The notes: generated from the sequence alone by a model not told the origin. Counted from the stretch's first letter, positions 1 through 64,000 are shown. The stretch: DNA of 64,000 nucleotides from Pseudomonadota bacterium (GCA_034439715.1 JAWXAY010000080.1:39862-103861), one strand, 5' to 3'. Numbers and translations: made by a program.

Positions 1-951
1 ACTTCCTAAAATAACCATCAGCTTTTCACTTTGTATGGGCCGATAGCCCATCTTTGCTCTTGCTTCGCGCCAGACTCGGTCAGTAATTATTTTTTTATAT
101 AGAGAGATCGCAAGCGGTCGGGGGCAGGTCCCAATAATCTCCGCCGGATTCCAGTCTGGCATCTGTCCTAAAATAGTTGAGTCGCCCAAAACCGTTACCT
201 TTTTTTGTGAGATTTGAGCGAAGGATTTTTTGGCCTCTAAAAGAGAAGCGTGAACGGTTTTATTTAAGGTCGCCCAGGTTTTTTCAGTTGATAAAATTCG
301 TACTTGGACCAAATAAATTTGACCGTTTTTTGTTTGAGCAAACTCGAGATCGAGTGGCACGTGGCCACAAATGCTTTCAATCTCTCGAGTAAATTCAATC
401 CATTTTTTGACTCGTTCAGAGTCTATCATCGCCAAGTCAGTGTCTCTAAAAATTAACACCATTTTACTAACGCCGACTCCTCCTGTTACTGAGTCGGTTT
501 TTCCGGACTCGTCATCATAATTAATGACGTAGTAGGGGGCCCCGTTGGTCATGAGGTGGGTAGTAATAACTCCACTAACGGCAACTTGGTTTAGCATGGG
601 CTGAATCAGGACCTGATCTTTAGTATTTCGCGATGTGTAGGAGCCAATCACCTGTGCAATTGCCGAGTGAATTTGATCTGCGTTTTGAGTTTGAATATCC
701 AGACAGGACAAAAAAGCCCCAGCCATTGACTGTGATTTTGTATCTTCGCAAGCGGCACTACTACGAACGATCAATGACGGGTATCTCGAGAATTTTTCTT
801 GTATCTCTTGAACCAATCCCTCAGAGGAACTCAACCAGTTTTCGACACTAAAGTAATATAGATCGAGTATAGTAGAGCGTTTAACTTGGGGCTTTAACTG
901 CTCCAGAGTCTCTGACTTTGTGCCAAAAATAAATTTGGTATGTAATTCCAT
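1..951 (-). CDS. PEP-utilising/PPDK-like protein, putative L-glutamine kinase of phosphoramidate biosynthesis (Cj1418-like); 3' end runs off the window
   Basis: Absent from the ORF track because it has no stop in the window. Hand translation from ATG at 951: MELHTKFIFGTKSETLEQLK...LIVRSSAACED...SMAGAFLS...VLIQPML..SGV...APYYVINYDDESGKTDSVTGG...LDLEFA...GQMPDWNPAEIIG.CPRPLAISLYKKIITD. These are the ATP-grasp motifs of the PPDK family plus the MPDWNPAEIIG block I recall from Cj1418-type proteins. Confidence 0.85.
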   Translation of the reverse strand, partial: MELHTKFIFGTKSETLEQLKPQVKRSTILDLYYFSVENWLSSSEGLVQEIQEKFSRYPSLIVRSSAACEDTKSQSMAGAFLSCLDIQTQNADQIHSAIAQVIGSYTSRNTKDQVLIQPMLNQVAVSGVITTHLMTNGAPYYVINYDDESGKTDSVTGGVGVSKMVLIFRDTDLAMIDSERVKKWIEFTREIESICGHVPLDLEFAQTKNGQIYLVQVRILSTEKTWATLNKTVHASLLEAKKSFAQISQKKVTVLGDSTILGQMPDWNPAEIIGTCPRPLAISLYKKIITDRVWREARAKMGYRPIQSEKLMVILGS

Positions 952-967
952 AATATGCTAGAAATTA

Positions 968-2311
968 GTGACATTGCGCCTAAAACTCAACCTTTCTCAT
1001 CTATATTTCTATCTTAGAAGCCCAGTTAGGACGCTTTACTGGCGTGCCATAAAGTTAAAGGATCAAATTTATTGGCCCAGCGTAGAGTTAAAGAATCGAA
1101 TTTATTGGTCGCTCTACGATAGTAAACACTTGAGTGTGCTCATCGATGCCGTTAGGCGGCCTAAGATTTACCTACAAGTTGTAATAAGTTCGCTCAGGGT
1201 CATTTTTAGAGGAAAAAAACTCGTCCTTATTTATTTACTATATCGAGGACATCAGAGCTGGGTTGACGGAGTCGTCCAAAAATTGGCTAAAGATCCCAAA
1301 TTTGGAGTAATTATTTTTACTCACGATGCTGCTTTGCCCAAAAGTCAGGGTAAGAATATTAAAGTCTTTTTTTTGGATTCCTCAAAACCTTTTCGGGGAC
1401 TAAATCTCCTGCCAGCCGTATTTGCCGATTTGTATCTAACGCCAACCTCCGTCACAGGAAACAACGCGGCATTTATCTACCCCAAAGTTCATTTTTTTCA
1501 CTCTCTGGTGAGCGTTCACTTTGTTTATGAGAATGACACCTTCAGTGACTATCAGTTTATCTATTGTGCGGGCCAGCATCACATCGAAGAAATGAAAGAG
1601 TGGTTTGCAGACCGAAATCTGAAGAATAAATGTCTGATCCCCGGGGGGTACCCTAAGCTAGATTCGCTTTTGGCTAAAAGATCCCAGCTGGTGAAAACTC
1701 GGACAGACGGCATTAAGAATACTGTAATTTTTGCACCGACTCTTTTGAGTAAGAAGAGCGAAAAATTTTCGGCTCTTTTGGTCGACGGAAAGCAAATCAT
1801 TAAATTACTTTTGGAAAGTGGATATCAAGTTACGTTTAGACCGCATCCCTTAAATTTGGAGAAAACAGATCCCTATGCTTCGCTGGTAGAGGGATTAATC
1901 GAAGAATTCCAATCGCATGCTCGATTTACTTTGGACCGGTCTGTAGATTATTTTGAATCCTATGAAAATTCCGACTTGATGATTACTGATATTTCGGGAA
2001 CGGGTTTTACTTACGGTTTAGGCTTTGAAAGGCCTGTAGTGTTTGTTTCTCCCAACGAAGGTGAGCACTCACCTCAAAAAGGAGTTGAGTTTCTTTGCCG
2101 GAAAGATATCGGAAAAGTTGTTGAGGATGTTCAGTGTTTACCTAAGGTCTGCCGCGAGATTCTTGATAATTTTGAGAGTTATCAAAAAAACCTGCTGGAG
2201 TTTCGTAGCAAATTTATTTTTAATGTTGGCGAAAGTGATGATTATTTTATGAAGAATATATCGTACATAATCACCGGAAAGAAACATCCTGACTGGACAT
2301 ATATTGACTAG
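968..2311 (+). CDS. CDP-glycerol glycerophosphotransferase (TagF/TagB-like, GT-B fold) family protein
   Basis: FFHS, GGYPKLD, FAPT, FRPHP and SDLMITDISG motifs. The start codon is uncertain. Confidence 0.7.
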   Translation: MTLRLKLNLSHLYFYLRSPVRTLYWRAIKLKDQIYWPSVELKNRIYWSLYDSKHLSVLIDAVRRPKIYLQVVISSLRVIFRGKKLVLIYLLYRGHQSWVDGVVQKLAKDPKFGVIIFTHDAALPKSQGKNIKVFFLDSSKPFRGLNLLPAVFADLYLTPTSVTGNNAAFIYPKVHFFHSLVSVHFVYENDTFSDYQFIYCAGQHHIEEMKEWFADRNLKNKCLIPGGYPKLDSLLAKRSQLVKTRTDGIKNTVIFAPTLLSKKSEKFSALLVDGKQIIKLLLESGYQVTFRPHPLNLEKTDPYASLVEGLIEEFQSHARFTLDRSVDYFESYENSDLMITDISGTGFTYGLGFERPVVFVSPNEGEHSPQKGVEFLCRKDIGKVVEDVQCLPKVCREILDNFESYQKNLLEFRSKFIFNVGESDDYFMKNISYIITGKKHPDWTYID

Positions 2312-2313
2312 TC

Positions 2314-3084
2314 TTATTTTAGCTGAACCGTCCAAGAACGAGTTCGATAGGGCACTTTTACAAAATCGAAATCTTTAATTTCGTTTTCGATCATGTTCAA
2401 TATTTGTTGAAATTTCTCGGGACCAGCCTGTGCTTGGATATCGTTTACTGACCTCCATGCTCCTAGATAGCGAGGTTTTTCCATCTGAACCTCATGTTGG
2501 GATTCAATGAATAAAACATCTTTGAAGTCGCCAGTCGAAGTTAAATTGCTCTCGATGTCCTTTGTGTAGGATTTTGCGCCAGAAGAAACACGCTTTAGCT
2601 CTGGCAACATCTCATGAATTTTATCTTCAATTTTTAAATGCAGGGTACTTTTGTCTAAGTCTCTTGGGTTCCAGAGAGCAGTGAAAAATCCCTTTGGTTT
2701 TAAAATTCGTTTGAATTCTTTTAAAGCCAGAGCCGCATTTGTCCAGTGAAATGAAGAAGCCATCAAAACCCAATCTACAGAATGGTCTAATAGTCCGGTT
2801 TTTTCTCCGGTACCCTTTGACCAAATAAATTGAGAGTTTCCAGAAAACAAATATTGTCCCTCGGCTCTCATGGCATCATTGGGTTCAACCGCAAAACCTG
2901 TCAGCCCAATCTCAGACAGGTTTTCTGTTAGTTTACCGGTTCCTGCACCGACATCCGCCACAACGACACTTGTTTTATTAACGGACTGTTTTACGTATGC
3001 TTGTAAAGCCTTCAGCGTCGACAGAGAATAGCCAGTACGATGAATATACTCTTTTGCCAGCTGACTAAAATCGCCTAATTCCAT
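2314..3084 (-). CDS. Class I SAM-dependent methyltransferase, Cj1419/Cj1420-like
   Basis: DVGAGTGK motif I, MASSFHW, ALWNPRD, YLGAWRSVNDIQAQAG. The N-terminal GDFS.LAKEY..R..YS resembles the C. jejuni MeOPN-locus methyltransferases as I recall them. Confidence 0.8.
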   Translation of the reverse strand: MELGDFSQLAKEYIHRTGYSLSTLKALQAYVKQSVNKTSVVVADVGAGTGKLTENLSEIGLTGFAVEPNDAMRAEGQYLFSGNSQFIWSKGTGEKTGLLDHSVDWVLMASSFHWTNAALALKEFKRILKPKGFFTALWNPRDLDKSTLHLKIEDKIHEMLPELKRVSSGAKSYTKDIESNLTSTGDFKDVLFIESQHEVQMEKPRYLGAWRSVNDIQAQAGPEKFQQILNMIENEIKDFDFVKVPYRTRSWTVQLK

Positions 3085-3100
3085 TTGCCCTCAATACTGA

Positions 3101-3883
3101 TCATGGATGTCCCAGGTGAGAAATGAGAGGCCCCGTATTATCGAAAGATGTTAAATACTTGTTTGTTCCCAACAAGGGTGGACCATCATATACCTTTTGA
3201 TGGTTATCTATTACGATACAGCGAGAACAATAGCTATTAACGTCATCAGCGCTATGAGTGACTAAAATAATAGTAGTGCCGAGTGCATGGAGAGTCTTTA
3301 TTTTTTCAATACATTTTCTTTGAAAACCGACATCACCTACGGCCAATACTTCGTCAAAAAGCAAAATTTCAGCTTCCATGTGTACGGCAATAGAAAACCC
3401 GAGTCTTACCAACATGCCGCTTGAATATTTTTTGACTGGGAGATAAATCATTTCACCCAATTCAGAAAACTCGATTATATCATTTAAATACTGGAGTGTT
3501 TTTTTTCGACCAAAACCTAAGATGGCGGCGTTAAGAAAAATATTATTATAACCGCTCAATTCAAATTGAAATCCAGCACCCAACTCAAGCAAAGGAGCAA
3601 GAGCGCTTGAGACCTTAATATTGCCTGAGTCCGGATGGTAAATTCCGGAAATAAGTTTTAAGATTGTACTTTTTCCGGCGCCATTCCTACCCATGATTCC
3701 AACAAATTCACCTTTTGCGATATTAAAGCTTACATCTTTTAAAACAGTAAATTCATGGGTCGTACCAAAATCAAATTTGAATTTTAGTGCATTGACAAGA
3801 ATGGACTTTAAATCGGTCGGCCTGTCTTCGGAATAGCGGAATTTTTTTGACACGTTTTCTACTGAGATTACGGATTCATTCAT
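3101..3883 (-). CDS. wzt: Polysaccharide ABC transporter ATP-binding subunit
   Basis: Walker A GRNGAGKST, YSSGMLVRLGF signature, LLFDEVLAVGD Walker B; adjacent to an ABC-2 permease. Confidence 0.93.
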   Translation of the reverse strand: MNESVISVENVSKKFRYSEDRPTDLKSILVNALKFKFDFGTTHEFTVLKDVSFNIAKGEFVGIMGRNGAGKSTILKLISGIYHPDSGNIKVSSALAPLLELGAGFQFELSGYNNIFLNAAILGFGRKKTLQYLNDIIEFSELGEMIYLPVKKYSSGMLVRLGFSIAVHMEAEILLFDEVLAVGDVGFQRKCIEKIKTLHALGTTIILVTHSADDVNSYCSRCIVIDNHQKVYDGPPLLGTNKYLTSFDNTGPLISHLGHP

Positions 3884-4683
3884 ATGATTTCAGCCAACTT
3901 TCTACCCTGCCGATCAAAAAAATAAAGCCCCATAAAAAAAATGGCAAGAGTCCAAAGGCTGGCAGTAACGAAATATTCAGTTGGCGCGATCCTATTATCC
4001 ATTACCAAATCGCGAAAAATAATAAACGGCGTAGCTATAGGATTAGCAAAAACTATCCAACTTAATTTGGTGGGTATCAAGTTTTGGCTGTAGACAATGG
4101 GTGTTGCGTAAAACCAAACTTGAAGTATCAATCCGAGCAAGTGCTTTAGATCTTGAAAATGTATGAATGCCACAGAAAGAAATAAAGAAATGCCATATCC
4201 TATTAGAAAGAAACAAATTAAAGGAAATATAATTAAAATCAGACTCCAATCAAAAGTTCCGCCGGTTAAAAGATTCGAAAGCAAGATAACAGGTAGAGCT
4301 ATGAGAAAAGTAATGAAATTTGTAACGGTCACGACCAGAGGAAAAACATTTAAGGGTAGGGGAACCTTACTAATCAGACCTGAGTTAGCCCGAATTGATT
4401 CTAAACCGTCCATAATCGTTTGCGAGAAAAATGTCCAAGGCAGCACGCCGGCAATAATGAAGGCCGAGTAACGAGGAACAGAGATTTTCACGATAACCTG
4501 AAAGACAAGATAGTACATTGCCGCCGTTGCCATCGGTATTAGGAGGGACCAGGCAATTCCCAAGAAAGATTGACGATATTTCAGTTTAAGATTTCGCGAG
4601 ATTAAATTATAAACCAGAAACTTATGCTTTGCACAAAAGGCATCGGTTTTGATCCAGGGGATTAGCATTTGCGCTTGAGTCAT
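3880..4683 (-). CDS. wzm: Polysaccharide ABC transporter permease
   Basis: LKLKYRQSFLGIAWSLL.P and FYATPIVY..NP motifs; multiple hydrophobic segments; 4-bp overlap with wzt. Confidence 0.93.
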   Translation of the reverse strand: MTQAQMLIPWIKTDAFCAKHKFLVYNLISRNLKLKYRQSFLGIAWSLLIPMATAAMYYLVFQVIVKISVPRYSAFIIAGVLPWTFFSQTIMDGLESIRANSGLISKVPLPLNVFPLVVTVTNFITFLIALPVILLSNLLTGGTFDWSLILIIFPLICFFLIGYGISLFLSVAFIHFQDLKHLLGLILQVWFYATPIVYSQNLIPTKLSWIVFANPIATPFIIFRDLVMDNRIAPTEYFVTASLWTLAIFFMGLYFFDRQGRKLAEII

Positions 4684-4745
4684 CGATTCCTCGTGACCAA
4701 TTTAATAGTTGCTGAATTTTTGTTTGTCCACTACTTGGTGTAGAG

Positions 4746-6062
4746 ATGGCCACATTTTCAATCATTTTAGCGACTTTCAATTCTGAAAAATTTATCCATG
4801 AATGCATTCAAAGCATATTGAGTCAGGTTTTTACCGATTTTGAACTTTTGATTGTGGATGACGGTTCTACCGATGGCACTCCGAGGTACCTGGAAGAATT
4901 GGCCAAGAGCGATCAAAGAATTCAAGTATATCGCAATGTTAAGAACAGGGGAATGGGCTACAATTATCGCTTTCTTTTAGAAAAATGTAGCGGGGAATTG
5001 ATCGCCCAAATCGGACACGACGATTGTTGGCATCAAAACTATCTTTTGGAAGCCGCAAAATGCTTAAAAAATAGGCCAAACTTCGTAGCGTCAGTAGCAA
5101 AAACACGGCTTATAAACGATCAGGGAACGGTTATTGAAAATAAACTTTTTTTGCACGATCAGATTGAGAGTAATAATCAGCAAAAACTGGTTTTACAGCT
5201 CTATCAGGGCAATTTTATTTGCGCCAGCGCTGTTGTGTTTCAGAAAAAATTTCTCGTAGATAGCTTACCACTAGTTGATTTGGATCAATTTCAGGATTGG
5301 ATGACATGGCTTGTGTTGGCTTTAAAAGGGCCGTTCTATTTTGGCAGTGAGCAGCTGGTTTCGTATCGGGTGCACCAGAACAATCTAAGCCTCTCGGGCA
5401 GGAGTAGGGCTTTGTCGCGACTGGAGTGTAACTGGCTTCGGCCTTTGTTTTTGAAATCAAAAGAATTGTCTCAGTTTGTACTAGCTCAACCCGATCCCGA
5501 TGCTTTTTTATTTAGTCTTTTTGCACAAGTCGACAAAAGTATAAATGTCGACAGAGTCGAAGAGGTGACGGCGGTTTTTCAGTCCATTAAGGAGCAAGAG
5601 GTCTCACTTGGCGAATTACCATCTTACAGGGCCACTATGGGCATGTTTTATTGGTACTTTGGAGCCTTGAAAAAATCATCGCTTTATTTCACTGATGGCC
5701 AAACTTCAAACTCTTGGGTCAATTTGCTATCATCATTAAATTGGAAAACCCTGTTAGTGTTCAAAAAAGAAGCAACAGCAGAAATACCACGCTTTTTTAT
5801 TAAATTTAAAAATATTGGACCCTGTTTTTGGGTGCAAATTCGCTTGAGAAATGCACCCCTACCGATTATACCCTTCACTTTGGTTCGGAACACAAGACAC
5901 TCGTATTTGGAATCTTTAGAACGGTTTATTGCAGGGCAGCAATATTTTAATTTTGCTCGAATCGTAAAATTTTTTAAAGGGAAATTTAAGAAATGTTTGA
6001 TACCGAACGGGTTGAGAAGCTACCCAAAGAAGACAACCGACTTGGAACTTGGGAGCTGCTAA
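4746..6062 (+). CDS. GT2 family glycosyltransferase
   Basis: FSIILATFN, IVDDGSTDGT, HDDCW (DxD equivalent), QDW..W, YRVH; long C-terminal extension. Confidence 0.85.
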   Translation: MATFSIILATFNSEKFIHECIQSILSQVFTDFELLIVDDGSTDGTPRYLEELAKSDQRIQVYRNVKNRGMGYNYRFLLEKCSGELIAQIGHDDCWHQNYLLEAAKCLKNRPNFVASVAKTRLINDQGTVIENKLFLHDQIESNNQQKLVLQLYQGNFICASAVVFQKKFLVDSLPLVDLDQFQDWMTWLVLALKGPFYFGSEQLVSYRVHQNNLSLSGRSRALSRLECNWLRPLFLKSKELSQFVLAQPDPDAFLFSLFAQVDKSINVDRVEEVTAVFQSIKEQEVSLGELPSYRATMGMFYWYFGALKKSSLYFTDGQTSNSWVNLLSSLNWKTLLVFKKEATAEIPRFFIKFKNIGPCFWVQIRLRNAPLPIIPFTLVRNTRHSYLESLERFIAGQQYFNFARIVKFFKGKFKKCLIPNGLRSYPKKTTDLELGSC

Positions 6063-6445
6063 AGTTTGTTAGCAAAGGCGATGACCGGGGCGAGCTTGTT
6101 GCCATTCAGAATAGTTCTGAGATCCCGTTTGATATCAAGAGAGTCTATTATTTAGTTAACACTAAGGCAGGCGTAATTCGTGGATTGCACGCGCATAGCA
6201 ACTTAGACCAGGTCCTAATTGCTATTTCGGGTTCTTGTCGGGTCAGCGTCGATAATTCACAAAAAAAAGAAGAATTTTTGTTGGATGACTGCCGAGTTGG
6301 TTTGAGAATTCGAAATTACGTGTGGCGAGAAATGTTTGAATTTTCCCAAAACTGTGTGCTTTTAGTATTAGCAAATAGATTTTATGATCCCAACGATTAT
6401 ATTCGAGATTATGGAATCTTTTTAAACAAAGCTCGAGGACTTTAG
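5993..6445 (+). CDS. fdtA: dTDP-4-keto-6-deoxyhexose 3,4-ketoisomerase (FdtA/QdtA cupin family)
   Basis: DDRGEL, IPFDIKRVYY, RGLHAH, DYIRDY motifs. The C4 stereochemistry (FdtA vs QdtA) cannot be resolved from sequence here. Confidence 0.85.
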   Translation: MFDTERVEKLPKEDNRLGTWELLKFVSKGDDRGELVAIQNSSEIPFDIKRVYYLVNTKAGVIRGLHAHSNLDQVLIAISGSCRVSVDNSQKKEEFLLDDCRVGLRIRNYVWREMFEFSQNCVLLVLANRFYDPNDYIRDYGIFLNKARGL

Positions 6446-6453
6446 TTTGATGT

Positions 6454-7554
6454 ATGGAAATTAACTTCCCGTTTGTGGACTTAGCTCTAGTGCACGGTGA
6501 TTTGCGGCCGCAAATCCTCAAGACGTTGAGTGACGTCTATGAGCGACGCGTTTACATTTGTGGATCTGAACTTGAGCAATTTGAAATCGAGTGGGCAAAG
6601 TATTGCGGAGTCAAATATGCCATTGGGGTTTCTAATGGTTTAGACGCGCTCGCATTAATATTAAAAGCACTTGAGATTGGACCTGGCGATGAAGTAATTC
6701 TGCCCGCCAATACTTTTATCGCCACGGCCCTCGCAGTTTCACAGGTAGGCGCCACGCCAGTACTTGTGGATGTGGACGAGGCGAGCTTTAACTTGTCCTT
6801 ATCCGAAGTAGAAAAAAGTATTACTAAAAAAACTAAGGCTATCATTCCCGTGCATCTCTATGGCCGATTAGCAGATATGAAAGGTCTTGTTGAAATTTCG
6901 AACCTAAATAAAATTTGGTTAATCGAAGACGCGGCTCAAGCGCATGGTGCCGAAGTCGACAAAATTAGGGCGGGAGCCTTTGGCATTGCAGGGGCGTTTT
7001 CGTTTTATCCCGGTAAAAATTTGGGGGCTTTAGGTGACGGAGGTGGTGTCGTTACCAACGATGAAGCTCTAGCAAAAAAGATTAGAAAACTGAGAAATTA
7101 TGGCTCTGAGACTAAATATTACCATGACCTAAAAGGGAGTAATGCGCGACTTGATGAGATCCAAGCCGCAGTGCTGAGAGTAAAATTAAATTATTTAGAA
7201 AGCTGGAATAGCTTACGCCGTGAGATGGCTAGTGTTTATCAACAGGCGCTGGCAGATACGCCGTTGGTATTGCCACTAGCTAGTAAAGCCAATGAAAACG
7301 TTTGGCACCTCTATGTTGTTAAAACAAAAAATCGCAAAGAAGTTCAAGAAACTCTCTTAGAGAGTGGCATTCAATCGTCTATCCATTACCCAGTGCCTAT
7401 TCATCTTCAGAGGGCATTTTCAGACTTAAATAAAGGACTAGGCAGTTTTCCGGTGTCGGAGAGGTTGGCAAATGAAATTCTCAGTTTGCCATTTTGGATA
7501 GGTCTGAATGTAAGTAATTGTGCAAAGGCTATTAAAAAATCTTTGAAATATTAG
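6454..7554 (+). CDS. fdtB: DegT/DnrJ family sugar aminotransferase (FdtB/QdtB-like)
   Basis: IEDAAQAHGA, FSFYPGKNLGALGDGG (PLP Lys), NARLDEIQAA; follows fdtA. Confidence 0.85.
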   Translation: MEINFPFVDLALVHGDLRPQILKTLSDVYERRVYICGSELEQFEIEWAKYCGVKYAIGVSNGLDALALILKALEIGPGDEVILPANTFIATALAVSQVGATPVLVDVDEASFNLSLSEVEKSITKKTKAIIPVHLYGRLADMKGLVEISNLNKIWLIEDAAQAHGAEVDKIRAGAFGIAGAFSFYPGKNLGALGDGGGVVTNDEALAKKIRKLRNYGSETKYYHDLKGSNARLDEIQAAVLRVKLNYLESWNSLRREMASVYQQALADTPLVLPLASKANENVWHLYVVKTKNRKEVQETLLESGIQSSIHYPVPIHLQRAFSDLNKGLGSFPVSERLANEILSLPFWIGLNVSNCAKAIKKSLKY

Positions 7555-7565
7555 GGAGTGTTCGC

Positions 7566-8087
7566 TTGGCAGATATTGAAAATACGAGTTCGGTTCCCAC
7601 ATTTTTCTCGCATCCTCAAGCCTTGATTGAAGAGGGCGCACGCATTGGTGCTGGAACCAGAGTGTGGGCCTTTTCTCACATACTTTCGAAAGTTACGATC
7701 GGTAGAGATTGTAATATCTGTGATCACACCTTTGTTGAAAGCGGCGTAGTGATAGGTGATAGAGTGACAGTCAAGTGTGGCGTATACATTTGGCAGGGAG
7801 TTACTCTAGAAAACGATGTTTTCATTGGCCCAAACGCCACCTTTACTAACGATGAGTTTCCTAGAAGTAAAAAATATCCCACTGAGTTTTCAAAAACCCT
7901 GGTTAAAAATGGCGCGAGTATCGGCGCCAATGCTACATTACTGCCGGGAATAACTATCGGCGAGTTTGCCATGATCGGAGCGGGGTCTGTGGTAACAAAG
8001 GATGTTCCTGCCTACGCAGTGGTTTGTGGTAATCCGGCTAAATTGATTCGCTACTCTCAATGCCCTTCGAATTCGCAGAATGCATGA
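7566..8087 (+). CDS. Hexapeptide-repeat N-acyltransferase (WxcM/QdtC-like)
   Basis: IGAGTRVWAFSHI, CNICDH, FIGPNATFTND..PRSK, left-handed beta-helix repeats, GNPAK. Confidence 0.88.
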   Translation: MADIENTSSVPTFFSHPQALIEEGARIGAGTRVWAFSHILSKVTIGRDCNICDHTFVESGVVIGDRVTVKCGVYIWQGVTLENDVFIGPNATFTNDEFPRSKKYPTEFSKTLVKNGASIGANATLLPGITIGEFAMIGAGSVVTKDVPAYAVVCGNPAKLIRYSQCPSNSQNA

Positions 8088-8611
8088 TATTTATATCCGG
8101 CCTTTTTGAGTTTTTCTCCGCCTTTTAGCTCGGGGAGGTCAACCAGGAAACAAATCTCAACAATCTCTGCTCCCAACTTTTCAATTAAAGAAATTGCACC
8201 CAATGCTGTTCCGCCAGTGGCCAAAAGATCGTCAATCAGTAAAACTTTTTGACCTTTTTGAATAGCGTCTTTTTGGATCTCGATAGTATCTGAGCCGTAT
8301 TCCAAGTCGTAGTTATGAGAAACAATGTCCCCAGGGAGCTTGCCTTTTTTTCTGACGGGCACGAATCCCTTGTTCATAGCATAGGCGAAGGCAGAGCCTA
8401 TTATAAACCCTCGGGCTTCAATTCCGGCTACGATGTCAAATTCGTAGGAGCTGTAGCGGTCCTTCATTTTATCAATAGAATACCTTAATCCCTTGGCATT
8501 TCCTATGAGCGTAGAAATATCCCGAAAAAGAATTCCTTTTTTGGGATGGTCAGGAATGGTGCGAATCATTGACTTAATTATTGAATCAGTAGGCATTTTA
8601 ATGTCTCCCAT
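8057..8611 (-). CDS. apt: Adenine phosphoribosyltransferase
   Basis: IPDHPKKGILFRDI, GIEARGF, RKKGKLPG, LEYG, LLIDDLLATGGT. Confidence 0.96.
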   Translation of the reverse strand: MGDIKMPTDSIIKSMIRTIPDHPKKGILFRDISTLIGNAKGLRYSIDKMKDRYSSYEFDIVAGIEARGFIIGSAFAYAMNKGFVPVRKKGKLPGDIVSHNYDLEYGSDTIEIQKDAIQKGQKVLLIDDLLATGGTALGAISLIEKLGAEIVEICFLVDLPELKGGEKLKKAGYKYHAFCEFEGH

Positions 8612-8685
8612 TTAAAACGAAGTCTGAAACTTCCACTATGTGGATTAGCGGGTCAAGCTATTCTTAACAATCTCCAAGTGATCGT

Positions 8686-8719
8686 TTGACAAACACAATT
8701 GACAAACACAATTGATAAA
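8686..8719 (+). repeat. Tandem 13-bp repeat TTGACAAACACAA x2 plus partial TTGATAAA in the apt/8734 divergent intergenic region
   Basis: Copies at 8686-8698 and 8699-8711, with a partial copy at 8712-8719; each full copy begins with TTGACA. Confidence 0.8.
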
Positions 8720-8733
8720 GTTTAGAAATTCTA

Positions 8734-10428
8734 ATGACTGCTTGGGGCATTAATAAATTGCTTTCTAAACATGGATTCATGGCGATCGCGATCTTTGCGA
8801 GTATTGTGGCTTTTTTCGCTCTGACGTGGGACCTAAGGCCCTTTCCTATAAATGCGGGAGTGGACGATGCCAAGTACGTCAAAGACGCATTAGAAATTGT
8901 AAATGGCAACTGGCTTGGCGCCTATGACAACCTGACTCTTAGCAAAAGACCTTTTTTTGGCATAGTTCAGGCGGCAAGAATTCACTTGGGCATTCCGTAT
9001 ACTACCTTTGAGTTTAGTTTTCATATTTTTTGTATGTTGGCATTTTTATGGGCCCTAATAAATCTTGGATTTAATAAATATTTTTCTTTATTTTCTTATT
9101 TTCTAATTCTTTTTATGCCACAGTTTTATGATTTTCAAACTAGCAGAGTGAGTAGGGATCTATTCAACACGGATCTTCAAATATTAATTTTTTCTTTAAG
9201 TTTTGTTTTAGCATTAGCTTTCGATAAAATTCAGAGCACACGTAACAAGGGTTTTCTTGTTTTCTCCCTCTGCCTTTTATTGTCTTTGCATTATGGCACC
9301 CGCGAGGAATCATTTCTGATTTGGCCGGGCCTCTTGATACTACTGATTGGTCATGTCCAGCGCTATGGTCCAACACCGCTGTTTAAAAAATGGCGCTATG
9401 GAATGTCACTTTGTTTATTTTTTCTGTCGGTAGTTACAACTACGAATTTCTTGTGGCAACTTAAAAACTACTCGAAATACGGTCTATTTATAACTATTGA
9501 ACACGAGGCAGGGTCATTTTCTAGAGCTATAGGTGCTTTAGCCAGTATTAAGGAAGAAACGGAACCCTCGCGGCTATTAATTGATCGAAACGAACGATTA
9601 AAGCTGGCGAAGCTAAGCCCCACTTTTGCCAAGGTGTATTCCTCTTTCGACAATCCCGACGCCGATCCGTCAGAGCGTTGCCAAAAGGAAGGCCACTGCG
9701 AAGGTTACGACTATTCTCACCAAATTTTCGCATTTCGTGATTTGTTACCCAAAATGGGAGTGGGAAATAATGCCCGAGAGGCGGAGTTATTCTATCGCAG
9801 TTTTGCGCGAGAAGTTGAAGACCTTTGCGTGAGCGGTTCGCTCAAATGTGTGCTGCCCCTTCGCGCCACCATGTTGCCCTCTTTTTCTATGGCGATGCTT
9901 CCGCGATTTAGTGACATCTTGGCCCAGCATATAAGAGAAATTTTCGAAAGTTCTACGGTCGGTTATAGCTACTGGGAAAACCCTTTTACTGCCGATGACC
10001 AAGTTAAGTTTGAAAAAATGACTCTTCAAAAAGTATTTTTACTCAAAGACAACAAGCTGATATTGGGCGAACTGCCGACACCGATAGAAAATATAAATAA
10101 CCAGATTAATAGGCGACAACGGTTAGCGGCTCTCTACAGTATTTTTACAAAAATATTTATAACGTTGGGAGTGGTGGTAATTGTTTTTGGTTTATTTTTT
10201 GGATTATTTAAAAATGTTGTGATTGGATATATTCTAGCGGCAGCGCTAGTTACCATTATTTTAAGAGTGCTGGCTATCACTTCGATTGGGGCCGTAGATA
10301 GCCAAATGGCAAATGCCTATCTTTATCCTATTTATCCTGTCGTGATTTGGTTCTTTTTAATTGCTGTATATGAAGTGGTAAGTTCACAAAAGTTCTTTAG
10401 CAAGAGCCTCAAACGCCCCAACCTTTAA
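8734..10428 (+). CDS. Multi-TM membrane protein, putative GT-C-fold glycosyltransferase
   Basis: N-terminal TM followed by DDAKY loop and WLGAYDNLTLSKRP, many TMs, GTREE motif, large Cys-containing extracytoplasmic loop. Confidence 0.55.
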   Translation: MTAWGINKLLSKHGFMAIAIFASIVAFFALTWDLRPFPINAGVDDAKYVKDALEIVNGNWLGAYDNLTLSKRPFFGIVQAARIHLGIPYTTFEFSFHIFCMLAFLWALINLGFNKYFSLFSYFLILFMPQFYDFQTSRVSRDLFNTDLQILIFSLSFVLALAFDKIQSTRNKGFLVFSLCLLLSLHYGTREESFLIWPGLLILLIGHVQRYGPTPLFKKWRYGMSLCLFFLSVVTTTNFLWQLKNYSKYGLFITIEHEAGSFSRAIGALASIKEETEPSRLLIDRNERLKLAKLSPTFAKVYSSFDNPDADPSERCQKEGHCEGYDYSHQIFAFRDLLPKMGVGNNAREAELFYRSFAREVEDLCVSGSLKCVLPLRATMLPSFSMAMLPRFSDILAQHIREIFESSTVGYSYWENPFTADDQVKFEKMTLQKVFLLKDNKLILGELPTPIENINNQINRRQRLAALYSIFTKIFITLGVVVIVFGLFFGLFKNVVIGYILAAALVTIILRVLAITSIGAVDSQMANAYLYPIYPVVIWFFLIAVYEVVSSQKFFSKSLKRPNL

Positions 10429-11493
10429 ATCCACACTGATTTTGACGATTTGACGAGAGGGGTCTTTTAACAGCCAGAGTTTGATCGAAACCGGTTTTTT
10501 ATGGGATTCATTGGGCTTTACATTTAGCTCAAGAAGCGTGGTGGGCCTTGTGCCGACGGGTAAAAGTAAAACCTCGTCTTTCGACGTCCTTAGGTTTACC
10601 TTTAAAAGGTGTTCATGATCAGCCAAATTAAAACTTTTTTCTTGGCCTAAACTTAATGGTAAAGTTCGCAGGAAGAACAAGGCCGATCCGGCCAACTGAG
10701 AGTTTTCTATAAAATTACTTTCGCTTTTTTTATTGGTTCTTCGGCCCCCGCGCTCGACAGCGTTCTCCCAGTACCTGGCCTTGCCGTTTAGCTCGCTTAG
10801 CATATAGAGACTGCCATAACGAGTGGTTTCGTCATAAATTACACTCATGGCCAGGGGTTGCCATGAGCCCAGTTCGACATATGTTGTAATGACATCGTTG
10901 ATGCGAAAAAGTTTAAAGGACTCCGAAGACTTTAATTGGACTCTCAATTCGAGTGCTAATTTACCCCTAATTTTGATAAGACGAGAAACCTCAAGTGTCA
11001 ATTCGCCAGCAGAGAGGCCCAAGTAGGACATTTGCAAAACTGATTTCTCACCTAAGCGAAACGGGAGATTTCCCTGAGATGTAGCCACCTTTTGTTCGGT
11101 AGCAGTAAGCTCTTGAATCTGGGCCAATTTGTCAAATTCATCATTTTTATCAAAGCCCGCAGCTCGTGCCAGTTCCTGTTCGCTACCAATATTTTTACTG
11201 ACCAAGGCATCAAAAATACCAACTCCCAGTTCTCCGGTATAGGTAAAGCGATGGTTGCCCTGGTACAAATTTCTAAAGCCATTTTTGAATGTACCACCGA
11301 GTTCTTTTGTTTCTGGGTGATAATAAACAGTATCGAAATGGTCGCCTTCGACCGCTTGAATAGTTTCGCTGGCACTCATTACTTTTATGGCAACATCTTT
11401 TTTAGCGAAATGGGCAAATGCTAAATAGAAAATATTTAAGAAAATTAGAACTAAAAGAAAAAGTTTTGTTTTTCTGTTCCAGCCGAACAACAT
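10384..11493 (-). CDS. Membrane-anchored DUF3108-like protein with N-terminal FtsH-extracellular-like domain
   Basis: C-terminal part has PFRLGEK..L.MSYLGLSAGELTLEV, ALFFLRTLPL and IKLWL.KDP.RQIVKI..DLKVG, typical of DUF3108. One N-terminal TM. Confidence 0.6.
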   Translation of the reverse strand: MLFGWNRKTKLFLLVLIFLNIFYLAFAHFAKKDVAIKVMSASETIQAVEGDHFDTVYYHPETKELGGTFKNGFRNLYQGNHRFTYTGELGVGIFDALVSKNIGSEQELARAAGFDKNDEFDKLAQIQELTATEQKVATSQGNLPFRLGEKSVLQMSYLGLSAGELTLEVSRLIKIRGKLALELRVQLKSSESFKLFRINDVITTYVELGSWQPLAMSVIYDETTRYGSLYMLSELNGKARYWENAVERGGRRTNKKSESNFIENSQLAGSALFFLRTLPLSLGQEKSFNLADHEHLLKVNLRTSKDEVLLLPVGTRPTTLLELNVKPNESHKKPVSIKLWLLKDPSRQIVKISVDLKVGAFEALAKELL

Positions 11494-11495
11494 TT

Positions 11496-12236
11496 TTAAA
11501 GCGACGTTTTTTGGGCTTCGAGACTTTTCTTGTAGCGCCAGCTAAAAACCTCAGAAATAAACTGATAGTAGTAAGCCGCGCCCCATTGTAAAATCTGTAA
11601 CTTTCTCTCGCCACCGATTCGAGGTGGTTCATCGCCAGGAATTTCGGCAATCTTTAGGCCAGCCTTGGCAGCTCGGACTGAAAGTAGTGGTTCCCAACTT
11701 ATTTTTGTATGAAACAATGTTTCTGGAATTTTATACGAGCTGTCTTTGTCGAGGTCTAATTCGTAGGCCATGTTTTTTCGGTAACCGCGGTAAATGACCA
11801 TGGCATCCGTATATCGCGCATTGTGCAATACGTTTACAGTCTTGGTAAATAGCCAATTACCGAAGCTCGTAATGAGATCATCGTCTTCACTTTTCGCTGA
11901 TCCTAGATAGCGCGACACTATTACCATGTCATAGCCTTCTGTCATTTTATGAATCAAATCAGGCAAAAGCTCTGGGATAGAATTGCCGTCGGGGCTAAAG
12001 GTGATGACATAATCACCGGTAATGAGAGGCCAGACTTCTGTGTACGCATGGCGAAATCCCTTTTGTTTTTGTATATACACTTCGTAGCCATTTTCACGCG
12101 ACCACTCAATTGTGCCGTCGGTGGACCCCCCATCGAGCACAAGAATTTGATGAAACAAATCTCGGGGAATTTTAGGCATTATGGCTTTCATGCCAATTAC
12201 TTCATTCAGAGTGGGTACAAGAAGTGTAATTTTCAT
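11496..12236 (-). CDS. GT2 family glycosyltransferase (DPM synthase-like)
   Basis: LLVPTLNE, VLDGGSTDGT, FSPDGNS, SRY, PRIGGERK. Confidence 0.85.
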   Translation of the reverse strand: MKITLLVPTLNEVIGMKAIMPKIPRDLFHQILVLDGGSTDGTIEWSRENGYEVYIQKQKGFRHAYTEVWPLITGDYVITFSPDGNSIPELLPDLIHKMTEGYDMVIVSRYLGSAKSEDDDLITSFGNWLFTKTVNVLHNARYTDAMVIYRGYRKNMAYELDLDKDSSYKIPETLFHTKISWEPLLSVRAAKAGLKIAEIPGDEPPRIGGERKLQILQWGAAYYYQFISEVFSWRYKKSLEAQKTSL

Positions 12237-12350
12237 ATTTTCCTTTACAGTTAGAAAGAACTCTTTTACTTCCTAAACTTTTATGAAACTATCAATGTTA
12301 TTGTTAAACAGAAAATAATGCCACGCATTAATAATGAAGTGAGGTAATCC

Positions 12351-13409
12351 ATGATCATCAGCCAGACGCCTTTTCGTATTTCCTTTTTTGGCGGTGGTAC
12401 AGACTACCCCCTTTGGTTTCGCGAACATGGCGGCGCAGTTCTGGCCACTACGATCGATAAATATTGTTACCTTAGTTGTCGCTACCTCCCTCCCTTTTTC
12501 GCTCATAAACATCGAATTGTTTACTCGGTTATTGAAAATGTGAAAGAGATTGAAGATATCAAGCACCCTGCCGTGAGAGAAGTAGTCAAATATTTAGGCA
12601 TTCGCGATGGTTTAGAAGTGCATCACGATGGAGACTTGCCTGCTCGTTCAGGATTAGGCTCAAGTTCTTCGTTTACCGTCGGACTGCTCAATACGCTTTA
12701 TGCGCTTCATGGCAAACTGACTTCAAAGGCCCAATTAGCCAAGCTCGCCATACATATTGAACAAAACATTATTAAAGAAACAGTTGGTTCACAAGATCAG
12801 ATTTCGGCGGCATTTGGCGGATTTAATATCATTAAATTTAATAGAGATGATAGTTTTCAAGTCGATCCCGTAATTATTACGAAAGAGCGTAAAGAAGAGC
12901 TTGAAAGTCATTTAATGTTATTTTTTACAGGAATATCCCGTACTGCTGAGACCGTTGCGCAAAGTAAACTAAAGAATTTTGAAAAGAAGACGTCGCAACT
13001 TTCAACGATGTTTCAGATGGTGCAAGAAGCCCAAAGTATTTTAGAGAGCTCTCGTGTGTCCATTTGCGAAATCGGCGAGATGTTGCATGAGGGGTGGCTC
13101 CTGAAGCAGGAGTTGTCAGATAAAGTTTCGAATAAATTTGTAAGTGATATGTATACCTCGGCTCTCGAGTCAGGTGCCATTGGTGGCAAACTATTAGGTG
13201 CCGGCGGCGGGGGTTTTATGTTGCTTTTTGTTCCGCCCGAGCGTCAGGAACAAGTGCGACAGCGCTTGCGCGGCCTCATTGAGGTGAATTTTAAGTTTGA
13301 AAACCAGGGTAGCCGAATTACGCTTTACGATCCCAACTTAGGTAACAGTGTTGAAACGCTAAAGGCTGCGGCATCGATACAATTACCTTCACCTGATCAG
13401 CTAATGTAG
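12351..13409 (+). CDS. hddA: GHMP kinase, D-glycero-alpha-D-manno-heptose-7-phosphate kinase-like
   Basis: TPFRISFFGGGTDYP, DLPARSGLGSSS, VGSQDQ, GGKLLGAGGGGF. Confidence 0.82.
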   Translation: MIISQTPFRISFFGGGTDYPLWFREHGGAVLATTIDKYCYLSCRYLPPFFAHKHRIVYSVIENVKEIEDIKHPAVREVVKYLGIRDGLEVHHDGDLPARSGLGSSSSFTVGLLNTLYALHGKLTSKAQLAKLAIHIEQNIIKETVGSQDQISAAFGGFNIIKFNRDDSFQVDPVIITKERKEELESHLMLFFTGISRTAETVAQSKLKNFEKKTSQLSTMFQMVQEAQSILESSRVSICEIGEMLHEGWLLKQELSDKVSNKFVSDMYTSALESGAIGGKLLGAGGGGFMLLFVPPERQEQVRQRLRGLIEVNFKFENQGSRITLYDPNLGNSVETLKAAASIQLPSPDQLM

Positions 13410-13422
13410 GCCAGTTTAAGAT

Positions 13423-14397
13423 TTATAAATCCAAATATTGCTTACAGCCAATATATTCTGTGACTAGGTGTCTTGGTGACACGTCAAAGGCAGGATTATA
13501 AACCTGGCTCGACGGATGCCCCTCTGCACCTATTACTTCTTTCGGGTCTCTTTGTTCGACGGGAATATTTTTGCCATTAGGACAATTGGGATCAACCGTT
13601 GTTGATGGTGCCACAACATAAAAAGGAATTTTGTGAACCGATGCCATGGTGGCGACGGTGAACGTACCAATCTTATTGGCAAAGTCGCCATTTTTCGCAA
13701 TACGATCAGCCCCCACAAAAATTTTCTGAATTTTACCGAGGCTCATCAGAAACCCCGCCATATTATCGCAGATTAAAGTAAAAGGAATGCCGTGCCTATG
13801 GAGTTCCCAGGAGGTCAGCCTAGCGCCCTGAAGCAAGGGTCTGGTTTCATCCACATATACATGAATTTTTTTACCTTGATCATGAGCTGTTTTAATGACA
13901 CCTACCGCGGTGCCAATGCCAGCTGTGGCGAGTCCTCCGGCATTACAGTGGGTGAGGACTGTATCACCATCATTAATAAATTTTGCACCCTCAAGACCCA
14001 TCTCTAGACATAATCTAACATCTTCTTCAAATATTTCTGTGGCTTTAGCGACAAGATTTGCGACCGATGGGGTTGGCACTTTCAAAAGTGGTAGCATACG
14101 ATCAACAGCATTCATTAAATTAACTGCAGTAGGGCGAGCCCCTCGCAGGGTCATGGCCGATTTTAAAAGTTCGTCACGTGAAACATCTTTTTTAGCGTAA
14201 TCGGCGATGGCCAGCGCTGCTGCGACGCCAATGAGTGGGGCACCGCGAACCTTAAGACTGCGAATGTAATTAGACATTTGATAGGGGTCACTGACCTCAA
14301 GCCACACCTCGCGGTGGGGCAAAAGCTCTTGGTCTAAAATTGTAAGTTTCTGTTGGTTAATTTTGAGGCCGAGGGAGTTTAATTCTTTAAATAACAC
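13423..14397 (-). CDS. mtnA: S-methyl-5-thioribose-1-phosphate isomerase
   Basis: LDQELLPH, VRGAPLIG, RPTAVNL, LTHCNAGGLAT, DETRPLLQGARLT, VGADRIA.NGD.ANKIGT, NPAFDV. The likely start is GTG 14397 after GGAGG; the ORF track extends to 14445. Confidence 0.93.
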   Translation of the reverse strand: MLFKELNSLGLKINQQKLTILDQELLPHREVWLEVSDPYQMSNYIRSLKVRGAPLIGVAAALAIADYAKKDVSRDELLKSAMTLRGARPTAVNLMNAVDRMLPLLKVPTPSVANLVAKATEIFEEDVRLCLEMGLEGAKFINDGDTVLTHCNAGGLATAGIGTAVGVIKTAHDQGKKIHVYVDETRPLLQGARLTSWELHRHGIPFTLICDNMAGFLMSLGKIQKIFVGADRIAKNGDFANKIGTFTVATMASVHKIPFYVVAPSTTVDPNCPNGKNIPVEQRDPKEVIGAEGHPSSQVYNPAFDVSPRHLVTEYIGCKQYLDL

Positions 14398-16369
14398 GAT
14401 CGTTACCTCCATCAATTGAAATTTGCGCGCCCGTTGTTTTACCAAATAACGGACCGGCCATTGCTATCACCAAGCCGGCAACATCTTTTGAAGAAACTTC
14501 GGTCTGTAGCAGATTCTTTGTTTTGTATTGTTCCACTGTCATACCATAGTGACGGGCGCGATTTTCTAAAACTTCTTTGGTCCAAACACCTGTATCAAAT
14601 ACGGCGTCGGGATGAAGAATATTGACTCTGATTCCTTGCGGAGCGAGTTCTAAGGCCGCGACGCGAGCGAGCTGAGTAAGTCCTGCCTTAGACACTGAGT
14701 AGGCGGAGGCGCCGGGTCCAGGTGCGAGCACGTTTTTAGAGGCCATAATTACGACTGCTGGGTCAAATCCATTTTTTAAAAAGGGGATAGCACTACTGAG
14801 TACACGAAAGTGGCTGGTGAGATTCACGTCGATTGTTTTTGCCCATGTGGCCTCATCTAAATCTTCTATTTTTATGCCAGGTGGAAAAGTTCCCGCATTA
14901 CTAACTAAAATGTCTAAGCCGCCATACGTTCTTATGCATTCCGCTATAGAATTTTTCACTTGTTCGGTGCTAGTTACGTCACACATCAGACCCCTGAATT
15001 CAGGTTTCAGAAACATTTTAGAAATTTCAGGGTTAGTGTCGAGCGCTACGACACAGGCGCCTTCTTTAAGAAAATTTTCTACACAGGCTTTGCCAATTCC
15101 GCTAGCTGCCCCTGTAACGAGCGCCACCTTGCCTTGAAGCACAGGGAGTAGTGATGATTTTTTTATTTTAGCCTGTTCTAATTCCCAATATTCGACTTCA
15201 AAAAGATTTTTTTCGTCTAGCGGTTGCCACTGCCCCAAAGCTTCGCCCCATTGCACCGCTTTCTGAGTGTGTCTTGCGATATCACAAATCACTTGCGTGG
15301 TCTTATAGGCCGGGGCCGCCGTGATAACGCCGTAACCTGGCCAAACTAGCCAACGGGGCGTGGGGTTTAGCATGGTGAGGTTGCCAGTTGTCTGGCGCTT
15401 AAAATAACTTTGATATTTTTCGCTGTAGGCTTCGAGCTCCGTTTCAATTTTATCTTTATGTATAAGAGGAAAGGGTTTGGTGTGGATGACATGGTCGGGG
15501 GTCACAGTGCCGCGGCAAGCGACGTCGTCTATATTTTTTAAGTTCGAAAAACCCACGGCCTCGGGGGATTTATCCCAAGTCAAAACGAGAGAAGTTTTGG
15601 CTCTACTACCTAGCACTTTACGGATTTGCGCGAGTTCTAAAAGGTTTTCTTTTGCCTCGCCACGGGCAATCTTATTACCACCGCTTTTTTCTATGTAATT
15701 TTCGGCAAGGCTTACTACTTTAATCATATTCTCGTAGGCCAACTTGGCATCATTTGCGAAAGTAAACACGCCGTGATTTAATAAAATTAGAGAATCAATT
15801 TTTGACCAATCGATATCTTGAGTTAATTCAAAAATTTTTCGAGCCAAAATAAATCCAGGCATGACATAGGGAATGATAACGGTGCGATCTCCATAGATCT
15901 CATGAATTCTTTTTTCGCCATCAGGATGATTGGTAATAGTAACCACGGCGTCAGCATGTGTATGATCGACGTACTTAAAGGGAATCAGCGAATGCAAGAT
16001 AGCTTCTATCGAAGGACCAGGGGCTGATGGGTCTGTCATTGCGATTTTTTGTTCACGAACCATATCGCTATCACTTAATTTTTCTAAACGAGCCAGTTTA
16101 TGTAAGACTTCCATTCGCACAGGCGCAAATCCCTGTGGCTCGATAGTCTTAAGATCCCAACCACTCCCTTTGACATAAAGAATATCCTCTCTGTCGCCAA
16201 AAATATTTGACTGAGATATCTTTACCGAAGTATTGCCACCACCGTGCAAAACTAAGCTGGGTTCCTGTCCCAAAAGTCTTGAGGTGTAGACGCGTAGCTT
16301 TAAAGGGTCGTTATCAGTGGCAATAACATCTTGCTGATTCCAGCGGCTCTGCATGGCTATGCTCCTCAT
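14387..16369 (-). CDS. Bifunctional class II aldolase / short-chain dehydrogenase (RhaD/YuxG-like fusion)
   Basis: LVLHGGGNTSVK, KGSGWDL, PSIEAILH, HTHAD, NHG and TPDH in the aldolase part; TGAASGIG, NAG and YSVSK in the SDR part. Confidence 0.9.
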   Translation of the reverse strand: MRSIAMQSRWNQQDVIATDNDPLKLRVYTSRLLGQEPSLVLHGGGNTSVKISQSNIFGDREDILYVKGSGWDLKTIEPQGFAPVRMEVLHKLARLEKLSDSDMVREQKIAMTDPSAPGPSIEAILHSLIPFKYVDHTHADAVVTITNHPDGEKRIHEIYGDRTVIIPYVMPGFILARKIFELTQDIDWSKIDSLILLNHGVFTFANDAKLAYENMIKVVSLAENYIEKSGGNKIARGEAKENLLELAQIRKVLGSRAKTSLVLTWDKSPEAVGFSNLKNIDDVACRGTVTPDHVIHTKPFPLIHKDKIETELEAYSEKYQSYFKRQTTGNLTMLNPTPRWLVWPGYGVITAAPAYKTTQVICDIARHTQKAVQWGEALGQWQPLDEKNLFEVEYWELEQAKIKKSSLLPVLQGKVALVTGAASGIGKACVENFLKEGACVVALDTNPEISKMFLKPEFRGLMCDVTSTEQVKNSIAECIRTYGGLDILVSNAGTFPPGIKIEDLDEATWAKTIDVNLTSHFRVLSSAIPFLKNGFDPAVVIMASKNVLAPGPGASAYSVSKAGLTQLARVAALELAPQGIRVNILHPDAVFDTGVWTKEVLENRARHYGMTVEQYKTKNLLQTEVSSKDVAGLVIAMAGPLFGKTTGAQISIDGGNDRVI

Positions 16370-16441
16370 TCATCTCTACAATTGATTTTTGGCCATTAAT
16401 GAGTATAACAAAAGCTAAGGCTTAGCAAGAAAGAGGCAACA

Positions 16442-17293
16442 ATGTCCACCCTAAAATCCCTAGACTCACCAGTCACGTTAAAACTTCCCGACCAATCCAT
16501 AACTTGGGGAGACTGTAGTAGCTGGGTATTGTTTGCGGGACCTGACATAATTGAAGATGAGGGTTTAGTCCTCGAGGTGGGAATGGAGTTAAAGCGTCTC
16601 ACACAAGAGTTAGGCATACCATGGATATTAAAGTGCTCCTACGATAAGGCCAATCGGCAATCCAGCGATAATTTTCGTGGACCAGGGGTTAGTAAGGCAC
16701 TTGCAAACTTAGGAAAAATTAAATCTAAAATAGGCTGTGCGCTTTTAACCGATGTTCACGAAACCACTCAAGTCGATGCCGCTGCCGAAGTCGCCGATGT
16801 CTTGCAAGTTCCGGCATTTTTATGTCGACAAACAGACTTAGTAGTTAAGATCGCGCAAACTAAGAAGGTAATGCATATTAAGAAGGGCCAGTTTATGGCG
16901 CCTTGGGACATGGGTGCCATTGTAAAAAAAGCGCAGAAAGCCGGTAACGAAAAAATATTGCTTTGTGAACGAGGCGTGAGTTTTGGTTACAACCGACTGA
17001 TTAATGACATGACCGGTTTGGTTGAAATGCGCGCGATCGGCAAACCTGTGATCATGGATATCACACACTCGACGCAATTGCCGGGCGCCACAGGAACCAG
17101 CAGTGGTGGCCGCCGTGAAATGTCGCCCGCATTGGCGCGTGCAGCTATGGCAGTTGGTGTGGATGGAATATTTTTAGAAACTCATCCAGATCCTGATAAA
17201 GCGTTATGTGATGGCCCGACGTCACTGGCACTTAAGGACATTCCTGAGCTTTTGAAAAGTCTCAACAAAATTTGGAAGACGCATTTTAATTAA
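16442..17293 (+). CDS. kdsA: KDO-8-phosphate synthase
   Basis: K.SYDKANR.S, TDVHE, QVPAFLCRQTDL, KKGQFMAP, LCERG.SFGY, DITHS.QLPG, ETHPDP..ALCDGP. Confidence 0.92.
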   Translation: MSTLKSLDSPVTLKLPDQSITWGDCSSWVLFAGPDIIEDEGLVLEVGMELKRLTQELGIPWILKCSYDKANRQSSDNFRGPGVSKALANLGKIKSKIGCALLTDVHETTQVDAAAEVADVLQVPAFLCRQTDLVVKIAQTKKVMHIKKGQFMAPWDMGAIVKKAQKAGNEKILLCERGVSFGYNRLINDMTGLVEMRAIGKPVIMDITHSTQLPGATGTSSGGRREMSPALARAAMAVGVDGIFLETHPDPDKALCDGPTSLALKDIPELLKSLNKIWKTHFN

Positions 17294-18120
17294 AAAAACT
17301 TCTCGGCGCAATAGCGGGCGGACTCAGCAATAAATCCACTAATTTTTTTATCCGGAATCAACCGCGTAGCCACATGTTCAGAGTGGCTAATTCTTAAAGT
17401 CGGTACAAACCTAATTGACAAGCCTAATTTGCGGCAAGTCTCTGCTACAAATATTTCCTCACCATAGAGAAAGACACCATGTTGTAGGTGACCGCCAGCC
17501 TCAAAATAAGATCTATGAAAAATTAAAAAAGCCCCGTGAGCTGAGTAGATATCCTGAGCGCCTAAGTTGGTAGTTACTTTCTTAAGCCTATTTTTAATTT
17601 GAGCACGCCCTATAGACAGCAGATGATAAACCGTCGACGTTAAGTAGTTACTAAAAATGTATTTATAAGTGTGCATGCGTAGGGATGTTGGCCGCTCCAA
17701 CATGTGGGGGTTCTGATTCTGGCCCGATAACAAAGACGTAATGGTGGGAGCAAAAACAGCCGCATTACTAAGACTCAAAATTTTTGCTATAAACTCGGGG
17801 TCTTGAATGCGAATGTCGGGATTGGAAACTATAACAAACTCAGGTAAGGAGTAATTTTTTAAATACACTTCTACGGCCCGATGTGCGGCGCCAAAATAAC
17901 CAAGATTGGTTTCGGGCTTTATAATCTCAAGCGAAATTGGAAGCGCTTTTAGCGCTTCCAATTTGCTATCGTCCTGAGGCGCATTGTTGACCACGAAAAC
18001 ATCCAATACCGATTTTTTACTCTGTTGGCTTAGGTCTTCAACCAATGTCTTGGTTTCAGCAAAACTATTATAGTTTACGCAAATAAATAAAATTTTAGGA
18101 TTTAACATAGGTGGGTCCAT
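17290..18120 (-). CDS. GT2 family glycosyltransferase (rhamnosyltransferase-like)
   Basis: CVNYNS, NLGYFGA, SNPDI, FLYGEE. Confidence 0.82.
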   Translation of the reverse strand: MDPPMLNPKILFICVNYNSFAETKTLVEDLSQQSKKSVLDVFVVNNAPQDDSKLEALKALPISLEIIKPETNLGYFGAAHRAVEVYLKNYSLPEFVIVSNPDIRIQDPEFIAKILSLSNAAVFAPTITSLLSGQNQNPHMLERPTSLRMHTYKYIFSNYLTSTVYHLLSIGRAQIKNRLKKVTTNLGAQDIYSAHGAFLIFHRSYFEAGGHLQHGVFLYGEEIFVAETCRKLGLSIRFVPTLRISHSEHVATRLIPDKKISGFIAESARYCAEKFF

Positions 18121-19366
18121 GAATTCGCCAGTAGTAGATCCCTAAAGTTAGCGCGAAAATCAGCATGAGTTGATGATTGATTTCAGCGTCTTTAAAAGTA
18201 CATTCACCTATGCCTCCAAACTGGAGCGCCACTTGCGCTCCCATCGAGCCCAGTACAAAGGATCTCTGCCAAGATTCCTCGTGGCGAAGTTTTTGCCACA
18301 GACGCCAGGAATAAATAAAAAGCGAAATACAAAAAACAAAAAATGCTAATGTGCCAACGAGTCCTGTGCCCGACAAAAATTGAAAGAAATTATTGTGAGC
18401 ATGGCCGCCAAAGCCATCAGTGATACCTAGCTTTTTATAATAATCATGAACAATACGTTCATTTTCCCAATAACCAACACCGAGAATCGGGTAGTCTTTA
18501 AATATCGCGTAGTTAGCTTTCCACATGGTGACGCGTTCAGTATTGCTGGCATAATTAGGATTAAACAAAGTCAAAAATCGATTTTTTATAGCGGGATTAA
18601 AGGCGACCCCTAGGCCCACTACAATTGCGATTATTAAAACTGTCGCGAAAAAAACTCTTCGTTTGAAAAAGAAGGCGCAAGCGAGAATACCAAATATCCC
18701 GCCCATCCAGCCACTGCGAGTAAAAGTTGAAAGAATAGCAAGCCCAACCAAAGTAGCTGTGACGCCCGCTACGCGACGCATTTTTTTATCTTTTTTATTC
18801 GCGAGAATAAAAAAAGCAAACGGCAGAGATAAGAAAACCCCGAAGGAGTTGGCAAAGGTCATAGAAGAATTGAACATGCCGATAGAGCGATGGGCTGGCA
18901 GAGGTTCGGTTTGGCCGGTAAACTCAATACGAATATTGGTTTCGTGTAGGAGATCTATGCCAGTAAAATGTTGAAACAACGCGTAAGCTGAAACTAAACA
19001 AGCCACAGAAAAAACGAGGTAGATGATTTTTTCAAACTGATTGCCATTTGTTAAAAGTAAAGCGTAGCGAAGACCGATAAACAGGAGTACCCATCTGCCG
19101 CGGCCCACAATATCCCAATAATTAAAAGGTGGGGGAGTGTTTATGAGAGGTGCGATAATAACGACTCCCAAAAATACCAAAGCCGCCATATCTGCGAGAG
19201 TGAAAAAGCGCAAAACCTTTGTGGTTGCAAGGTCTCGACGTTCGGTAAACAGAAGGACGCAGGTCAAAAAAAATGTTAGCCAACCAAAGAGTTCCATGCC
19301 GGCCATACTCGTTAATAGCGACACGGCATAAAAAATAAGCGTATAAGGTATGATCTTTTTGAGCAT
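18095..19366 (-). CDS. waaL: O-antigen ligase family protein
   Basis: TFTRSGW, ER..MW, PILGVG, HAHNNF motifs; multi-TM. Confidence 0.85.
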   Translation of the reverse strand: MLKKIIPYTLIFYAVSLLTSMAGMELFGWLTFFLTCVLLFTERRDLATTKVLRFFTLADMAALVFLGVVIIAPLINTPPPFNYWDIVGRGRWVLLFIGLRYALLLTNGNQFEKIIYLVFSVACLVSAYALFQHFTGIDLLHETNIRIEFTGQTEPLPAHRSIGMFNSSMTFANSFGVFLSLPFAFFILANKKDKKMRRVAGVTATLVGLAILSTFTRSGWMGGIFGILACAFFFKRRVFFATVLIIAIVVGLGVAFNPAIKNRFLTLFNPNYASNTERVTMWKANYAIFKDYPILGVGYWENERIVHDYYKKLGITDGFGGHAHNNFFQFLSGTGLVGTLAFFVFCISLFIYSWRLWQKLRHEESWQRSFVLGSMGAQVALQFGGIGECTFKDAEINHQLMLIFALTLGIYYWRIHGPTYVKS

Positions 19367-19418
19367 TTTCCTTTACCATTATGTGGAATTTATGATTAAT
19401 TACAATGGCTAAAACACT

Positions 19419-20312
19419 ATGAAAGACGAAAAAATTAAGATAATGATAACTGGCGGAACGGGGCAGGTTGCAAGGGCCCTAAGCAATGCTTTCGGGCCCA
19501 GTGCGGTCCAATCAGGGCGTGATCTCTTTGATTTTTCGCAGCCTCAGCATCTCAAAAAAAAACTCGACGAATTACAACCAACTTTAATTCTTAATGCCGC
19601 GGCTTATACCCAAGTGGATAAGGCTGAAAGTGAATCTGAGTTGGCATTTTTAATTAATGCCGAATCTCCCAAAGTAATAGCGGAATGGTGTGCAATAAAT
19701 AGGGCCCGATTAGTTCACTACTCAACTGACTATGTTTATCCCGGAGCTGGTATTAAACCTTGGCGTGAGGACGATGGTGTGGGGTCGCTTAACGTCTATG
19801 GAACCTCAAAAGCCAAGGGCGATAAATATATTGAAGATTCAAAGTGTAATTATTTAATTTTTCGCACCAGTTGGATTTATGCTTCTCATGGCAAGAACTT
19901 TTTAAATACAATTTTAAGACTCGCTCAAGAAAAAGAGATGCTCAAAGTGGTGAATGATCAAATAGGCGCGCCTACATTTGCCGGAGACATTGGCGCTGCT
20001 ACATTTAAGATTTACCAAGCTGCAATTCAAGCTAAAAGCTTTCCATCAGGGATATATCACCTGTGCAACGAGGGAGTGGCCTCTTGGTTTGAATTCGCTA
20101 CCGCTATTTTGGCAGAGGCAGAGAGTTTAGGGTTCAAATTGAAACTAAAAGAGATATTGCCAATTTCTAGTGAGGAATACCCCACGTCTGCAGTGAGACC
20201 AAAAAATTCGCGTCTTGAAATGACAAAGTTAAAAAATACATTCAATATGGAAATGCCATCTTGGCAGAATGCTTTAAAAAGGTGTCTTAAGGAAAAACTA
20301 AAGGAAAGATAA
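19419..20312 (+). CDS. rmlD: dTDP-4-dehydrorhamnose reductase
   Basis: GGTGQV, NAAAYTQVDKAESE, STDYVY, YGTSK, VNDQIGAPT. Confidence 0.95.
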   Translation: MKDEKIKIMITGGTGQVARALSNAFGPSAVQSGRDLFDFSQPQHLKKKLDELQPTLILNAAAYTQVDKAESESELAFLINAESPKVIAEWCAINRARLVHYSTDYVYPGAGIKPWREDDGVGSLNVYGTSKAKGDKYIEDSKCNYLIFRTSWIYASHGKNFLNTILRLAQEKEMLKVVNDQIGAPTFAGDIGAATFKIYQAAIQAKSFPSGIYHLCNEGVASWFEFATAILAEAESLGFKLKLKEILPISSEEYPTSAVRPKNSRLEMTKLKNTFNMEMPSWQNALKRCLKEKLKER

Positions 20313-20327
20313 CGAGGAAAGATAATA

Positions 20328-20897
20328 GTGAAGATCACAGATCTAGAAATTGAAGGAATAAAACTTATCGAACTAAAGGCTCACCATGACGCCCGCGGCT
20401 TTTTTATAGAGCGATTTAATTTTGAAATTTTTAAAAAGCAGGGTTTGCCGACAAATTTTAAGCAGGATAATCATTCCCGCTCGCGGCCCAAAGTTATTAG
20501 AGGTTTGCACTTTCAGCATAATGAACCCCAGGGTAAACTAGTGGGTGTGATCCGGGGGAAAATTTGGGATGTGGCCGTTGACTTGCGTCAGAACTCTAAA
20601 ACTTTTGGTAAATATGTCTCGGTTGAGCTTTCTGAAGAAAACCAGCGCGTACTTTGGCTCCCAGCCGGTTTTGCTCATGGATTTTGTGTACTAGGCGAAA
20701 GTGAAGCCGATGTGCTCTACAAAGTAGACGTGCCCTACAACGCCAAAGGCGAGTTTGGTATTAAATGGAATGACTCCCAATTAAATATTCCCTGGCCGAT
20801 CGCGAACCCTATTGTTTCAGAAAAAGATCAAGTTTTGGCGTCCTTTGCTGATTATAAGGAGTCCTCATTAGCCAACCAATCCTGGTGGAAAAAATAG
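20328..20897 (+). CDS. rmlC: dTDP-4-dehydrorhamnose 3,5-epimerase
   Basis: DARGFF, QDNHSRS, RGLHFQ, DVAVDLR, GFAHGF, SEKD. Confidence 0.95.
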   Translation: MKITDLEIEGIKLIELKAHHDARGFFIERFNFEIFKKQGLPTNFKQDNHSRSRPKVIRGLHFQHNEPQGKLVGVIRGKIWDVAVDLRQNSKTFGKYVSVELSEENQRVLWLPAGFAHGFCVLGESEADVLYKVDVPYNAKGEFGIKWNDSQLNIPWPIANPIVSEKDQVLASFADYKESSLANQSWWKK

Positions 20898-20936
20898 CTT
20901 TGACAATCCTCGTCCCTCTAGGGGAAAAGAGGCTGT

Positions 20937-22829
20937 ATGATAGGTATTTTTAAACGTCCCGCAAGAGTTTCTCTCGGCCACATTCTGCCTGACTCGGTTA
21001 TTATTATTGCGAGTTTGTACCTAAGCCTCTATTTGCGTCTGGGCATTAGCGAAATTCCAGAACATATCGTTACATTTCATCAATATTTACCGATTATTCT
21101 CGCCATTCGCCTCAGTGTAAATTGGGTGTTCGGCGTATACGAAATTATGTGGAGATACATATCAGCAAGAGACGCCATCACGTTGGCCAAGGCTACAGTG
21201 ACATCGTCAGCCATAGTTATTACCATTAGTTTTTTTATTTTTGATCGTTTGGGCCAGATGCCACGTACGATTTACATTATTGATTTTCTCTTGGTGACGA
21301 TAGGGCTGCTCGGGATTCGCATTCACCGACGAATCAGGTATGAAGCGCGGGGACAGAAAGCCAAAGGCGGCCAGAGAACTTTGATTTTCGGTGCAGGAAC
21401 CCAAGGCCGCACTTTAGCCAGTCGTTTTGTTTCGGATCCTGGCGCGCAGATTGAATTAGTTGGTTTTATTGACGATGACCCTCAAAAAATTGGTATCAAA
21501 ATAGAGGGCCGTCCGGTCTTAGGCACTATTGAAGATCTTGAAGAAATTCTTAAGGATAAACAAATTGAACAAGTTGTTATGGCCTTTGACGGTTTGGGGG
21601 GAGAAGTCCTTAGACGTATTTTGCAAATCTGCTACTCCCACGGTATAAGACCCAAGTTGTTAACTAGCCTGAGAGCTTCGGCGCAAGCCCCGGCAGTCGA
21701 GCTTTACCGAGAGGTTTCACTCAATGACTTGCTCAATCGAGCCTCTCATGAGATGGATCTAGAAAGTATTAGCGGGTTGATAAAAAACAAATGTATTCTC
21801 GTGACCGGTGCCGGCGGCTCCATTGGTAGCGAGATCGCGCGTCAGGTTTTTTCGCACAATCCCCAAAAGTTACTTCTCATGGATAACAGTGAGTTTAATT
21901 TGTTCAATATTGATAAAGACCTTCGCCTGCTTTCAAATAGCGTTTCTAAAATTTATCCGCTTTTAGCTGACATCAAAGACGAGCGCACTGTTGAGCAAAT
22001 TATTGCGACCCATAAACCGCAGATTGTGTTCCATGCTGCCGCTTACAAACACGTGCATTTGGTAGAAGACAATCCCAATTCCTCAATACTAAATAATATT
22101 TGGGGAACGTTGGCTCTAGTTAGGCAAGCTCAAAGGCAAGGGGTTGAAACCTTGGTCATGATCTCAACCGATAAAGCCGTTAACCCTGTGGGAATTATGG
22201 GTGCGACAAAGCGAGTTTGCGAATTGATTGTGACGGCGGCAGCGCTCGAATCAGGTAAGAGGTTTTGTTCAGTGAGATTTGGCAATGTCTTAGGTAGTAG
22301 TGGGAGTTTGATCCCGACATTGCAACAGCAGATTCGAGAGGGTGGTCCCGTCACCATCACGCATAAAGATATGACTCGATTTTTTATGTTAATCCCAGAG
22401 GCCGTCTCTTTAGTTTTAAAGGCCTCAACAATTGCACGCCCAGGAGACATCAATGTTTTAAAAATGGGTGAACCTGTTAAAATACTAGATATCGCCCGCA
22501 GTTTGATGACACTCATGGGCGTTAATGAGGAAAAGGTACCTATTGTTTTTACGGGACTTCGTCCGGGCGAAAAACTTTTTGAGGAGTTATATATTCGTGG
22601 GGACGAACTCAAGAGTGAACATCCTGATATCTTAATTCTCCCAAATGGGGATTCTCACCTGCAAAATGGCTCTGAAGAAAGTAAAAAGCTCATGAGCGCC
22701 GTAGAAGCTAATATCAAACTTGCCAGCGATGGCGCGCAAGAGGTTGTTAACCATTTGCATGAACTGGTGAAAAAATATTCTAGCCCACACACCAAAAAGG
22801 CCAAACCAATGGAAAAGGTATTTCACTAA
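20937..22829 (+). CDS. Membrane-bound UDP-GlcNAc 4,6-dehydratase (PglF/WbpM/CapD family)
   Basis: N-terminal TMs; TGAGGSIGSE, HAAAYKHV, ISTDKAVNP, MGATK, VRFGNVLGSSGS, GLRPGEKLFEEL. Confidence 0.92.
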   Translation: MIGIFKRPARVSLGHILPDSVIIIASLYLSLYLRLGISEIPEHIVTFHQYLPIILAIRLSVNWVFGVYEIMWRYISARDAITLAKATVTSSAIVITISFFIFDRLGQMPRTIYIIDFLLVTIGLLGIRIHRRIRYEARGQKAKGGQRTLIFGAGTQGRTLASRFVSDPGAQIELVGFIDDDPQKIGIKIEGRPVLGTIEDLEEILKDKQIEQVVMAFDGLGGEVLRRILQICYSHGIRPKLLTSLRASAQAPAVELYREVSLNDLLNRASHEMDLESISGLIKNKCILVTGAGGSIGSEIARQVFSHNPQKLLLMDNSEFNLFNIDKDLRLLSNSVSKIYPLLADIKDERTVEQIIATHKPQIVFHAAAYKHVHLVEDNPNSSILNNIWGTLALVRQAQRQGVETLVMISTDKAVNPVGIMGATKRVCELIVTAAALESGKRFCSVRFGNVLGSSGSLIPTLQQQIREGGPVTITHKDMTRFFMLIPEAVSLVLKASTIARPGDINVLKMGEPVKILDIARSLMTLMGVNEEKVPIVFTGLRPGEKLFEELYIRGDELKSEHPDILILPNGDSHLQNGSEESKKLMSAVEANIKLASDGAQEVVNHLHELVKKYSSPHTKKAKPMEKVFH

Positions 22830-23549
22830 ATGAAAGTATTGTTAGATCCCGCGGTTCTCGTCACTTTTTCTCTTTTTCTGATGAGTTTAAAAATTAACTC
22901 GAAAAAATTAAAAATCACAGTAGCGCTGATGGCGCTAACCCTTTTTTTGCCAATATCAGAAATATTGATTTCTAATTTAGAAAATAAACATCCACTGCCA
23001 CTAGTGTTACCTCGGGCCGAGGCGGCAGTGGTTTTTGGTGGGGGCTTTTTGGGCTTTAATCAAAGGACGAATCAATATGTGTACGGCAGTGCTTTTGAGC
23101 GCTTCGGCGAGGCCGTTCGTTTAGTTCAGGAACACAAAATTAAATATTTAATTTTTACTGGCGTGACACCTAATCTTCACGCCGGATATTTATCAGAGGC
23201 TGATTCCGTGTATCGATTAGCGAGGGAATGGGGCCTTAGACCAGAACAGATAAAACTTGATCACAACGCAGTAAATACCTTTGAAAATGGTAAAGCTGTA
23301 AAAAAGATTTTAGAAGAATTAGGCGTTACCGAATTTTTATTGGTTACCAGCGCCAGTCACATGACCCGCTCTTTTCAGGTATTGAAACGCTTGGGGTTAA
23401 ATCCCTATGCCTATCCTGTGGACTATCAGGTTGGCGACCGAGATTTCTGGAACCCAAATGGTTTTGGGCTCAACAAATGGCTCTTACTAAAAACTTATTT
23501 ACATGAGGTCGTGGGATTTTTATATTATAAATGTCGAGATTACATCTAA
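22830..23549 (+). CDS. YdcF/DUF218 family protein
   Basis: VVFGGG, SEAD, NTFENG, LVTSASHMTRS, LHEVVG. Confidence 0.85.
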   Translation: MKVLLDPAVLVTFSLFLMSLKINSKKLKITVALMALTLFLPISEILISNLENKHPLPLVLPRAEAAVVFGGGFLGFNQRTNQYVYGSAFERFGEAVRLVQEHKIKYLIFTGVTPNLHAGYLSEADSVYRLAREWGLRPEQIKLDHNAVNTFENGKAVKKILEELGVTEFLLVTSASHMTRSFQVLKRLGLNPYAYPVDYQVGDRDFWNPNGFGLNKWLLLKTYLHEVVGFLYYKCRDYI

Positions 23550-23568
23550 AGAAACGATTGAGGTTAAT

Positions 23569-24339
23569 ATGAATGAAAAAATAAATGAAAAAATATCAGT
23601 GACGGGCGGGTTAAGAACGGATGCCGAAAAAAATGAAGCTTCTTTAAATAAAAAATGCTTTGAGCAAAATCTGACGCCCTGGGAAGAAAAAATGGCTAAC
23701 TTTCCAAAATATGTTCGCCGCCAAAATTTGACACGCTTTTTGGCCCTCTACGAGATTTTTAAAAAAGTTTTACCGGTTAAGGGATCGGTCATTGAGTGCG
23801 GCGTAAATCATGGATTTGGAGTCATGACCTGGGCTAAGCTCAGTGCGATTTTAGAACCAGTAAATTTAACTCGTAGAATTTATGGCTTTGATACCTTTGC
23901 CGGCTTTCCGACAATTGGCGAGAGGGATCGCTCGCAAACCAGTGCCCACGTCAAAGAAGGAGATCTTTTTGCGAACTCACTTGAAGAGATCACAGAACTT
24001 TGCAAAATTAACGATTCCACAAGATTTTTAGGTCATGTGCCAAAAGTAAAATTGGTCAAAGGTGACGCCACCAAAACAATTCCCCAGTTTATAGAGGAGC
24101 ACCCCCATCTAATGGTAAGTCTTTTGTTTTTAGATTTTGATCTTTACGATCCTACAATGACTGCCTTGAAATATTTCGTGCCTCGCATGCCAAGGGGTTC
24201 TGTTTTGGCCTTCGATGAACTCGACAACCCACTTTGGCCAGGCGAAACACAAGCCATGCTTGAGTACTTTGGTGAGCGAAAAATTAAAATAGAGCGCTTT
24301 GAATTCGATCCGTACATTGGCTTTGCCGTGCTAGAGTAG
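23569..24339 (+). CDS. TylF/MycF-family sugar O-methyltransferase
   Basis: GSVIECGV..G, YGFDTFAGFP, LVKGD...TIP, LDFDLYDPT, FDEL, WPGET. Start moved to ATG 23569 after GAGG. Confidence 0.8.
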   Translation: MNEKINEKISVTGGLRTDAEKNEASLNKKCFEQNLTPWEEKMANFPKYVRRQNLTRFLALYEIFKKVLPVKGSVIECGVNHGFGVMTWAKLSAILEPVNLTRRIYGFDTFAGFPTIGERDRSQTSAHVKEGDLFANSLEEITELCKINDSTRFLGHVPKVKLVKGDATKTIPQFIEEHPHLMVSLLFLDFDLYDPTMTALKYFVPRMPRGSVLAFDELDNPLWPGETQAMLEYFGERKIKIERFEFDPYIGFAVLE

Positions 24340-25065
24340 CTCTTCTACAATTTGGTCTGTTCCCGGTGGGGGATAAGGTTCTAACTCTTTTTTTCTGAGA
24401 ATCGTCTCAAGAGTCTTTGGTTCAGCGCCGAGGTGCCGGGCGATCTGGTAAACTCCGGCCAACGATTTCTTGCGATCCACCAGAGTTAAAACCGTTAGTC
24501 CAATTATTTTTAAATCTAGAGCTAAAGAAATATTTTTTGTGTATAGAAGTGCCAGGCGACTCTTCCAGGGACGTATGAGGCGATTGTAATCTAAGTCAGG
24601 ATTTTTACTAGATTTCAAAATTTGACCTTCGTCCGCAAAAACGATTGAAGCCAGATCAGAAATTCCAGGTTTTACTTCGAGGAGTGATTGCTCGACTGAG
24701 GTATAAAGTTCGGTGCCATGTCTGCTGACCTGGGGCCTAGGGCCGACCACACTCATGTCGCCGATTAAGACGTTCCAGAGTTGAGTGATCTCATCCAATT
24801 TTAAACGACGTACAATATGTCCAATTGGAGTAATGCGGTTATCTTGGTCACTGGTTGAATTGACACCCGTCTTATTCGCGCCTATCGACATAGACCGAAA
24901 CTTAATCATGTCGAAGGGTTTGCCATTTTTTCCTACTCTTTTGGCAATGTAGAATGGAGAATGAAAGTCCTGCAACCAAATGGCCAAAGCGGTTGGTAGT
25001 AGCACGGGAGAAAATACCACAAGGCCTATTGACGAGGCCAGGACATCGAAGAACCGTTTGCTCAC
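24331..25065 (-). CDS. Monotopic phosphoglycosyl transferase (bacterial sugar transferase, PglC-like)
   Basis: KRFFD, KFRSM, DNRITPIG, LKLDEITQLWNVL.GDMSVVGPRP, KPGI. The likely start is GTG 25065, overlapping the upstream stop. Confidence 0.88.
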   Translation of the reverse strand: MSKRFFDVLASSIGLVVFSPVLLPTALAIWLQDFHSPFYIAKRVGKNGKPFDMIKFRSMSIGANKTGVNSTSDQDNRITPIGHIVRRLKLDEITQLWNVLIGDMSVVGPRPQVSRHGTELYTSVEQSLLEVKPGISDLASIVFADEGQILKSSKNPDLDYNRLIRPWKSRLALLYTKNISLALDLKIIGLTVLTLVDRKKSLAGVYQIARHLGAEPKTLETILRKKELEPYPPPGTDQIVEELL

Positions 25066-25985
25066 AAGTGTTCCCTCATAGTGGCAACGACTTTTTCGCT
25101 GGTAACTCCGGCCCATTTACACAGGTATTCTCCGTGACCCATTACTTCGGGGAACTTATCAGGAAAGGCGATTTTTCTAAGAGTACCTTTGAAGTTCATT
25201 TCTAACAGCGCTTCAGAAATAATCGTTCCGAGTCCGCCAATGACTGAGTGCTCTTCTACGGTGAAAAGACATTCATAATTTTGAATTAAACTTTGAATGC
25301 ACTCTCGATCTATTGGTTTTAAGGTCGGAAAACTATAAACACCGACCTTAGTTTGATTTTCTCTTTCTAAAATGTCTGCGGCCAATACAGCAGTCTTAAG
25401 TGCACTGCCATAAGAAAGAATAGCCTGCTTTTTGCCAGCGCGGACTTCAATAGCACGGCCCAATGAAATATTTGTGAGTGGCTTTGTGTAAATGTCATCG
25501 GCCTTGCCCTTTACAAGTCGAAGATAGACAGGAGTTTTGCTGTTAATGATATGGGGTAAAAGTACACGAAGTTCAGAAATGTCAGCGGGACAGACAACAG
25601 TCATATTGGGAAAGGCTCGCATAAGGCCAATATCTTCAAGCGCAAAGTGAGTGAGACCCTCCATTCCGTAACCTACGCCAGCACCGACGCCGACAATTTT
25701 TACTCTCGAATTATGACCGCTGACATCTACTCGAATTTGATCCATGGCTCTAGAAGTGACAAACGGTACCATTGAATAAACGAAAACATTGGCTCCAGCA
25801 AGTGACATTCCCGCTGCGACACTCACCATATTGGCTTCAGCCACTCCGATATTCATAAATTGCTCAGGGCAAGATTCTCTAAATTTATCAAAAAGAGTAA
25901 AGCCGAGGTCAGCAGTGATTATATGAATTGTAGGATCTTGTTTTGCATAATCTAAAAGTGAGCTAACGAATTGACCTCTAAACAT
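25062..25985 (-). CDS. Transketolase-like protein, C-terminal (pyrimidine-binding) subunit
   Basis: ADLGF, NIGVAEANMVSVAAG, RAMDQIR, G.TH..ED, VEEHSVIGGLG. Confidence 0.9.
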   Translation of the reverse strand: MFRGQFVSSLLDYAKQDPTIHIITADLGFTLFDKFRESCPEQFMNIGVAEANMVSVAAGMSLAGANVFVYSMVPFVTSRAMDQIRVDVSGHNSRVKIVGVGAGVGYGMEGLTHFALEDIGLMRAFPNMTVVCPADISELRVLLPHIINSKTPVYLRLVKGKADDIYTKPLTNISLGRAIEVRAGKKQAILSYGSALKTAVLAADILERENQTKVGVYSFPTLKPIDRECIQSLIQNYECLFTVEEHSVIGGLGTIISEALLEMNFKGTLRKIAFPDKFPEVMGHGEYLCKWAGVTSEKVVATMREHL

Positions 25986-26802
25986 GTGCCCTCAATTCTG
26001 CTTTGGCATCGGCGAGTTCTTTTTCGTTGGGACAGCGATAGTGCCAGAGAAGTTTATTTTCCATGAATGAAACGCCTTTACCCTTAATGGTATGGGCTAT
26101 TAAAACTGTCGGCCTATCCAAAACGCTCTCAGCTTTTTTAAGGTGTTCAACAATTTCACTCGGGTTATGTCCGTCGACTTCATAGGCGTTCCAACCAAAG
26201 GCTTGCCATTTTTCTGCCAGGGGATCTAAGCCAATTACGTCTTTCACATTGCCCAAGGCTTGAATTTTATTATAATCGACAATAGCGACTAGGTTATTTA
26301 GTTTGTGGTGAGCCGCAAATAAAATAGCTTCCCAGTTAGAGCCTTCGTTAAGTTCACCATCACTTAAAAGCGTAAAGACTCTAAACTTGTTAGGTCCCTT
26401 TTTTCCCATATATGCCATGCCACTAGAGACGGGCAGACCATGCCCTAGGCTTCCGGTCGATAGTTCTATTCCGTATTCTAAATTAAATTTGCTGTGATGC
26501 TCAAGTGTCCCTCCATCGATGCCATATCCAGCCATGACTTCTTGAGAAATAAATCCGCGACGATTTAAAGCACAATAAAGAGAAAGGCAAGCGTGGCCCT
26601 TACTCAAAACAAAGCGATCGCGTTCAGGATCTGTCTTTTTATTGGGATCTACCTTGAGATGCGCGAAATAAAGTGCGGTGATGATTTCGACTGTTGAAAA
26701 ACAAGAACCCAAATGCGCACTATTGGTTTTATAAGTCCGCTCTAAAACATCAAGTCGCAACTCGCGCGCTATCTCAGAAAGTTTTTTTACCTCGAAGTTC
26801 AC
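25978..26802 (-). CDS. Transketolase-like protein, N-terminal (ThDP-binding) subunit
   Basis: HLGS, RDRFVLSKGHA, STGSLGHGL, SDGELNEGSNWEA..N, TIKGKGVSFME..WH. Confidence 0.92.
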   Translation of the reverse strand: MNFEVKKLSEIARELRLDVLERTYKTNSAHLGSCFSTVEIITALYFAHLKVDPNKKTDPERDRFVLSKGHACLSLYCALNRRGFISQEVMAGYGIDGGTLEHHSKFNLEYGIELSTGSLGHGLPVSSGMAYMGKKGPNKFRVFTLLSDGELNEGSNWEAILFAAHHKLNNLVAIVDYNKIQALGNVKDVIGLDPLAEKWQAFGWNAYEVDGHNPSEIVEHLKKAESVLDRPTVLIAHTIKGKGVSFMENKLLWHYRCPNEKELADAKAELRAHV

Positions 26803-27920
26803 AACAGGCTCTTCATTTGATAAAAAGCTCTGACCTGAGTGATGACGTATTCTACGTCTTCGGTTTTGAGAGCCAAATTGAGTGGGAGCATAAAGAATCG
26901 CGCGGTCATCTTAGTCGTAATGGGCAGGTTAAAATTGAGCCCTAGATTTTTAAATTGGTGAACGGCCTTTCCGCCCCATTGTAAAGGAGCCGAAACGCCT
27001 TTCTCTGCTAAAAATTTTCGAAGTTCATCTCGGTGGCCAGATTCCAATTCATAATTTTGAAAAACATCAAAGTGATCGGCATCGCTGTTGGGAGCGGGTG
27101 GCAAAATCAAGTCTTTGATTTCTTTGAGTCCTTGGTCATAGAGCGAGGCAATTTCACGTCGCCGTTTTATCATTTTGTCGTATTTTTTTAAACGATAATT
27201 TAAGAAGGCAGCTTGCAAATTATCTAGCCGAGAATTAGTGCCCCACATAGTCACGTCGGTGTCCTCTCGACCATGGTCCCGCAGTAGCCTTAGTTTGTGA
27301 GCGATGTCGTCGTTATTAGTAACCACAGCGCCACCGTCACCAAAACAGCCTAAGGATTTCGCGGGGTAAAAACTAAAAGCGCCAGCCAAACCAAAGGTAC
27401 CCGCAAATCGTCCCTTAAAATGAGAGCCAAGAGCTTGGGCGGCATCCTCTATGATATGTATTTGATGCTTTAATGCCAAGGCGACAATAGAATCCATATT
27501 GGCCGTACGCCCATTGAGATGAACGGGCATAATTACTTTTGTTTTACTGGTAATCGCTTTTTCAACCGAAAGGGCGTCTATCAAATGATCAGCTCCACAC
27601 TCTACCAGTATGGGAGTGGCTCCGACAAAGTGAATGGCGCTCGCGGTGGCGATAAATGTATGAGAGGGTACGATAACCTCATCGCCTTTTCCAATGCCAG
27701 CTGCCAATAAAGAAATAATAAGACCATTGGTGCAATCAGCAACGCCAATGGCATGTTTAACTTTAATAAACTTCGCGAGGTTTTGTTCGAACTCAACTAG
27801 ATCTTTTTGTAGGATGTAGGCACCGCGATTACCAACGTCTTTGAAAATTTCCACGAAGTCAGATTCCTCGGCTTTAAAGAGAGAGGGGTAGTCAAAAAAA
27901 GGTACTTTACGTGGACTCAT
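26799..27920 (-). CDS. DegT/DnrJ family aminotransferase
   Basis: IEDAAQALGS, FSFYPAKSLGCFGDGG, NSRLDNLQAA. Confidence 0.88.
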   Translation of the reverse strand: MSPRKVPFFDYPSLFKAEESDFVEIFKDVGNRGAYILQKDLVEFEQNLAKFIKVKHAIGVADCTNGLIISLLAAGIGKGDEVIVPSHTFIATASAIHFVGATPILVECGADHLIDALSVEKAITSKTKVIMPVHLNGRTANMDSIVALALKHQIHIIEDAAQALGSHFKGRFAGTFGLAGAFSFYPAKSLGCFGDGGAVVTNNDDIAHKLRLLRDHGREDTDVTMWGTNSRLDNLQAAFLNYRLKKYDKMIKRRREIASLYDQGLKEIKDLILPPAPNSDADHFDVFQNYELESGHRDELRKFLAEKGVSAPLQWGGKAVHQFKNLGLNFNLPITTKMTARFFMLPLNLALKTEDVEYVITQVRAFYQMKSLL

Positions 27921-27921
27921 A

Positions 27922-28722
27922 TTACTCCTCGCACCGTTTAATAATCTCTAATAACTGCGGATGTAAATGCTTATTTGCTGAAAACGCACTGTCGCTAAAA
28001 ACTGAGGGGTTACCTTTAAAATCAGTCCACAGGCCTCCGGCTTCTTCGATGATAACTTTAAATGGCATGATGTCCCAGGAGAACATAACAGGATCCAACA
28101 TAAAATCGACGCGTCCGGTTGCAACAAGTAACTGCCCGTAGGAGTCAGCGTAGCCGTGCATAAATTTAACGTAGTTTGAAATTTCGGCGAAAAGCTTTTC
28201 TTTGCCCGTGCGCTTAAAATAATTATAATTTGCACAAGTCATACGGGCGTGTTTTAATTCTTTGGTTTCAGTCACACGAACTCGCTCAAAGTCTTTTTTA
28301 TTAAAACCTTTGCACCAAGTGCCGCCGCCACGAGTGGCGTAGAGCGTTTCGTTGAGCATCGGAAAGTGCACAACTCCTAAAAGTGAGTCGCCTTTGCATT
28401 CCAAGGCGATCATGTTTGAAAAAAAAGGCGTCTTACAAACAAACGACTGCGTGCCGTCGATGGGGTCCAAATACCAGGTGAGTCCCGATTTACCCTCTTT
28501 TTTGCTAAACTCTTCGCCTACGATGGCATCTTCGGGAAAGGCGAGTTCAATTTTCTTTCGCAAGAATTCTTCGCTGGCTCGGTCAGCAATCGTCACAGGA
28601 GAACCATCACTCTTGTCTTCGGTTTTGACTTTATCTGATCCAAAATAATCAGCAGTAATTTTACCGGCGCTGCGAATGATATCAAGTGCAAATTGTAAGC
28701 GAGACTTAAGATTGACCTTCAT
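27922..28722 (-). CDS. Inositol monophosphatase family protein (HisN-like)
   Basis: SPVTIADR.SE, GEE, W.LDPIDGT.SF, WDI......EEAGG. Confidence 0.85.
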   Translation of the reverse strand: MKVNLKSRLQFALDIIRSAGKITADYFGSDKVKTEDKSDGSPVTIADRASEEFLRKKIELAFPEDAIVGEEFSKKEGKSGLTWYLDPIDGTQSFVCKTPFFSNMIALECKGDSLLGVVHFPMLNETLYATRGGGTWCKGFNKKDFERVRVTETKELKHARMTCANYNYFKRTGKEKLFAEISNYVKFMHGYADSYGQLLVATGRVDFMLDPVMFSWDIMPFKVIIEEAGGLWTDFKGNPSVFSDSAFSANKHLHPQLLEIIKRCEE

Positions 28723-28735
28723 ACCTTATAACCTT

Positions 28736-30148
28736 TCAAAAATAAAAAAGAGGCCCAACCGATACAAAAAGGCCCATTGAAGAAAGGCCGCTATTTTTGA
28801 TTTCACTATCGAGAGGACTTCCGCCCCGTGCTTTAGCCTTCGAAGTGTTGATCATGTATTGTATTTCTGCCGACAAAATAACCCCCACCCATGATAGTGA
28901 TTTGTATTTTGGAAAAGTAAATATTCTATCGACGCCGCCAGCGGCGGTCAAAACATTGTAGGTCACCTTGTCATTGGTATAACAATTAGATCCACAGCCT
29001 GAATTTTCGACACTGAATTGCAGCGCCGCTTCGCCTAATCCTACTCGATAGAAAAAAGACCAATTGCGAGTGGGCTCAAAACGTTCGCCAAAACTTAAAG
29101 TGTTCACCTCGACCTGAGCGTAATTTTTTGGGCCGGTGGAAGAAAGCCCCTGGTCCTGATTTTGCTCAAAACTAGTTAGAGCTAAGAAATAGGTATGTTT
29201 TTTTTGATGAAAGTAAGCTTGGATACGCCCACCTTTTAACCCCTCACCGGCGTTATCTTTGATTGCAGCACTGTCATGTTCGATGCCGGCACCACCCAAT
29301 ACCAGACCGACATTTAAGCGATAAGTAGCAGGTTTTATTGGTTCCTCTTGAATCCCACTTTCTTTGGGTTGAGGGAGTTCCTGATTTATTTTCCACAGGT
29401 CATGTGGATGAGGCTGATTTTTGACAATCACCCAGTAGTTTTCTTTGCCTTTATAAATATTCGTCGCTTCGAGCCGTCCGCTTTGGGCCTGGCCTTCGCC
29501 AGATCTCATTAAAAGTTTTTTATTGTGATAAAGTAGTTCGCCGCCAAACAGAGTTAAAGGTTTGCCATCGATAACTATTTTTTCTTCATGGCCCAAAGGA
29601 CAAAGCCAACGAAGCGAGGTGGTTTTTATCTGCCAGATACTTACATCATCAACCTTGGGGGCCTCAACCACTCCAGGGCCAAAAGCGACCGCCAGACAGC
29701 GTTTTTGGGTAATGAATTTTAGGTATGCACCACTAGCTAAAACAAATTCATCTCCCCTGCGGACTAGAGATTTAAATTGAGGGGCAGGAGTTTTTTTTGG
29801 GTCAACCCAATCGACTTCTCCTGAAACATATTGAACTACCCCCTCAAAATCGCTGGCGGGACTACTCATGTCAATTTTTTCAGTGGCCCCTTCGAGTTGG
29901 GGTACGCCGTCTTTAAAGGTCACGAGCGAGGGATCAAGTGGTATGAAACCTTCAGGCATTTTGTGTTTTTTGGGCAGTTTTTTGGATACTTTCTTAGATT
30001 TTTTAGGGGTAACGGCTGCCGGGATATCAGGCTCCGACGCTGCCTCAGTCTCTGCGTTTTGGGCCGCGAGGTTGAAACTTAAAAAAAGCATAAGGAAGGT
30101 TAGTGGCAGGCTTGCCCAAAGGGATTTTTTCTTTACTAAGATAGCCAT
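28736..30148 (-). CDS. Secreted hypothetical protein, FecR-like middle region and probable C-terminal beta-barrel
   Basis: Signal peptide, Lys/Pro-rich linker, beta-rich segment, amphipathic strands ending ...VGPLFYF. Confidence 0.5.
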   Translation of the reverse strand: MAILVKKKSLWASLPLTFLMLFLSFNLAAQNAETEAASEPDIPAAVTPKKSKKVSKKLPKKHKMPEGFIPLDPSLVTFKDGVPQLEGATEKIDMSSPASDFEGVVQYVSGEVDWVDPKKTPAPQFKSLVRRGDEFVLASGAYLKFITQKRCLAVAFGPGVVEAPKVDDVSIWQIKTTSLRWLCPLGHEEKIVIDGKPLTLFGGELLYHNKKLLMRSGEGQAQSGRLEATNIYKGKENYWVIVKNQPHPHDLWKINQELPQPKESGIQEEPIKPATYRLNVGLVLGGAGIEHDSAAIKDNAGEGLKGGRIQAYFHQKKHTYFLALTSFEQNQDQGLSSTGPKNYAQVEVNTLSFGERFEPTRNWSFFYRVGLGEAALQFSVENSGCGSNCYTNDKVTYNVLTAAGGVDRIFTFPKYKSLSWVGVILSAEIQYMINTSKAKARGGSPLDSEIKNSGLSSMGLFVSVGPLFYF

Positions 30149-30238
30149 ATTCAGTAATGTAACCCGAATTTGAAACCTATGGTTAGACCTTGATGCTACG
30201 CTTAACGCTACGCATTCAGCGTCGAGAAAAGGATTCTA

Positions 30239-31099
30239 GTGGAAGCTCAAGAATTACGCAAAACTTTAGAGGAACTCGATAAAAAATTTTCCTCAAGTGA
30301 TTGGTATAAAAGTCTCGATGAAAGAAAAGTGGCAGAGCTAGAATTTCATAATCGCGATCGCGATAAAACACTCGTTGAGAGTCTGCCCCAAGATGCTTAC
30401 GAGATGTTACATGGTAACAAAAAATTCTATACGACGGTTGAGACTTCGACCAAGTACGTAGAAGAGTGGATAAAAAACAATGTGCGTGGAAAAGTATTTT
30501 TGGATTATGCCTGTGGCAATGGTGCTAATGGCATTAAGGCCGCGCAATTGGGAGCCGCGCTTTCGATAGGCCTTGATATCAGCGATGTGTCTGTGCGTAA
30601 TGCTAGAGAGCAAGGCAAAAAACTTGGCCTCGATGCGAACACTTTTTTTATTCAAGGTGATTGTGAAAATACGGGGCTGCCGAACGAATCTGTTGATGTC
30701 ATTATTTGCAGTGGGATGCTTCATCATTTAGATTTGAGTTTTGCTTTTCCCGAACTTCGAAGAATTTTAAAGCCAGGTGGAGTTATTCTTTGTGTTGAGG
30801 CCTTAGACTACAACCCTATCATTAAGCTTTATCGCATACTGACTCCGTCAATGCGAACGGTCTGGGAAAAAAATCACATATTAACTTTAAAAGACATTAC
30901 ATTTGCTAAAAAGTTTTTTGCTGTCGGAGAAGTTAAATATTGGCATATGTTTTCGATTGGTGCGGCCTATATTAAAAATGAAACTTTAAAAAAGAGCTTT
31001 CTTTCTTTATTTAATAGTGTCGATGAGTTTTTAACCCGAGTGCCTGGCCTTCAACTATTAGCATGGCAATTTACATTTGAACTCCATAAACCGAGGTAA
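30239..31099 (+). CDS. Class I SAM-dependent methyltransferase
   Basis: LDYACGNG, GLDISD, GMLHHL, RILKPGG. Confidence 0.88.
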   Translation: MEAQELRKTLEELDKKFSSSDWYKSLDERKVAELEFHNRDRDKTLVESLPQDAYEMLHGNKKFYTTVETSTKYVEEWIKNNVRGKVFLDYACGNGANGIKAAQLGAALSIGLDISDVSVRNAREQGKKLGLDANTFFIQGDCENTGLPNESVDVIICSGMLHHLDLSFAFPELRRILKPGGVILCVEALDYNPIIKLYRILTPSMRTVWEKNHILTLKDITFAKKFFAVGEVKYWHMFSIGAAYIKNETLKKSFLSLFNSVDEFLTRVPGLQLLAWQFTFELHKPR

Positions 31100-31102
31100 T
31101 TT

Positions 31103-31855
31103 TTGCAGCCGACCAGTCTCTATGATTTACGAGGAGAAAAGGCGCTTTCCGATAAATCAAGTTATAGTCTTCCCCAGTCCATCCTAACTCCCTATGAATA
31201 TGCGCGCACGCTTGTGCCTCAGGTGTTCCCAGGTGGTAAAAAGTTTTTAGACCTTTGTTGTGGAATTGGCATCCATTCCCTATGGGCGCTAACGAAGGGA
31301 TATGAGGTTGTTGGCGTGGATCTTTCTGCAAAGTCGATTGAAGCGGCACGGAAAGTGTTTTCCGAGAAGGTTGAACCACAGTCAGTGCCGGCGGAATTTC
31401 ACTTAGGCGATGCGCTTGAGTTTTTATCCCGTGGATCGCAATATGAAGTTATTTTTATGTCGGGAAGTCTCTATTATTTTCAACTCAACGAGATTGTCCC
31501 AAAAGTTTTGAGTTCATTAAAAACAGGCGGAAGTTTTATTTGTGTCGAAACTTTTGCCGATAATCCGTTTATGGCACTCTATCGTAAAATTCGTTATGGA
31601 CTTTGGAAGAAAAGAGATCGGGCTTCTGTTGAAAATCTTATGGGCAGTGTTGAAATAAAAAAACTTGAAAATTTTTTTGTTAAATCGAGCACTAAATACT
31701 TCGATTTTACCACTCTTGCTACGGGACTCCTGCCAGAAAGATTGGCGGGGGGTACGGTATTGCGGCTTGCTAGGCGAACAGATAATTTTCTGCTAAACTC
31801 ATTAAACCTGAGGGGACTAAGTTATAAGTTCGTATTTCATGGAGTTAAACTTTAA
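31103..31855 (+). CDS. Class I SAM-dependent methyltransferase
   Basis: LDLCCGIG, GVDLS, LKTGG; appears related to the upstream methyltransferase (NP...LYR). Confidence 0.8.
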   Translation: MQPTSLYDLRGEKALSDKSSYSLPQSILTPYEYARTLVPQVFPGGKKFLDLCCGIGIHSLWALTKGYEVVGVDLSAKSIEAARKVFSEKVEPQSVPAEFHLGDALEFLSRGSQYEVIFMSGSLYYFQLNEIVPKVLSSLKTGGSFICVETFADNPFMALYRKIRYGLWKKRDRASVENLMGSVEIKKLENFFVKSSTKYFDFTTLATGLLPERLAGGTVLRLARRTDNFLLNSLNLRGLSYKFVFHGVKL

Positions 31856-31858
31856 ATT

Positions 31859-33118
31859 ATGAAAATTTGGGTACTAGAAATTGGCGAGCCACTTCCACTT
31901 GAAAAAGATGTGCGGTTACATCGATATGGCCAGTTTACAAAATACCTAGCAGCTAAGGGGCATGATGTAACATGGTGGACTTCTAGTTTTAGCCATACCC
32001 CTAAAACACATGTTGTTGAGAGTGACCAGGATATTGGTCTCGATGGTGTAAACATAAAGTTCTTATTTGGCTCTGGATACAAAAAAAATGTATCGATGGC
32101 GCGAATCCGTCACAACAGACGTTTTGCCAAAAGTTTTTACGAAAAAACCAGCTCATGTCCCAAGCCTGATTTAATAATTGCACCTATTCCCATCATTGAG
32201 GCTGCCGAGAGGGCGGTTCGGTATGGCAAAGAAAAAGGTGTGCCAGTATTAGTTGATATCAGAGATTACTGGCCTGATGAATTGGTAGATTTGGCACCTA
32301 AAGTTTTACGGCCACTCGCGCGAGTGATGTTGTCGCGGGCCTTTTCTTCGATGAAGTATGTTTGTCTGAATGCTAATGGCATTATGGGCGTGTCTCAATC
32401 CTATGTCGACTATGGACTTAAGTTTGCTCAGCGCTCGCAAAACCTGAATGATTTGCTCTTTCCACTGGGATATTCACAGAAAAAATATACTGATCCTGAA
32501 ATGCTACAGGGGCGGATTTGGCGAAAAGAATTAAATCTCAATATGCATGCCTTTAAAATTTGTTTTTTCGGCACTATCGGCCGTTTTTTTGATCTCGAGA
32601 CAGTGATCAAGGCGGCTCGTATTTTAGAAAAAGAGTTTTCGGTGCTTTTTATTTTAGGGGGCGATGGCAGCAATTTAGCAAAATATAAAAAAATGGCTGC
32701 AGGGTCGAAGTCAGTTTTATTTACGGGTTGGCTCAACGGTCCGCAAATTTCGGCGATCATGGAGATCTCTCATGCCGGGCTGGCGCCCTATAAGCACGAC
32801 GCTAAAATGTCGCTACCCAATAAACCTTTTGAGTACATGGCTGGTGGCCTGCCGATTATTTCAAGTATTCAGGGCGAACTGAAAGCATGGCTTACAAAAT
32901 TTAATTGTGGAATTACCTATCGGGCTAACTCTGTTGAAGAACTCTGCCAAGCGATCAGGATGCTCAAACGTCAGGAGGCCGTTAGAAACATGATGAGCAA
33001 AAATGCGCGCAATTTGCTGGAAGAGCATTTCTCAACGGAAAAAGTCTATTTACGCGCGCTGGAGCATATTAAGAAAGTGGTGGCTACTTTTTCGGCCAGG
33101 CCGCAGCCGCCGAACTAA
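31859..33118 (+). CDS. GT4 family glycosyltransferase (WbuB-like)
   Basis: DIRDYWPD, FFGTIG, PNKPFEYMAGGLPII. Confidence 0.88.
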   Translation: MKIWVLEIGEPLPLEKDVRLHRYGQFTKYLAAKGHDVTWWTSSFSHTPKTHVVESDQDIGLDGVNIKFLFGSGYKKNVSMARIRHNRRFAKSFYEKTSSCPKPDLIIAPIPIIEAAERAVRYGKEKGVPVLVDIRDYWPDELVDLAPKVLRPLARVMLSRAFSSMKYVCLNANGIMGVSQSYVDYGLKFAQRSQNLNDLLFPLGYSQKKYTDPEMLQGRIWRKELNLNMHAFKICFFGTIGRFFDLETVIKAARILEKEFSVLFILGGDGSNLAKYKKMAAGSKSVLFTGWLNGPQISAIMEISHAGLAPYKHDAKMSLPNKPFEYMAGGLPIISSIQGELKAWLTKFNCGITYRANSVEELCQAIRMLKRQEAVRNMMSKNARNLLEEHFSTEKVYLRALEHIKKVVATFSARPQPPN

Positions 33119-34262
33119 CATCGGGAGTTAGGCTACGTGGGGAATTGCCGTGGCAGTTCAAGCAAGCGTAGGGCAATTTTTGATCATGATACGTTGTTTG
33201 CCTAACAAAAATTCCAGTGTCGCCATTTAATTTATAAAATACTGGGACCCACACTCGCTTATCAGCTTGATAGGCAAAGGCCTTTATTGCAGTCACATTA
33301 TCCTTAGCGTCGATGAGTTCGAGAATACGAATTTCATTCCCTCGATTTTGCGATACCGATTTATAGGTTTCTTTGCTGTATTTAGCGGTCAACCTATCTT
33401 GGGATTGTTTTAGGTTAACCGATTTTGTGCGGCTCCAATGCTTAGTATCCTTTATATATAGTGCCTGGTTTATTATTTCATCTAGGTTTATGGGATCGGA
33501 GGCGGCTTGTTCGGGTTCAATTTGAGGTAGACTTGCCAACATGCGATCGGGAGTTGGAACTTTCTTCTTTTTGTTTGCCTTAGGCTGAGATACGGGCGCA
33601 CCGCTAACATAACCTTGGTCCATGACGAGACCTTCGATGTCTCTAAGTTTGGCGATAATGGTATCTAGACGATTATTGACATTATTAAAGGGCTCGCGAA
33701 CGTTGTCTTGAATAACTTTTCGAACGCGATCTTCAATTTCAACCGCTTGAGAGTTGTTACCTTTGCCTGTGGGAATGGTGTTTGAGTTTTTGTCGTAATT
33801 CACACCAATGCGATCAAGCATTTGATTGATTTGACCACGTTGGCTTTCATCAAAGGGTGATTTGTTCCACGACACCGGAGTATTTCTTAGCTCTATCGCC
33901 GAGTTTCTGTAATCATTTGCACTTTGTTGTTCACGTGGAGTGAGGGGTCCACCATTTGCTCCGCGATCATAGTAGTAGCTGCCTAAATCACGAGTGTCGT
34001 AAGTGGGAGTACGTGGCGCCCCACCGCCTCCGATTCCGCCTCCTCCGCGACCCGGTCTGGGTGTCGGCGTGCTTGTAGTTGGTGGCTCAGGTTTAGGTGG
34101 ATTTGTGGTTCCACCACCAGTCGCGGGTTCGCGACCCATAAAGTCGCGCGCGCGCCTTCTTATCTCTGACTGCTCGGGACCGCAACTACTGTCTGACCGA
34201 GACGGGCAAGGCAAGAGGATTCCAAGGAAGCACAGCATGCAAAAAATAACTACATTACGCAA
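33084..34262 (-). CDS. Secreted Pro/Gly-rich protein with a single C-terminal CxxCH haem-binding motif
   Basis: Signal peptide; low-complexity PPKPEPPTTSTPTPRPGRGGGGIGGGG; ACLNCHG near the C-terminus. Confidence 0.55.
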   Translation of the reverse strand: MRNVVIFCMLCFLGILLPCPSRSDSSCGPEQSEIRRRARDFMGREPATGGGTTNPPKPEPPTTSTPTPRPGRGGGGIGGGGAPRTPTYDTRDLGSYYYDRGANGGPLTPREQQSANDYRNSAIELRNTPVSWNKSPFDESQRGQINQMLDRIGVNYDKNSNTIPTGKGNNSQAVEIEDRVRKVIQDNVREPFNNVNNRLDTIIAKLRDIEGLVMDQGYVSGAPVSQPKANKKKKVPTPDRMLASLPQIEPEQAASDPINLDEIINQALYIKDTKHWSRTKSVNLKQSQDRLTAKYSKETYKSVSQNRGNEIRILELIDAKDNVTAIKAFAYQADKRVWVPVFYKLNGDTGIFVRQTTYHDQKLPYACLNCHGNSPRSLTPDVSSAAAAWPKK

Positions 34263-35953
34263 TACATGTCTCCCAGATTCACCAGTTTATTGATATCAAA
34301 CTCACCTTTTCCTTTAAGGCCCGACCTTATTCTTTCTATCAATTCATTTTGTGTATCGGTTTCTGAAGTGGTCTTAGATTCTGGTAGTCTTGCAAGATAG
34401 GCCATTAAAAGATTTAATTTACTGCTGGTCGGAAATTCAGTGCTGTCGTTTTCTGATTGAGCCATTTTTCTACCATAAGCATTTAATAATGCGGGCAACT
34501 CGGGATCATCATTTATTTTTTTGGCCAATCCTATTGCATTATTTTTCATATCAATTACAAATGCATTAAAGTGTGGGCCTTTACAGTTTTGGGCTGTTTT
34601 TAGACCTAATTGAACTAGCATACCAGTAATGCCACTCGAACTGATTTTCTGACCTAAAACTCTAAAAGCATTATTAAACTCGACGTCCTTTTCATTTACC
34701 TCTGCTATAGTAGCAGTTCTTTTTATTTTTTCGTAATAACTTGTTATTGACTCACAACCCGTCTTGTCTTCAGCGAGAAAGCTAAGGACTTCTTTTTCTT
34801 TAGTAGGTGCGAATGATATTATTCCCGACATAAATCCTCGGTCCATTACTTCTGTACCTAATATGGAATCGCCCCAGGTAACGCCACGAATTCTAGAGTT
34901 GGCGCCTTTAGCAGCCAACTTTGAACAAACTTTAGAAATCATATGAGGGTATCTTGATAGCATTTGTCCAGTTGCCACCGGATAATTCTTGATAAAGAAA
35001 TCTAAGTCCTTAACTTCATCTTTGGTCCCATAGGTTACAACGACTTCGTCGAGACGATTAAGATTCGAACCTTTTCCCAGTAGTTCTGCGGCTCGAAATC
35101 TGATTTCTTGCCTAATTTGTTCTCGTTTTTCTTTAAAAGGAGTCGACAGTGGATCAACATTTGCAATTAAGTCGTTTTCGAGTTCGAAGTCATCTTCTAA
35201 CAATAGTGTAATCGGGTGGCTTCTTAATTTTAGATTAGAGATGTTTTCAGACCTAACCAGTTGGGCCAGTTCGACGTTTAATTCTTGAAGCTTTTTAATC
35301 GATTCAGGTTTTGACCGTGCCTCTGCGAGTAGTTTTTTGTTTTTTTCACAGCGGGCAAGGTATGATTTGTCCGACAAGAACTGAAGCATTTTGGAATTAT
35401 AATCAAGAGTAAGTGACTCCAGATCCATGAATGTTTTTTTGGGATTTTTAGCCAGTTCTTTTTTTAGATTGGCGACTTCCGTTTCCTGACTTTTGGTACA
35501 ATTGGCGCCGAGATTTACAGAGAAACTCAAACCTTTACACAAATCATCATTGGTAACTTCGTTAGGTTCTTTGTATGTGTCCGTAATCTGACTGTAAGTT
35601 TCTGCTAAGTTGTGAAATGCTTTTTTCTGAACTTCCTGTACGAAATCTTTTTCGCCAATAGCTTTTAATTCTTGATTTAGTTTACTGAGTTTGGCCTCCA
35701 TCAATGAAGCGCAGGCAATTTTTTGAAGGCTCTCACTATTTATACTTTTATTTTTTAGGCATTCTGCGAATTGAATTGCTATGTCTCGACTGGCTTTGAA
35801 TCTTCCGGGGTCTGAAGTCTTATTTGGGTCAATCTTAGAAAGGGAATTCAGATATTGCTCTAAAGGCCCATGAGATTGAGCCCAGGTGAGGGGTGACGTA
35901 AATTGTAATATCGCTAATGTGACTATATTTATTAAAACTTTCATATTGATCAA
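34250..35953 (-). CDS. Secreted hypothetical protein (helical, several Cys)
   Basis: 567-aa ORF with a signal-peptide-like N-terminus (..TWA/QS); no recognisable motif; overlaps the next gene by 13 bp. Confidence 0.65.
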   Translation of the reverse strand: MINMKVLINIVTLAILQFTSPLTWAQSHGPLEQYLNSLSKIDPNKTSDPGRFKASRDIAIQFAECLKNKSINSESLQKIACASLMEAKLSKLNQELKAIGEKDFVQEVQKKAFHNLAETYSQITDTYKEPNEVTNDDLCKGLSFSVNLGANCTKSQETEVANLKKELAKNPKKTFMDLESLTLDYNSKMLQFLSDKSYLARCEKNKKLLAEARSKPESIKKLQELNVELAQLVRSENISNLKLRSHPITLLLEDDFELENDLIANVDPLSTPFKEKREQIRQEIRFRAAELLGKGSNLNRLDEVVVTYGTKDEVKDLDFFIKNYPVATGQMLSRYPHMISKVCSKLAAKGANSRIRGVTWGDSILGTEVMDRGFMSGIISFAPTKEKEVLSFLAEDKTGCESITSYYEKIKRTATIAEVNEKDVEFNNAFRVLGQKISSSGITGMLVQLGLKTAQNCKGPHFNAFVIDMKNNAIGLAKKINDDPELPALLNAYGRKMAQSENDSTEFPTSSKLNLLMAYLARLPESKTTSETDTQNELIERIRSGLKGKGEFDINKLVNLGDMYCVM

Positions 35954-35988
35954 CCTATCGGAATTCTTAAATTAAACGTGATGGTTAA

Positions 35989-36004
35989 GGGTATACTAAT
36001 TGCA
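35989..36004 (+). promoter_or_regulatory. Candidate sigma54 -24/-12 promoter
   Basis: GGGTATACTAATTGCA has GG-N10-GC spacing with TTGCA at -12, about 55 bp upstream of the 36059 ATG, which has a GAGGAG RBS. Confidence 0.5.
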
Positions 36005-36058
36005 AAACTAATCCTTAGTTAAGGTGAATTAAATTAAGACAACCTGAGGAGATTCATA

Positions 36059-36616
36059 ATGAAAATACTTTTGACACTTTGCTGTTTTTTGTCACTTCAA
36101 GCCTTTGGTGCTGAAAAGGATCTAACTGAATGGTCAGACGGCATTTATAACAACCCGCAGGAGATAAATGACCTACTTCGATCGGCAGACAAAACCTGCA
36201 CTATAAAATTTTTGTCGAACGAAATAACAAAGTCTCAAATTGAGAAGGGATCATCCATCACTGAAGTGACCTTGAAAAAAGAGTCTGAAGGTGCTTGGAT
36301 CACCCTCAAGTTTGATGTATTTAGAAGCAAAGAAGGAACGGTTTATATAGATAAAGGTTTTAAGTCAGCTTGTGTAAAGCGCAGCTCAATTATTGGTGAC
36401 GCCGCCGAAACCAATATACCTAACCTAATTTTGGCTCTAAACAGTGGTTTACTAAATTCGCCTTGGAACCAGCCAGAAGTTTTAGGTGGGCCTCACCGTA
36501 CAGAAGCCAAGCAATTGGCTAATGTAACAAATACGACTCCTGTGACTCTCGTTTCTAGTGATTCAGAAGATAGATACAATCATCAGATCGATGTTAACAA
36601 ACCCTCTGCACTATAA
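36059..36616 (+). CDS. Secreted hypothetical protein
   Basis: GAGGAG RBS; signal peptide MKILLTLCCFLSLQAFG/A. Confidence 0.7.
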   Translation: MKILLTLCCFLSLQAFGAEKDLTEWSDGIYNNPQEINDLLRSADKTCTIKFLSNEITKSQIEKGSSITEVTLKKESEGAWITLKFDVFRSKEGTVYIDKGFKSACVKRSSIIGDAAETNIPNLILALNSGLLNSPWNQPEVLGGPHRTEAKQLANVTNTTPVTLVSSDSEDRYNHQIDVNKPSAL

Positions 36617-36629
36617 TTTCAAAATCTAA

Positions 36630-36650
36630 AGCGTTTCAAAATGAGACGCT
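36630..36650. other. Inverted repeat AGCGTTTCA-aaa-TGAGACGCT between convergent genes (terminator or protein-binding site)
   Basis: 9-bp arms with one T/G pair. Confidence 0.45.
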
Positions 36651-36726
36651 GTTGTAAGGCCACTCTCAAACAAGTCAACCTATAGTGTTCCTAACCCCCA
36701 TTTCGAGTAGACACTCAAAGCACCAG

Positions 36727-37260
36727 CTAACCTTTCACCTTTAAACTCATCGTTAACACAAATTTAGCAATAGGCTCGTCGTTAGGCTGAGCCGACGACC
36801 AAGCCGTAATATGAATGGGAGCGTGAACGCGCTCACCTTTAGTTAAAGCGGCCTCAACGAGTTCGCGGATGGCCGGACCTTCGTCGCAAGAGAAAATCAC
36901 ATCTTCGTGGGCACGTTTCAAAAAATCAGCTTGAAAATCCTTAAAGATTAGCGAAATTTCGCGTTCGCTATCCCTTATATACTTCATTCCGAGCATTCCG
37001 GCAGCGCAATCAGCACCAATAGCGAGTGCACCAAAATACATGCTGCCCAAATGATTCCTGGTCAAACGATTGAGGGGGATTTTTATTGCACAGCGGTCGT
37101 GGTTTAGTTCTAAAACCTTGGGTCCCACCAAAAACAATAACGGGATTTTTGCTAGACCAAAGGCCTTAAGTTGCAGAGTTTCAGTCATCTGGTGGGAGGT
37201 GAGCTTATTGTAAAGATTAGAGACGGACTTTGGTAACTGAGGCATTCGAGGCAATTGCAT
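36727..37260 (-). CDS. Hotdog-fold thioesterase-like protein (DUF4442/YiiD C-terminal-like)
   Basis: IPLNRLTRNHLGSMYFGALAIGAD, FLKRA. Confidence 0.8.
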   Translation of the reverse strand: MQLPRMPQLPKSVSNLYNKLTSHQMTETLQLKAFGLAKIPLLFLVGPKVLELNHDRCAIKIPLNRLTRNHLGSMYFGALAIGADCAAGMLGMKYIRDSEREISLIFKDFQADFLKRAHEDVIFSCDEGPAIRELVEAALTKGERVHAPIHITAWSSAQPNDEPIAKFVLTMSLKVKG

Positions 37261-37349
37261 GTGAGGTCCTCCTGACCAATTAAATTTATACCTAATTTAA
37301 CAGCTGAGATTTCTTCTGTCACTCTCTCGCATACTGTGGCAAATTAATA

Positions 37350-38330
37350 ATGATGATCGAAAAAATCGAAACGGATTTTACGAGGCAATTTAATGTTCGG
37401 TTCCCAATTATTTCTGCCCCCATGTATTTGGTGAGCAATGTTGAGATGGTTGTTAGGACCAATGAGGCGGGGGGACTTGGTACCTTTCCGGCGTTGAACT
37501 ATCGACCCATAGAGAATTTTGGTAAAGCGGTTAAGGAAACAAAATCGCGTACTGTAAACGCTTTTGGCATTAATCTTATTGTACAAAAATCAAATAAATA
37601 TCAACACGCACAACTGGATCTCATATTAGAAAACAAAGTGCCACTTGTTATTACTTCGCTAGGCAGTCCACGCGAAGTTATTCGCAGGGCACACGCTGCG
37701 GGCACAAAGGTCTACTGTGATGTTGTGGGCCTTGAACACGCCAAAAAAGTGGTGGACTTAGGAGCCGACGGCATTATCGCAGTCGGCAGTGGCGCCGGTG
37801 GACACGCCGGCGAGACCTCATTGTTTTCACTAATTCCCTATTTGAAAAAAAATCTAAAAGTACCAATCGTTGCAGCTGGAAGTATTGTTGATGGCAAAGG
37901 TATGGCGGCGGCCCTAGCATTGGGCGCGAGCGCTATTTATATGGGAACCCGTTTTATCGCCACTAAAGAAAGCCCCGCATCAGCGAGTTATAAAAAAGCC
38001 ATTGTCAGCGCGACACCTGAAGATATCATTAACACCGATAAGGTCGATGGCTTTCCGGGTAATTTTATACTTAATGATGGGTTAAAGAAAGTGGGATTAA
38101 GAACGGGATTGATCGAAAGCGCAATCAGTCAAATTAAGCCCATAAAAAAATGGCTCGCGCTCGCCCGTGCGGCCCGCTCGTTATTAGCGTCAGAAAATTC
38201 AAAAGTTTCGTATAAAAATGTATTTTCTGCTGGTTATGGCGTGGGGATGATTGATAATATTCTGAGTATTGAAGAAGTCATGAAAAACACGGTGCAAGAA
38301 TATCTGTCAATTAAAGAAAATTTGCCTTGA
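37350..38330 (+). CDS. Nitronate monooxygenase / FabK-like flavoprotein
   Basis: PIISAPM, AGGLG, FGINL, GAGGHAG, AAGSI.DG, MGTRFIAT.ES. Confidence 0.88.
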   Translation: MMIEKIETDFTRQFNVRFPIISAPMYLVSNVEMVVRTNEAGGLGTFPALNYRPIENFGKAVKETKSRTVNAFGINLIVQKSNKYQHAQLDLILENKVPLVITSLGSPREVIRRAHAAGTKVYCDVVGLEHAKKVVDLGADGIIAVGSGAGGHAGETSLFSLIPYLKKNLKVPIVAAGSIVDGKGMAAALALGASAIYMGTRFIATKESPASASYKKAIVSATPEDIINTDKVDGFPGNFILNDGLKKVGLRTGLIESAISQIKPIKKWLALARAARSLLASENSKVSYKNVFSAGYGVGMIDNILSIEEVMKNTVQEYLSIKENLP

Positions 38331-38348
38331 TGGCTAGTTAGCAAAATT

Positions 38349-38425
38349 TGGTGCGATCGGCAGGAATCGAACCTGCGACCCCGAACTTAGAAGGTTCGTG
38401 CTCTATCCAACTGAGCTACGACCGC
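38349..38425 (-). tRNA. tRNA-Arg (anticodon TCT)
   Basis: GCGGTCG acceptor stem, D-arm TAGCTCAGTTGGATAGAGC, anticodon arm CGAAC-CTTCTAA-GTTCG, T-arm GCAGGTTCGATTCCTGC, encoded CCA. Confidence 0.96.
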
Positions 38426-38461
38426 GCTTAAATTTTCTAACAAACTTTACTATCCAAAGCA

Positions 38462-39679
38462 TCATTTTTTTACCTTTGGGCAAAAGAACAAAATCGCGCC
38501 ACCTAGAATTGTCGCTGCGACCGAAGCTAAAAGAATACTCATTTTAGAATAGATCTCAAGCTCAGGTTGACCCCCTAAAGCCAAATCACTAATAAAAAGT
38601 GCCACTGTAAAGCCAATTCCTGCGATACAGCCCGCGGCGAGTATCTGGAGCCAATTCACACTTCGCGGGAGCTCAGCAATCTTTAATTTTACGGCTAAAA
38701 GTGAGCACGCAAAAATGCCGATAGGTTTACCAACTACGAGTCCCCAAAAAACCCCTTGAGAAATGGGACTTGTTGCAATTTGTGAAAAGCTCACTGAACC
38801 AATTTGCACACCTGCATTTACTAGCGCAAATAGAGGTACGATACCAAAACTAACCCACGGATGAAGTCTTTCTATTAAATCTCTGTCTTTAGTTTTGGAA
38901 GTCGATGGAATTATAAAACCTAACAATACGCCGCTAAGGGTAGGGTGTACGCCAGAATACAGAAGGCACAGCCATGCCAGTATTCCTAGAAAAATAAAAA
39001 CATAGCCATTCCTTATGCCTGCCTTGGTTAGAAAAATCACGACCCCTAAAACTCCCGAAGTGGCTAACAAGGCTGGAACCGACAGATTTTGGGTATAAAA
39101 AACCGCTATGACAAGGACGGCACCTAAATCATCGACGATAGCTAAGGCCAACAGAAAGATCTTTAAGCCAAATGGTACGCGTGAACTCATTAGGGTCAAA
39201 ACACCAACAGCAAAAGCAATATCGGTGGCCATAGGTATCCCCCAGCCACTGACGGCCGGCCCGGAAGGATTTAAATAATAATAAATGAAAGCGGGGACTA
39301 TCATTCCACCTAGTGCGGCTATTAGTGGTAGCGCCGCTCGTTTTTTTGAAGATAATTCCCCTGTTAAAAATTGCCGTTTGATTTCCATTCCGACCATAAA
39401 AAAGAAAATGGCCATAAGTCCATCATTTACCCAAAAATGCAGGCTCTCTTGAATCTTAAAATGGCCAAAATAAAATCCAATCGGAAAACCTACAAAATCA
39501 AAATAAAAATGCGACAACGGGGAGTTTGCCCAGACTAGTGCTATGAGTATCGCACTGATCAAGATCACACCTGTTGCGAACTCCAGAGCCATAAACCGTC
39601 CCACGGAAGTGAGAATAGGATCAACAACCGCACGAATAATTCTTTTAGCGTGATTCCCTGTATTATTTTCTGGCATCAT
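38462..39679 (-). CDS. nhaA: Na+/H+ antiporter NhaA
   Basis: WVNDGLMAIFF, GWGIPMATDIAFA, LAIVDDLGA, GKPIGI, GIGFT.ALFI. Confidence 0.96.
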   Translation of the reverse strand: MMPENNTGNHAKRIIRAVVDPILTSVGRFMALEFATGVILISAILIALVWANSPLSHFYFDFVGFPIGFYFGHFKIQESLHFWVNDGLMAIFFFMVGMEIKRQFLTGELSSKKRAALPLIAALGGMIVPAFIYYYLNPSGPAVSGWGIPMATDIAFAVGVLTLMSSRVPFGLKIFLLALAIVDDLGAVLVIAVFYTQNLSVPALLATSGVLGVVIFLTKAGIRNGYVFIFLGILAWLCLLYSGVHPTLSGVLLGFIIPSTSKTKDRDLIERLHPWVSFGIVPLFALVNAGVQIGSVSFSQIATSPISQGVFWGLVVGKPIGIFACSLLAVKLKIAELPRSVNWLQILAAGCIAGIGFTVALFISDLALGGQPELEIYSKMSILLASVAATILGGAILFFCPKVKK

Positions 39680-40636
39680 TTAGATTTTCGTCAGTCGATC
39701 GATGAATTGGCAAGAAATATCGGTGTCACTCAAAACAAATACGTGTAATCCGGGGGCACCGAGGGCTTTAAGCCTCGTGGTAAAATCCACAAAGGCATTT
39801 AGCGACTTCTCATGCGCAGCTTTGGGATCTTTTTTGACGTCATCATCTGTTGGTAGCTTGCTAGCTAGTGAGTTGGGCATTGACACTTGAAACCGCTGCG
39901 CCATCCTATGGCCCTGATCAGAGGATTTCAAGATTCGAGAACCAGGAATGACTGGCACGTTTATTTTGTTTTTTTGACAGAGGTCCATAAATCTGCCGTA
40001 GGCATCGGCATCAAAAATCATTTGAGTTATGCCGTATTCTGCACCATGTTCCACTTTGAGTTTAAAAAAATCTAGTCGTTCTTGCTCATGGGGATGTTCG
40101 GGGTAGACCGCGGAACCAATACAAAAATCTGTTTTATCAGTCGCTTTGTTCTTGGGACCTATAGGGCCGTCTGGCCGATCAAGATATTTGCCCGCATTGA
40201 GGTTTTTAATTTGATTTATCAATTGATAAGCATACTCATAAGAGCCTGCTTTTGGTTTCCAGTCCGGCTGCCCTTGCGGGGGATCGCCTCGAAGTGCCAA
40301 AATATTTCTTATGCCAAAATAGTGGTGGTCAATGAGTTGGTTTTCAACCTCTTGGGGAGTCAAATCGCGGCAAGTAAAATGAGCGACGCAAGGAACTCCA
40401 AAATTTTCTTTTATGGCATGTACGATCGGCAAACTACCACCACGTAAGCTACCGCCAGCCCCCTTAGTGACAGACAAAAACTCCGCCCCACTATCGATGA
40501 GGTTTTCGATTTGAGTAAGTATCAATTCTTGCTCGGCGCCATTTCTGGGAGGAATCACTTCTGCCGAAAGCGCAAATTCACTTTCTCGCAAATAATCTGA
40601 AATTTTTTTATCGCGAGGTTGAATTAATTTTTTCAT
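39680..40636 (-). CDS. metF: Methylenetetrahydrofolate reductase
   Basis: SAEVIPPR, SVT.GAGGS, AHFTCRD, LALRGDPP, YPE.HP, ITQMIFD; directly downstream of metH. Confidence 0.9.
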   Translation of the reverse strand: MKKLIQPRDKKISDYLRESEFALSAEVIPPRNGAEQELILTQIENLIDSGAEFLSVTKGAGGSLRGGSLPIVHAIKENFGVPCVAHFTCRDLTPQEVENQLIDHHYFGIRNILALRGDPPQGQPDWKPKAGSYEYAYQLINQIKNLNAGKYLDRPDGPIGPKNKATDKTDFCIGSAVYPEHPHEQERLDFFKLKVEHGAEYGITQMIFDADAYGRFMDLCQKNKINVPVIPGSRILKSSDQGHRMAQRFQVSMPNSLASKLPTDDDVKKDPKAAHEKSLNAFVDFTTRLKALGAPGLHVFVLSDTDISCQFIDRLTKI

Positions 40637-43600
40637 ACGCCAAAGTACTTTGCAAAGGGATGATGAAAGACAATAGCTGAAACTGAGGCCTCGGGGTCCA
40701 TCATAAAACCGTCAGTTAATTCGACACCGATGTCTTCGGGTTTTAACAGATCAAACAGTTGCTTTTGATCGTCGAGATTAGGGCATGCAGGGTAACCAAA
40801 GGAATAGCGTTTGCCATGATATTTGGCCTGAAAGCGTTCCATCATGGTTATATTTTCGGGGTCAGGTATTCCCCAAGTCTTTCTGAGGTCTAAGTGTAAG
40901 AGCTCGGCGTAGGCTTCAGCGGATTCCAGCGCTAAGGCTTGCAAAACGTGGGACCTCAAGTACTCCCCTCGGTTTTTGAGCTCTTCGGCCTCAGCCCGCA
41001 GTTGGTCGCCCACACTAACTACAAAAAGGCAGAGGTTGTCTGGCTTGCCGCCTAAGGGTTCCACGTAGTCGGCAAGGCATAGTCGGCCCGTTTTGGTTTG
41101 TCGCTCAAATTCAAAAATGGTCGATGAGGCTTTTTCTATTTTGTCGGTAGTGGAATTATTGAAAACATGAATTTTGCGGCCTTCACTTTGGGCTCTAAAA
41201 AACTGGTAAACGGCCTTAGGTTTTAAAACGTCCTTATTGCGGTATTCCTCTTTAATTTTTTCAACCACGCGCCAGATTCCGTAGTGGCGGACCTCTTTGG
41301 TCTCCAGCTCACGAAGCTGCTGGGCATTGTTTCGGGCGGCTTCGAGTTGCCTCACTATGCTAGCTTTTAAGCCTAAGTGGCGAGTGTAAAGCATTAATGG
41401 ATTTATAAATTGCCAAATCTGATCAATAGGCGTTTTTGTTATCGTGTGGCGCTTATAGTCTGTGGGTTCAGGTATCGTCTCTAGGCGAGGTACTTCTGGA
41501 TCGCGAGTATTTAAAACTTCTTCGCTCAAAATTTTAATATCTGGGCGGCTTTTTTCGCCTTCACTGGATTCTCGGCGTTGAGAAGTTTCGCTTTGGTAAG
41601 TGGCGAAGAGTTTCGGATCCACGATTTTTTTAGCAAGGTCCAGACCATTCATGGCGTCGGTAGCGTAACCAACAAAACCAGTTGAGTAGCTGGGGGCAAT
41701 TTTTGTATCGGCAAATCTTTGGGTTAGCGCAGCTCCCCCTACGAGGACTGGAATATTAATTCCGGCCTTAGAAAAATCATCAACCGTAATAACCATTTGT
41801 TGAGCGGATTTAACAAGAAGTCCTGAAAGCCCGATGATATCAGGTTTGTGTTCACGGGCAGCATTGATTAAATCTTGCGGCGGAACTTTAATACCGAGAT
41901 TAATAACATTAAAACCATTGTTCGCTAAAATAATTTCAACGAGATTTTTACCAATGTCATGAACGTCACCTTTAACCGTCGCCAAAATCATCTTACCCCG
42001 CACACTCGATTCTAGTTTCTCCATATAAGGCTCAAGATATTTTACCGCAGCTTTCATGGCTTCAGCAGACTGCAAAACTTCGGCCACGATCAATTTATTT
42101 TGATTAAAGAGTCGGCCAACCTCATCCATGCCGGCCATCAGCGGGCCATTAATTACGTTGAGTGGCTTCATCGTTTTAAGAGCTAAGGTTATGTCTTGGG
42201 CCAGGCCGTCCTTAGAGCCTTCCAATATATATCCGGCTAGCCTTTCTTCGAGGGTCCGGCTTTCCTTATTAACTACCTCTACTTTTTTATCCCTAAAGTG
42301 GGCCGCAAACTTGGCAATCGGGTCGTCACCTTTATTAAATAATAAGTCGTCAGCAAGTTTTTTTTCTTCATCAGAAATCAAGGCATAGCGTTTTAATTTT
42401 TCAGAATTAACTATCGCCAGATCTAGACCTGCTACCACACAATGATAAAGAAAGACGGAGTTAAGTATTTCACGGCCGGCCTCAGGCAAGCCAAAACTGA
42501 CATTCGAAATACCCAGCACAGATTTAGTTTCAGGGTATTTTTGCTTAATGAGTCTTAAGCCTTCAATGGTTTCTAGTGCCGAGCCCACGTAATTCGCATC
42601 TCCGGTCGCGCAGGGAAACACTAGGGGGTCCCAATAAATGTCTTGTGCGGGCACCCCATACTTTTTTGTGAGTAACTCAAACGAGCGTGTGGCCACAGCT
42701 AATTTTCGTTCGCGAGTTACAGCCATTCCGGCTTGAGCATCGTCGTCGATTGTTCCCACAACCAAGGCCGCACCAAATTGTCGTGCCAGCGGCACAACCT
42801 TTTCGTAGCGCTCTTCGCCGTCTTCGAGGTTGATCGAATTAATAATGGCTTTACCCTGGCAATAGGTGAGTGCCATGGCGATGACTTTTTCGTCGGTCGA
42901 ATCAATCATGAGTGGCGCGCGAATTTTTTTTATAACTTCGCTTAAGAATTTCTCGGTATCTTTTAATTCGTCGCGATCAGGGTTGGCTAAGCAAACATCT
43001 ATAACGTGCGCGCCGCCTTTTACCTGCGCCCGCGCGATTTCGCTCGCCTCATCAAATTTTTCGTCACAGATAAGTTTTTTAAATTTACGACTCCCAATCA
43101 CATTGGTACGTTCACCCACCAAAAAAGGGCGTCCGTCAGAAGCAAATTCGAGATAATCAATGCCCGATAAAAATGAAATTTTATTTTCTTTCGGAACTCG
43201 GGGTTTTGTAGACTTAGCAATTTTTACCATGACTTCGATGTGGGCGGGCGTTGTACCGCAACAGCCGCCGAGCAAATTTATCCAGCCATTATTTAAAAAT
43301 CTTGAGAGGACGCCTTCAACCATAGCGGGAGTTTCTAGATACACGCCATCAGTGTCAGGCAGCCCAGCATTGGGTACACACGCCACCGGAAAGCGTGAGA
43401 GTTCAGAAAGTGTTCGGATGTGATCAGTCATAAATTCGGGGCCAGTCGCGCAGTTGAGCCCCATATACAAAAGATCACGATGATTAAACGAAGCTAAAAA
43501 GGATTCGACGCTTTGGCCGGCAAGCATTGTGCCCATGGGTTCAATAGTTCCGGAAATAGCCACAGGCACAAGCGTTTTACTTTCTGCAAAATACTGATCA

Positions 43601-44154
43601 AAACCAATGAGAGCTGCCTTTAGGTTTCGAGAGTCTTGCGCGGTTTCGAGGAGCAAGTAATCGGCTCCCCCTTCTATTAAGGCCTTGGCTTGATCCCTAA
43701 AGTTTTTTATAAGTTCGGCAAATGTAACCCCGCCTGTAACTGAAATTGCTTTGGTTGTAGGTCCTAGGCTGCCGGCCACAAATCTTGGCTTTTCCTTAGT
43801 TGAAAACTTATCGCAAGCGGCACGTGCCAGCTTAGCAGCTTGAAAATTAATTTCGTAAAATTTATTTCCGAGCTTGTATTCGTTGAGAACTAATTCAGTG
43901 CCGCCAAAAGTATTAGTTTCGACAATATCGCAGCCTGCCGCCAAAAAGTCTTCGTGAATTTTTTTTATGACATCGGGGCGAGTGAGTACCAAATTTTCAT
44001 TACATCCCTCTAGTTCAACTCCGCCAAAATCTTGGGGTCCTAAATTGACATTCTGAATGGAAGTCCCCATTGCGCCATCAAGCACGAGAATTTTTTGTTT
44101 TAACAAATCCTTTAACAGTTGCCCGCGCGGATTTAGGGGGAAAATATTAGTCAT
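40633..44154 (-). CDS. metH: Cobalamin-dependent methionine synthase
   Basis: LDGAMGT, GLNCATGP, GGCCGTTP, GERTN..GS, ATVKGDVHDIGKN, LSGLL, RYSFGYPACP. Confidence 0.96.
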   Translation of the reverse strand: MTNIFPLNPRGQLLKDLLKQKILVLDGAMGTSIQNVNLGPQDFGGVELEGCNENLVLTRPDVIKKIHEDFLAAGCDIVETNTFGGTELVLNEYKLGNKFYEINFQAAKLARAACDKFSTKEKPRFVAGSLGPTTKAISVTGGVTFAELIKNFRDQAKALIEGGADYLLLETAQDSRNLKAALIGFDQYFAESKTLVPVAISGTIEPMGTMLAGQSVESFLASFNHRDLLYMGLNCATGPEFMTDHIRTLSELSRFPVACVPNAGLPDTDGVYLETPAMVEGVLSRFLNNGWINLLGGCCGTTPAHIEVMVKIAKSTKPRVPKENKISFLSGIDYLEFASDGRPFLVGERTNVIGSRKFKKLICDEKFDEASEIARAQVKGGAHVIDVCLANPDRDELKDTEKFLSEVIKKIRAPLMIDSTDEKVIAMALTYCQGKAIINSINLEDGEERYEKVVPLARQFGAALVVGTIDDDAQAGMAVTRERKLAVATRSFELLTKKYGVPAQDIYWDPLVFPCATGDANYVGSALETIEGLRLIKQKYPETKSVLGISNVSFGLPEAGREILNSVFLYHCVVAGLDLAIVNSEKLKRYALISDEEKKLADDLLFNKGDDPIAKFAAHFRDKKVEVVNKESRTLEERLAGYILEGSKDGLAQDITLALKTMKPLNVINGPLMAGMDEVGRLFNQNKLIVAEVLQSAEAMKAAVKYLEPYMEKLESSVRGKMILATVKGDVHDIGKNLVEIILANNGFNVINLGIKVPPQDLINAAREHKPDIIGLSGLLVKSAQQMVITVDDFSKAGINIPVLVGGAALTQRFADTKIAPSYSTGFVGYATDAMNGLDLAKKIVDPKLFATYQSETSQRRESSEGEKSRPDIKILSEEVLNTRDPEVPRLETIPEPTDYKRHTITKTPIDQIWQFINPLMLYTRHLGLKASIVRQLEAARNNAQQLRELETKEVRHYGIWRVVEKIKEEYRNKDVLKPKAVYQFFRAQSEGRKIHVFNNSTTDKIEKASSTIFEFERQTKTGRLCLADYVEPLGGKPDNLCLFVVSVGDQLRAEAEELKNRGEYLRSHVLQALALESAEAYAELLHLDLRKTWGIPDPENITMMERFQAKYHGKRYSFGYPACPNLDDQKQLFDLLKPEDIGVELTDGFMMDPEASVSAIVFHHPFAKYFGV

Positions 44155-45056
44155 GAAATAAAAAATCCCTCTTTTAAAAAGAAGTCGTTATTTTCAGCTT
44201 TTATTTGTGCGGTGTCCATAAAAGGATCGTGTTCGAAAAATAAATACCAATTATTTTTTACGACCTCGTCCAACAGCTTTCGTTTTTCCTCAATGAGTTT
44301 TAAGGGTTCTAAATCATACCCCATCACGAAGGGGAGCCTAATGTGGGAACTAGTCGGGATGAGGTCAGAACCATAAACAATTCCGTTTTTGCCATCAGAG
44401 ATTTTGACAACTTGCAGACCTAAAGTATGGCCATCAGATAAATACATTGAAATGTTTGGAAACAGATTATCGCAGGTGCCTTCAATGAGATTTAATACTC
44501 CTGAATCCATTAGCGATTTAAAGTTGGCACCCAGGTAGCTGGCCTTCTCGCGAATGTTCGGATTCAGTGCTGTAACATAATTCCTTTTTTGTACATAGTA
44601 TTTGGCATTCGGAAATGTCGGAGAAATCTGGCCGTCACGAAAACAAGTAGAGCCGCCTGCATGATCAAAGTGAAGGTGGGTAAGTATCACGTCAGTGATA
44701 TCCTCAACCGATAATCCGTGCCTTTTTAGTGAGGACTCTAAGCTCACTCCGCCTTTTTTAACTGCGTAAATTTCGGCAAATTTGTTACCCAATTTTTCGC
44801 CGTACTTTTCAACAAAATCACCGCCAACACCGTCATCTATTAAGATATTTCGTTGGGGGGATTTTAATAGAAGCGCCCGAGCTTCAAGCTGAATGCGGTT
44901 ATTCTCGTCCGCTGGATTAGTTTTTTGCCAGAGAGTTTTAGGAACAGTGCCAAACATAGACCCGCCATCGAGACCAAAAATGCCCGTGGGTATGGCCAGA
45001 ACCTGATATCTGCCAATAGACACAGAAATCGATTTAAATGACTGATTATCTTGCAA
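44151..45056 (-). CDS. Metallo-beta-lactamase-fold hydrolase (YtnP-like)
   Basis: LDGGSMFGTVPK.LW, THLHFDHAGG, GHT.G, MGYD..P, FEHDP. The likely start is TTG 45056 after GAGG; the ORF track extends to 45134. Confidence 0.88.
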   Translation of the reverse strand: MQDNQSFKSISVSIGRYQVLAIPTGIFGLDGGSMFGTVPKTLWQKTNPADENNRIQLEARALLLKSPQRNILIDDGVGGDFVEKYGEKLGNKFAEIYAVKKGGVSLESSLKRHGLSVEDITDVILTHLHFDHAGGSTCFRDGQISPTFPNAKYYVQKRNYVTALNPNIREKASYLGANFKSLMDSGVLNLIEGTCDNLFPNISMYLSDGHTLGLQVVKISDGKNGIVYGSDLIPTSSHIRLPFVMGYDLEPLKLIEEKRKLLDEVVKNNWYLFFEHDPFMDTAQIKAENNDFFLKEGFFIS

Positions 45057-45119
45057 ATTTACTTCCTCGAAGTTATCTACTTTGCTAGCTAATTCGATAC
45101 CTACATTAAGGAAAGAAAT

Positions 45120-45779
45120 ATGACAGAAACTCATGAGTTTAACACCCTGGAAATCCTGAAAAATGTAAGACCAACGCCTTTGGTCAATAACGGCTTAAGT
45201 CGCTCAGAAAAAATTAAGCAAATTACTGCGCACTTTAGGGGCATCATGGAGACGCTGGGGTTAGATTTAATGAATGACAGCTTAGCGCGAAGTCCCGAGC
45301 GGGTCGCCGAAATGTATGTTGATGAGCTTTTTGCGGGCTTAACTGCTGAATATTTTCCGAAAATTACAGTGCATGATAACGATTATAAATACGACCAAAT
45401 GATTGTCGTAAAGGATGTTTCCATTATGAGTGTCTGCGAACATCACTTTGTAACTATCGATGGTCTAGCTACCATCGCTTATACTCCTAAAGATAAGGTT
45501 ATTGGCCTTTCAAAGATTAATCGCATTGCGAGTTACTTTAGTAAGCGGCCCCAGGTCCAGGAACGGCTCACAAAACAGATAGCCGATTGCTTAGAGTATG
45601 TTTTGGAAACACCTAACGTGGCGGTCCACATTATTGCCAAACACTATTGTGTTGTCTCTCGAGGAGTCAAAGATATCAATTCGTTGGCGGCGACTACTGA
45701 CTTAAGGGGGGACTTCAAAAAGAATCCCGAAACGCGTACCGAATTTCTTAACGCTTGCCGTTCTAAAATGCTATCCTAG
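45120..45779 (+). CDS. folE: GTP cyclohydrolase I
   Basis: SPERVAEMY, S.CEHHF, IGLSKINR, RPQVQERLT, HYCVVSRG. Confidence 0.96.
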   Translation: MTETHEFNTLEILKNVRPTPLVNNGLSRSEKIKQITAHFRGIMETLGLDLMNDSLARSPERVAEMYVDELFAGLTAEYFPKITVHDNDYKYDQMIVVKDVSIMSVCEHHFVTIDGLATIAYTPKDKVIGLSKINRIASYFSKRPQVQERLTKQIADCLEYVLETPNVAVHIIAKHYCVVSRGVKDINSLAATTDLRGDFKKNPETRTEFLNACRSKMLS

Positions 45780-45816
45780 AGGGGCATTTTATTAAAAATT
45801 TAAACGGAGGTCACGG

Positions 45817-46764
45817 ATGAGCCGAGTTCTATTAATTGTTTCACTTGTCATTAGTGTGTGCTGTTCTTCTTTAAGTTTCGCTCGCAATATTCCAACTATG
45901 AAGATGTCACCTCAGGATAATCCCTGTGGTGGTGACACCTGCGTGCAAAAATGCATTTACGCAGCCGATGCAGTTCTGGAGTATCAAGGAATTGAAGTCG
46001 AAGGAGACGTTGATATCACAACAGTGTTCGATAATTCTAGTTATAATGATCGTGCTTTTTTACGCACTTTAATTTCTGTTAAAACCCGCGGCTTTAATGC
46101 TAAGGCGCTTTATGACGAGTCAAGTGTATTTGACACCAAAACTTGGAAGCTCGATAAAACTTATACATTTATGAAATTGGCTATGGGTAACGGGGACCGG
46201 GGCCTTAAAAAGGTGGAATGGTCGGAGACCGCGTTTGATTGGGGAAGCCCGTCGAGCACTAAAGTGACAGCGATAGCGGCTAAAAGTGTTGATGAATTAA
46301 AAAATACCTTCCCTGGTTTTTATAAATTTTTGAGCGATGATCAATTCGGAAAAAACTGGATGTCCGAATTTGCCGAAAACAATCCTGAACATAAGCCTAA
46401 TCGCGATATGAAAGATTTTTCTGAAAATATTTTAAGTCCTACTTTTGTAAGTCTCTTTCACTTGCGCTTCATTCCCTTAAATGACATTTTTAAATATGAA
46501 CTTTTTGTGAGCGGCAGTAGTAAGCTAGGTCCGGTAAGCACTACTCTCAATGGAGAGAAGACCAATAAGGATGGGCTAGTTTTGTTTCAAGGGGAGCTCG
46601 CGTTTGGCGATTTCGAATCACAGCCCGGAAAGCCTGCTAAGTTTTATGTGGATCAAAATGGCAAGCAGTTTGAGAAGCTGGAAATCAGTATGCAAAATAT
46701 TAAGCAAGGTTTAAAAGCCTCGGCCCAAACTAAATCGGTCACGTGCCAAACGATTTCACTTTAA
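45817..46764 (+). CDS. Secreted hypothetical beta-rich protein
   Basis: GGAGG RBS; signal peptide ending SFA/R; Cys cluster near the N-terminus. Confidence 0.65.
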   Translation: MSRVLLIVSLVISVCCSSLSFARNIPTMKMSPQDNPCGGDTCVQKCIYAADAVLEYQGIEVEGDVDITTVFDNSSYNDRAFLRTLISVKTRGFNAKALYDESSVFDTKTWKLDKTYTFMKLAMGNGDRGLKKVEWSETAFDWGSPSSTKVTAIAAKSVDELKNTFPGFYKFLSDDQFGKNWMSEFAENNPEHKPNRDMKDFSENILSPTFVSLFHLRFIPLNDIFKYELFVSGSSKLGPVSTTLNGEKTNKDGLVLFQGELAFGDFESQPGKPAKFYVDQNGKQFEKLEISMQNIKQGLKASAQTKSVTCQTISL

Positions 46765-46789
46765 ACATGAATTAGAAATATGCGAACAC

Positions 46790-46819
46790 ACCTTGCCAGC
46801 TGATTAAAACTGGTAAGGT
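46790..46819. terminator. Hairpin between convergent genes, possible bidirectional terminator
   Basis: ACCTTGCCAG-N10-CTGGTAAGGT. Confidence 0.5.
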
Positions 46820-46825
46820 ATAAAA

Positions 46826-47695
46826 TTACCTACTTGTGCCGCCTCTGGATTCGGTTTTATTTTTACTACCAAAAACTTCGTCGTCATTAATTTTAACGTT
46901 TCTGGGACTTGTAGCATTAGATTCCATACATTGTCTTACTGAGCTACAAATCGACGATGAATTTAAAACATTCTCAAGTTTTTTCTTCATATAAGCTTTA
47001 AGCATAGAGTTGTCATAAACTCGCTCGAGGGCCTCATAGCCAAGGTTGAGATCCCACTCAGTTTCTCTAATCCTGTCGTTAAATTCCTCGATACTGGTTG
47101 AAAGGCGCATTTCTGCAATTGTGTTTTCTAGTTTAGTGATTTTATTTCTTGCCGTATCGTACATTTTTGCCTTTTTGAGTTTTTCTTCCAGCTCTTTTTC
47201 TCTTTCATTTAACTCTCTTATTGCGGTTTCTCTTTGTCTTGTGGGTGAATCTATGCTTGCCTTCAATTCTTTTAACCTTCTATTAGCCTTAACTAAATTG
47301 CCGGCGTCAGCGATAAGCCGCTCTTCGGTAGCACCTTCGGACTCGAAACCCTTGGTGGCATTCTGGAGATTTGCTCTGGATTTTTCGAATTCTGCATTCT
47401 GGCGAGAAATATCTTGTTGCAATTTTTCGAGTTCCTTTTCTGCACTGAGATAGGAGCCGCGAGTCCCATTAATCGTAGTGTTTAACTCTCGTACTTCATT
47501 ATTGGTATTTTTAATGGCTTGCTCCACCTGGTCATAAGTTCGTGCTTCATCAGTGCTAAGACTGACGGGTTTATCTTCTGAATCGTATAATCCAAAAGTG
47601 ACTATTTCGCCAAGAGTGCCCCAAATTGCCTGAGCATTTTGAGCAAAACTAAAGGATAGAATCATCGCGACTGATAAATTTAATACTAGTTTCAT
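46826..47695 (-). CDS. Secreted long coiled-coil protein
   Basis: GGAGG RBS, signal peptide (AQA/I), extended E/K/L heptad-like region, C-terminal Cys pair. Confidence 0.7.
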   Translation of the reverse strand: MKLVLNLSVAMILSFSFAQNAQAIWGTLGEIVTFGLYDSEDKPVSLSTDEARTYDQVEQAIKNTNNEVRELNTTINGTRGSYLSAEKELEKLQQDISRQNAEFEKSRANLQNATKGFESEGATEERLIADAGNLVKANRRLKELKASIDSPTRQRETAIRELNEREKELEEKLKKAKMYDTARNKITKLENTIAEMRLSTSIEEFNDRIRETEWDLNLGYEALERVYDNSMLKAYMKKKLENVLNSSSICSSVRQCMESNATSPRNVKINDDEVFGSKNKTESRGGTSR

Positions 47696-47760
47696 AAAAG
47701 GCCTCCGTCACAATACGTAACGGACTTTTAAAATGAATTCTTTAGTGTAAAACCAGATTG

Positions 47761-48804
47761 TTAGCGATACTCTTTAAAAATATCAGAGAGCACCTGGGCC
47801 GAAGGTCGAGTTTCAGTTTCACCCAGTTCAGAAAGCGGTCGTTCGGTTAGGTCCAAAGTCTGTAAAAAGTTTTGGGATTTCTCGTCGATATACAAAAGTC
47901 CCGTAAGAATTTCGCCACGCGAGTTAGATTCATGAACCAACTGTTGTGCCGCCCAGCGATTAGTAACGTCGTGATCAAGTGCTAATTTTTTTAGAGTCAA
48001 AATAGAGCCATCAGGCATATCAACCCTCGTCGTTGAACCGGGATCGTAGTCAGCCAGAATTTCTTGCTCCGGTAGTATGAGACCTAACTCCTGCAAAATC
48101 ACTTTGTGATCCTTATAAAAGTTATAAGACTTGGTCGACCCCTCATGATTATTGTAAGTCACGCACGGCGAGATAATGTCGATGAGGGCGGTGCCATTAT
48201 GTTTAACCGCTGCAGAGATTAACGGAACCAATTGTTTCGCATCACCCGAAAAAGACCGCGCCACAAAAGTGCATCCCACGTCAAGAGCGAGTGAACACAA
48301 ATCAATCATCGAAAATGGATTTGAACCGCCGGCTTTTGAACGTGAACCTTTTTCAGACGTGGCAGAAAATTGCCCCTTGGTAAGTCCATAAACGCCGTTA
48401 TTAGCGACGAGATAAGCCATGGGCACATTTCGACGCATCAAATGAACAAAGCCACCGAGACCAATACTGGCGGTGTCGCCATCGCCAGAAATTCCCAATG
48501 TGATTAATTTTTGATTGGCCACTTTGGCGCCCGTTGATACAGGAGCCATGCGACCGTGAATCGAGTTAAAGCCAGAGGCTTTGGATAAAAAATAACCTGG
48601 CGTTTTGGACGAACAGCCAATGCCCGACATTTTGGCGACATCGTAAGGCGAAATATTGGAGGCGTGAAACGAACTTATAATGGAATTTGTAATACTATCG
48701 TGACCGCAACCTACACACAGAGTCGACTTACCACCGAGATAATCAGATTTTGCGAGACCTAATTTATTGTTGGTGCTGACGGGTTTAGCTTCAAGTTCAC
48801 TCAT
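47761..48804 (-). CDS. korB: 2-oxoacid:ferredoxin oxidoreductase beta subunit
   Basis: STLCVGCGH, SGIGCSSK, HGR, SGDGD.ASIG, NNGVYGLTKGQ.S, ISPCVT. Confidence 0.92.
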   Translation of the reverse strand: MSELEAKPVSTNNKLGLAKSDYLGGKSTLCVGCGHDSITNSIISSFHASNISPYDVAKMSGIGCSSKTPGYFLSKASGFNSIHGRMAPVSTGAKVANQKLITLGISGDGDTASIGLGGFVHLMRRNVPMAYLVANNGVYGLTKGQFSATSEKGSRSKAGGSNPFSMIDLCSLALDVGCTFVARSFSGDAKQLVPLISAAVKHNGTALIDIISPCVTYNNHEGSTKSYNFYKDHKVILQELGLILPEQEILADYDPGSTTRVDMPDGSILTLKKLALDHDVTNRWAAQQLVHESNSRGEILTGLLYIDEKSQNFLQTLDLTERPLSELGETETRPSAQVLSDIFKEYR

Positions 48805-50615
48805 GATGATTTCTCCAACTTTAAAAGTGGCTCAGAAATTCGCACAGCATCTAGAGGTAAGCCGTCGTAATTCCGTATTGAAATTAGACGTGTGGCATAT
48901 TGGGGGTATTCCATCAGAATTAATTTTAACATTTGCGAGTCACGGTTTTGTTCGACCACGTAAATGCGTTCATGAGATTTGATAAAGTCATGGACTTCAG
49001 GACTAAAAGGCATGGCCCTAAGGCGTAAATAATCTGTCGCCAATCCTTGGGTTTTCAGTATGTCCCGGGCCTCAAGCATTGGCCAGTGAGTAGATCCAAA
49101 CGCTATTATACCCACCTTGGCTCCCACCTGAGTTTCAATAATTGGTTTGGGCACATGCTTTTTAGCGGTTTCAAATTTTTTCACAATGCGATCGAGTACA
49201 GTTTGGTATTGTACGTTATTTTCGGTGTACTGGGCTTTTTCGTTGTGGCCAGAGCCTCGAGTTAAAAATCCCGCGGCCGGATGATGTGTGCCGGGCAGCG
49301 TTCGGTAAGGGATGCCATCGCCATCTTTGTCTTGATATCTTAAAAACTGCGGCATCTGTTTTAGTTCTTCCTCACGCAACACTTTACCGCGTTCAAAAGG
49401 TTTGGTGGGATATTTAATTTCATCGGTAATCCAAAGGTTCATTCCGAGATCAATATCGCTCATGACGATAACCAAAGTTTGAAATTTTTCTGCCAAATCA
49501 AAACATGTCTGACCAAACTCAAAACATTCTTCAGGAGTGGCCGGAAATAATAAAATATGTTCGGTGTCGCCATGAGACAGGTGAGCCGCAAAGCCAACGT
49601 CCGCCTGCTGAGTGCGCGTCGGCAAACCTGTAGAGGGACCCGTGCGTTGTACGTCCCAAATAACAGTTGGAATTTCGGCATAATAAGAAAGTCCTGAGGC
49701 TTCGGCCATAAGACTAAGTCCTGGGCCCGAGGTAGCCGTCATGGCCCTTGCGCCGGACCAGCCAGCGCCGAGCACCATACAAATGGCGGCAAGCTCGTCT
49801 TCAGCTTGAATAATCGCAAAGGTATTCTTACCATCCTTATCTTTTCGATAGCGATTGGCATAGCGAGCAAAGGATTCGACAAGCGAAGTTGAAGGTGTGA
49901 TGGGATACCAAGAGGCAAAGGTGCAGCCGCCATAAACGAGACCCAGCCCCGCAGCGGTGTTGCCGTCGATCAATATTTTGCCTTGGGTTTTATTCATTTT
50001 TTCTAATTTTAACGGAAAATCCCCAATTAAAGTATCGGTTAGATTTTCGGCAGCATAGGCTCTTCCCACATCAATCGCCTTTAGGTTTGAAGCCACAACA
50101 GCCGCTTTATCGGCAAACTGATCTTTAATGACAGAAATCAAAACCTCATAGTCAATATCCAAAAGGTGACTTAAAATTCCCACGTAAATAGTATTAGCCA
50201 ATAATTTTTTTAATTTTAGTTGGTCAGTCGCTTGATCGACGAGTTTTCTAAAAGGAACAGAAATATTTAGCGTATCTTTGCGGAGCAGGGAGGCCTCAAC
50301 TTTGAGATCTTCGTTATACAAAAAAACTCCGCCTGGGTTTACTGATTTTAAATCATCCAGTACGGTCGCAACATTCATGGCCACCACCATGTCATATTCA
50401 CGCTTCATGCAGGTGTAGCCATTTTTATTGGCGCGAATTACAAACCAGGTGGGTAGTCCCATAATATTTGACGGAAAAATATTTTTACCGCCGACGGGGA
50501 TACCCATGCGAAACAGAGATTTAATTAAAATTGTATTTGCCGATTGACTGCCACTGCCGTTAACTGTCGCGACATTTATCACGAAATCATTGATTTTCTT
50601 TTGCATAGTCAACAC
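48801..50615 (-). CDS. korA: 2-oxoacid:ferredoxin oxidoreductase alpha subunit
   Basis: NGSGSQSAN, WYPITPSTS, QAEDELAA, TATSGPG.SLM, QRTGPSTGLPT, VVEQNRD.Q. Confidence 0.93.
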   Translation of the reverse strand: MLTMQKKINDFVINVATVNGSGSQSANTILIKSLFRMGIPVGGKNIFPSNIMGLPTWFVIRANKNGYTCMKREYDMVVAMNVATVLDDLKSVNPGGVFLYNEDLKVEASLLRKDTLNISVPFRKLVDQATDQLKLKKLLANTIYVGILSHLLDIDYEVLISVIKDQFADKAAVVASNLKAIDVGRAYAAENLTDTLIGDFPLKLEKMNKTQGKILIDGNTAAGLGLVYGGCTFASWYPITPSTSLVESFARYANRYRKDKDGKNTFAIIQAEDELAAICMVLGAGWSGARAMTATSGPGLSLMAEASGLSYYAEIPTVIWDVQRTGPSTGLPTRTQQADVGFAAHLSHGDTEHILLFPATPEECFEFGQTCFDLAEKFQTLVIVMSDIDLGMNLWITDEIKYPTKPFERGKVLREEELKQMPQFLRYQDKDGDGIPYRTLPGTHHPAAGFLTRGSGHNEKAQYTENNVQYQTVLDRIVKKFETAKKHVPKPIIETQVGAKVGIIAFGSTHWPMLEARDILKTQGLATDYLRLRAMPFSPEVHDFIKSHERIYVVEQNRDSQMLKLILMEYPQYATRLISIRNYDGLPLDAVRISEPLLKLEKSS

Positions 50616-50650
50616 AGGATAGTAGAAGAAAACCTACAGTGCAACTGGAT

Positions 50651-51424
50651 CTATTCATCCAATAGAAGATCTTGGCTCTCTTGACCTTCATATTTCATAA
50701 GTTCTTCGGGGCGAAAAGGCTTTTTGGTAATTGTCATTACCCAGTCACGGTAGTTTTTGCTAATTTCTTCGATAGGTGCTGGTTGTTGAACGGGTCCCAC
50801 ATAGATTGTGAGCTTGCCCATTTTAGCGAAAATTCGACTTTTTGGCCATAGCTCAGCATTGCCATCAATGTACAAAAACAAAATGGGCGTGTTGGTGCGT
50901 TGAGAAAATACGCTAATGCCTCTTTTAAATTCACTAAGGTAACCGTCTCGGGAGCGAGTACCTTCTGGAAAAATAATCAGCCAAATATTTTTGAGGTTTG
51001 TTAAGAGAGAGCTGCAGAGTTTTATGGCCTCGCCTTTTTTATCCTGTCGATCAATAGGAATCGCTCCTAAGCAGTGTTGCGAAAAAAAAGTGAATAGGGG
51101 ATTGGTAAAAAAATAGTCTTTAGCCGCAGCAATATACAAGCTGAGCCAGTAACGCACGGGGATCGCCGCCGCGATTGAAATAGCATCTAGATGAGAGGCG
51201 TGATTTGAAATGACGATGAGTCGGGGGTTATCCTTGTAAACCTTGTGAAAATCGCCCACAACTTTGAGCCGAATATATGTGTGAAAGAAGAGATTGAGAA
51301 ACCCCGCCCAAAATAAGCGAATAAATAAACTCATAAGGTCAAAATCGCGCGTAAAAAGTGGGAGGTGTTTTAAATGCGACGGCAGCTGGGTCCACTGCTC
51401 GTTTTCGTAATCCCACTCCTTCAT
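50651..51424 (-). CDS. Lysophospholipid acyltransferase (PlsC-like)
   Basis: SNHASHLD, AAKDYFF, IFPEGTRSRDG. Confidence 0.9.
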   Translation of the reverse strand: MKEWDYENEQWTQLPSHLKHLPLFTRDFDLMSLFIRLFWAGFLNLFFHTYIRLKVVGDFHKVYKDNPRLIVISNHASHLDAISIAAAIPVRYWLSLYIAAAKDYFFTNPLFTFFSQHCLGAIPIDRQDKKGEAIKLCSSLLTNLKNIWLIIFPEGTRSRDGYLSEFKRGISVFSQRTNTPILFLYIDGNAELWPKSRIFAKMGKLTIYVGPVQQPAPIEEISKNYRDWVMTITKKPFRPEELMKYEGQESQDLLLDE

Positions 51425-52341
51425 ATCACATGACCTGTCATCAAATACTTGAGGGCATAATAATATAGCGGAGCCACAAAAATCAGACGATCCATTCGGC
51501 GCAAAAAATCACCTCGCCCAATAATAAACGCACCCACTTGTTTAATTCCCAGATCACGTCGTATTACCGTCATAACTAGATCACCTAAGACCCCACCAAA
51601 ACAGGCGACAGTGCCCGCGGCCAACCAAAACCGTGGGCTCCGAATGGGCAAAAGATGTCTCATTCCCCAGGCTAATATCAAAGTCAGAATAAACGAAAGT
51701 ACAAATGCCTCAAAGGTGCGTTTGGTCGTGATTCGCGAGAATGGTTTAAATTTTCCGATAACCTTTGAAGCTATGAGTAAAACATTTTCAGAAAACTCAG
51801 TAAGGATGACAATGTAAATTAAGAGAAAGGCACCACTATCCATTAAGGCGATCCTACCTAAGTGCAGAAAAGCCCAACCTAAAAAACAAAAAGATATGAG
51901 CGAGAGGCCAATGTACTGAATCATGTGGATGTAATTATTTCGAAGAAGCGGAATAAAACAGATTCCGCCTAAAAATATCATAGGCATCAAATCATAAACT
52001 CGGGGGAGGTCCCAATAGATAAGATACGCTAGGCCAATAATCCCAACGTAACTTAACCAAACAAAATAACTGCGATGGTACATGCCGGTCAGCTGAAAAA
52101 AAGTTTTCGAGCCAAGTACGGACAGCACAGTGAGACTGACAAGCGTCCAGCCCGGTGGCAGGCCTAAAATAAATAAGATCATGGGCGCAGCGAACAACCA
52201 ACTTTTAATGCTGGCCCAAGCGGCTAACCACTGGGCATTTTTTTTTCGCAATAAAAAAACAATCGTGCCCATAGCGAATATAAAAAGCAGCACAACAAAA
52301 ACAGTTTCGCGATAAACTGGGTTATACCAGAGAGCTTCCAT
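51421..52341 (-). CDS. Phosphatidate cytidylyltransferase family (CdsA/YnbB-like), divergent
   Basis: Multi-TM; ITTKRTFEAF, GDLVMT.IRRDLGIK, GRGDFLRRMDRLIF.AP resemble the CdsA signature. Confidence 0.78.
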   Translation of the reverse strand: MEALWYNPVYRETVFVVLLFIFAMGTIVFLLRKKNAQWLAAWASIKSWLFAAPMILFILGLPPGWTLVSLTVLSVLGSKTFFQLTGMYHRSYFVWLSYVGIIGLAYLIYWDLPRVYDLMPMIFLGGICFIPLLRNNYIHMIQYIGLSLISFCFLGWAFLHLGRIALMDSGAFLLIYIVILTEFSENVLLIASKVIGKFKPFSRITTKRTFEAFVLSFILTLILAWGMRHLLPIRSPRFWLAAGTVACFGGVLGDLVMTVIRRDLGIKQVGAFIIGRGDFLRRMDRLIFVAPLYYYALKYLMTGHVI

Positions 52342-52344
52342 AAT

Positions 52345-53718
52345 TTAATTCAATTCTTTTAGTTGATAGTCCCTTATCTTTTTATACAAGCTTGAGCGCG
52401 AAACTTTAAGTAGTTTTGCGAGAATATCGATGTCTTTTTCGTTTGTTAGCGCATTTTTGATTATTAGCGCCTCATAACATTGCAGCAACTGGCTAAGACC
52501 TAGAGAAAGGTCCAGATTATTAAATAATTTGTCGACTGACTTATCGATTGGAGCAGGTGTGATTACCTGTTTAACATCAACGGGCCTTATGATGGGCAGC
52601 GGTGAAGTTAGGCAGAGCTGTTCGCAGACTCTCTTAAGCTCTCGTATATTCCCAGGCCAAGAGTAATTTATGAGCTCCAGCTTCGCCTCTGGGGATAGCA
52701 TTTTGTTATGTTTGGGTTTTTGCAAATCTAAAAAAAATGTCGCCAACTGCGCGATGTCTTCGGGATGCTCAGAGAGTTTTGGTAGATTTATTTTTTTACT
52801 ACAAATTCTCCACAGTAAATCTTCACGAAACTCGTTCGACTTTACCATTTTCTGCAGGTTTCTATTGGTGGCGGCGATGACTCTCACTTTTACGCGAATG
52901 GAGTTTTGTGCACCAATTCGCCTGACCTCTCCGCTTTCTATAAATCGCAAGAGTTTGGCTTGCTGGTCAATAGGTAGTGCCTCAATTTCATCGATAAAAA
53001 GATCGCCGCCGTGAGCAGCTTCGGCGAGGCCCATTTTATTTTGATTGGCTCCGGTAAAGGCACCGCGAGTGTGGCCAAAAAACTCGGACTCAAAAAGATG
53101 GGTAGGAATGGCAGCCGCATTTATCTGAATCCAAGGCCGGGTCGGTTCTTGATCGTGTAAAAGTTGAGCGACGACTTCTTTGCCGGTTCCAGAATCACCT
53201 TCGATAAGAATAGGGCCATCTTCGCCCTTTAGTGTTGCTATATGGCGCCTAATATCTTGTGATTTTTTGCTATCACCCACCCAGCCAATTTTTCGGGAGT
53301 GAGGTCGGCTAAAGGCGGCTTCTTTTAAAAGCCAAAGCGCCTCAATTTTATCAAGAGTCAGACTTAATTCCTCGGGGCTCAAAGGTTTAGGGAGGAAGCG
53401 AAAAGCGCCAGCTAACAAACAGTTTTCAAGAAGTTCTTGGTTGAGGTTTCCGGATATCGCCACGATTTCGATATAAGGATTTTTTTGATGCAATGTTTCG
53501 ATGACTTTTAACCCTTGAGCTTCGGATTGGTTGCCCTCTAAATGCATATCCACGAGGGCGGCATGAAAATCAGAACCACCAACGTCGCCCGGGGCATAGG
53601 CATGAGTTACCTCCCAGGATTTAGGTAGGACAATGTCCACCGCCTGGTGAATCAACGGATCATCATCGACTAACAGAACTTTAAACGGGGCAGGCAATAG
53701 ATCCTCCGCATTAAACAT
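52345..53718 (-). CDS. Sigma54-dependent response regulator (NtrC family)
   Basis: Receiver LLVDDD..LVDMHL; GDSGTGKE, ESEFFGH.RGAFTGA, FREDL, WPGNIREL; C-terminal HTH. Confidence 0.93.
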   Translation of the reverse strand: MFNAEDLLPAPFKVLLVDDDPLIHQAVDIVLPKSWEVTHAYAPGDVGGSDFHAALVDMHLEGNQSEAQGLKVIETLHQKNPYIEIVAISGNLNQELLENCLLAGAFRFLPKPLSPEELSLTLDKIEALWLLKEAAFSRPHSRKIGWVGDSKKSQDIRRHIATLKGEDGPILIEGDSGTGKEVVAQLLHDQEPTRPWIQINAAAIPTHLFESEFFGHTRGAFTGANQNKMGLAEAAHGGDLFIDEIEALPIDQQAKLLRFIESGEVRRIGAQNSIRVKVRVIAATNRNLQKMVKSNEFREDLLWRICSKKINLPKLSEHPEDIAQLATFFLDLQKPKHNKMLSPEAKLELINYSWPGNIRELKRVCEQLCLTSPLPIIRPVDVKQVITPAPIDKSVDKLFNNLDLSLGLSQLLQCYEALIIKNALTNEKDIDILAKLLKVSRSSLYKKIRDYQLKELN

Positions 53719-53794
53719 ATAAATATATCATTTTATAGGCAACCAGTCTGCGGTAATGATTTCAAAGGGAGTGACAATTTAGGGACATTCGGGA

Positions 53795-55018
53795 ATGATC
53801 GAGACTGTGAGATCAAAGAAAATTCTTCTGTTAGAGAACATTCATCCTGCGGCGGCAAATCTGTTAAAATCCGGCGGCTTTAATGTCGAAATTCTTAGTA
53901 AAGCGCTCGGTGAAAGTGAAATTATCAAGGCCATGACTTCCGACGACTATATTGCGTTGGGCGTACGTTCAAAAACCTATCTAACTTTAGAGGTTTTAGA
54001 AAAAATAAAAAATGTATCTGTGGTTGGGGCTTTCTGTATTGGGACTAATCAAATAAATCTCAGTCAAGGCAACAAATTAGGAATTCCTGTTTTTAATGCG
54101 CCCTATAGCAGTACTCGCAGTGTGGCTGAACTTGTGATTGGTGAAATCATCGCGCTGGCCCGACGATTATTTGACGTCAGTAAAAAAGCGCATGAGGGAT
54201 TATGGGATAAATCCGCAAAAAATTGCTACACCATTCGCGGAAAAACTTTGGGTATCGTAGGCTACGGCCACATTGGCAGCCAGGTGAGTGTCCTTGCGGA
54301 GTCGATGGGTCTAAATGTTGTTTACTATGACACGATCAAAACACTCCCGCTTGGTAATTCAAGGGCCTTAACGTCACTCGATGAACTTTTAAAAAATTCG
54401 GATTTTGTGACGTTGCATGTGCCTGAAACTGCAAATACCAAAAATATGATTACAAAGAAACAATTGCTCATGATGAAACCCGGTAGTTATTTGATTAATG
54501 CAAGTCGCGGTACGGTTGTGGTGATTGAAGATTTGGTGAGTGTACTAAAATCGAATCATTTACACGGCGCCGCTGTTGATGTTTATCCGCAAGAGCCAGA
54601 GAGTAACGACGAAAAATTTAAGACCGAACTTCAATCTTTACCCAATGTTATTCTCACGCCCCATATTGGTGGGAGCACCGAAGAAGCCCAAGAGGCCATC
54701 GGTCTTGAGGTTGCTGAAAGCATGCTGCGATTTCTCACTTTAGGTTCCACGTATGGTGCAGTTAACTTTCCGAGTATTGATGTACAACCTAAAAAGCCAA
54801 GCTGCCAAAGAATTATTAATGTGCACCAAAATGTTCCCGGAGTATTGGGAGAAATTAATAGTATTGTTTCGAAGGCGGGGGTGAATATTGAGAGTCAACA
54901 ATTGGCAACCGATCCGCAGATTGGTTATTTGGTAATGGATTTCGCTCGTGGGCAGATAGAAACCATGGCAAAAAACATTTCACAATTACCAACGAGTATC
55001 AAAACACACGTCTTATAG
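53795..55018 (+). CDS. serA: D-3-phosphoglycerate dehydrogenase
   Basis: GAFCIGTNQ, FNAPYS.TRSVAE, GIVGYGHIGSQ, INASRG, TPHIGGSTEEAQ, C-terminal ACT domain. Confidence 0.95.
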   Translation: MIETVRSKKILLLENIHPAAANLLKSGGFNVEILSKALGESEIIKAMTSDDYIALGVRSKTYLTLEVLEKIKNVSVVGAFCIGTNQINLSQGNKLGIPVFNAPYSSTRSVAELVIGEIIALARRLFDVSKKAHEGLWDKSAKNCYTIRGKTLGIVGYGHIGSQVSVLAESMGLNVVYYDTIKTLPLGNSRALTSLDELLKNSDFVTLHVPETANTKNMITKKQLLMMKPGSYLINASRGTVVVIEDLVSVLKSNHLHGAAVDVYPQEPESNDEKFKTELQSLPNVILTPHIGGSTEEAQEAIGLEVAESMLRFLTLGSTYGAVNFPSIDVQPKKPSCQRIINVHQNVPGVLGEINSIVSKAGVNIESQQLATDPQIGYLVMDFARGQIETMAKNISQLPTSIKTHVL

Positions 55019-55019
55019 T

Positions 55020-55096
55020 CGGGGCGTAGCGCAGCCTGGTAGCGCGCTTGCTTCGGGAGCAAGAGGTCGCAGGTTCGAATCCTGTCGCCCCGACCA
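55020..55096 (+). tRNA. tRNA-Pro (anticodon CGG)
   Basis: CGGGGCG acceptor stem, TAGCGCAGCCTGGTAGCGC D-arm, CTTGC-TTCGGGA-GCAAG anticodon arm, GGTTCGAATCC T-loop, encoded CCA. Confidence 0.96.
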
Positions 55097-55144
55097 TCCT
55101 CAGCGTGCGGACTTACGAAGCGTCGAATCGCAAACCTTAATACT

Positions 55145-56332
55145 TTAATAAACAGCGAGCGGGTCCACACTTGAAGAATAAACGGTTTGGATGCTCCCAC
55201 CAATCAGACCAAGTATTTGAATCTTCAAATTATTCATATTTATAAAGACTTGTTTTTTCTGCTGGCTAAAACCGCCAGTATAAATTCCGGGGCCCTTTTT
55301 TTCAATAAACATAGGTCCAAACAAATAATTACTGAGCAGAACAACATCGGTAAAAACTTTTTGTTTTTTAGTTAAAAATAGGCTGACTCCCGGAGACGAA
55401 TCGGCTTCGAGTTGAAGATTCGAAAACACACCTACTGCTTTTTTAGGTTGACCATGACCCGTGGACGCATAAAGTTGAATTTGATTCTGGGCGGAATCAA
55501 TTTGAAAGAAAAGGCATTTAGCATCATCCGGAATTTCTAGATAAAGTCTGACTTTTTGATCAAATGTGAACTCTAGACAATCGGCAAATAAGTCTGCAGG
55601 AATAAAGAGAAAAGAAGCCAGCGATCGCTCATTAATTTTAAAGTGTCTTAATTGCTCAGCAGTATCAGCTCCTAAAATATATTCTAAAAACTGAGTGGAC
55701 ATCAGCGTGTAGTTATCGCCTACGTGTGGCAGCCCGAAAACATGACCGAGTTCATGCACGAGAGTTAAATAGGTCAACATTTCGTACTGCCAGGGTTTTT
55801 CGATAATTTCAGATCCCGCTTCATATTTATGCTTTCCCATATCAGAAGCCACATAAATAAATCCCCGCCCCTTAAGGTTGACTTCATCATAATCCGTTCT
55901 TACTGCAACACTTATATGAGTTTTTAATTTTGGAATGAAACCGACTTGTTCTGTTGTCAACGTACCGTACCCAAACTTGAACCTTAAATCTTCTTTTCCG
56001 CTGCAATTGATTTTGGTGAATTTTTGTAATCCGGATCCAATTTGATTTTGCAATTCATTGTAAATTTCCTTGTTAGTAGACATTACCAATTTCCGAGAAT
56101 GTTCTTTATGCCAATAATCTAAAGCCTTACTGATTGTGAATTCTAGAGAGGCGGGATCGCCCGAGAATGATTTTTCTTCAACCTCAATGCAGTAAAACAC
56201 TTCGGTCGTGTTCTTAACCCACCAGGGATTTTGCGCATCTTTGAGCAATTCTCCGCCTGAGGAAACCATGCCCCCGGCAAAAGAGAGCGAATTTAAAAAA
56301 AGTATTTCTAGTATGATAATAAAACGAAGCAT
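55145..56332 (-). CDS. Secreted metzincin-type zinc metalloprotease candidate
   Basis: Signal peptide (SFA/GG); HELGHVFGLPH (HExxHxxGxxH) followed by TLMS (Met-turn). Confidence 0.75.
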   Translation of the reverse strand: MLRFIIILEILFLNSLSFAGGMVSSGGELLKDAQNPWWVKNTTEVFYCIEVEEKSFSGDPASLEFTISKALDYWHKEHSRKLVMSTNKEIYNELQNQIGSGLQKFTKINCSGKEDLRFKFGYGTLTTEQVGFIPKLKTHISVAVRTDYDEVNLKGRGFIYVASDMGKHKYEAGSEIIEKPWQYEMLTYLTLVHELGHVFGLPHVGDNYTLMSTQFLEYILGADTAEQLRHFKINERSLASFLFIPADLFADCLEFTFDQKVRLYLEIPDDAKCLFFQIDSAQNQIQLYASTGHGQPKKAVGVFSNLQLEADSSPGVSLFLTKKQKVFTDVVLLSNYLFGPMFIEKKGPGIYTGGFSQQKKQVFINMNNLKIQILGLIGGSIQTVYSSSVDPLAVY

Positions 56333-56398
56333 TCAACACCTCATCAGTAATATAGTGCGGGAGAGATTAAAAAACCTCTCCCCCCTTGTCCAGCAAAC

Positions 56399-56899
56399 TC
56401 AGTCAATCTTGTCATAAATACAAGAAGTTTCAGAGTCTTTGCTTTTTGCGAAATACACCAATTGTTTATCACTAAACGTCATGGATGCGCCAACCATATC
56501 CTCGTCGAATATTTCACCATCTCGGGAAATAGTTATTGCGACAGCAGCTTGTAGCCCTTGTTGATCGTCTGTCACATCGACTTTAGTTGATACAACTGAC
56601 TCATACTCAGCACCTTCACTGGTGAAAGTGTCAATTACGGTTTGCCGGCCACCGATCACGTAATAGTGGTTCTGAATGCCAATGACAGAGCACTCAGCCT
56701 GATCAATTAGTAGTGACTCTTCACTCACTTCGCCAGCAGTCGTGCATTGGCCTTTCCAATGACCACTGAAATTTGGACACGAAAGGGTTTGCTCGCTGCT
56801 GGACTTACCTAATAGATCCTTAGGGGCTTTATTTGCTCCCGGAAAGCTATGGGCAAGATTTGAAATAAGTAATACACCCGCGATTATAATGGGTTTCAT
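56399..56899 (-). CDS. Secreted hypothetical beta-rich protein
   Basis: GAGGAG RBS, signal peptide, CPNFSGHWKGQC, C-terminal C.Y. Confidence 0.7.
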   Translation of the reverse strand: MKPIIIAGVLLISNLAHSFPGANKAPKDLLGKSSSEQTLSCPNFSGHWKGQCTTAGEVSEESLLIDQAECSVIGIQNHYYVIGGRQTVIDTFTSEGAEYESVVSTKVDVTDDQQGLQAAVAITISRDGEIFDEDMVGASMTFSDKQLVYFAKSKDSETSCIYDKID

Positions 56900-57044
56900 A
56901 ATGTTAACTCCTCAAGAACGCTTGTTTTAGTATTGGGGGAGGTTCTTATAGTCCCTTCCAATGAGGCTAACCTATTGGAAAATTTATTAATTCGCTATAA
57001 ACTAATTGCATAAAAATATAGTTTTGTTTATATCAAATAGATAA

Positions 57045-57869
57045 ATGGATATTTACACTCAAACTAACTACAAAGCAGCTATTAAAACCCGCGTGAAGGA
57101 GCTCGGCGCGAGTAAGAAGAAAATGTCTCTGCAAAAGCTTGCGGCACGCATTCCCATTCAAAATACCTATCTCTCTAAAGCTCTTAATAGTGAAAAGACC
57201 CATCTTAACGAAGACCACCTTTTTAAAGTTTGCCAATTACTAGAGTTTTTTCCGGAAGAAACAGATTTCATTTTTTTGCTGAAAGCTAAGTCTATAGCCA
57301 CTGAACCAAGTCGTCGCAACTATTTGGAATCCAAAATAAGCCGCTATCGGCAAGAGCGCTTAAGAAATGCTACTTTTCAAGAATTTAACACTAGGCAACT
57401 CACCCAAGAAATGAATTACCTTTTTGACCCTCTATGCACATTGGTTCAGGTGGCTTTATTTATTCCTGAATATCAAAGCAACCCCAGAAAACTATGCTCT
57501 GTGCTTGGAGTGTCCTCCGAAAAACTAAAACAGATTCTGAATAAATTGCGAGATTTAGATTATATTAAAATAGATGATAACGGGTTTTCTATTTTAGAAG
57601 TTAAGCAAAATCAAATTCATTACGGCACCGATCATCCTCTTATGCGCACTCACCAAAACTACTTACGTAATAAAAGCACGGTACATTTAAATCAAATTTC
57701 AGAGGAAGAAAAACATTCTTTTATGGGCACATTTTCTGCTGACGACGAGACCTTTCAAAATATAAAATCACGTTTCCGAAATTTTTTAAAAGAGGCCGAG
57801 ACGCTAATTGCAAAAGCCCCTTCAAAAAAAATTTTTCAAATGAATTTTGATTTATTTAACTGGTTTTAG
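57045..57869 (+). CDS. TIGR02147/DUF4423-like HTH protein
   Basis: MDIY..TNYK..IK, HTH SLQKLAARIPIQNTYLSKALN, C-terminal FRNFLKE...FQMNFDLF.W. Confidence 0.75.
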   Translation: MDIYTQTNYKAAIKTRVKELGASKKKMSLQKLAARIPIQNTYLSKALNSEKTHLNEDHLFKVCQLLEFFPEETDFIFLLKAKSIATEPSRRNYLESKISRYRQERLRNATFQEFNTRQLTQEMNYLFDPLCTLVQVALFIPEYQSNPRKLCSVLGVSSEKLKQILNKLRDLDYIKIDDNGFSILEVKQNQIHYGTDHPLMRTHQNYLRNKSTVHLNQISEEEKHSFMGTFSADDETFQNIKSRFRNFLKEAETLIAKAPSKKIFQMNFDLFNWF

Positions 57870-57920
57870 GTAGACAGCGAGGGAAGCAAACTTCACCGAT
57901 GGAGCGCTTACAAAGCCTGT

Positions 57921-58220
57921 TTAGCGAAACTGGATATATTTTGGAGTCGACCATGTGCCTTTGTCGAGATTTAAGACCGTCAAATTAACAGCATTAGAAG
58001 TCAAAAATATTTGGTGCGGTATTTCAAATGAAATCGCAGTCGTTGTACACGTTATTTTATAATCCTGTGCAGTAAGTTTCGCCAATGCCTGGCTTGGTGT
58101 CCAATTGCCTGAATAAATGCTTACGCCACAATTTGACGAAAAATTAGCTCCTTGTATCCAGACACAGTTTCCAGCTTTACAGCCCAAACCTGCTTTGAAA
58201 ATAATTGGCACTTTTAACAA
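57921..58220 (-). pseudogene. Short ORF, possibly a remnant of a larger gene
   Basis: 99-aa protein-like sequence with a TTG start and no RBS; an in-frame TGA lies shortly upstream. Confidence 0.3.
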
Positions 58221-58350
58221 CTTGGTGATTGTATTTCCTGACGGCTTTAGCTTCTCATCACGATTTCTTCATCACTCAGGCGAGCGCGGCCCATTCCAAA
58301 TCCAGGCTCATTACTTTAAAATCGGTTTGTGTGGCATGAAAATTAAATTA

Positions 58351-59055
58351 TTATCTTGTTGCCGAGTTAAATTTCTGTTGGGTAGCTTTTTGTTTGATGA
58401 CGTTTCCATCCTCGTCCAAGCTAACAGTCGGATGAGCACAGATATTGATAATTTGTAACGCAAGATCCGTTGGATTTCTTGCCGCATTGTCCTGATAGGC
58501 CGGCAAGGTAACGTCAACTAATTTACTTATAATTTGAAGTCTTTCTTCGTGCGAACCGCGTGTTACACCCGCGCCGAGACTAAGAAGCGGCCCGTTTTTA
58601 TCGGCATTTTTGTAGTCAGGCTTTGATACCTGAACCGATAACTGATCTCCAAAATTTGAAACTTCAATGGAAAGGATTCCTTCTTTATTATTAGCTGTTA
58701 GATCGGCAGGGATCTTGATTCGGAATTTTTGAACATTTCCTGGTGTAATAAGAGTTCCCAAATCGACGTTGAGAAGCTTATCTTCAGTAGCGATTTGGAC
58801 TATCGTACTATTGTCCTGATTCTTAATAGTTAAAATTGGACTTGCGCCAAAGCTATAAGGGGGCAAATGGGAGTCATAGACATTATTGAAAACGTAAGAA
58901 CCTTTTGGAGTTGAACCATAAGCCATAGTATTCCACGCGCAATAGTAAGGGTCCCACTTGTCCATGACAGTACCGCTTATAAGAGTATCCCCTTGCGCGA
59001 GAGTCATATTGCCTGTCACAGCAAGAGATATTGCCAAAATAAAAATTCTAAGCAT
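58351..59055 (-). CDS. Secreted hypothetical protein
   Basis: GGAGG RBS; signal peptide ending TLA/Q. Confidence 0.65.
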   Translation of the reverse strand: MLRIFILAISLAVTGNMTLAQGDTLISGTVMDKWDPYYCAWNTMAYGSTPKGSYVFNNVYDSHLPPYSFGASPILTIKNQDNSTIVQIATEDKLLNVDLGTLITPGNVQKFRIKIPADLTANNKEGILSIEVSNFGDQLSVQVSKPDYKNADKNGPLLSLGAGVTRGSHEERLQIISKLVDVTLPAYQDNAARNPTDLALQIINICAHPTVSLDEDGNVIKQKATQQKFNSATR

Positions 59056-59334
59056 AAAGCCTCCATACCCTCCTACATTTCAAAACTTGCGCCGCCTTAA
59101 ACCTGATAATTTAGAGCTGAAACAAGATATAATTTGGAGTGACGCTTTTCAAATTACAACCGTCTACTCTTTAGACAATTACCAATTGTAAAACCAAATC
59201 TCCAAAGGCCTAACTCAGCTCGATTTTACGCTGGGTTATGACGAAAATAAGGCCCATGTCCTAAATAGTGCGCTTTAATGGTTTTTTAGAGTAAGCGAAC
59301 ATATACCCCTAGTTACCTAGTGGCTCGATGCGAC

Positions 59335-60159
59335 TTACTTCACTTGAAGCGGTTGCCGCTTAGCTTGAGCTAATTTTTGCAACAAGGGTTCGCGGTACTT
59401 TTGAACCAACTGACCAAGCTCAGACGTTTTAGCATTAGCCATTAAAATGTAAGCTTGAAATTCATTTTTCATTAAGAGGTCATTTTTTGTATCGTAAAAA
59501 TTAGATAATAATCGTTTCACTTCTTCTTTTTCTTCAGTGCTCATCGAATTGTCCCAAAAACTATCGGCTACTTGGCGGTAAGTGTCGTCCGAGAAATACT
59601 GCGCATGGAGAATTTCATGAGTCACAACATCTTGCCATCTCATAGCGCTTACCAGTGCAAATGTGATGACAATAAAGTTGGGATTAGCGCGGGCCTTTGG
59701 AATAATAAACTCTTCAAACAATTCAGTTTCAAGTGGGTCAGCACAAAGAGTTTTATCCTTGTCACAAGCGGTCACTGCGGCATCGTAATATCTCAAGAGG
59801 TCTGAACCTTTAAGATCATGACCGCCGATGGCGCTAATAAATTCTCTAAAAGTTGAGTCAGTTGTGGGTACGATCACTCCCGGTTTTCCGTTATTGCCTT
59901 CAACAAAAAATGAGGCGCGTGTAAGTGCCATATTCATTTCTTTTTGCTCGTGACTCTGACAGAGAAAAGTTCCAGAAATTTCTTGAGTCTCGCGGCACTG
60001 AGTTAGAGACTTTTTTGACTTAACATCTACTTTGAAGTTGTTGTTCCATCCTTTGATTTCGCTTTGGACTTTAATGGTTGGGCCTACTTCAACTGTAGCA
60101 AATGACAAAGATGACGAAAATAAAGTAGCAAATAGTACTAACGTGTTTACGGCGTTCAT
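59335..60159 (-). CDS. Secreted zincin (HExxH) metallopeptidase-like protein
   Basis: Start ATG 60159 after AGAGG; signal peptide (SFA/T); THEILHAQY with a downstream NEFQAY as a possible third ligand. Confidence 0.6.
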   Translation of the reverse strand: MNAVNTLVLFATLFSSSLSFATVEVGPTIKVQSEIKGWNNNFKVDVKSKKSLTQCRETQEISGTFLCQSHEQKEMNMALTRASFFVEGNNGKPGVIVPTTDSTFREFISAIGGHDLKGSDLLRYYDAAVTACDKDKTLCADPLETELFEEFIIPKARANPNFIVITFALVSAMRWQDVVTHEILHAQYFSDDTYRQVADSFWDNSMSTEEKEEVKRLLSNFYDTKNDLLMKNEFQAYILMANAKTSELGQLVQKYREPLLQKLAQAKRQPLQVK

Positions 60160-60367
60160 GAAATTACCTCTTTGTCCGGGTTGCAGGAAATTGCAACCTA
60201 CAGCAGCGAGATAATTAATGCAAATAACGTACACGCTTGAAAAAAATAGGCTGAAATAAATTCAATGATAAATTTATAGGTTCAAAAAAATATTTGCTGT
60301 ATGATCAAGCCAAAGAAAGAAAGTGGCACGACTTGCAGATAATCAGACGTCAGGAACTGGAGAATTT

Positions 60368-60676
60368 ATGAGAAATACATATTCGAAATTGATTTTAATA
60401 CTGGGCCTTGCAGCCACTAATTACTCAAATGCCGGTGAGCTTTTTCCTTTTGATCCGCCAACCAGTTCATGTGAACAATCGAATACGGAAAGTCCTGCTC
60501 TTACTCATGAAGATCGACAGCGTATTAGTAATCATGTGGCTCAGATAAAAAACCTCAGTAGCGAACAGAAACACGTCCTTAATGCCACCATTTACAACAA
60601 CATCGATACGGCCATTAAAAATGGCAAGTTGTCTCAGGTGCTTTTTTATAATCAATTGCTTCGAGAAACTAACTAA
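60368..60676 (+). CDS. Small secreted hypothetical protein
   Basis: ATG 60368 after GGAG; signal peptide (SNA/G). Confidence 0.6.
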   Translation: MRNTYSKLILILGLAATNYSNAGELFPFDPPTSSCEQSNTESPALTHEDRQRISNHVAQIKNLSSEQKHVLNATIYNNIDTAIKNGKLSQVLFYNQLLRETN

Positions 60677-60714
60677 ATAGAATTTTATCGACTTGATTTT
60701 TTGGACTCACCCAC

Positions 60715-61209
60715 CTACTCAACACGACAGAGATAGCTCTTTACCGCAAGCATACTTCGTTGTTTACTTTCGCAAGTTATTGTTGAACCTTCACCGCTGA
60801 CGCTAACCACTCCATTTTGAAGTGTAATTGGATTGTTTTCGCTCTCATGTTTCTGGCGTAGGGCATAAGAGTCTATTAGGGCCTCAGTTAAGATCGCTTG
60901 AACAGAGGTTGCATCTTGCTCCCATTCTGAAATATCGCCAGCTAAAGAACATTTAAAGTTTTCAACGGCGGCAGCGCCTAATAGTTTCGATGTACAGGAC
61001 AGCATGGCTGAAGTCGTAAATATCACAAAAACATTTCCATTTCTTTTAATATTCGCTTGGCCGTTTGTATGAGCGGCGGCCAGAGCATCGAAAATTAACC
61101 CTTGAGGAGAGCGAACTGAGCTAGTCCATGTGTTAAGTTCGTTCGACCCCGCCATTGCTACAGTTGTCATAGCCATAGCGGAAATTAAAATTGAAGGTAT
61201 AGTTTTCAT
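60715..61209 (-). CDS. Secreted protein with two internal ~70-aa repeats
   Basis: Signal peptide (AMA/G); duplicated W...S.Q..I..AL / C.SK....AV..(F/Y).C pattern. Confidence 0.7.
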   Translation of the reverse strand: MKTIPSILISAMAMTTVAMAGSNELNTWTSSVRSPQGLIFDALAAAHTNGQANIKRNGNVFVIFTTSAMLSCTSKLLGAAAVENFKCSLAGDISEWEQDATSVQAILTEALIDSYALRQKHESENNPITLQNGVVSVSGEGSTITCESKQRSMLAVKSYLCRVE

Positions 61210-61235
61210 AGAAATTCCCTAATAGTTTAAATAAA

Positions 61236-61580
61236 CTACTCTTTCAGGCATGAAAGCGATGTCATTTTGTCGCCTTCTTTAAGAACCAAACTTAAATAAC
61301 CGTTGCTTGCAAAACTTCCTTGAGTTGAAATACTGAAGGTTGGAGACATAGCTACTGAAAGACTGTATTGACCTTTCTCTTTGTTGCCTTCGAGCGAAAA
61401 TGTTCTTCCATTCAAGTTGCCTTCTAACAAAACATGTGACTTCGTTTCATACTGATTCACAAGCGGCGCTGACTCTATAGACTTTTCTTGCCTAGGATCG
61501 CCCTGACTTACATTGCACTGAACTTTGGCGTAAGCTTCAAAGCCAACTAATGTCATTAAAACTATAATACTCTTCGTCAT
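61236..61580 (-). CDS. Small secreted protein with terminal Cys pair
   Basis: AGGAG RBS; signal peptide (AYA/K); Cys near each end of the mature chain. Confidence 0.7.
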   Translation of the reverse strand: MTKSIIVLMTLVGFEAYAKVQCNVSQGDPRQEKSIESAPLVNQYETKSHVLLEGNLNGRTFSLEGNKEKGQYSLSVAMSPTFSISTQGSFASNGYLSLVLKEGDKMTSLSCLKE

Positions 61581-61648
61581 AAAAACTCCTTTGTTTTGAT
61601 ATCGTTTAGGTGCTTAAACATTTACTTATACATTTTATAACACATAGC

Positions 61649-61703
61649 ATATATATTATCAATATATATTTATATTTTATAAATTTAAGGTAAACTTACC
61701 TTA
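61649..61703. promoter_or_regulatory. Two perfect palindromes upstream of tetR (candidate operators)
   Basis: ATATATATT-atc-AATATATAT (61649-61669) and TAAGGTAA-ac-TTACCTTA (61686-61703). Confidence 0.5.
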
Positions 61704-62278
61704 TGATTACAACACAAGATCAAATATTAGCGGCTGCGGTAACTTGCTTTAATGAAACAGGATTTGAGCAAACCACTTTTAAGGATATTGCAAGCAAGGT
61801 GGGCGTCACCCAACCACTAATTTACAAGTACTTTAAGAATAAAATGGATCTCTTCGCGGCGTGCGGCTTAATGGTGGCTGCAGAAGGACGAATATATATT
61901 GATGCCTCTATAGATCAAAGGGCGTCAGCACTCGAACGCCTGCTGGCTTATGCGGGAGCCAATCTGGAATGGTTTGCAAATCACAAATCTAAGGCTCAGA
62001 TCTTATTAGGAATTAATTACTTCGCCCTCTCGGACAAGACTATCGAAACGATCAACAACGAAATACTCAGGATTGGCTTAGAAAGAATAGAGACTCATCT
62101 AGTACAAATTGGGCATGAAACGGGAACTAAATTTCAAAACGTTTCTGATTTATCGCGAATTATTCATAGTATTATGGTTGGAGAGATTATTAAGCTACAT
62201 CATTCCAAAGCGAAACAAAAAACCAATCTGGCCAGGACATTGTTGTTTTCAGCCATAAAAAAAATACTTAAAAATTAA
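61703..62278 (+). CDS. TetR/AcrR family transcriptional regulator
   Basis: ILAAA..CF.ETGFEQTTFKDIA.KVGVTQPLIYKYFKNK.DL. Confidence 0.93.
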   Translation: MITTQDQILAAAVTCFNETGFEQTTFKDIASKVGVTQPLIYKYFKNKMDLFAACGLMVAAEGRIYIDASIDQRASALERLLAYAGANLEWFANHKSKAQILLGINYFALSDKTIETINNEILRIGLERIETHLVQIGHETGTKFQNVSDLSRIIHSIMVGEIIKLHHSKAKQKTNLARTLLFSAIKKILKN

Positions 62279-62340
62279 CAGGATTGGGTTTGTTTACACG
62301 GTCTATCGACAGCATCTTACCGCTATGGTACTTAGCTCCA

Positions 62341-63669
62341 ATGAATATTGTCCGATTTTTTACTTTTAGTGTGTTGCTTTTGTCTTTCGATGTAAAAGCT
62401 ATGGAATATGTGGAACTCTGCAAATCTAAAATGGACTGCAAGAAGTTTTCACGTTTAGTAATGGGCACCGACCACTTAGTTCAATCCAATTGGACGACTG
62501 AAGGCCAACCAGAGTTGTCGGAAGCCGAGGCATTTGAAATATTGGATGAAGCCGCAAAAAATGGAATTAACTTCTTCGATACGTCACCAATCTATGTGGG
62601 AGGCGTCGAAAATAAACTTGGTAAATGGAAAAAATCCAGAAGTGCGCCCATTCGAGAAAATAGCTTCTACTATCGAACCAACTTTAATCCAGATAGAAAA
62701 TTGTACATTCTTTCTAAAGGAGGATTTCCATTTGATCTCTTTTGGTCACAACGGCTAGAGGCAGGAACACATTCTCAACATTTAAGCCGTGAACTTCGAA
62801 TAAATGGACATATTGAAAGTACGGGCAATGGAGAAATTGCATTGAAGAATGTCCCGCCAGGTTCCTATGCCAGTCGTCTATATGGCTCTACAGAACAGAT
62901 TACAGATCGAGTGGCAGAAGAACTGAGTCACACCCGAGCGAATCTTGAGGAAGATATTACTATTTATCTTATGCATCGGGATGACGGGGATACCTATGGA
63001 TTTAAAGCGATAAAAAGAGTGCAGACCTCTGTTCGAACTATTATGGAAGCACTCGCGTCCCCACAGATAGCCAGTTACTTTTGGATGCTTGGTTGGTCAA
63101 ATTGGCAGACAGATCGTATCACCGAGTCTTTGAATTTGTCGCACTCAGAGGCTTTGGTTAAACCTATTATCAATAGCCCCTATTTTTCACTGTTTGAAAT
63201 GAGTCAACGAACGATTCATGCGCTGGGAGTGCAAGTTACTCATCGGGAAATGATGGATCCTAGTTTCCAAAAGGGAATAAAGGTCATGCCGTATTCTCCC
63301 TTGGGTGGTTTTAGTATTTTAGATAAGCCCGCTCCTCAATGGAAAAACGCGAAGAAGGCCGCCAAAGAAAAGTTCGAGCAAGGTGATGCCTATTGGCAAA
63401 ATGTTTACCACTCCCTTTTCACAAAGGATAATGAGGCTCGTTGGCATCGGGTCGTTAATTTCACCAGAAAGTTTAATGGTCAAAATGGCACAACCTACAC
63501 CATAGATCAGATGATTAATGCTTATGCGTTAGCCCATCCAAGAACTGACTTTCTTGCTGTGGGTCCAGTCAATAAAGAACAAATACGAAGAACGGTCGGC
63601 TCGCTAGAACTCGCTAAGAAGCTTACCCATCAAGACCTAGAGTACCTTTACAGTGGAGCTAGGAATTGA
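62341..63669 (+). CDS. Aldo/keto reductase family protein with insertions
   Basis: SRLVMGT, GINFFDTSPIY, LSKGG, IYLMHRDD, LGWSNW, PYSPLGG. Start at 62341 or 62401. Confidence 0.8.
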   Translation: MNIVRFFTFSVLLLSFDVKAMEYVELCKSKMDCKKFSRLVMGTDHLVQSNWTTEGQPELSEAEAFEILDEAAKNGINFFDTSPIYVGGVENKLGKWKKSRSAPIRENSFYYRTNFNPDRKLYILSKGGFPFDLFWSQRLEAGTHSQHLSRELRINGHIESTGNGEIALKNVPPGSYASRLYGSTEQITDRVAEELSHTRANLEEDITIYLMHRDDGDTYGFKAIKRVQTSVRTIMEALASPQIASYFWMLGWSNWQTDRITESLNLSHSEALVKPIINSPYFSLFEMSQRTIHALGVQVTHREMMDPSFQKGIKVMPYSPLGGFSILDKPAPQWKNAKKAAKEKFEQGDAYWQNVYHSLFTKDNEARWHRVVNFTRKFNGQNGTTYTIDQMINAYALAHPRTDFLAVGPVNKEQIRRTVGSLELAKKLTHQDLEYLYSGARN

Positions 63670-63786
63670 ATTTTTTCTGCTAATATTACCAGGAACGTCA
63701 CTATGTGAAAATAATAGTCGCTCCTACTCTGCCTTAGCAAACAGAGGACGGTCAGCGCTGGCGTAGAACTTGTATTAACATCGTGA

Positions 63787-64000
63787 ATGCGATTTCTTGT
63801 TTACAGTCTTACTTTCATTACGTTATTAGGCGCGCCCAGTGCGTTTTCTCAGTCAATTGAACGACTAACTAATCTAAGTAAAATTCCCAAGGTGGTTTAC
63901 GGTAACCAAGTCATAAGGGCGGTTATTGACTATGCGGCTCGAGTTTTGCGGGCGTGTTCGAGTGGTGTTGGCACTTGTTCACCACGACTTGCAAGTCTTA
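63787..64000 (+). CDS. 5' end of a secreted hypothetical protein (partial)
   Basis: Open frame from ATG 63787 to the window end: MRFLVYSLTFITLLGAPSAFS/QSIERL... Confidence 0.5.
   Translation, partial: MRFLVYSLTFITLLGAPSAFSQSIERLTNLSKIPKVVYGNQVIRAVIDYAARVLRACSSGVGTCSPRLASL

What the first reader, a model, noticed from the sequence alone, without database searches (positions are those of the whole stretch)
1..4683. Campylobacter-like O-methyl phosphoramidate (MeOPN) module beside a Wzm/Wzt exporter in a probable Bdellovibrionota genome
Seen: an ORF missing from the supplied track (951->1, minus strand) with PPDK ATP-grasp motifs and MPDWNPAEIIG, plus a SAM methyltransferase directly downstream of wzm-wzt on the same strand. 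Known: in C. jejuni, Cj1418 (glutamine kinase), Cj1416, Cj1417 and Cj1415 build an activated phosphoramidate, and Cj1419/Cj1420 methylate it on the capsule. This rare P-N modification affects phage binding and serum resistance. Inference: both proteins resemble Cj1418 and Cj1419/20 as I remember them, so this organism may put (methyl)phosphoramidate on an ABC-exported glycan.
Basis: partly seen in the sequence, partly recalled or inferred. Interest (0 to 1): 0.85.

Follow-up and report, generated by a model that had tools for sequence, protein, structure and literature searches.

The report
Phosphoramidate sugar-coat cassette with TagF-like transferase
A microbial-mat bacterium, likely of the Bdellovibrionota, carries relatives of all four genes that Campylobacter uses to make a rare phosphorus-nitrogen sugar decoration, and beside them a teichoic-acid-type enzyme that likely attaches the group to a surface sugar, a methyltransferase that may methylate it and a phosphatase that likely clears the by-product.

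Summary
Observation confirmed. The ORF at 951->1 is the first 317 residues of a 799-aa glutamine-kinase-family protein, not PpsA or Rph. Left of the window, on the same strand, follow a glutamine amidohydrolase, a cytidylyltransferase, a DHH phosphoesterase and an APS-kinase-like protein: a complete Cj1418-17-16-15-like donor cassette. No C. jejuni sequence could be fetched, so orthology rests on family models and gene context. TagF-like proteins in cassettes with the 3'-kinase lack the likely ribose-binding Asp/Glu (29 of 29); those in 3'-kinase-free cassettes keep it (3 of 6). That pattern comes from only 1-2 lineages. Two claims were overstated: Cj1419/Cj1420 have no shown function, and the Wzm/Wzt link is not conserved (0 of 80 loci). 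The cassette is widespread (about 1,900 GTDB stretches), and this scan noted it before on other DNA, including with TagF-like genes. New variant of a known kind.

The parts
1..951 (-). 5' part (317 of 799 aa) of a Cj1418-like L-glutamine kinase. It continues left of the window and is followed on the same strand by a 221-aa glutamine amidohydrolase (C80:37755-38420), a 250-aa cytidylyltransferase (37006-37758), a 315-aa DHH phosphoesterase (36075-37022) and a 171-aa APS-kinase-like 3'-kinase (35557-36072). Window coordinate = C80 coordinate minus 39861.
   Evidence: ORFs overlap by 8, 4 and 17 nt and are then 2 nt apart. PRK05849 883.5 bits; NF045546 best hit but 115.6 < 250; PRK05541 167.2 > 127, apsK 99.7 < 138.7; NTP_transf_3; DHH model matches PAP phosphatase 8A8K.
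968..2311 (+). 447-aa TagF-like (CDP-glycerol glycerophosphotransferase family) GT-B enzyme; candidate phosphoramidate transferase. Keeps His178 and Arg291-Pro-His293; has Thr348 where canonical members have Asp/Glu.
   Evidence: PF04464, Atlas, model pLDDT 91.8, Foldseek top hits TagF, TarL, Cps3D; only copy found in the genome; relatives lie in phosphoramidate cassettes.
2314..3084 (-). 256-aa class I SAM methyltransferase of a family tied to 3'-kinase-bearing phosphoramidate cassettes; candidate O-methyltransferase.
   Evidence: Methyltransf_11/25; relatives in 33 of 84 kinase loci with the 3'-kinase and 0 of 26 without; 4 of the 6 other phylum genomes with it are among the 7 of 300 with the kinase.
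3101..3883 (-). Wzt ABC ATPase, 260 aa; too short for a C-terminal carbohydrate-binding module and no such Pfam hit.
   Evidence: TagH and Wzt/RfbE models best, all below cut-off; ABC_tran and a weak AAA_21 hit only.
3880..4683 (-). Wzm ABC-2 permease, 267 aa.
   Evidence: Wzm/RfbD 74.7 bits versus KpsM 43.3, both below cut-off.
4746..8087 (+). GT2 glycosyltransferase, then fdtA-like isomerase, DegT aminotransferase and hexapeptide acyltransferase: likely dTDP-3-acylamino-3,6-dideoxyhexose pathway, the candidate acceptor sugar.
   Evidence: Pfam FdtA, DegT, Hexapep; fdtA in 11 of 19 kinase loci with a TagF-like gene versus 1 of 61 without.

Best explanation
The five coupled genes left of position 951 likely make 3'-phospho-CDP-phosphoramidate from glutamine, ATP and CTP, and the adjacent TagF-like enzyme likely transfers the phosphoramidate onto a surface sugar. 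Steps, all inferred from family and context: kinase (via His755) phosphorylates the glutamine amide; the cytidylyltransferase adds CMP; the amidohydrolase releases glutamate; the APS-kinase-like enzyme phosphorylates the ribose 3'-OH (about 0.88 for this donor route). The TagF-like enzyme would use His178 as base and release cytidine 3',5'-bisphosphate (about 0.65). The DHH protein would hydrolyse that by-product to CMP, standing in for CysQ (about 0.55). The methyltransferase may add the O-methyl group (about 0.45). The acceptor may be a 3-acylamino-3,6-dideoxyhexose (about 0.4), on a glycan that may or may not leave through Wzm/Wzt (about 0.4).
For: Family scores and coupled gene order. Among 80 kinase loci the amidohydrolase is in 72, the cytidylyltransferase in 71 and the 3'-kinase in 65. 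No ATP sulfurylase (Sat; CysD) was found in the 95.7% complete genome, so a true APS kinase would lack substrate. No TagD over cut-off and no other polyol-phosphate cytidylyltransferase was recognised. Reciprocal search with the TagF-like subfamily alone: 7 of 12 loci hold the kinase, 2 more run into 3'-kinase plus methyltransferase and end, 2 end at or just after the gene. Neutral residue at position 348 in 29 of 29 TagF-like proteins beside kinase plus 3'-kinase; Asp/Glu in 16 of 20 in loci with neither. DHH: metal ligands D8, D10, D56, D80-H81-H82, D130 invariant in 66 sequences; top fold hit a DHH-type PAP phosphatase (PMC10322725 passages). CysQ in 9 of 84 kinase loci with the 3'-kinase and 0 of 26 without; no CysQ over cut-off here.
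Against: No C. jejuni protein could be compared directly; the amidohydrolase is below the NF045546 cut-off, and PRK05849 is named only 'hypothetical protein'. Only 19 of 80 kinase loci have a detectable TagF-like gene. L111 (21 kb) has a close Thr-type relative and no kinase. The residue pattern needs only 2 changes on a quick tree and one origin is not excluded; several loci are near-copies; 3 Thr-type proteins beside a kinase have no intact 3'-kinase in their fetched DNA (L106-L108). The mapping of Thr348 to the ribose-binding residue is by motif spacing only (searches gave no alignment to TagF). VIA-align ties TagF (Z 21.8) with UDP-GlcNAc 2-epimerases (Z 23.0, 22.2). The DHH gene was in 0 of 80 kinase loci, and its family lies near an APS-kinase-like gene in only 2 of 20 loci. 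In Campylobacter, 4 of 13 strains with the genes gave no MeOPN signal (PMC3907429 passage).
Confidence: 0.6

Rival explanations
1. The donor cassette is real, but another enzyme (a Cj1421/Cj1422-type or a membrane transferase) attaches the group, and the TagF-like gene transfers an ordinary CDP-activated group.
For: 61 of 80 kinase loci have no detectable TagF-like gene. Unassigned membrane-type ORFs flank the locus (C80:33466-34842, window 8734-10428; no Pfam). An RfbF-like CDP-glucose enzyme appears to exist on C92 (label from motif recall). The family search tool missed P0006 itself, so negative searches are weak.
Against: No Sulfotransfer_3 match in the genome; no TagD; the gene's closest relatives sit directly upstream of 3'-kinase, methyltransferase and kinase genes in unrelated contigs.
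Confidence: 0.2
2. The TagF-like enzyme uses unphosphorylated CDP-amidate; the 3'-kinase serves another branch or is a passenger, and Thr348 is only a clade trait.
For: TagF-like genes also occur in 3'-kinase-free cassettes (L008, L074, L113); canonical TagF enzymes use plain CDP donors (PMC10901376 passages); only 2 changes on the tree.
Against: All three of those carry Glu, and no Asp/Glu-type protein was seen beside a 3'-kinase (0 of 19); L074's genome has no PRK05541 match. In many loci the 3'-kinase starts within 3-65 nt of the TagF-like gene.
Confidence: 0.12
3. The kinase is a PEP synthase or rifampicin phosphotransferase, and the neighbours are a sulfation module.
For: Shared PPDK_N and PEP-utilizer domains; weak PDB hits to PpsA and Rph-type entries (E 2.5e-5 to 7e-4).
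Against: PpsA 47.9 and Rph 29.8 bits versus 883.5 on PRK05849; separate PEP-utilizer paralogues on C64 and C28; no ATP sulfurylase or sulfotransferase found.
Confidence: 0.03
4. The phosphoramidate goes onto a protein-linked glycan, a lipid or a small molecule rather than the Wzm/Wzt-exported polysaccharide, or stays unmethylated.
For: wzm in 0 of 80 kinase loci; Wzt lacks a cap-binding module; Wzx and ligase-like genes on the same contig; unmethylated phosphoramidates occur in Xanthomonas and Shewanella LPS (cited in PMC3907429). Compatible with the donor route of the best explanation.
Against: wzm, wzt and the methyltransferase are consecutive on one strand and probably co-transcribed; the cassette lies inside a glycan island of about 50 kb.
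Confidence: 0.45

Closest known systems
C. jejuni O-methyl phosphoramidate pathway (Cj1418, Cj1416, Cj1417, Cj1415; transferases Cj1421/Cj1422; unassigned Cj1419/Cj1420)
   Same: Four donor-enzyme families in the order kinase, hydrolase, cytidylyltransferase, 3'-kinase, with an adjacent SAM methyltransferase, in a surface-glycan locus. In C. jejuni the four enzymes make CDP-phosphoramidate 3'-phosphate (PMC11800397 passage).
   Different: A DHH gene lies inside the operon; the candidate transferase is TagF-like (Cj1421/22 are recalled as sulfotransferase-like, not tested); one methyltransferase; no KpsC/KpsS found; no poly-G/C tract of 7 or more.
TagF-like polyol-phosphate transferases (TagF, TarL, Cps3D CgoT, Bcs3 CroT; PF04464)
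   Same: [quoted passage not shown]
   Different: 14-16% identity; Thr in place of the Asp/Glu five residues after the serine motif; no CDP-polyol source found; proposed donor carries NH2 and a 3'-phosphate.
DHH-type PAP phosphatase of Methanothermococcus (PDB 8A8K) and NrnA
   Same: DHH/DHHA1 fold (TM 0.72) and metal ligands at matching positions.
   Different: 14% identity; proposed substrate cytidine 3',5'-bisphosphate; the family is common in Burkholderiales in unrelated contexts (67 of 151 genomes).
TalE (phosphoramidon biosynthesis) and the Borg Cj1418/17/16-like cluster
   Same: PPDK-type N-P-bond-forming kinase (PMC6482885, part 1 and passages); the Borg preprint already reports the core genes outside Campylobacter (10.1101/2024.11.05.622173, passages).
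   Different: TalE acts on a dipeptide and is under 20% identical to Cj1418; the Borg passages name no 3'-kinase or transferase.

Membership tests
C. jejuni MeOPN pathway | PPDK-type kinase with N-terminal ATP-binding and C-terminal phosphohistidine domain, distinct from PpsA | tested here: met
   PRK05849 883.5 > 501; His755 invariant in 12 aligned sequences. That PRK05849 is the Cj1418 family is recalled.
C. jejuni MeOPN pathway | gamma-glutamyl-CDP-amidate hydrolase (Cj1417) | tested here: inconclusive
   Best model NF045546, E 3e-33, but 115.6 < 250 bits; Cys104/His196/Glu198 triad motifs present.
C. jejuni MeOPN pathway | Cytidylyltransferase (Cj1416 type) coupled to kinase and hydrolase | tested here: met
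   NTP_transf_3; 35-46% identical to plasmid proteins annotated 'phosphocholine cytidylyltransferase family' in the same context; family level only.
C. jejuni MeOPN pathway | APS-kinase-like 3'-kinase (Cj1415) not serving sulfate activation | tested here: met
   PRK05541 167.2 > 127, apsK below cut-off; no Sat or CysD found.
C. jejuni MeOPN pathway | Reciprocal best hits with Cj1415-Cj1422 | not testable with these tools
   No C. jejuni sequence was returned by any search; the name look-up could not be made.
C. jejuni MeOPN pathway | Cj1421/Cj1422-type transferase | tested here: inconclusive
   No PF13469 match and no hit with two sulfotransferase-like queries, but there is no reference sequence and sensitivity is limited.
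C. jejuni MeOPN pathway | Kps-type capsule context and phase-variable tracts | tested here: not met
   No PF05159 match; Wzm model beats KpsM; no G/C run of 7 or more in C80:35001-47500.
C. jejuni MeOPN pathway | MeOPN on the glycan by NMR | not testable with these tools
   Needs cells or reconstitution.
PpsA / rifampicin phosphotransferase | Full-length match to the family models | tested here: not met
   47.9 of 598 and 29.8 of 999 bits.
TagF-like transferases (PF04464) | GT-B fold and two catalytic histidines | tested here: met
   His178 and His293 assigned by motif; fold tied with other GT-B enzymes.
TagF-like transferases (PF04464) | Asp/Glu five residues after the serine motif (D652 in Cps3D; E497 in TarL binds a ribose hydroxyl) | tested here: not met
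   Thr348; equivalence inferred from motif spacing in PMC11666461 and PMC10901376 passages, not from a superposition.
DHH nucleoside-bisphosphate phosphatases | DHH/DHHA1 fold with intact metal site | tested here: met
DHH nucleoside-bisphosphate phosphatases | 3'-phosphatase activity on pAp or pCp | not testable with these tools
   Context is mixed.

The most novel reading that the evidence does not exclude
A branch of the TagF family has become a dedicated phosphoramidate transferase that reads a 3'-phosphorylated CDP donor, having lost the ribose-binding carboxylate to make room, and decorates 3-amino-3,6-dideoxyhexose glycans in many phyla; a DHH enzyme or CysQ recycles the cytidine bisphosphate. 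This would be a second, undescribed architecture for (methyl)phosphoramidate coats, with one residue predicting which donor a cassette uses.
Probability: 0.4. Interest if true: 0.7.

Novelty: new variant of a known kind. Interest (0 to 1): 0.48.

Why it matters
In the papers read here, transfer and methylation are the least resolved steps of MeOPN synthesis: the transferases are known from knockouts and the methyltransferase is unassigned. This locus offers a compact candidate set for every step, with a transferase of a structurally well-studied family and a one-residue prediction (Thr348 versus Glu) that can be tested in vitro. It also shows that P-N glycan decoration genes, described mainly from Campylobacter and its relatives, occur in roughly 1% of bacterial species and move between phyla. 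The occurrence in this organism alone is ordinary.

Tried and rejected
PDB sequence searches found no solved relative of the kinase beyond PpsA-type domains, and none for the TagF-like or DHH alignments. The PF04464 genome search missed the window's own gene, so negatives from that tool are weak. My early idea that this DHH family generally sits beside APS kinases was not borne out (2 of 20 fetched of 69 places; 0 of 3 plasmid loci). Promoter and terminator scans gave chance-level counts. GC of the cassette genes (0.38-0.43) does not stand out from the genome (0.42). No RNA holder listed. ORF-based counts (61, 59, 47, 15, 17) undercounted because of an overlap filter; the tblastn counts are used. 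L010's Asp-type protein appeared but fell below the threshold and is not counted. The careful tree did not finish; only the quick tree is reported. Names for homologues could not be looked up. Literature: searches listed no paper that by title or abstract start assigns phosphoramidate transfer to a TagF-like enzyme or reports the pathway in Bdellovibrionota. PMC7901785 holds both 'MeOPN transferase' and 'TagF' and was seen only as a listing. The primary enzymology papers (Taylor and Raushel 2017-2018; McNally 2007) were seen only as references, and no supplements were opened.
Full report
Observation. The window is C80:39862-103861 of a 3.26-Mb, 95.7% complete genome. The ORF at 951->1 is the N-terminal 317 aa of a 799-aa protein with the quoted motif at residue 264 and a GGANSH motif whose His755 is invariant in 12 aligned relatives. 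wzm, wzt and the methyltransferase are as described. Contigs of three other microbial-mat runs agree with the assembly over the locus and bridge most junctions. Bdellovibrionota is supported indirectly by a TIGR02147 protein whose nearest clusters are mostly of that phylum.

The donor cassette. Left of position 1, on the same strand and overlapping by 8, 4 and 17 nt or 2 nt apart, follow a class I glutamine amidohydrolase, a cytidylyltransferase, a DHH protein and an APS-kinase-like protein. The kinase passes PRK05849 (883.5 versus 501) and fails PpsA and Rph. The hydrolase's best model is gamma-glutamyl-CDP-amidate hydrolase, below cut-off. The last gene passes PRK05541 and fails apsK. No Sat or CysD was found, so sulfate activation is unlikely. 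In C. jejuni, Cj1415-Cj1418 make CDP-phosphoramidate 3'-phosphate from glutamine, ATP and CTP (PMC11800397 passage). No C. jejuni sequence could be fetched, so orthology is inferred from models and context, and the link of PRK05849 to Cj1418 is recalled.

Breadth. A GTDB scan found 580 kinase relatives among 600 stretches in 21 of 64 parts, about 1,900 estimated in all; the best 80 were kept. They span many phyla. The hydrolase is in 72 of 80, the cytidylyltransferase in 71, the 3'-kinase in 65, the methyltransferase family in 18, wzm in 0. In the own phylum 7 of 300 other genomes have the kinase, none of them in the same order, which suggests lateral gain. Fourteen plasmid records carry it. 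A Borg preprint already reports the core genes, and this scan's earlier notes record the cassette in other bacteria and archaea.

The transferase. The 447-aa gene at 968-2311 belongs to PF04464. Its model (pLDDT 91.8) has TagF, TarL and Cps3D as top Foldseek hits, though VIA-align ties TagF with UDP-GlcNAc 2-epimerases. It keeps His178 and Arg291-Pro-His293, matching by motif the two essential histidines. It is the only copy found in the genome, and no TagD was found. From the kinase side, 19 of 80 loci have such a gene. From the transferase side, a metagenome scan with its subfamily alone gave 12 loci: 7 with the kinase, 2 ending in 3'-kinase plus methyltransferase, 2 ending at or just after the gene, and 1 (L111) without the kinase in 21 kb. 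Some of these are near-copies. fdtA accompanies 11 of 19 TagF-bearing loci versus 1 of 61 others, as it does here (5993-6445), so a 3-amino-3,6-dideoxyhexose is a candidate acceptor; kin inflate this count.

Which donor. Earlier scan notes (e1-5029582, e1-2213613) described TagF-like genes replacing the 3'-kinase; here both are present, which prompted a residue test. Cps3D conserves S647, S648 and D652, and TarL E497 binds a ribose hydroxyl (passages); by spacing the site is Thr348 here. Of 57 TagF-like proteins in 55 loci, 29 beside kinase plus 3'-kinase are all neutral; 3 beside a kinase without it are Glu; 3 more there are Thr (L106-L108, two short contigs; their kinases are 94-98% identical to that of L021, which has the 3'-kinase); of 22 in loci without the kinase, 16 are acidic and 6 neutral, 4 of those at contig ends. 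L074's genome has no PRK05541 match. A quick tree of 86 rows needs only 2 changes and does not exclude one origin, so this is a consistent lead, not independent co-evolution, and the site mapping was not confirmed by superposition.

The DHH gene and the methyltransferase. The DHH protein folds like the Methanothermococcus PAP phosphatase (8A8K, E 3e-13, TM 0.72) with matching metal ligands. CysQ occurs in 9 of 84 kinase loci with the 3'-kinase and 0 of 26 without, and this genome has no CysQ over cut-off, so a stand-in role on cytidine 3',5'-bisphosphate is plausible. Against it, the gene was in 0 of 80 kinase loci and its family mostly lies in unrelated contexts. The methyltransferase family occurs in 33 of 84 versus 0 of 26, and in the phylum 4 of 6 other carriers also have the kinase. 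Its function is open even in C. jejuni.

The glycan. Wzt has no cap-binding module, no KpsC/KpsS was found, and the contig also encodes Wzx and a ligase-like protein. Which glycan is decorated cannot be told. Effects on phage binding and serum resistance are reported for C. jejuni (PMC8437040 passage) and do not carry over by themselves.

Verdict. The feature is real and works most likely like the Campylobacter donor pathway, but it is not shown to be a full member of that system: the capsule context is not met and the transferase differs. New variant of a known kind; interest 0.48, rising to about 0.7 if the 3'-phospho-donor TagF enzyme is shown.

Noticed in passing
window 951-968 and 2311-2314: The TagF-like gene is inverted relative to its neighbours: 16 nt from the kinase start (divergent) and 2 nt from the methyltransferase stop (convergent). 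In relatives it is co-oriented upstream of the cassette. Promoters must lie inside opposite-strand genes, or transcripts overlap.
   Followed up: partly
L037-L039, L046, L050, L058, L070, L085 (about 7000-10000): A second TagF-like clade (Pseudomonas, Alteromonas, Aeromonas and others) has Tyr in place of the first catalytic His and Gly/Ala at position 348; two unassigned ORFs lie between the 3'-kinase and the kinase.
   Followed up: partly
L008, L010, L013, L014, L019: The kinase is fused N-terminally to a second nucleotidyltransferase-like domain; four of these five loci showed no 3'-kinase.
   Followed up: no
L130:8914-13993; L011:8965-15410: On rhizobial plasmids the kinase (annotated in two pieces in L130) sits with a LysE exporter and a CDP-alcohol phosphatidyltransferase, or alone near nifK with a TPP enzyme and a transaminase: possibly small-molecule phosphoramidates.
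   Followed up: no
L111:4322-11197: A Thr-type TagF-like gene with an altered first histidine motif lies beside apparent phosphonate genes (labels from sequence recall) and without the kinase.
   Followed up: no
L002/L001, C80:14268-31913, and window 12351-13409: Same glycan island: rml genes, Wzx, a two-subunit TPP enzyme with DegT aminotransferase, a B12 radical-SAM protein, epimerases, SIS isomerase and nucleotidyltransferase, and a separate GHMP kinase: likely branched, C-methylated or heptose sugars.
   Followed up: no
G000:C28:24536-26782: A 785-aa PEP-utilizer-family paralogue with weak kinase similarity, function not examined.
   Followed up: no
window 28736-30148, 33084-35953, 45817-47695, 55145-56332, 58351-60234: Several ORFs with hydrophobic N-termini and no NCBIfam match at 1e-10.
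   Followed up: no
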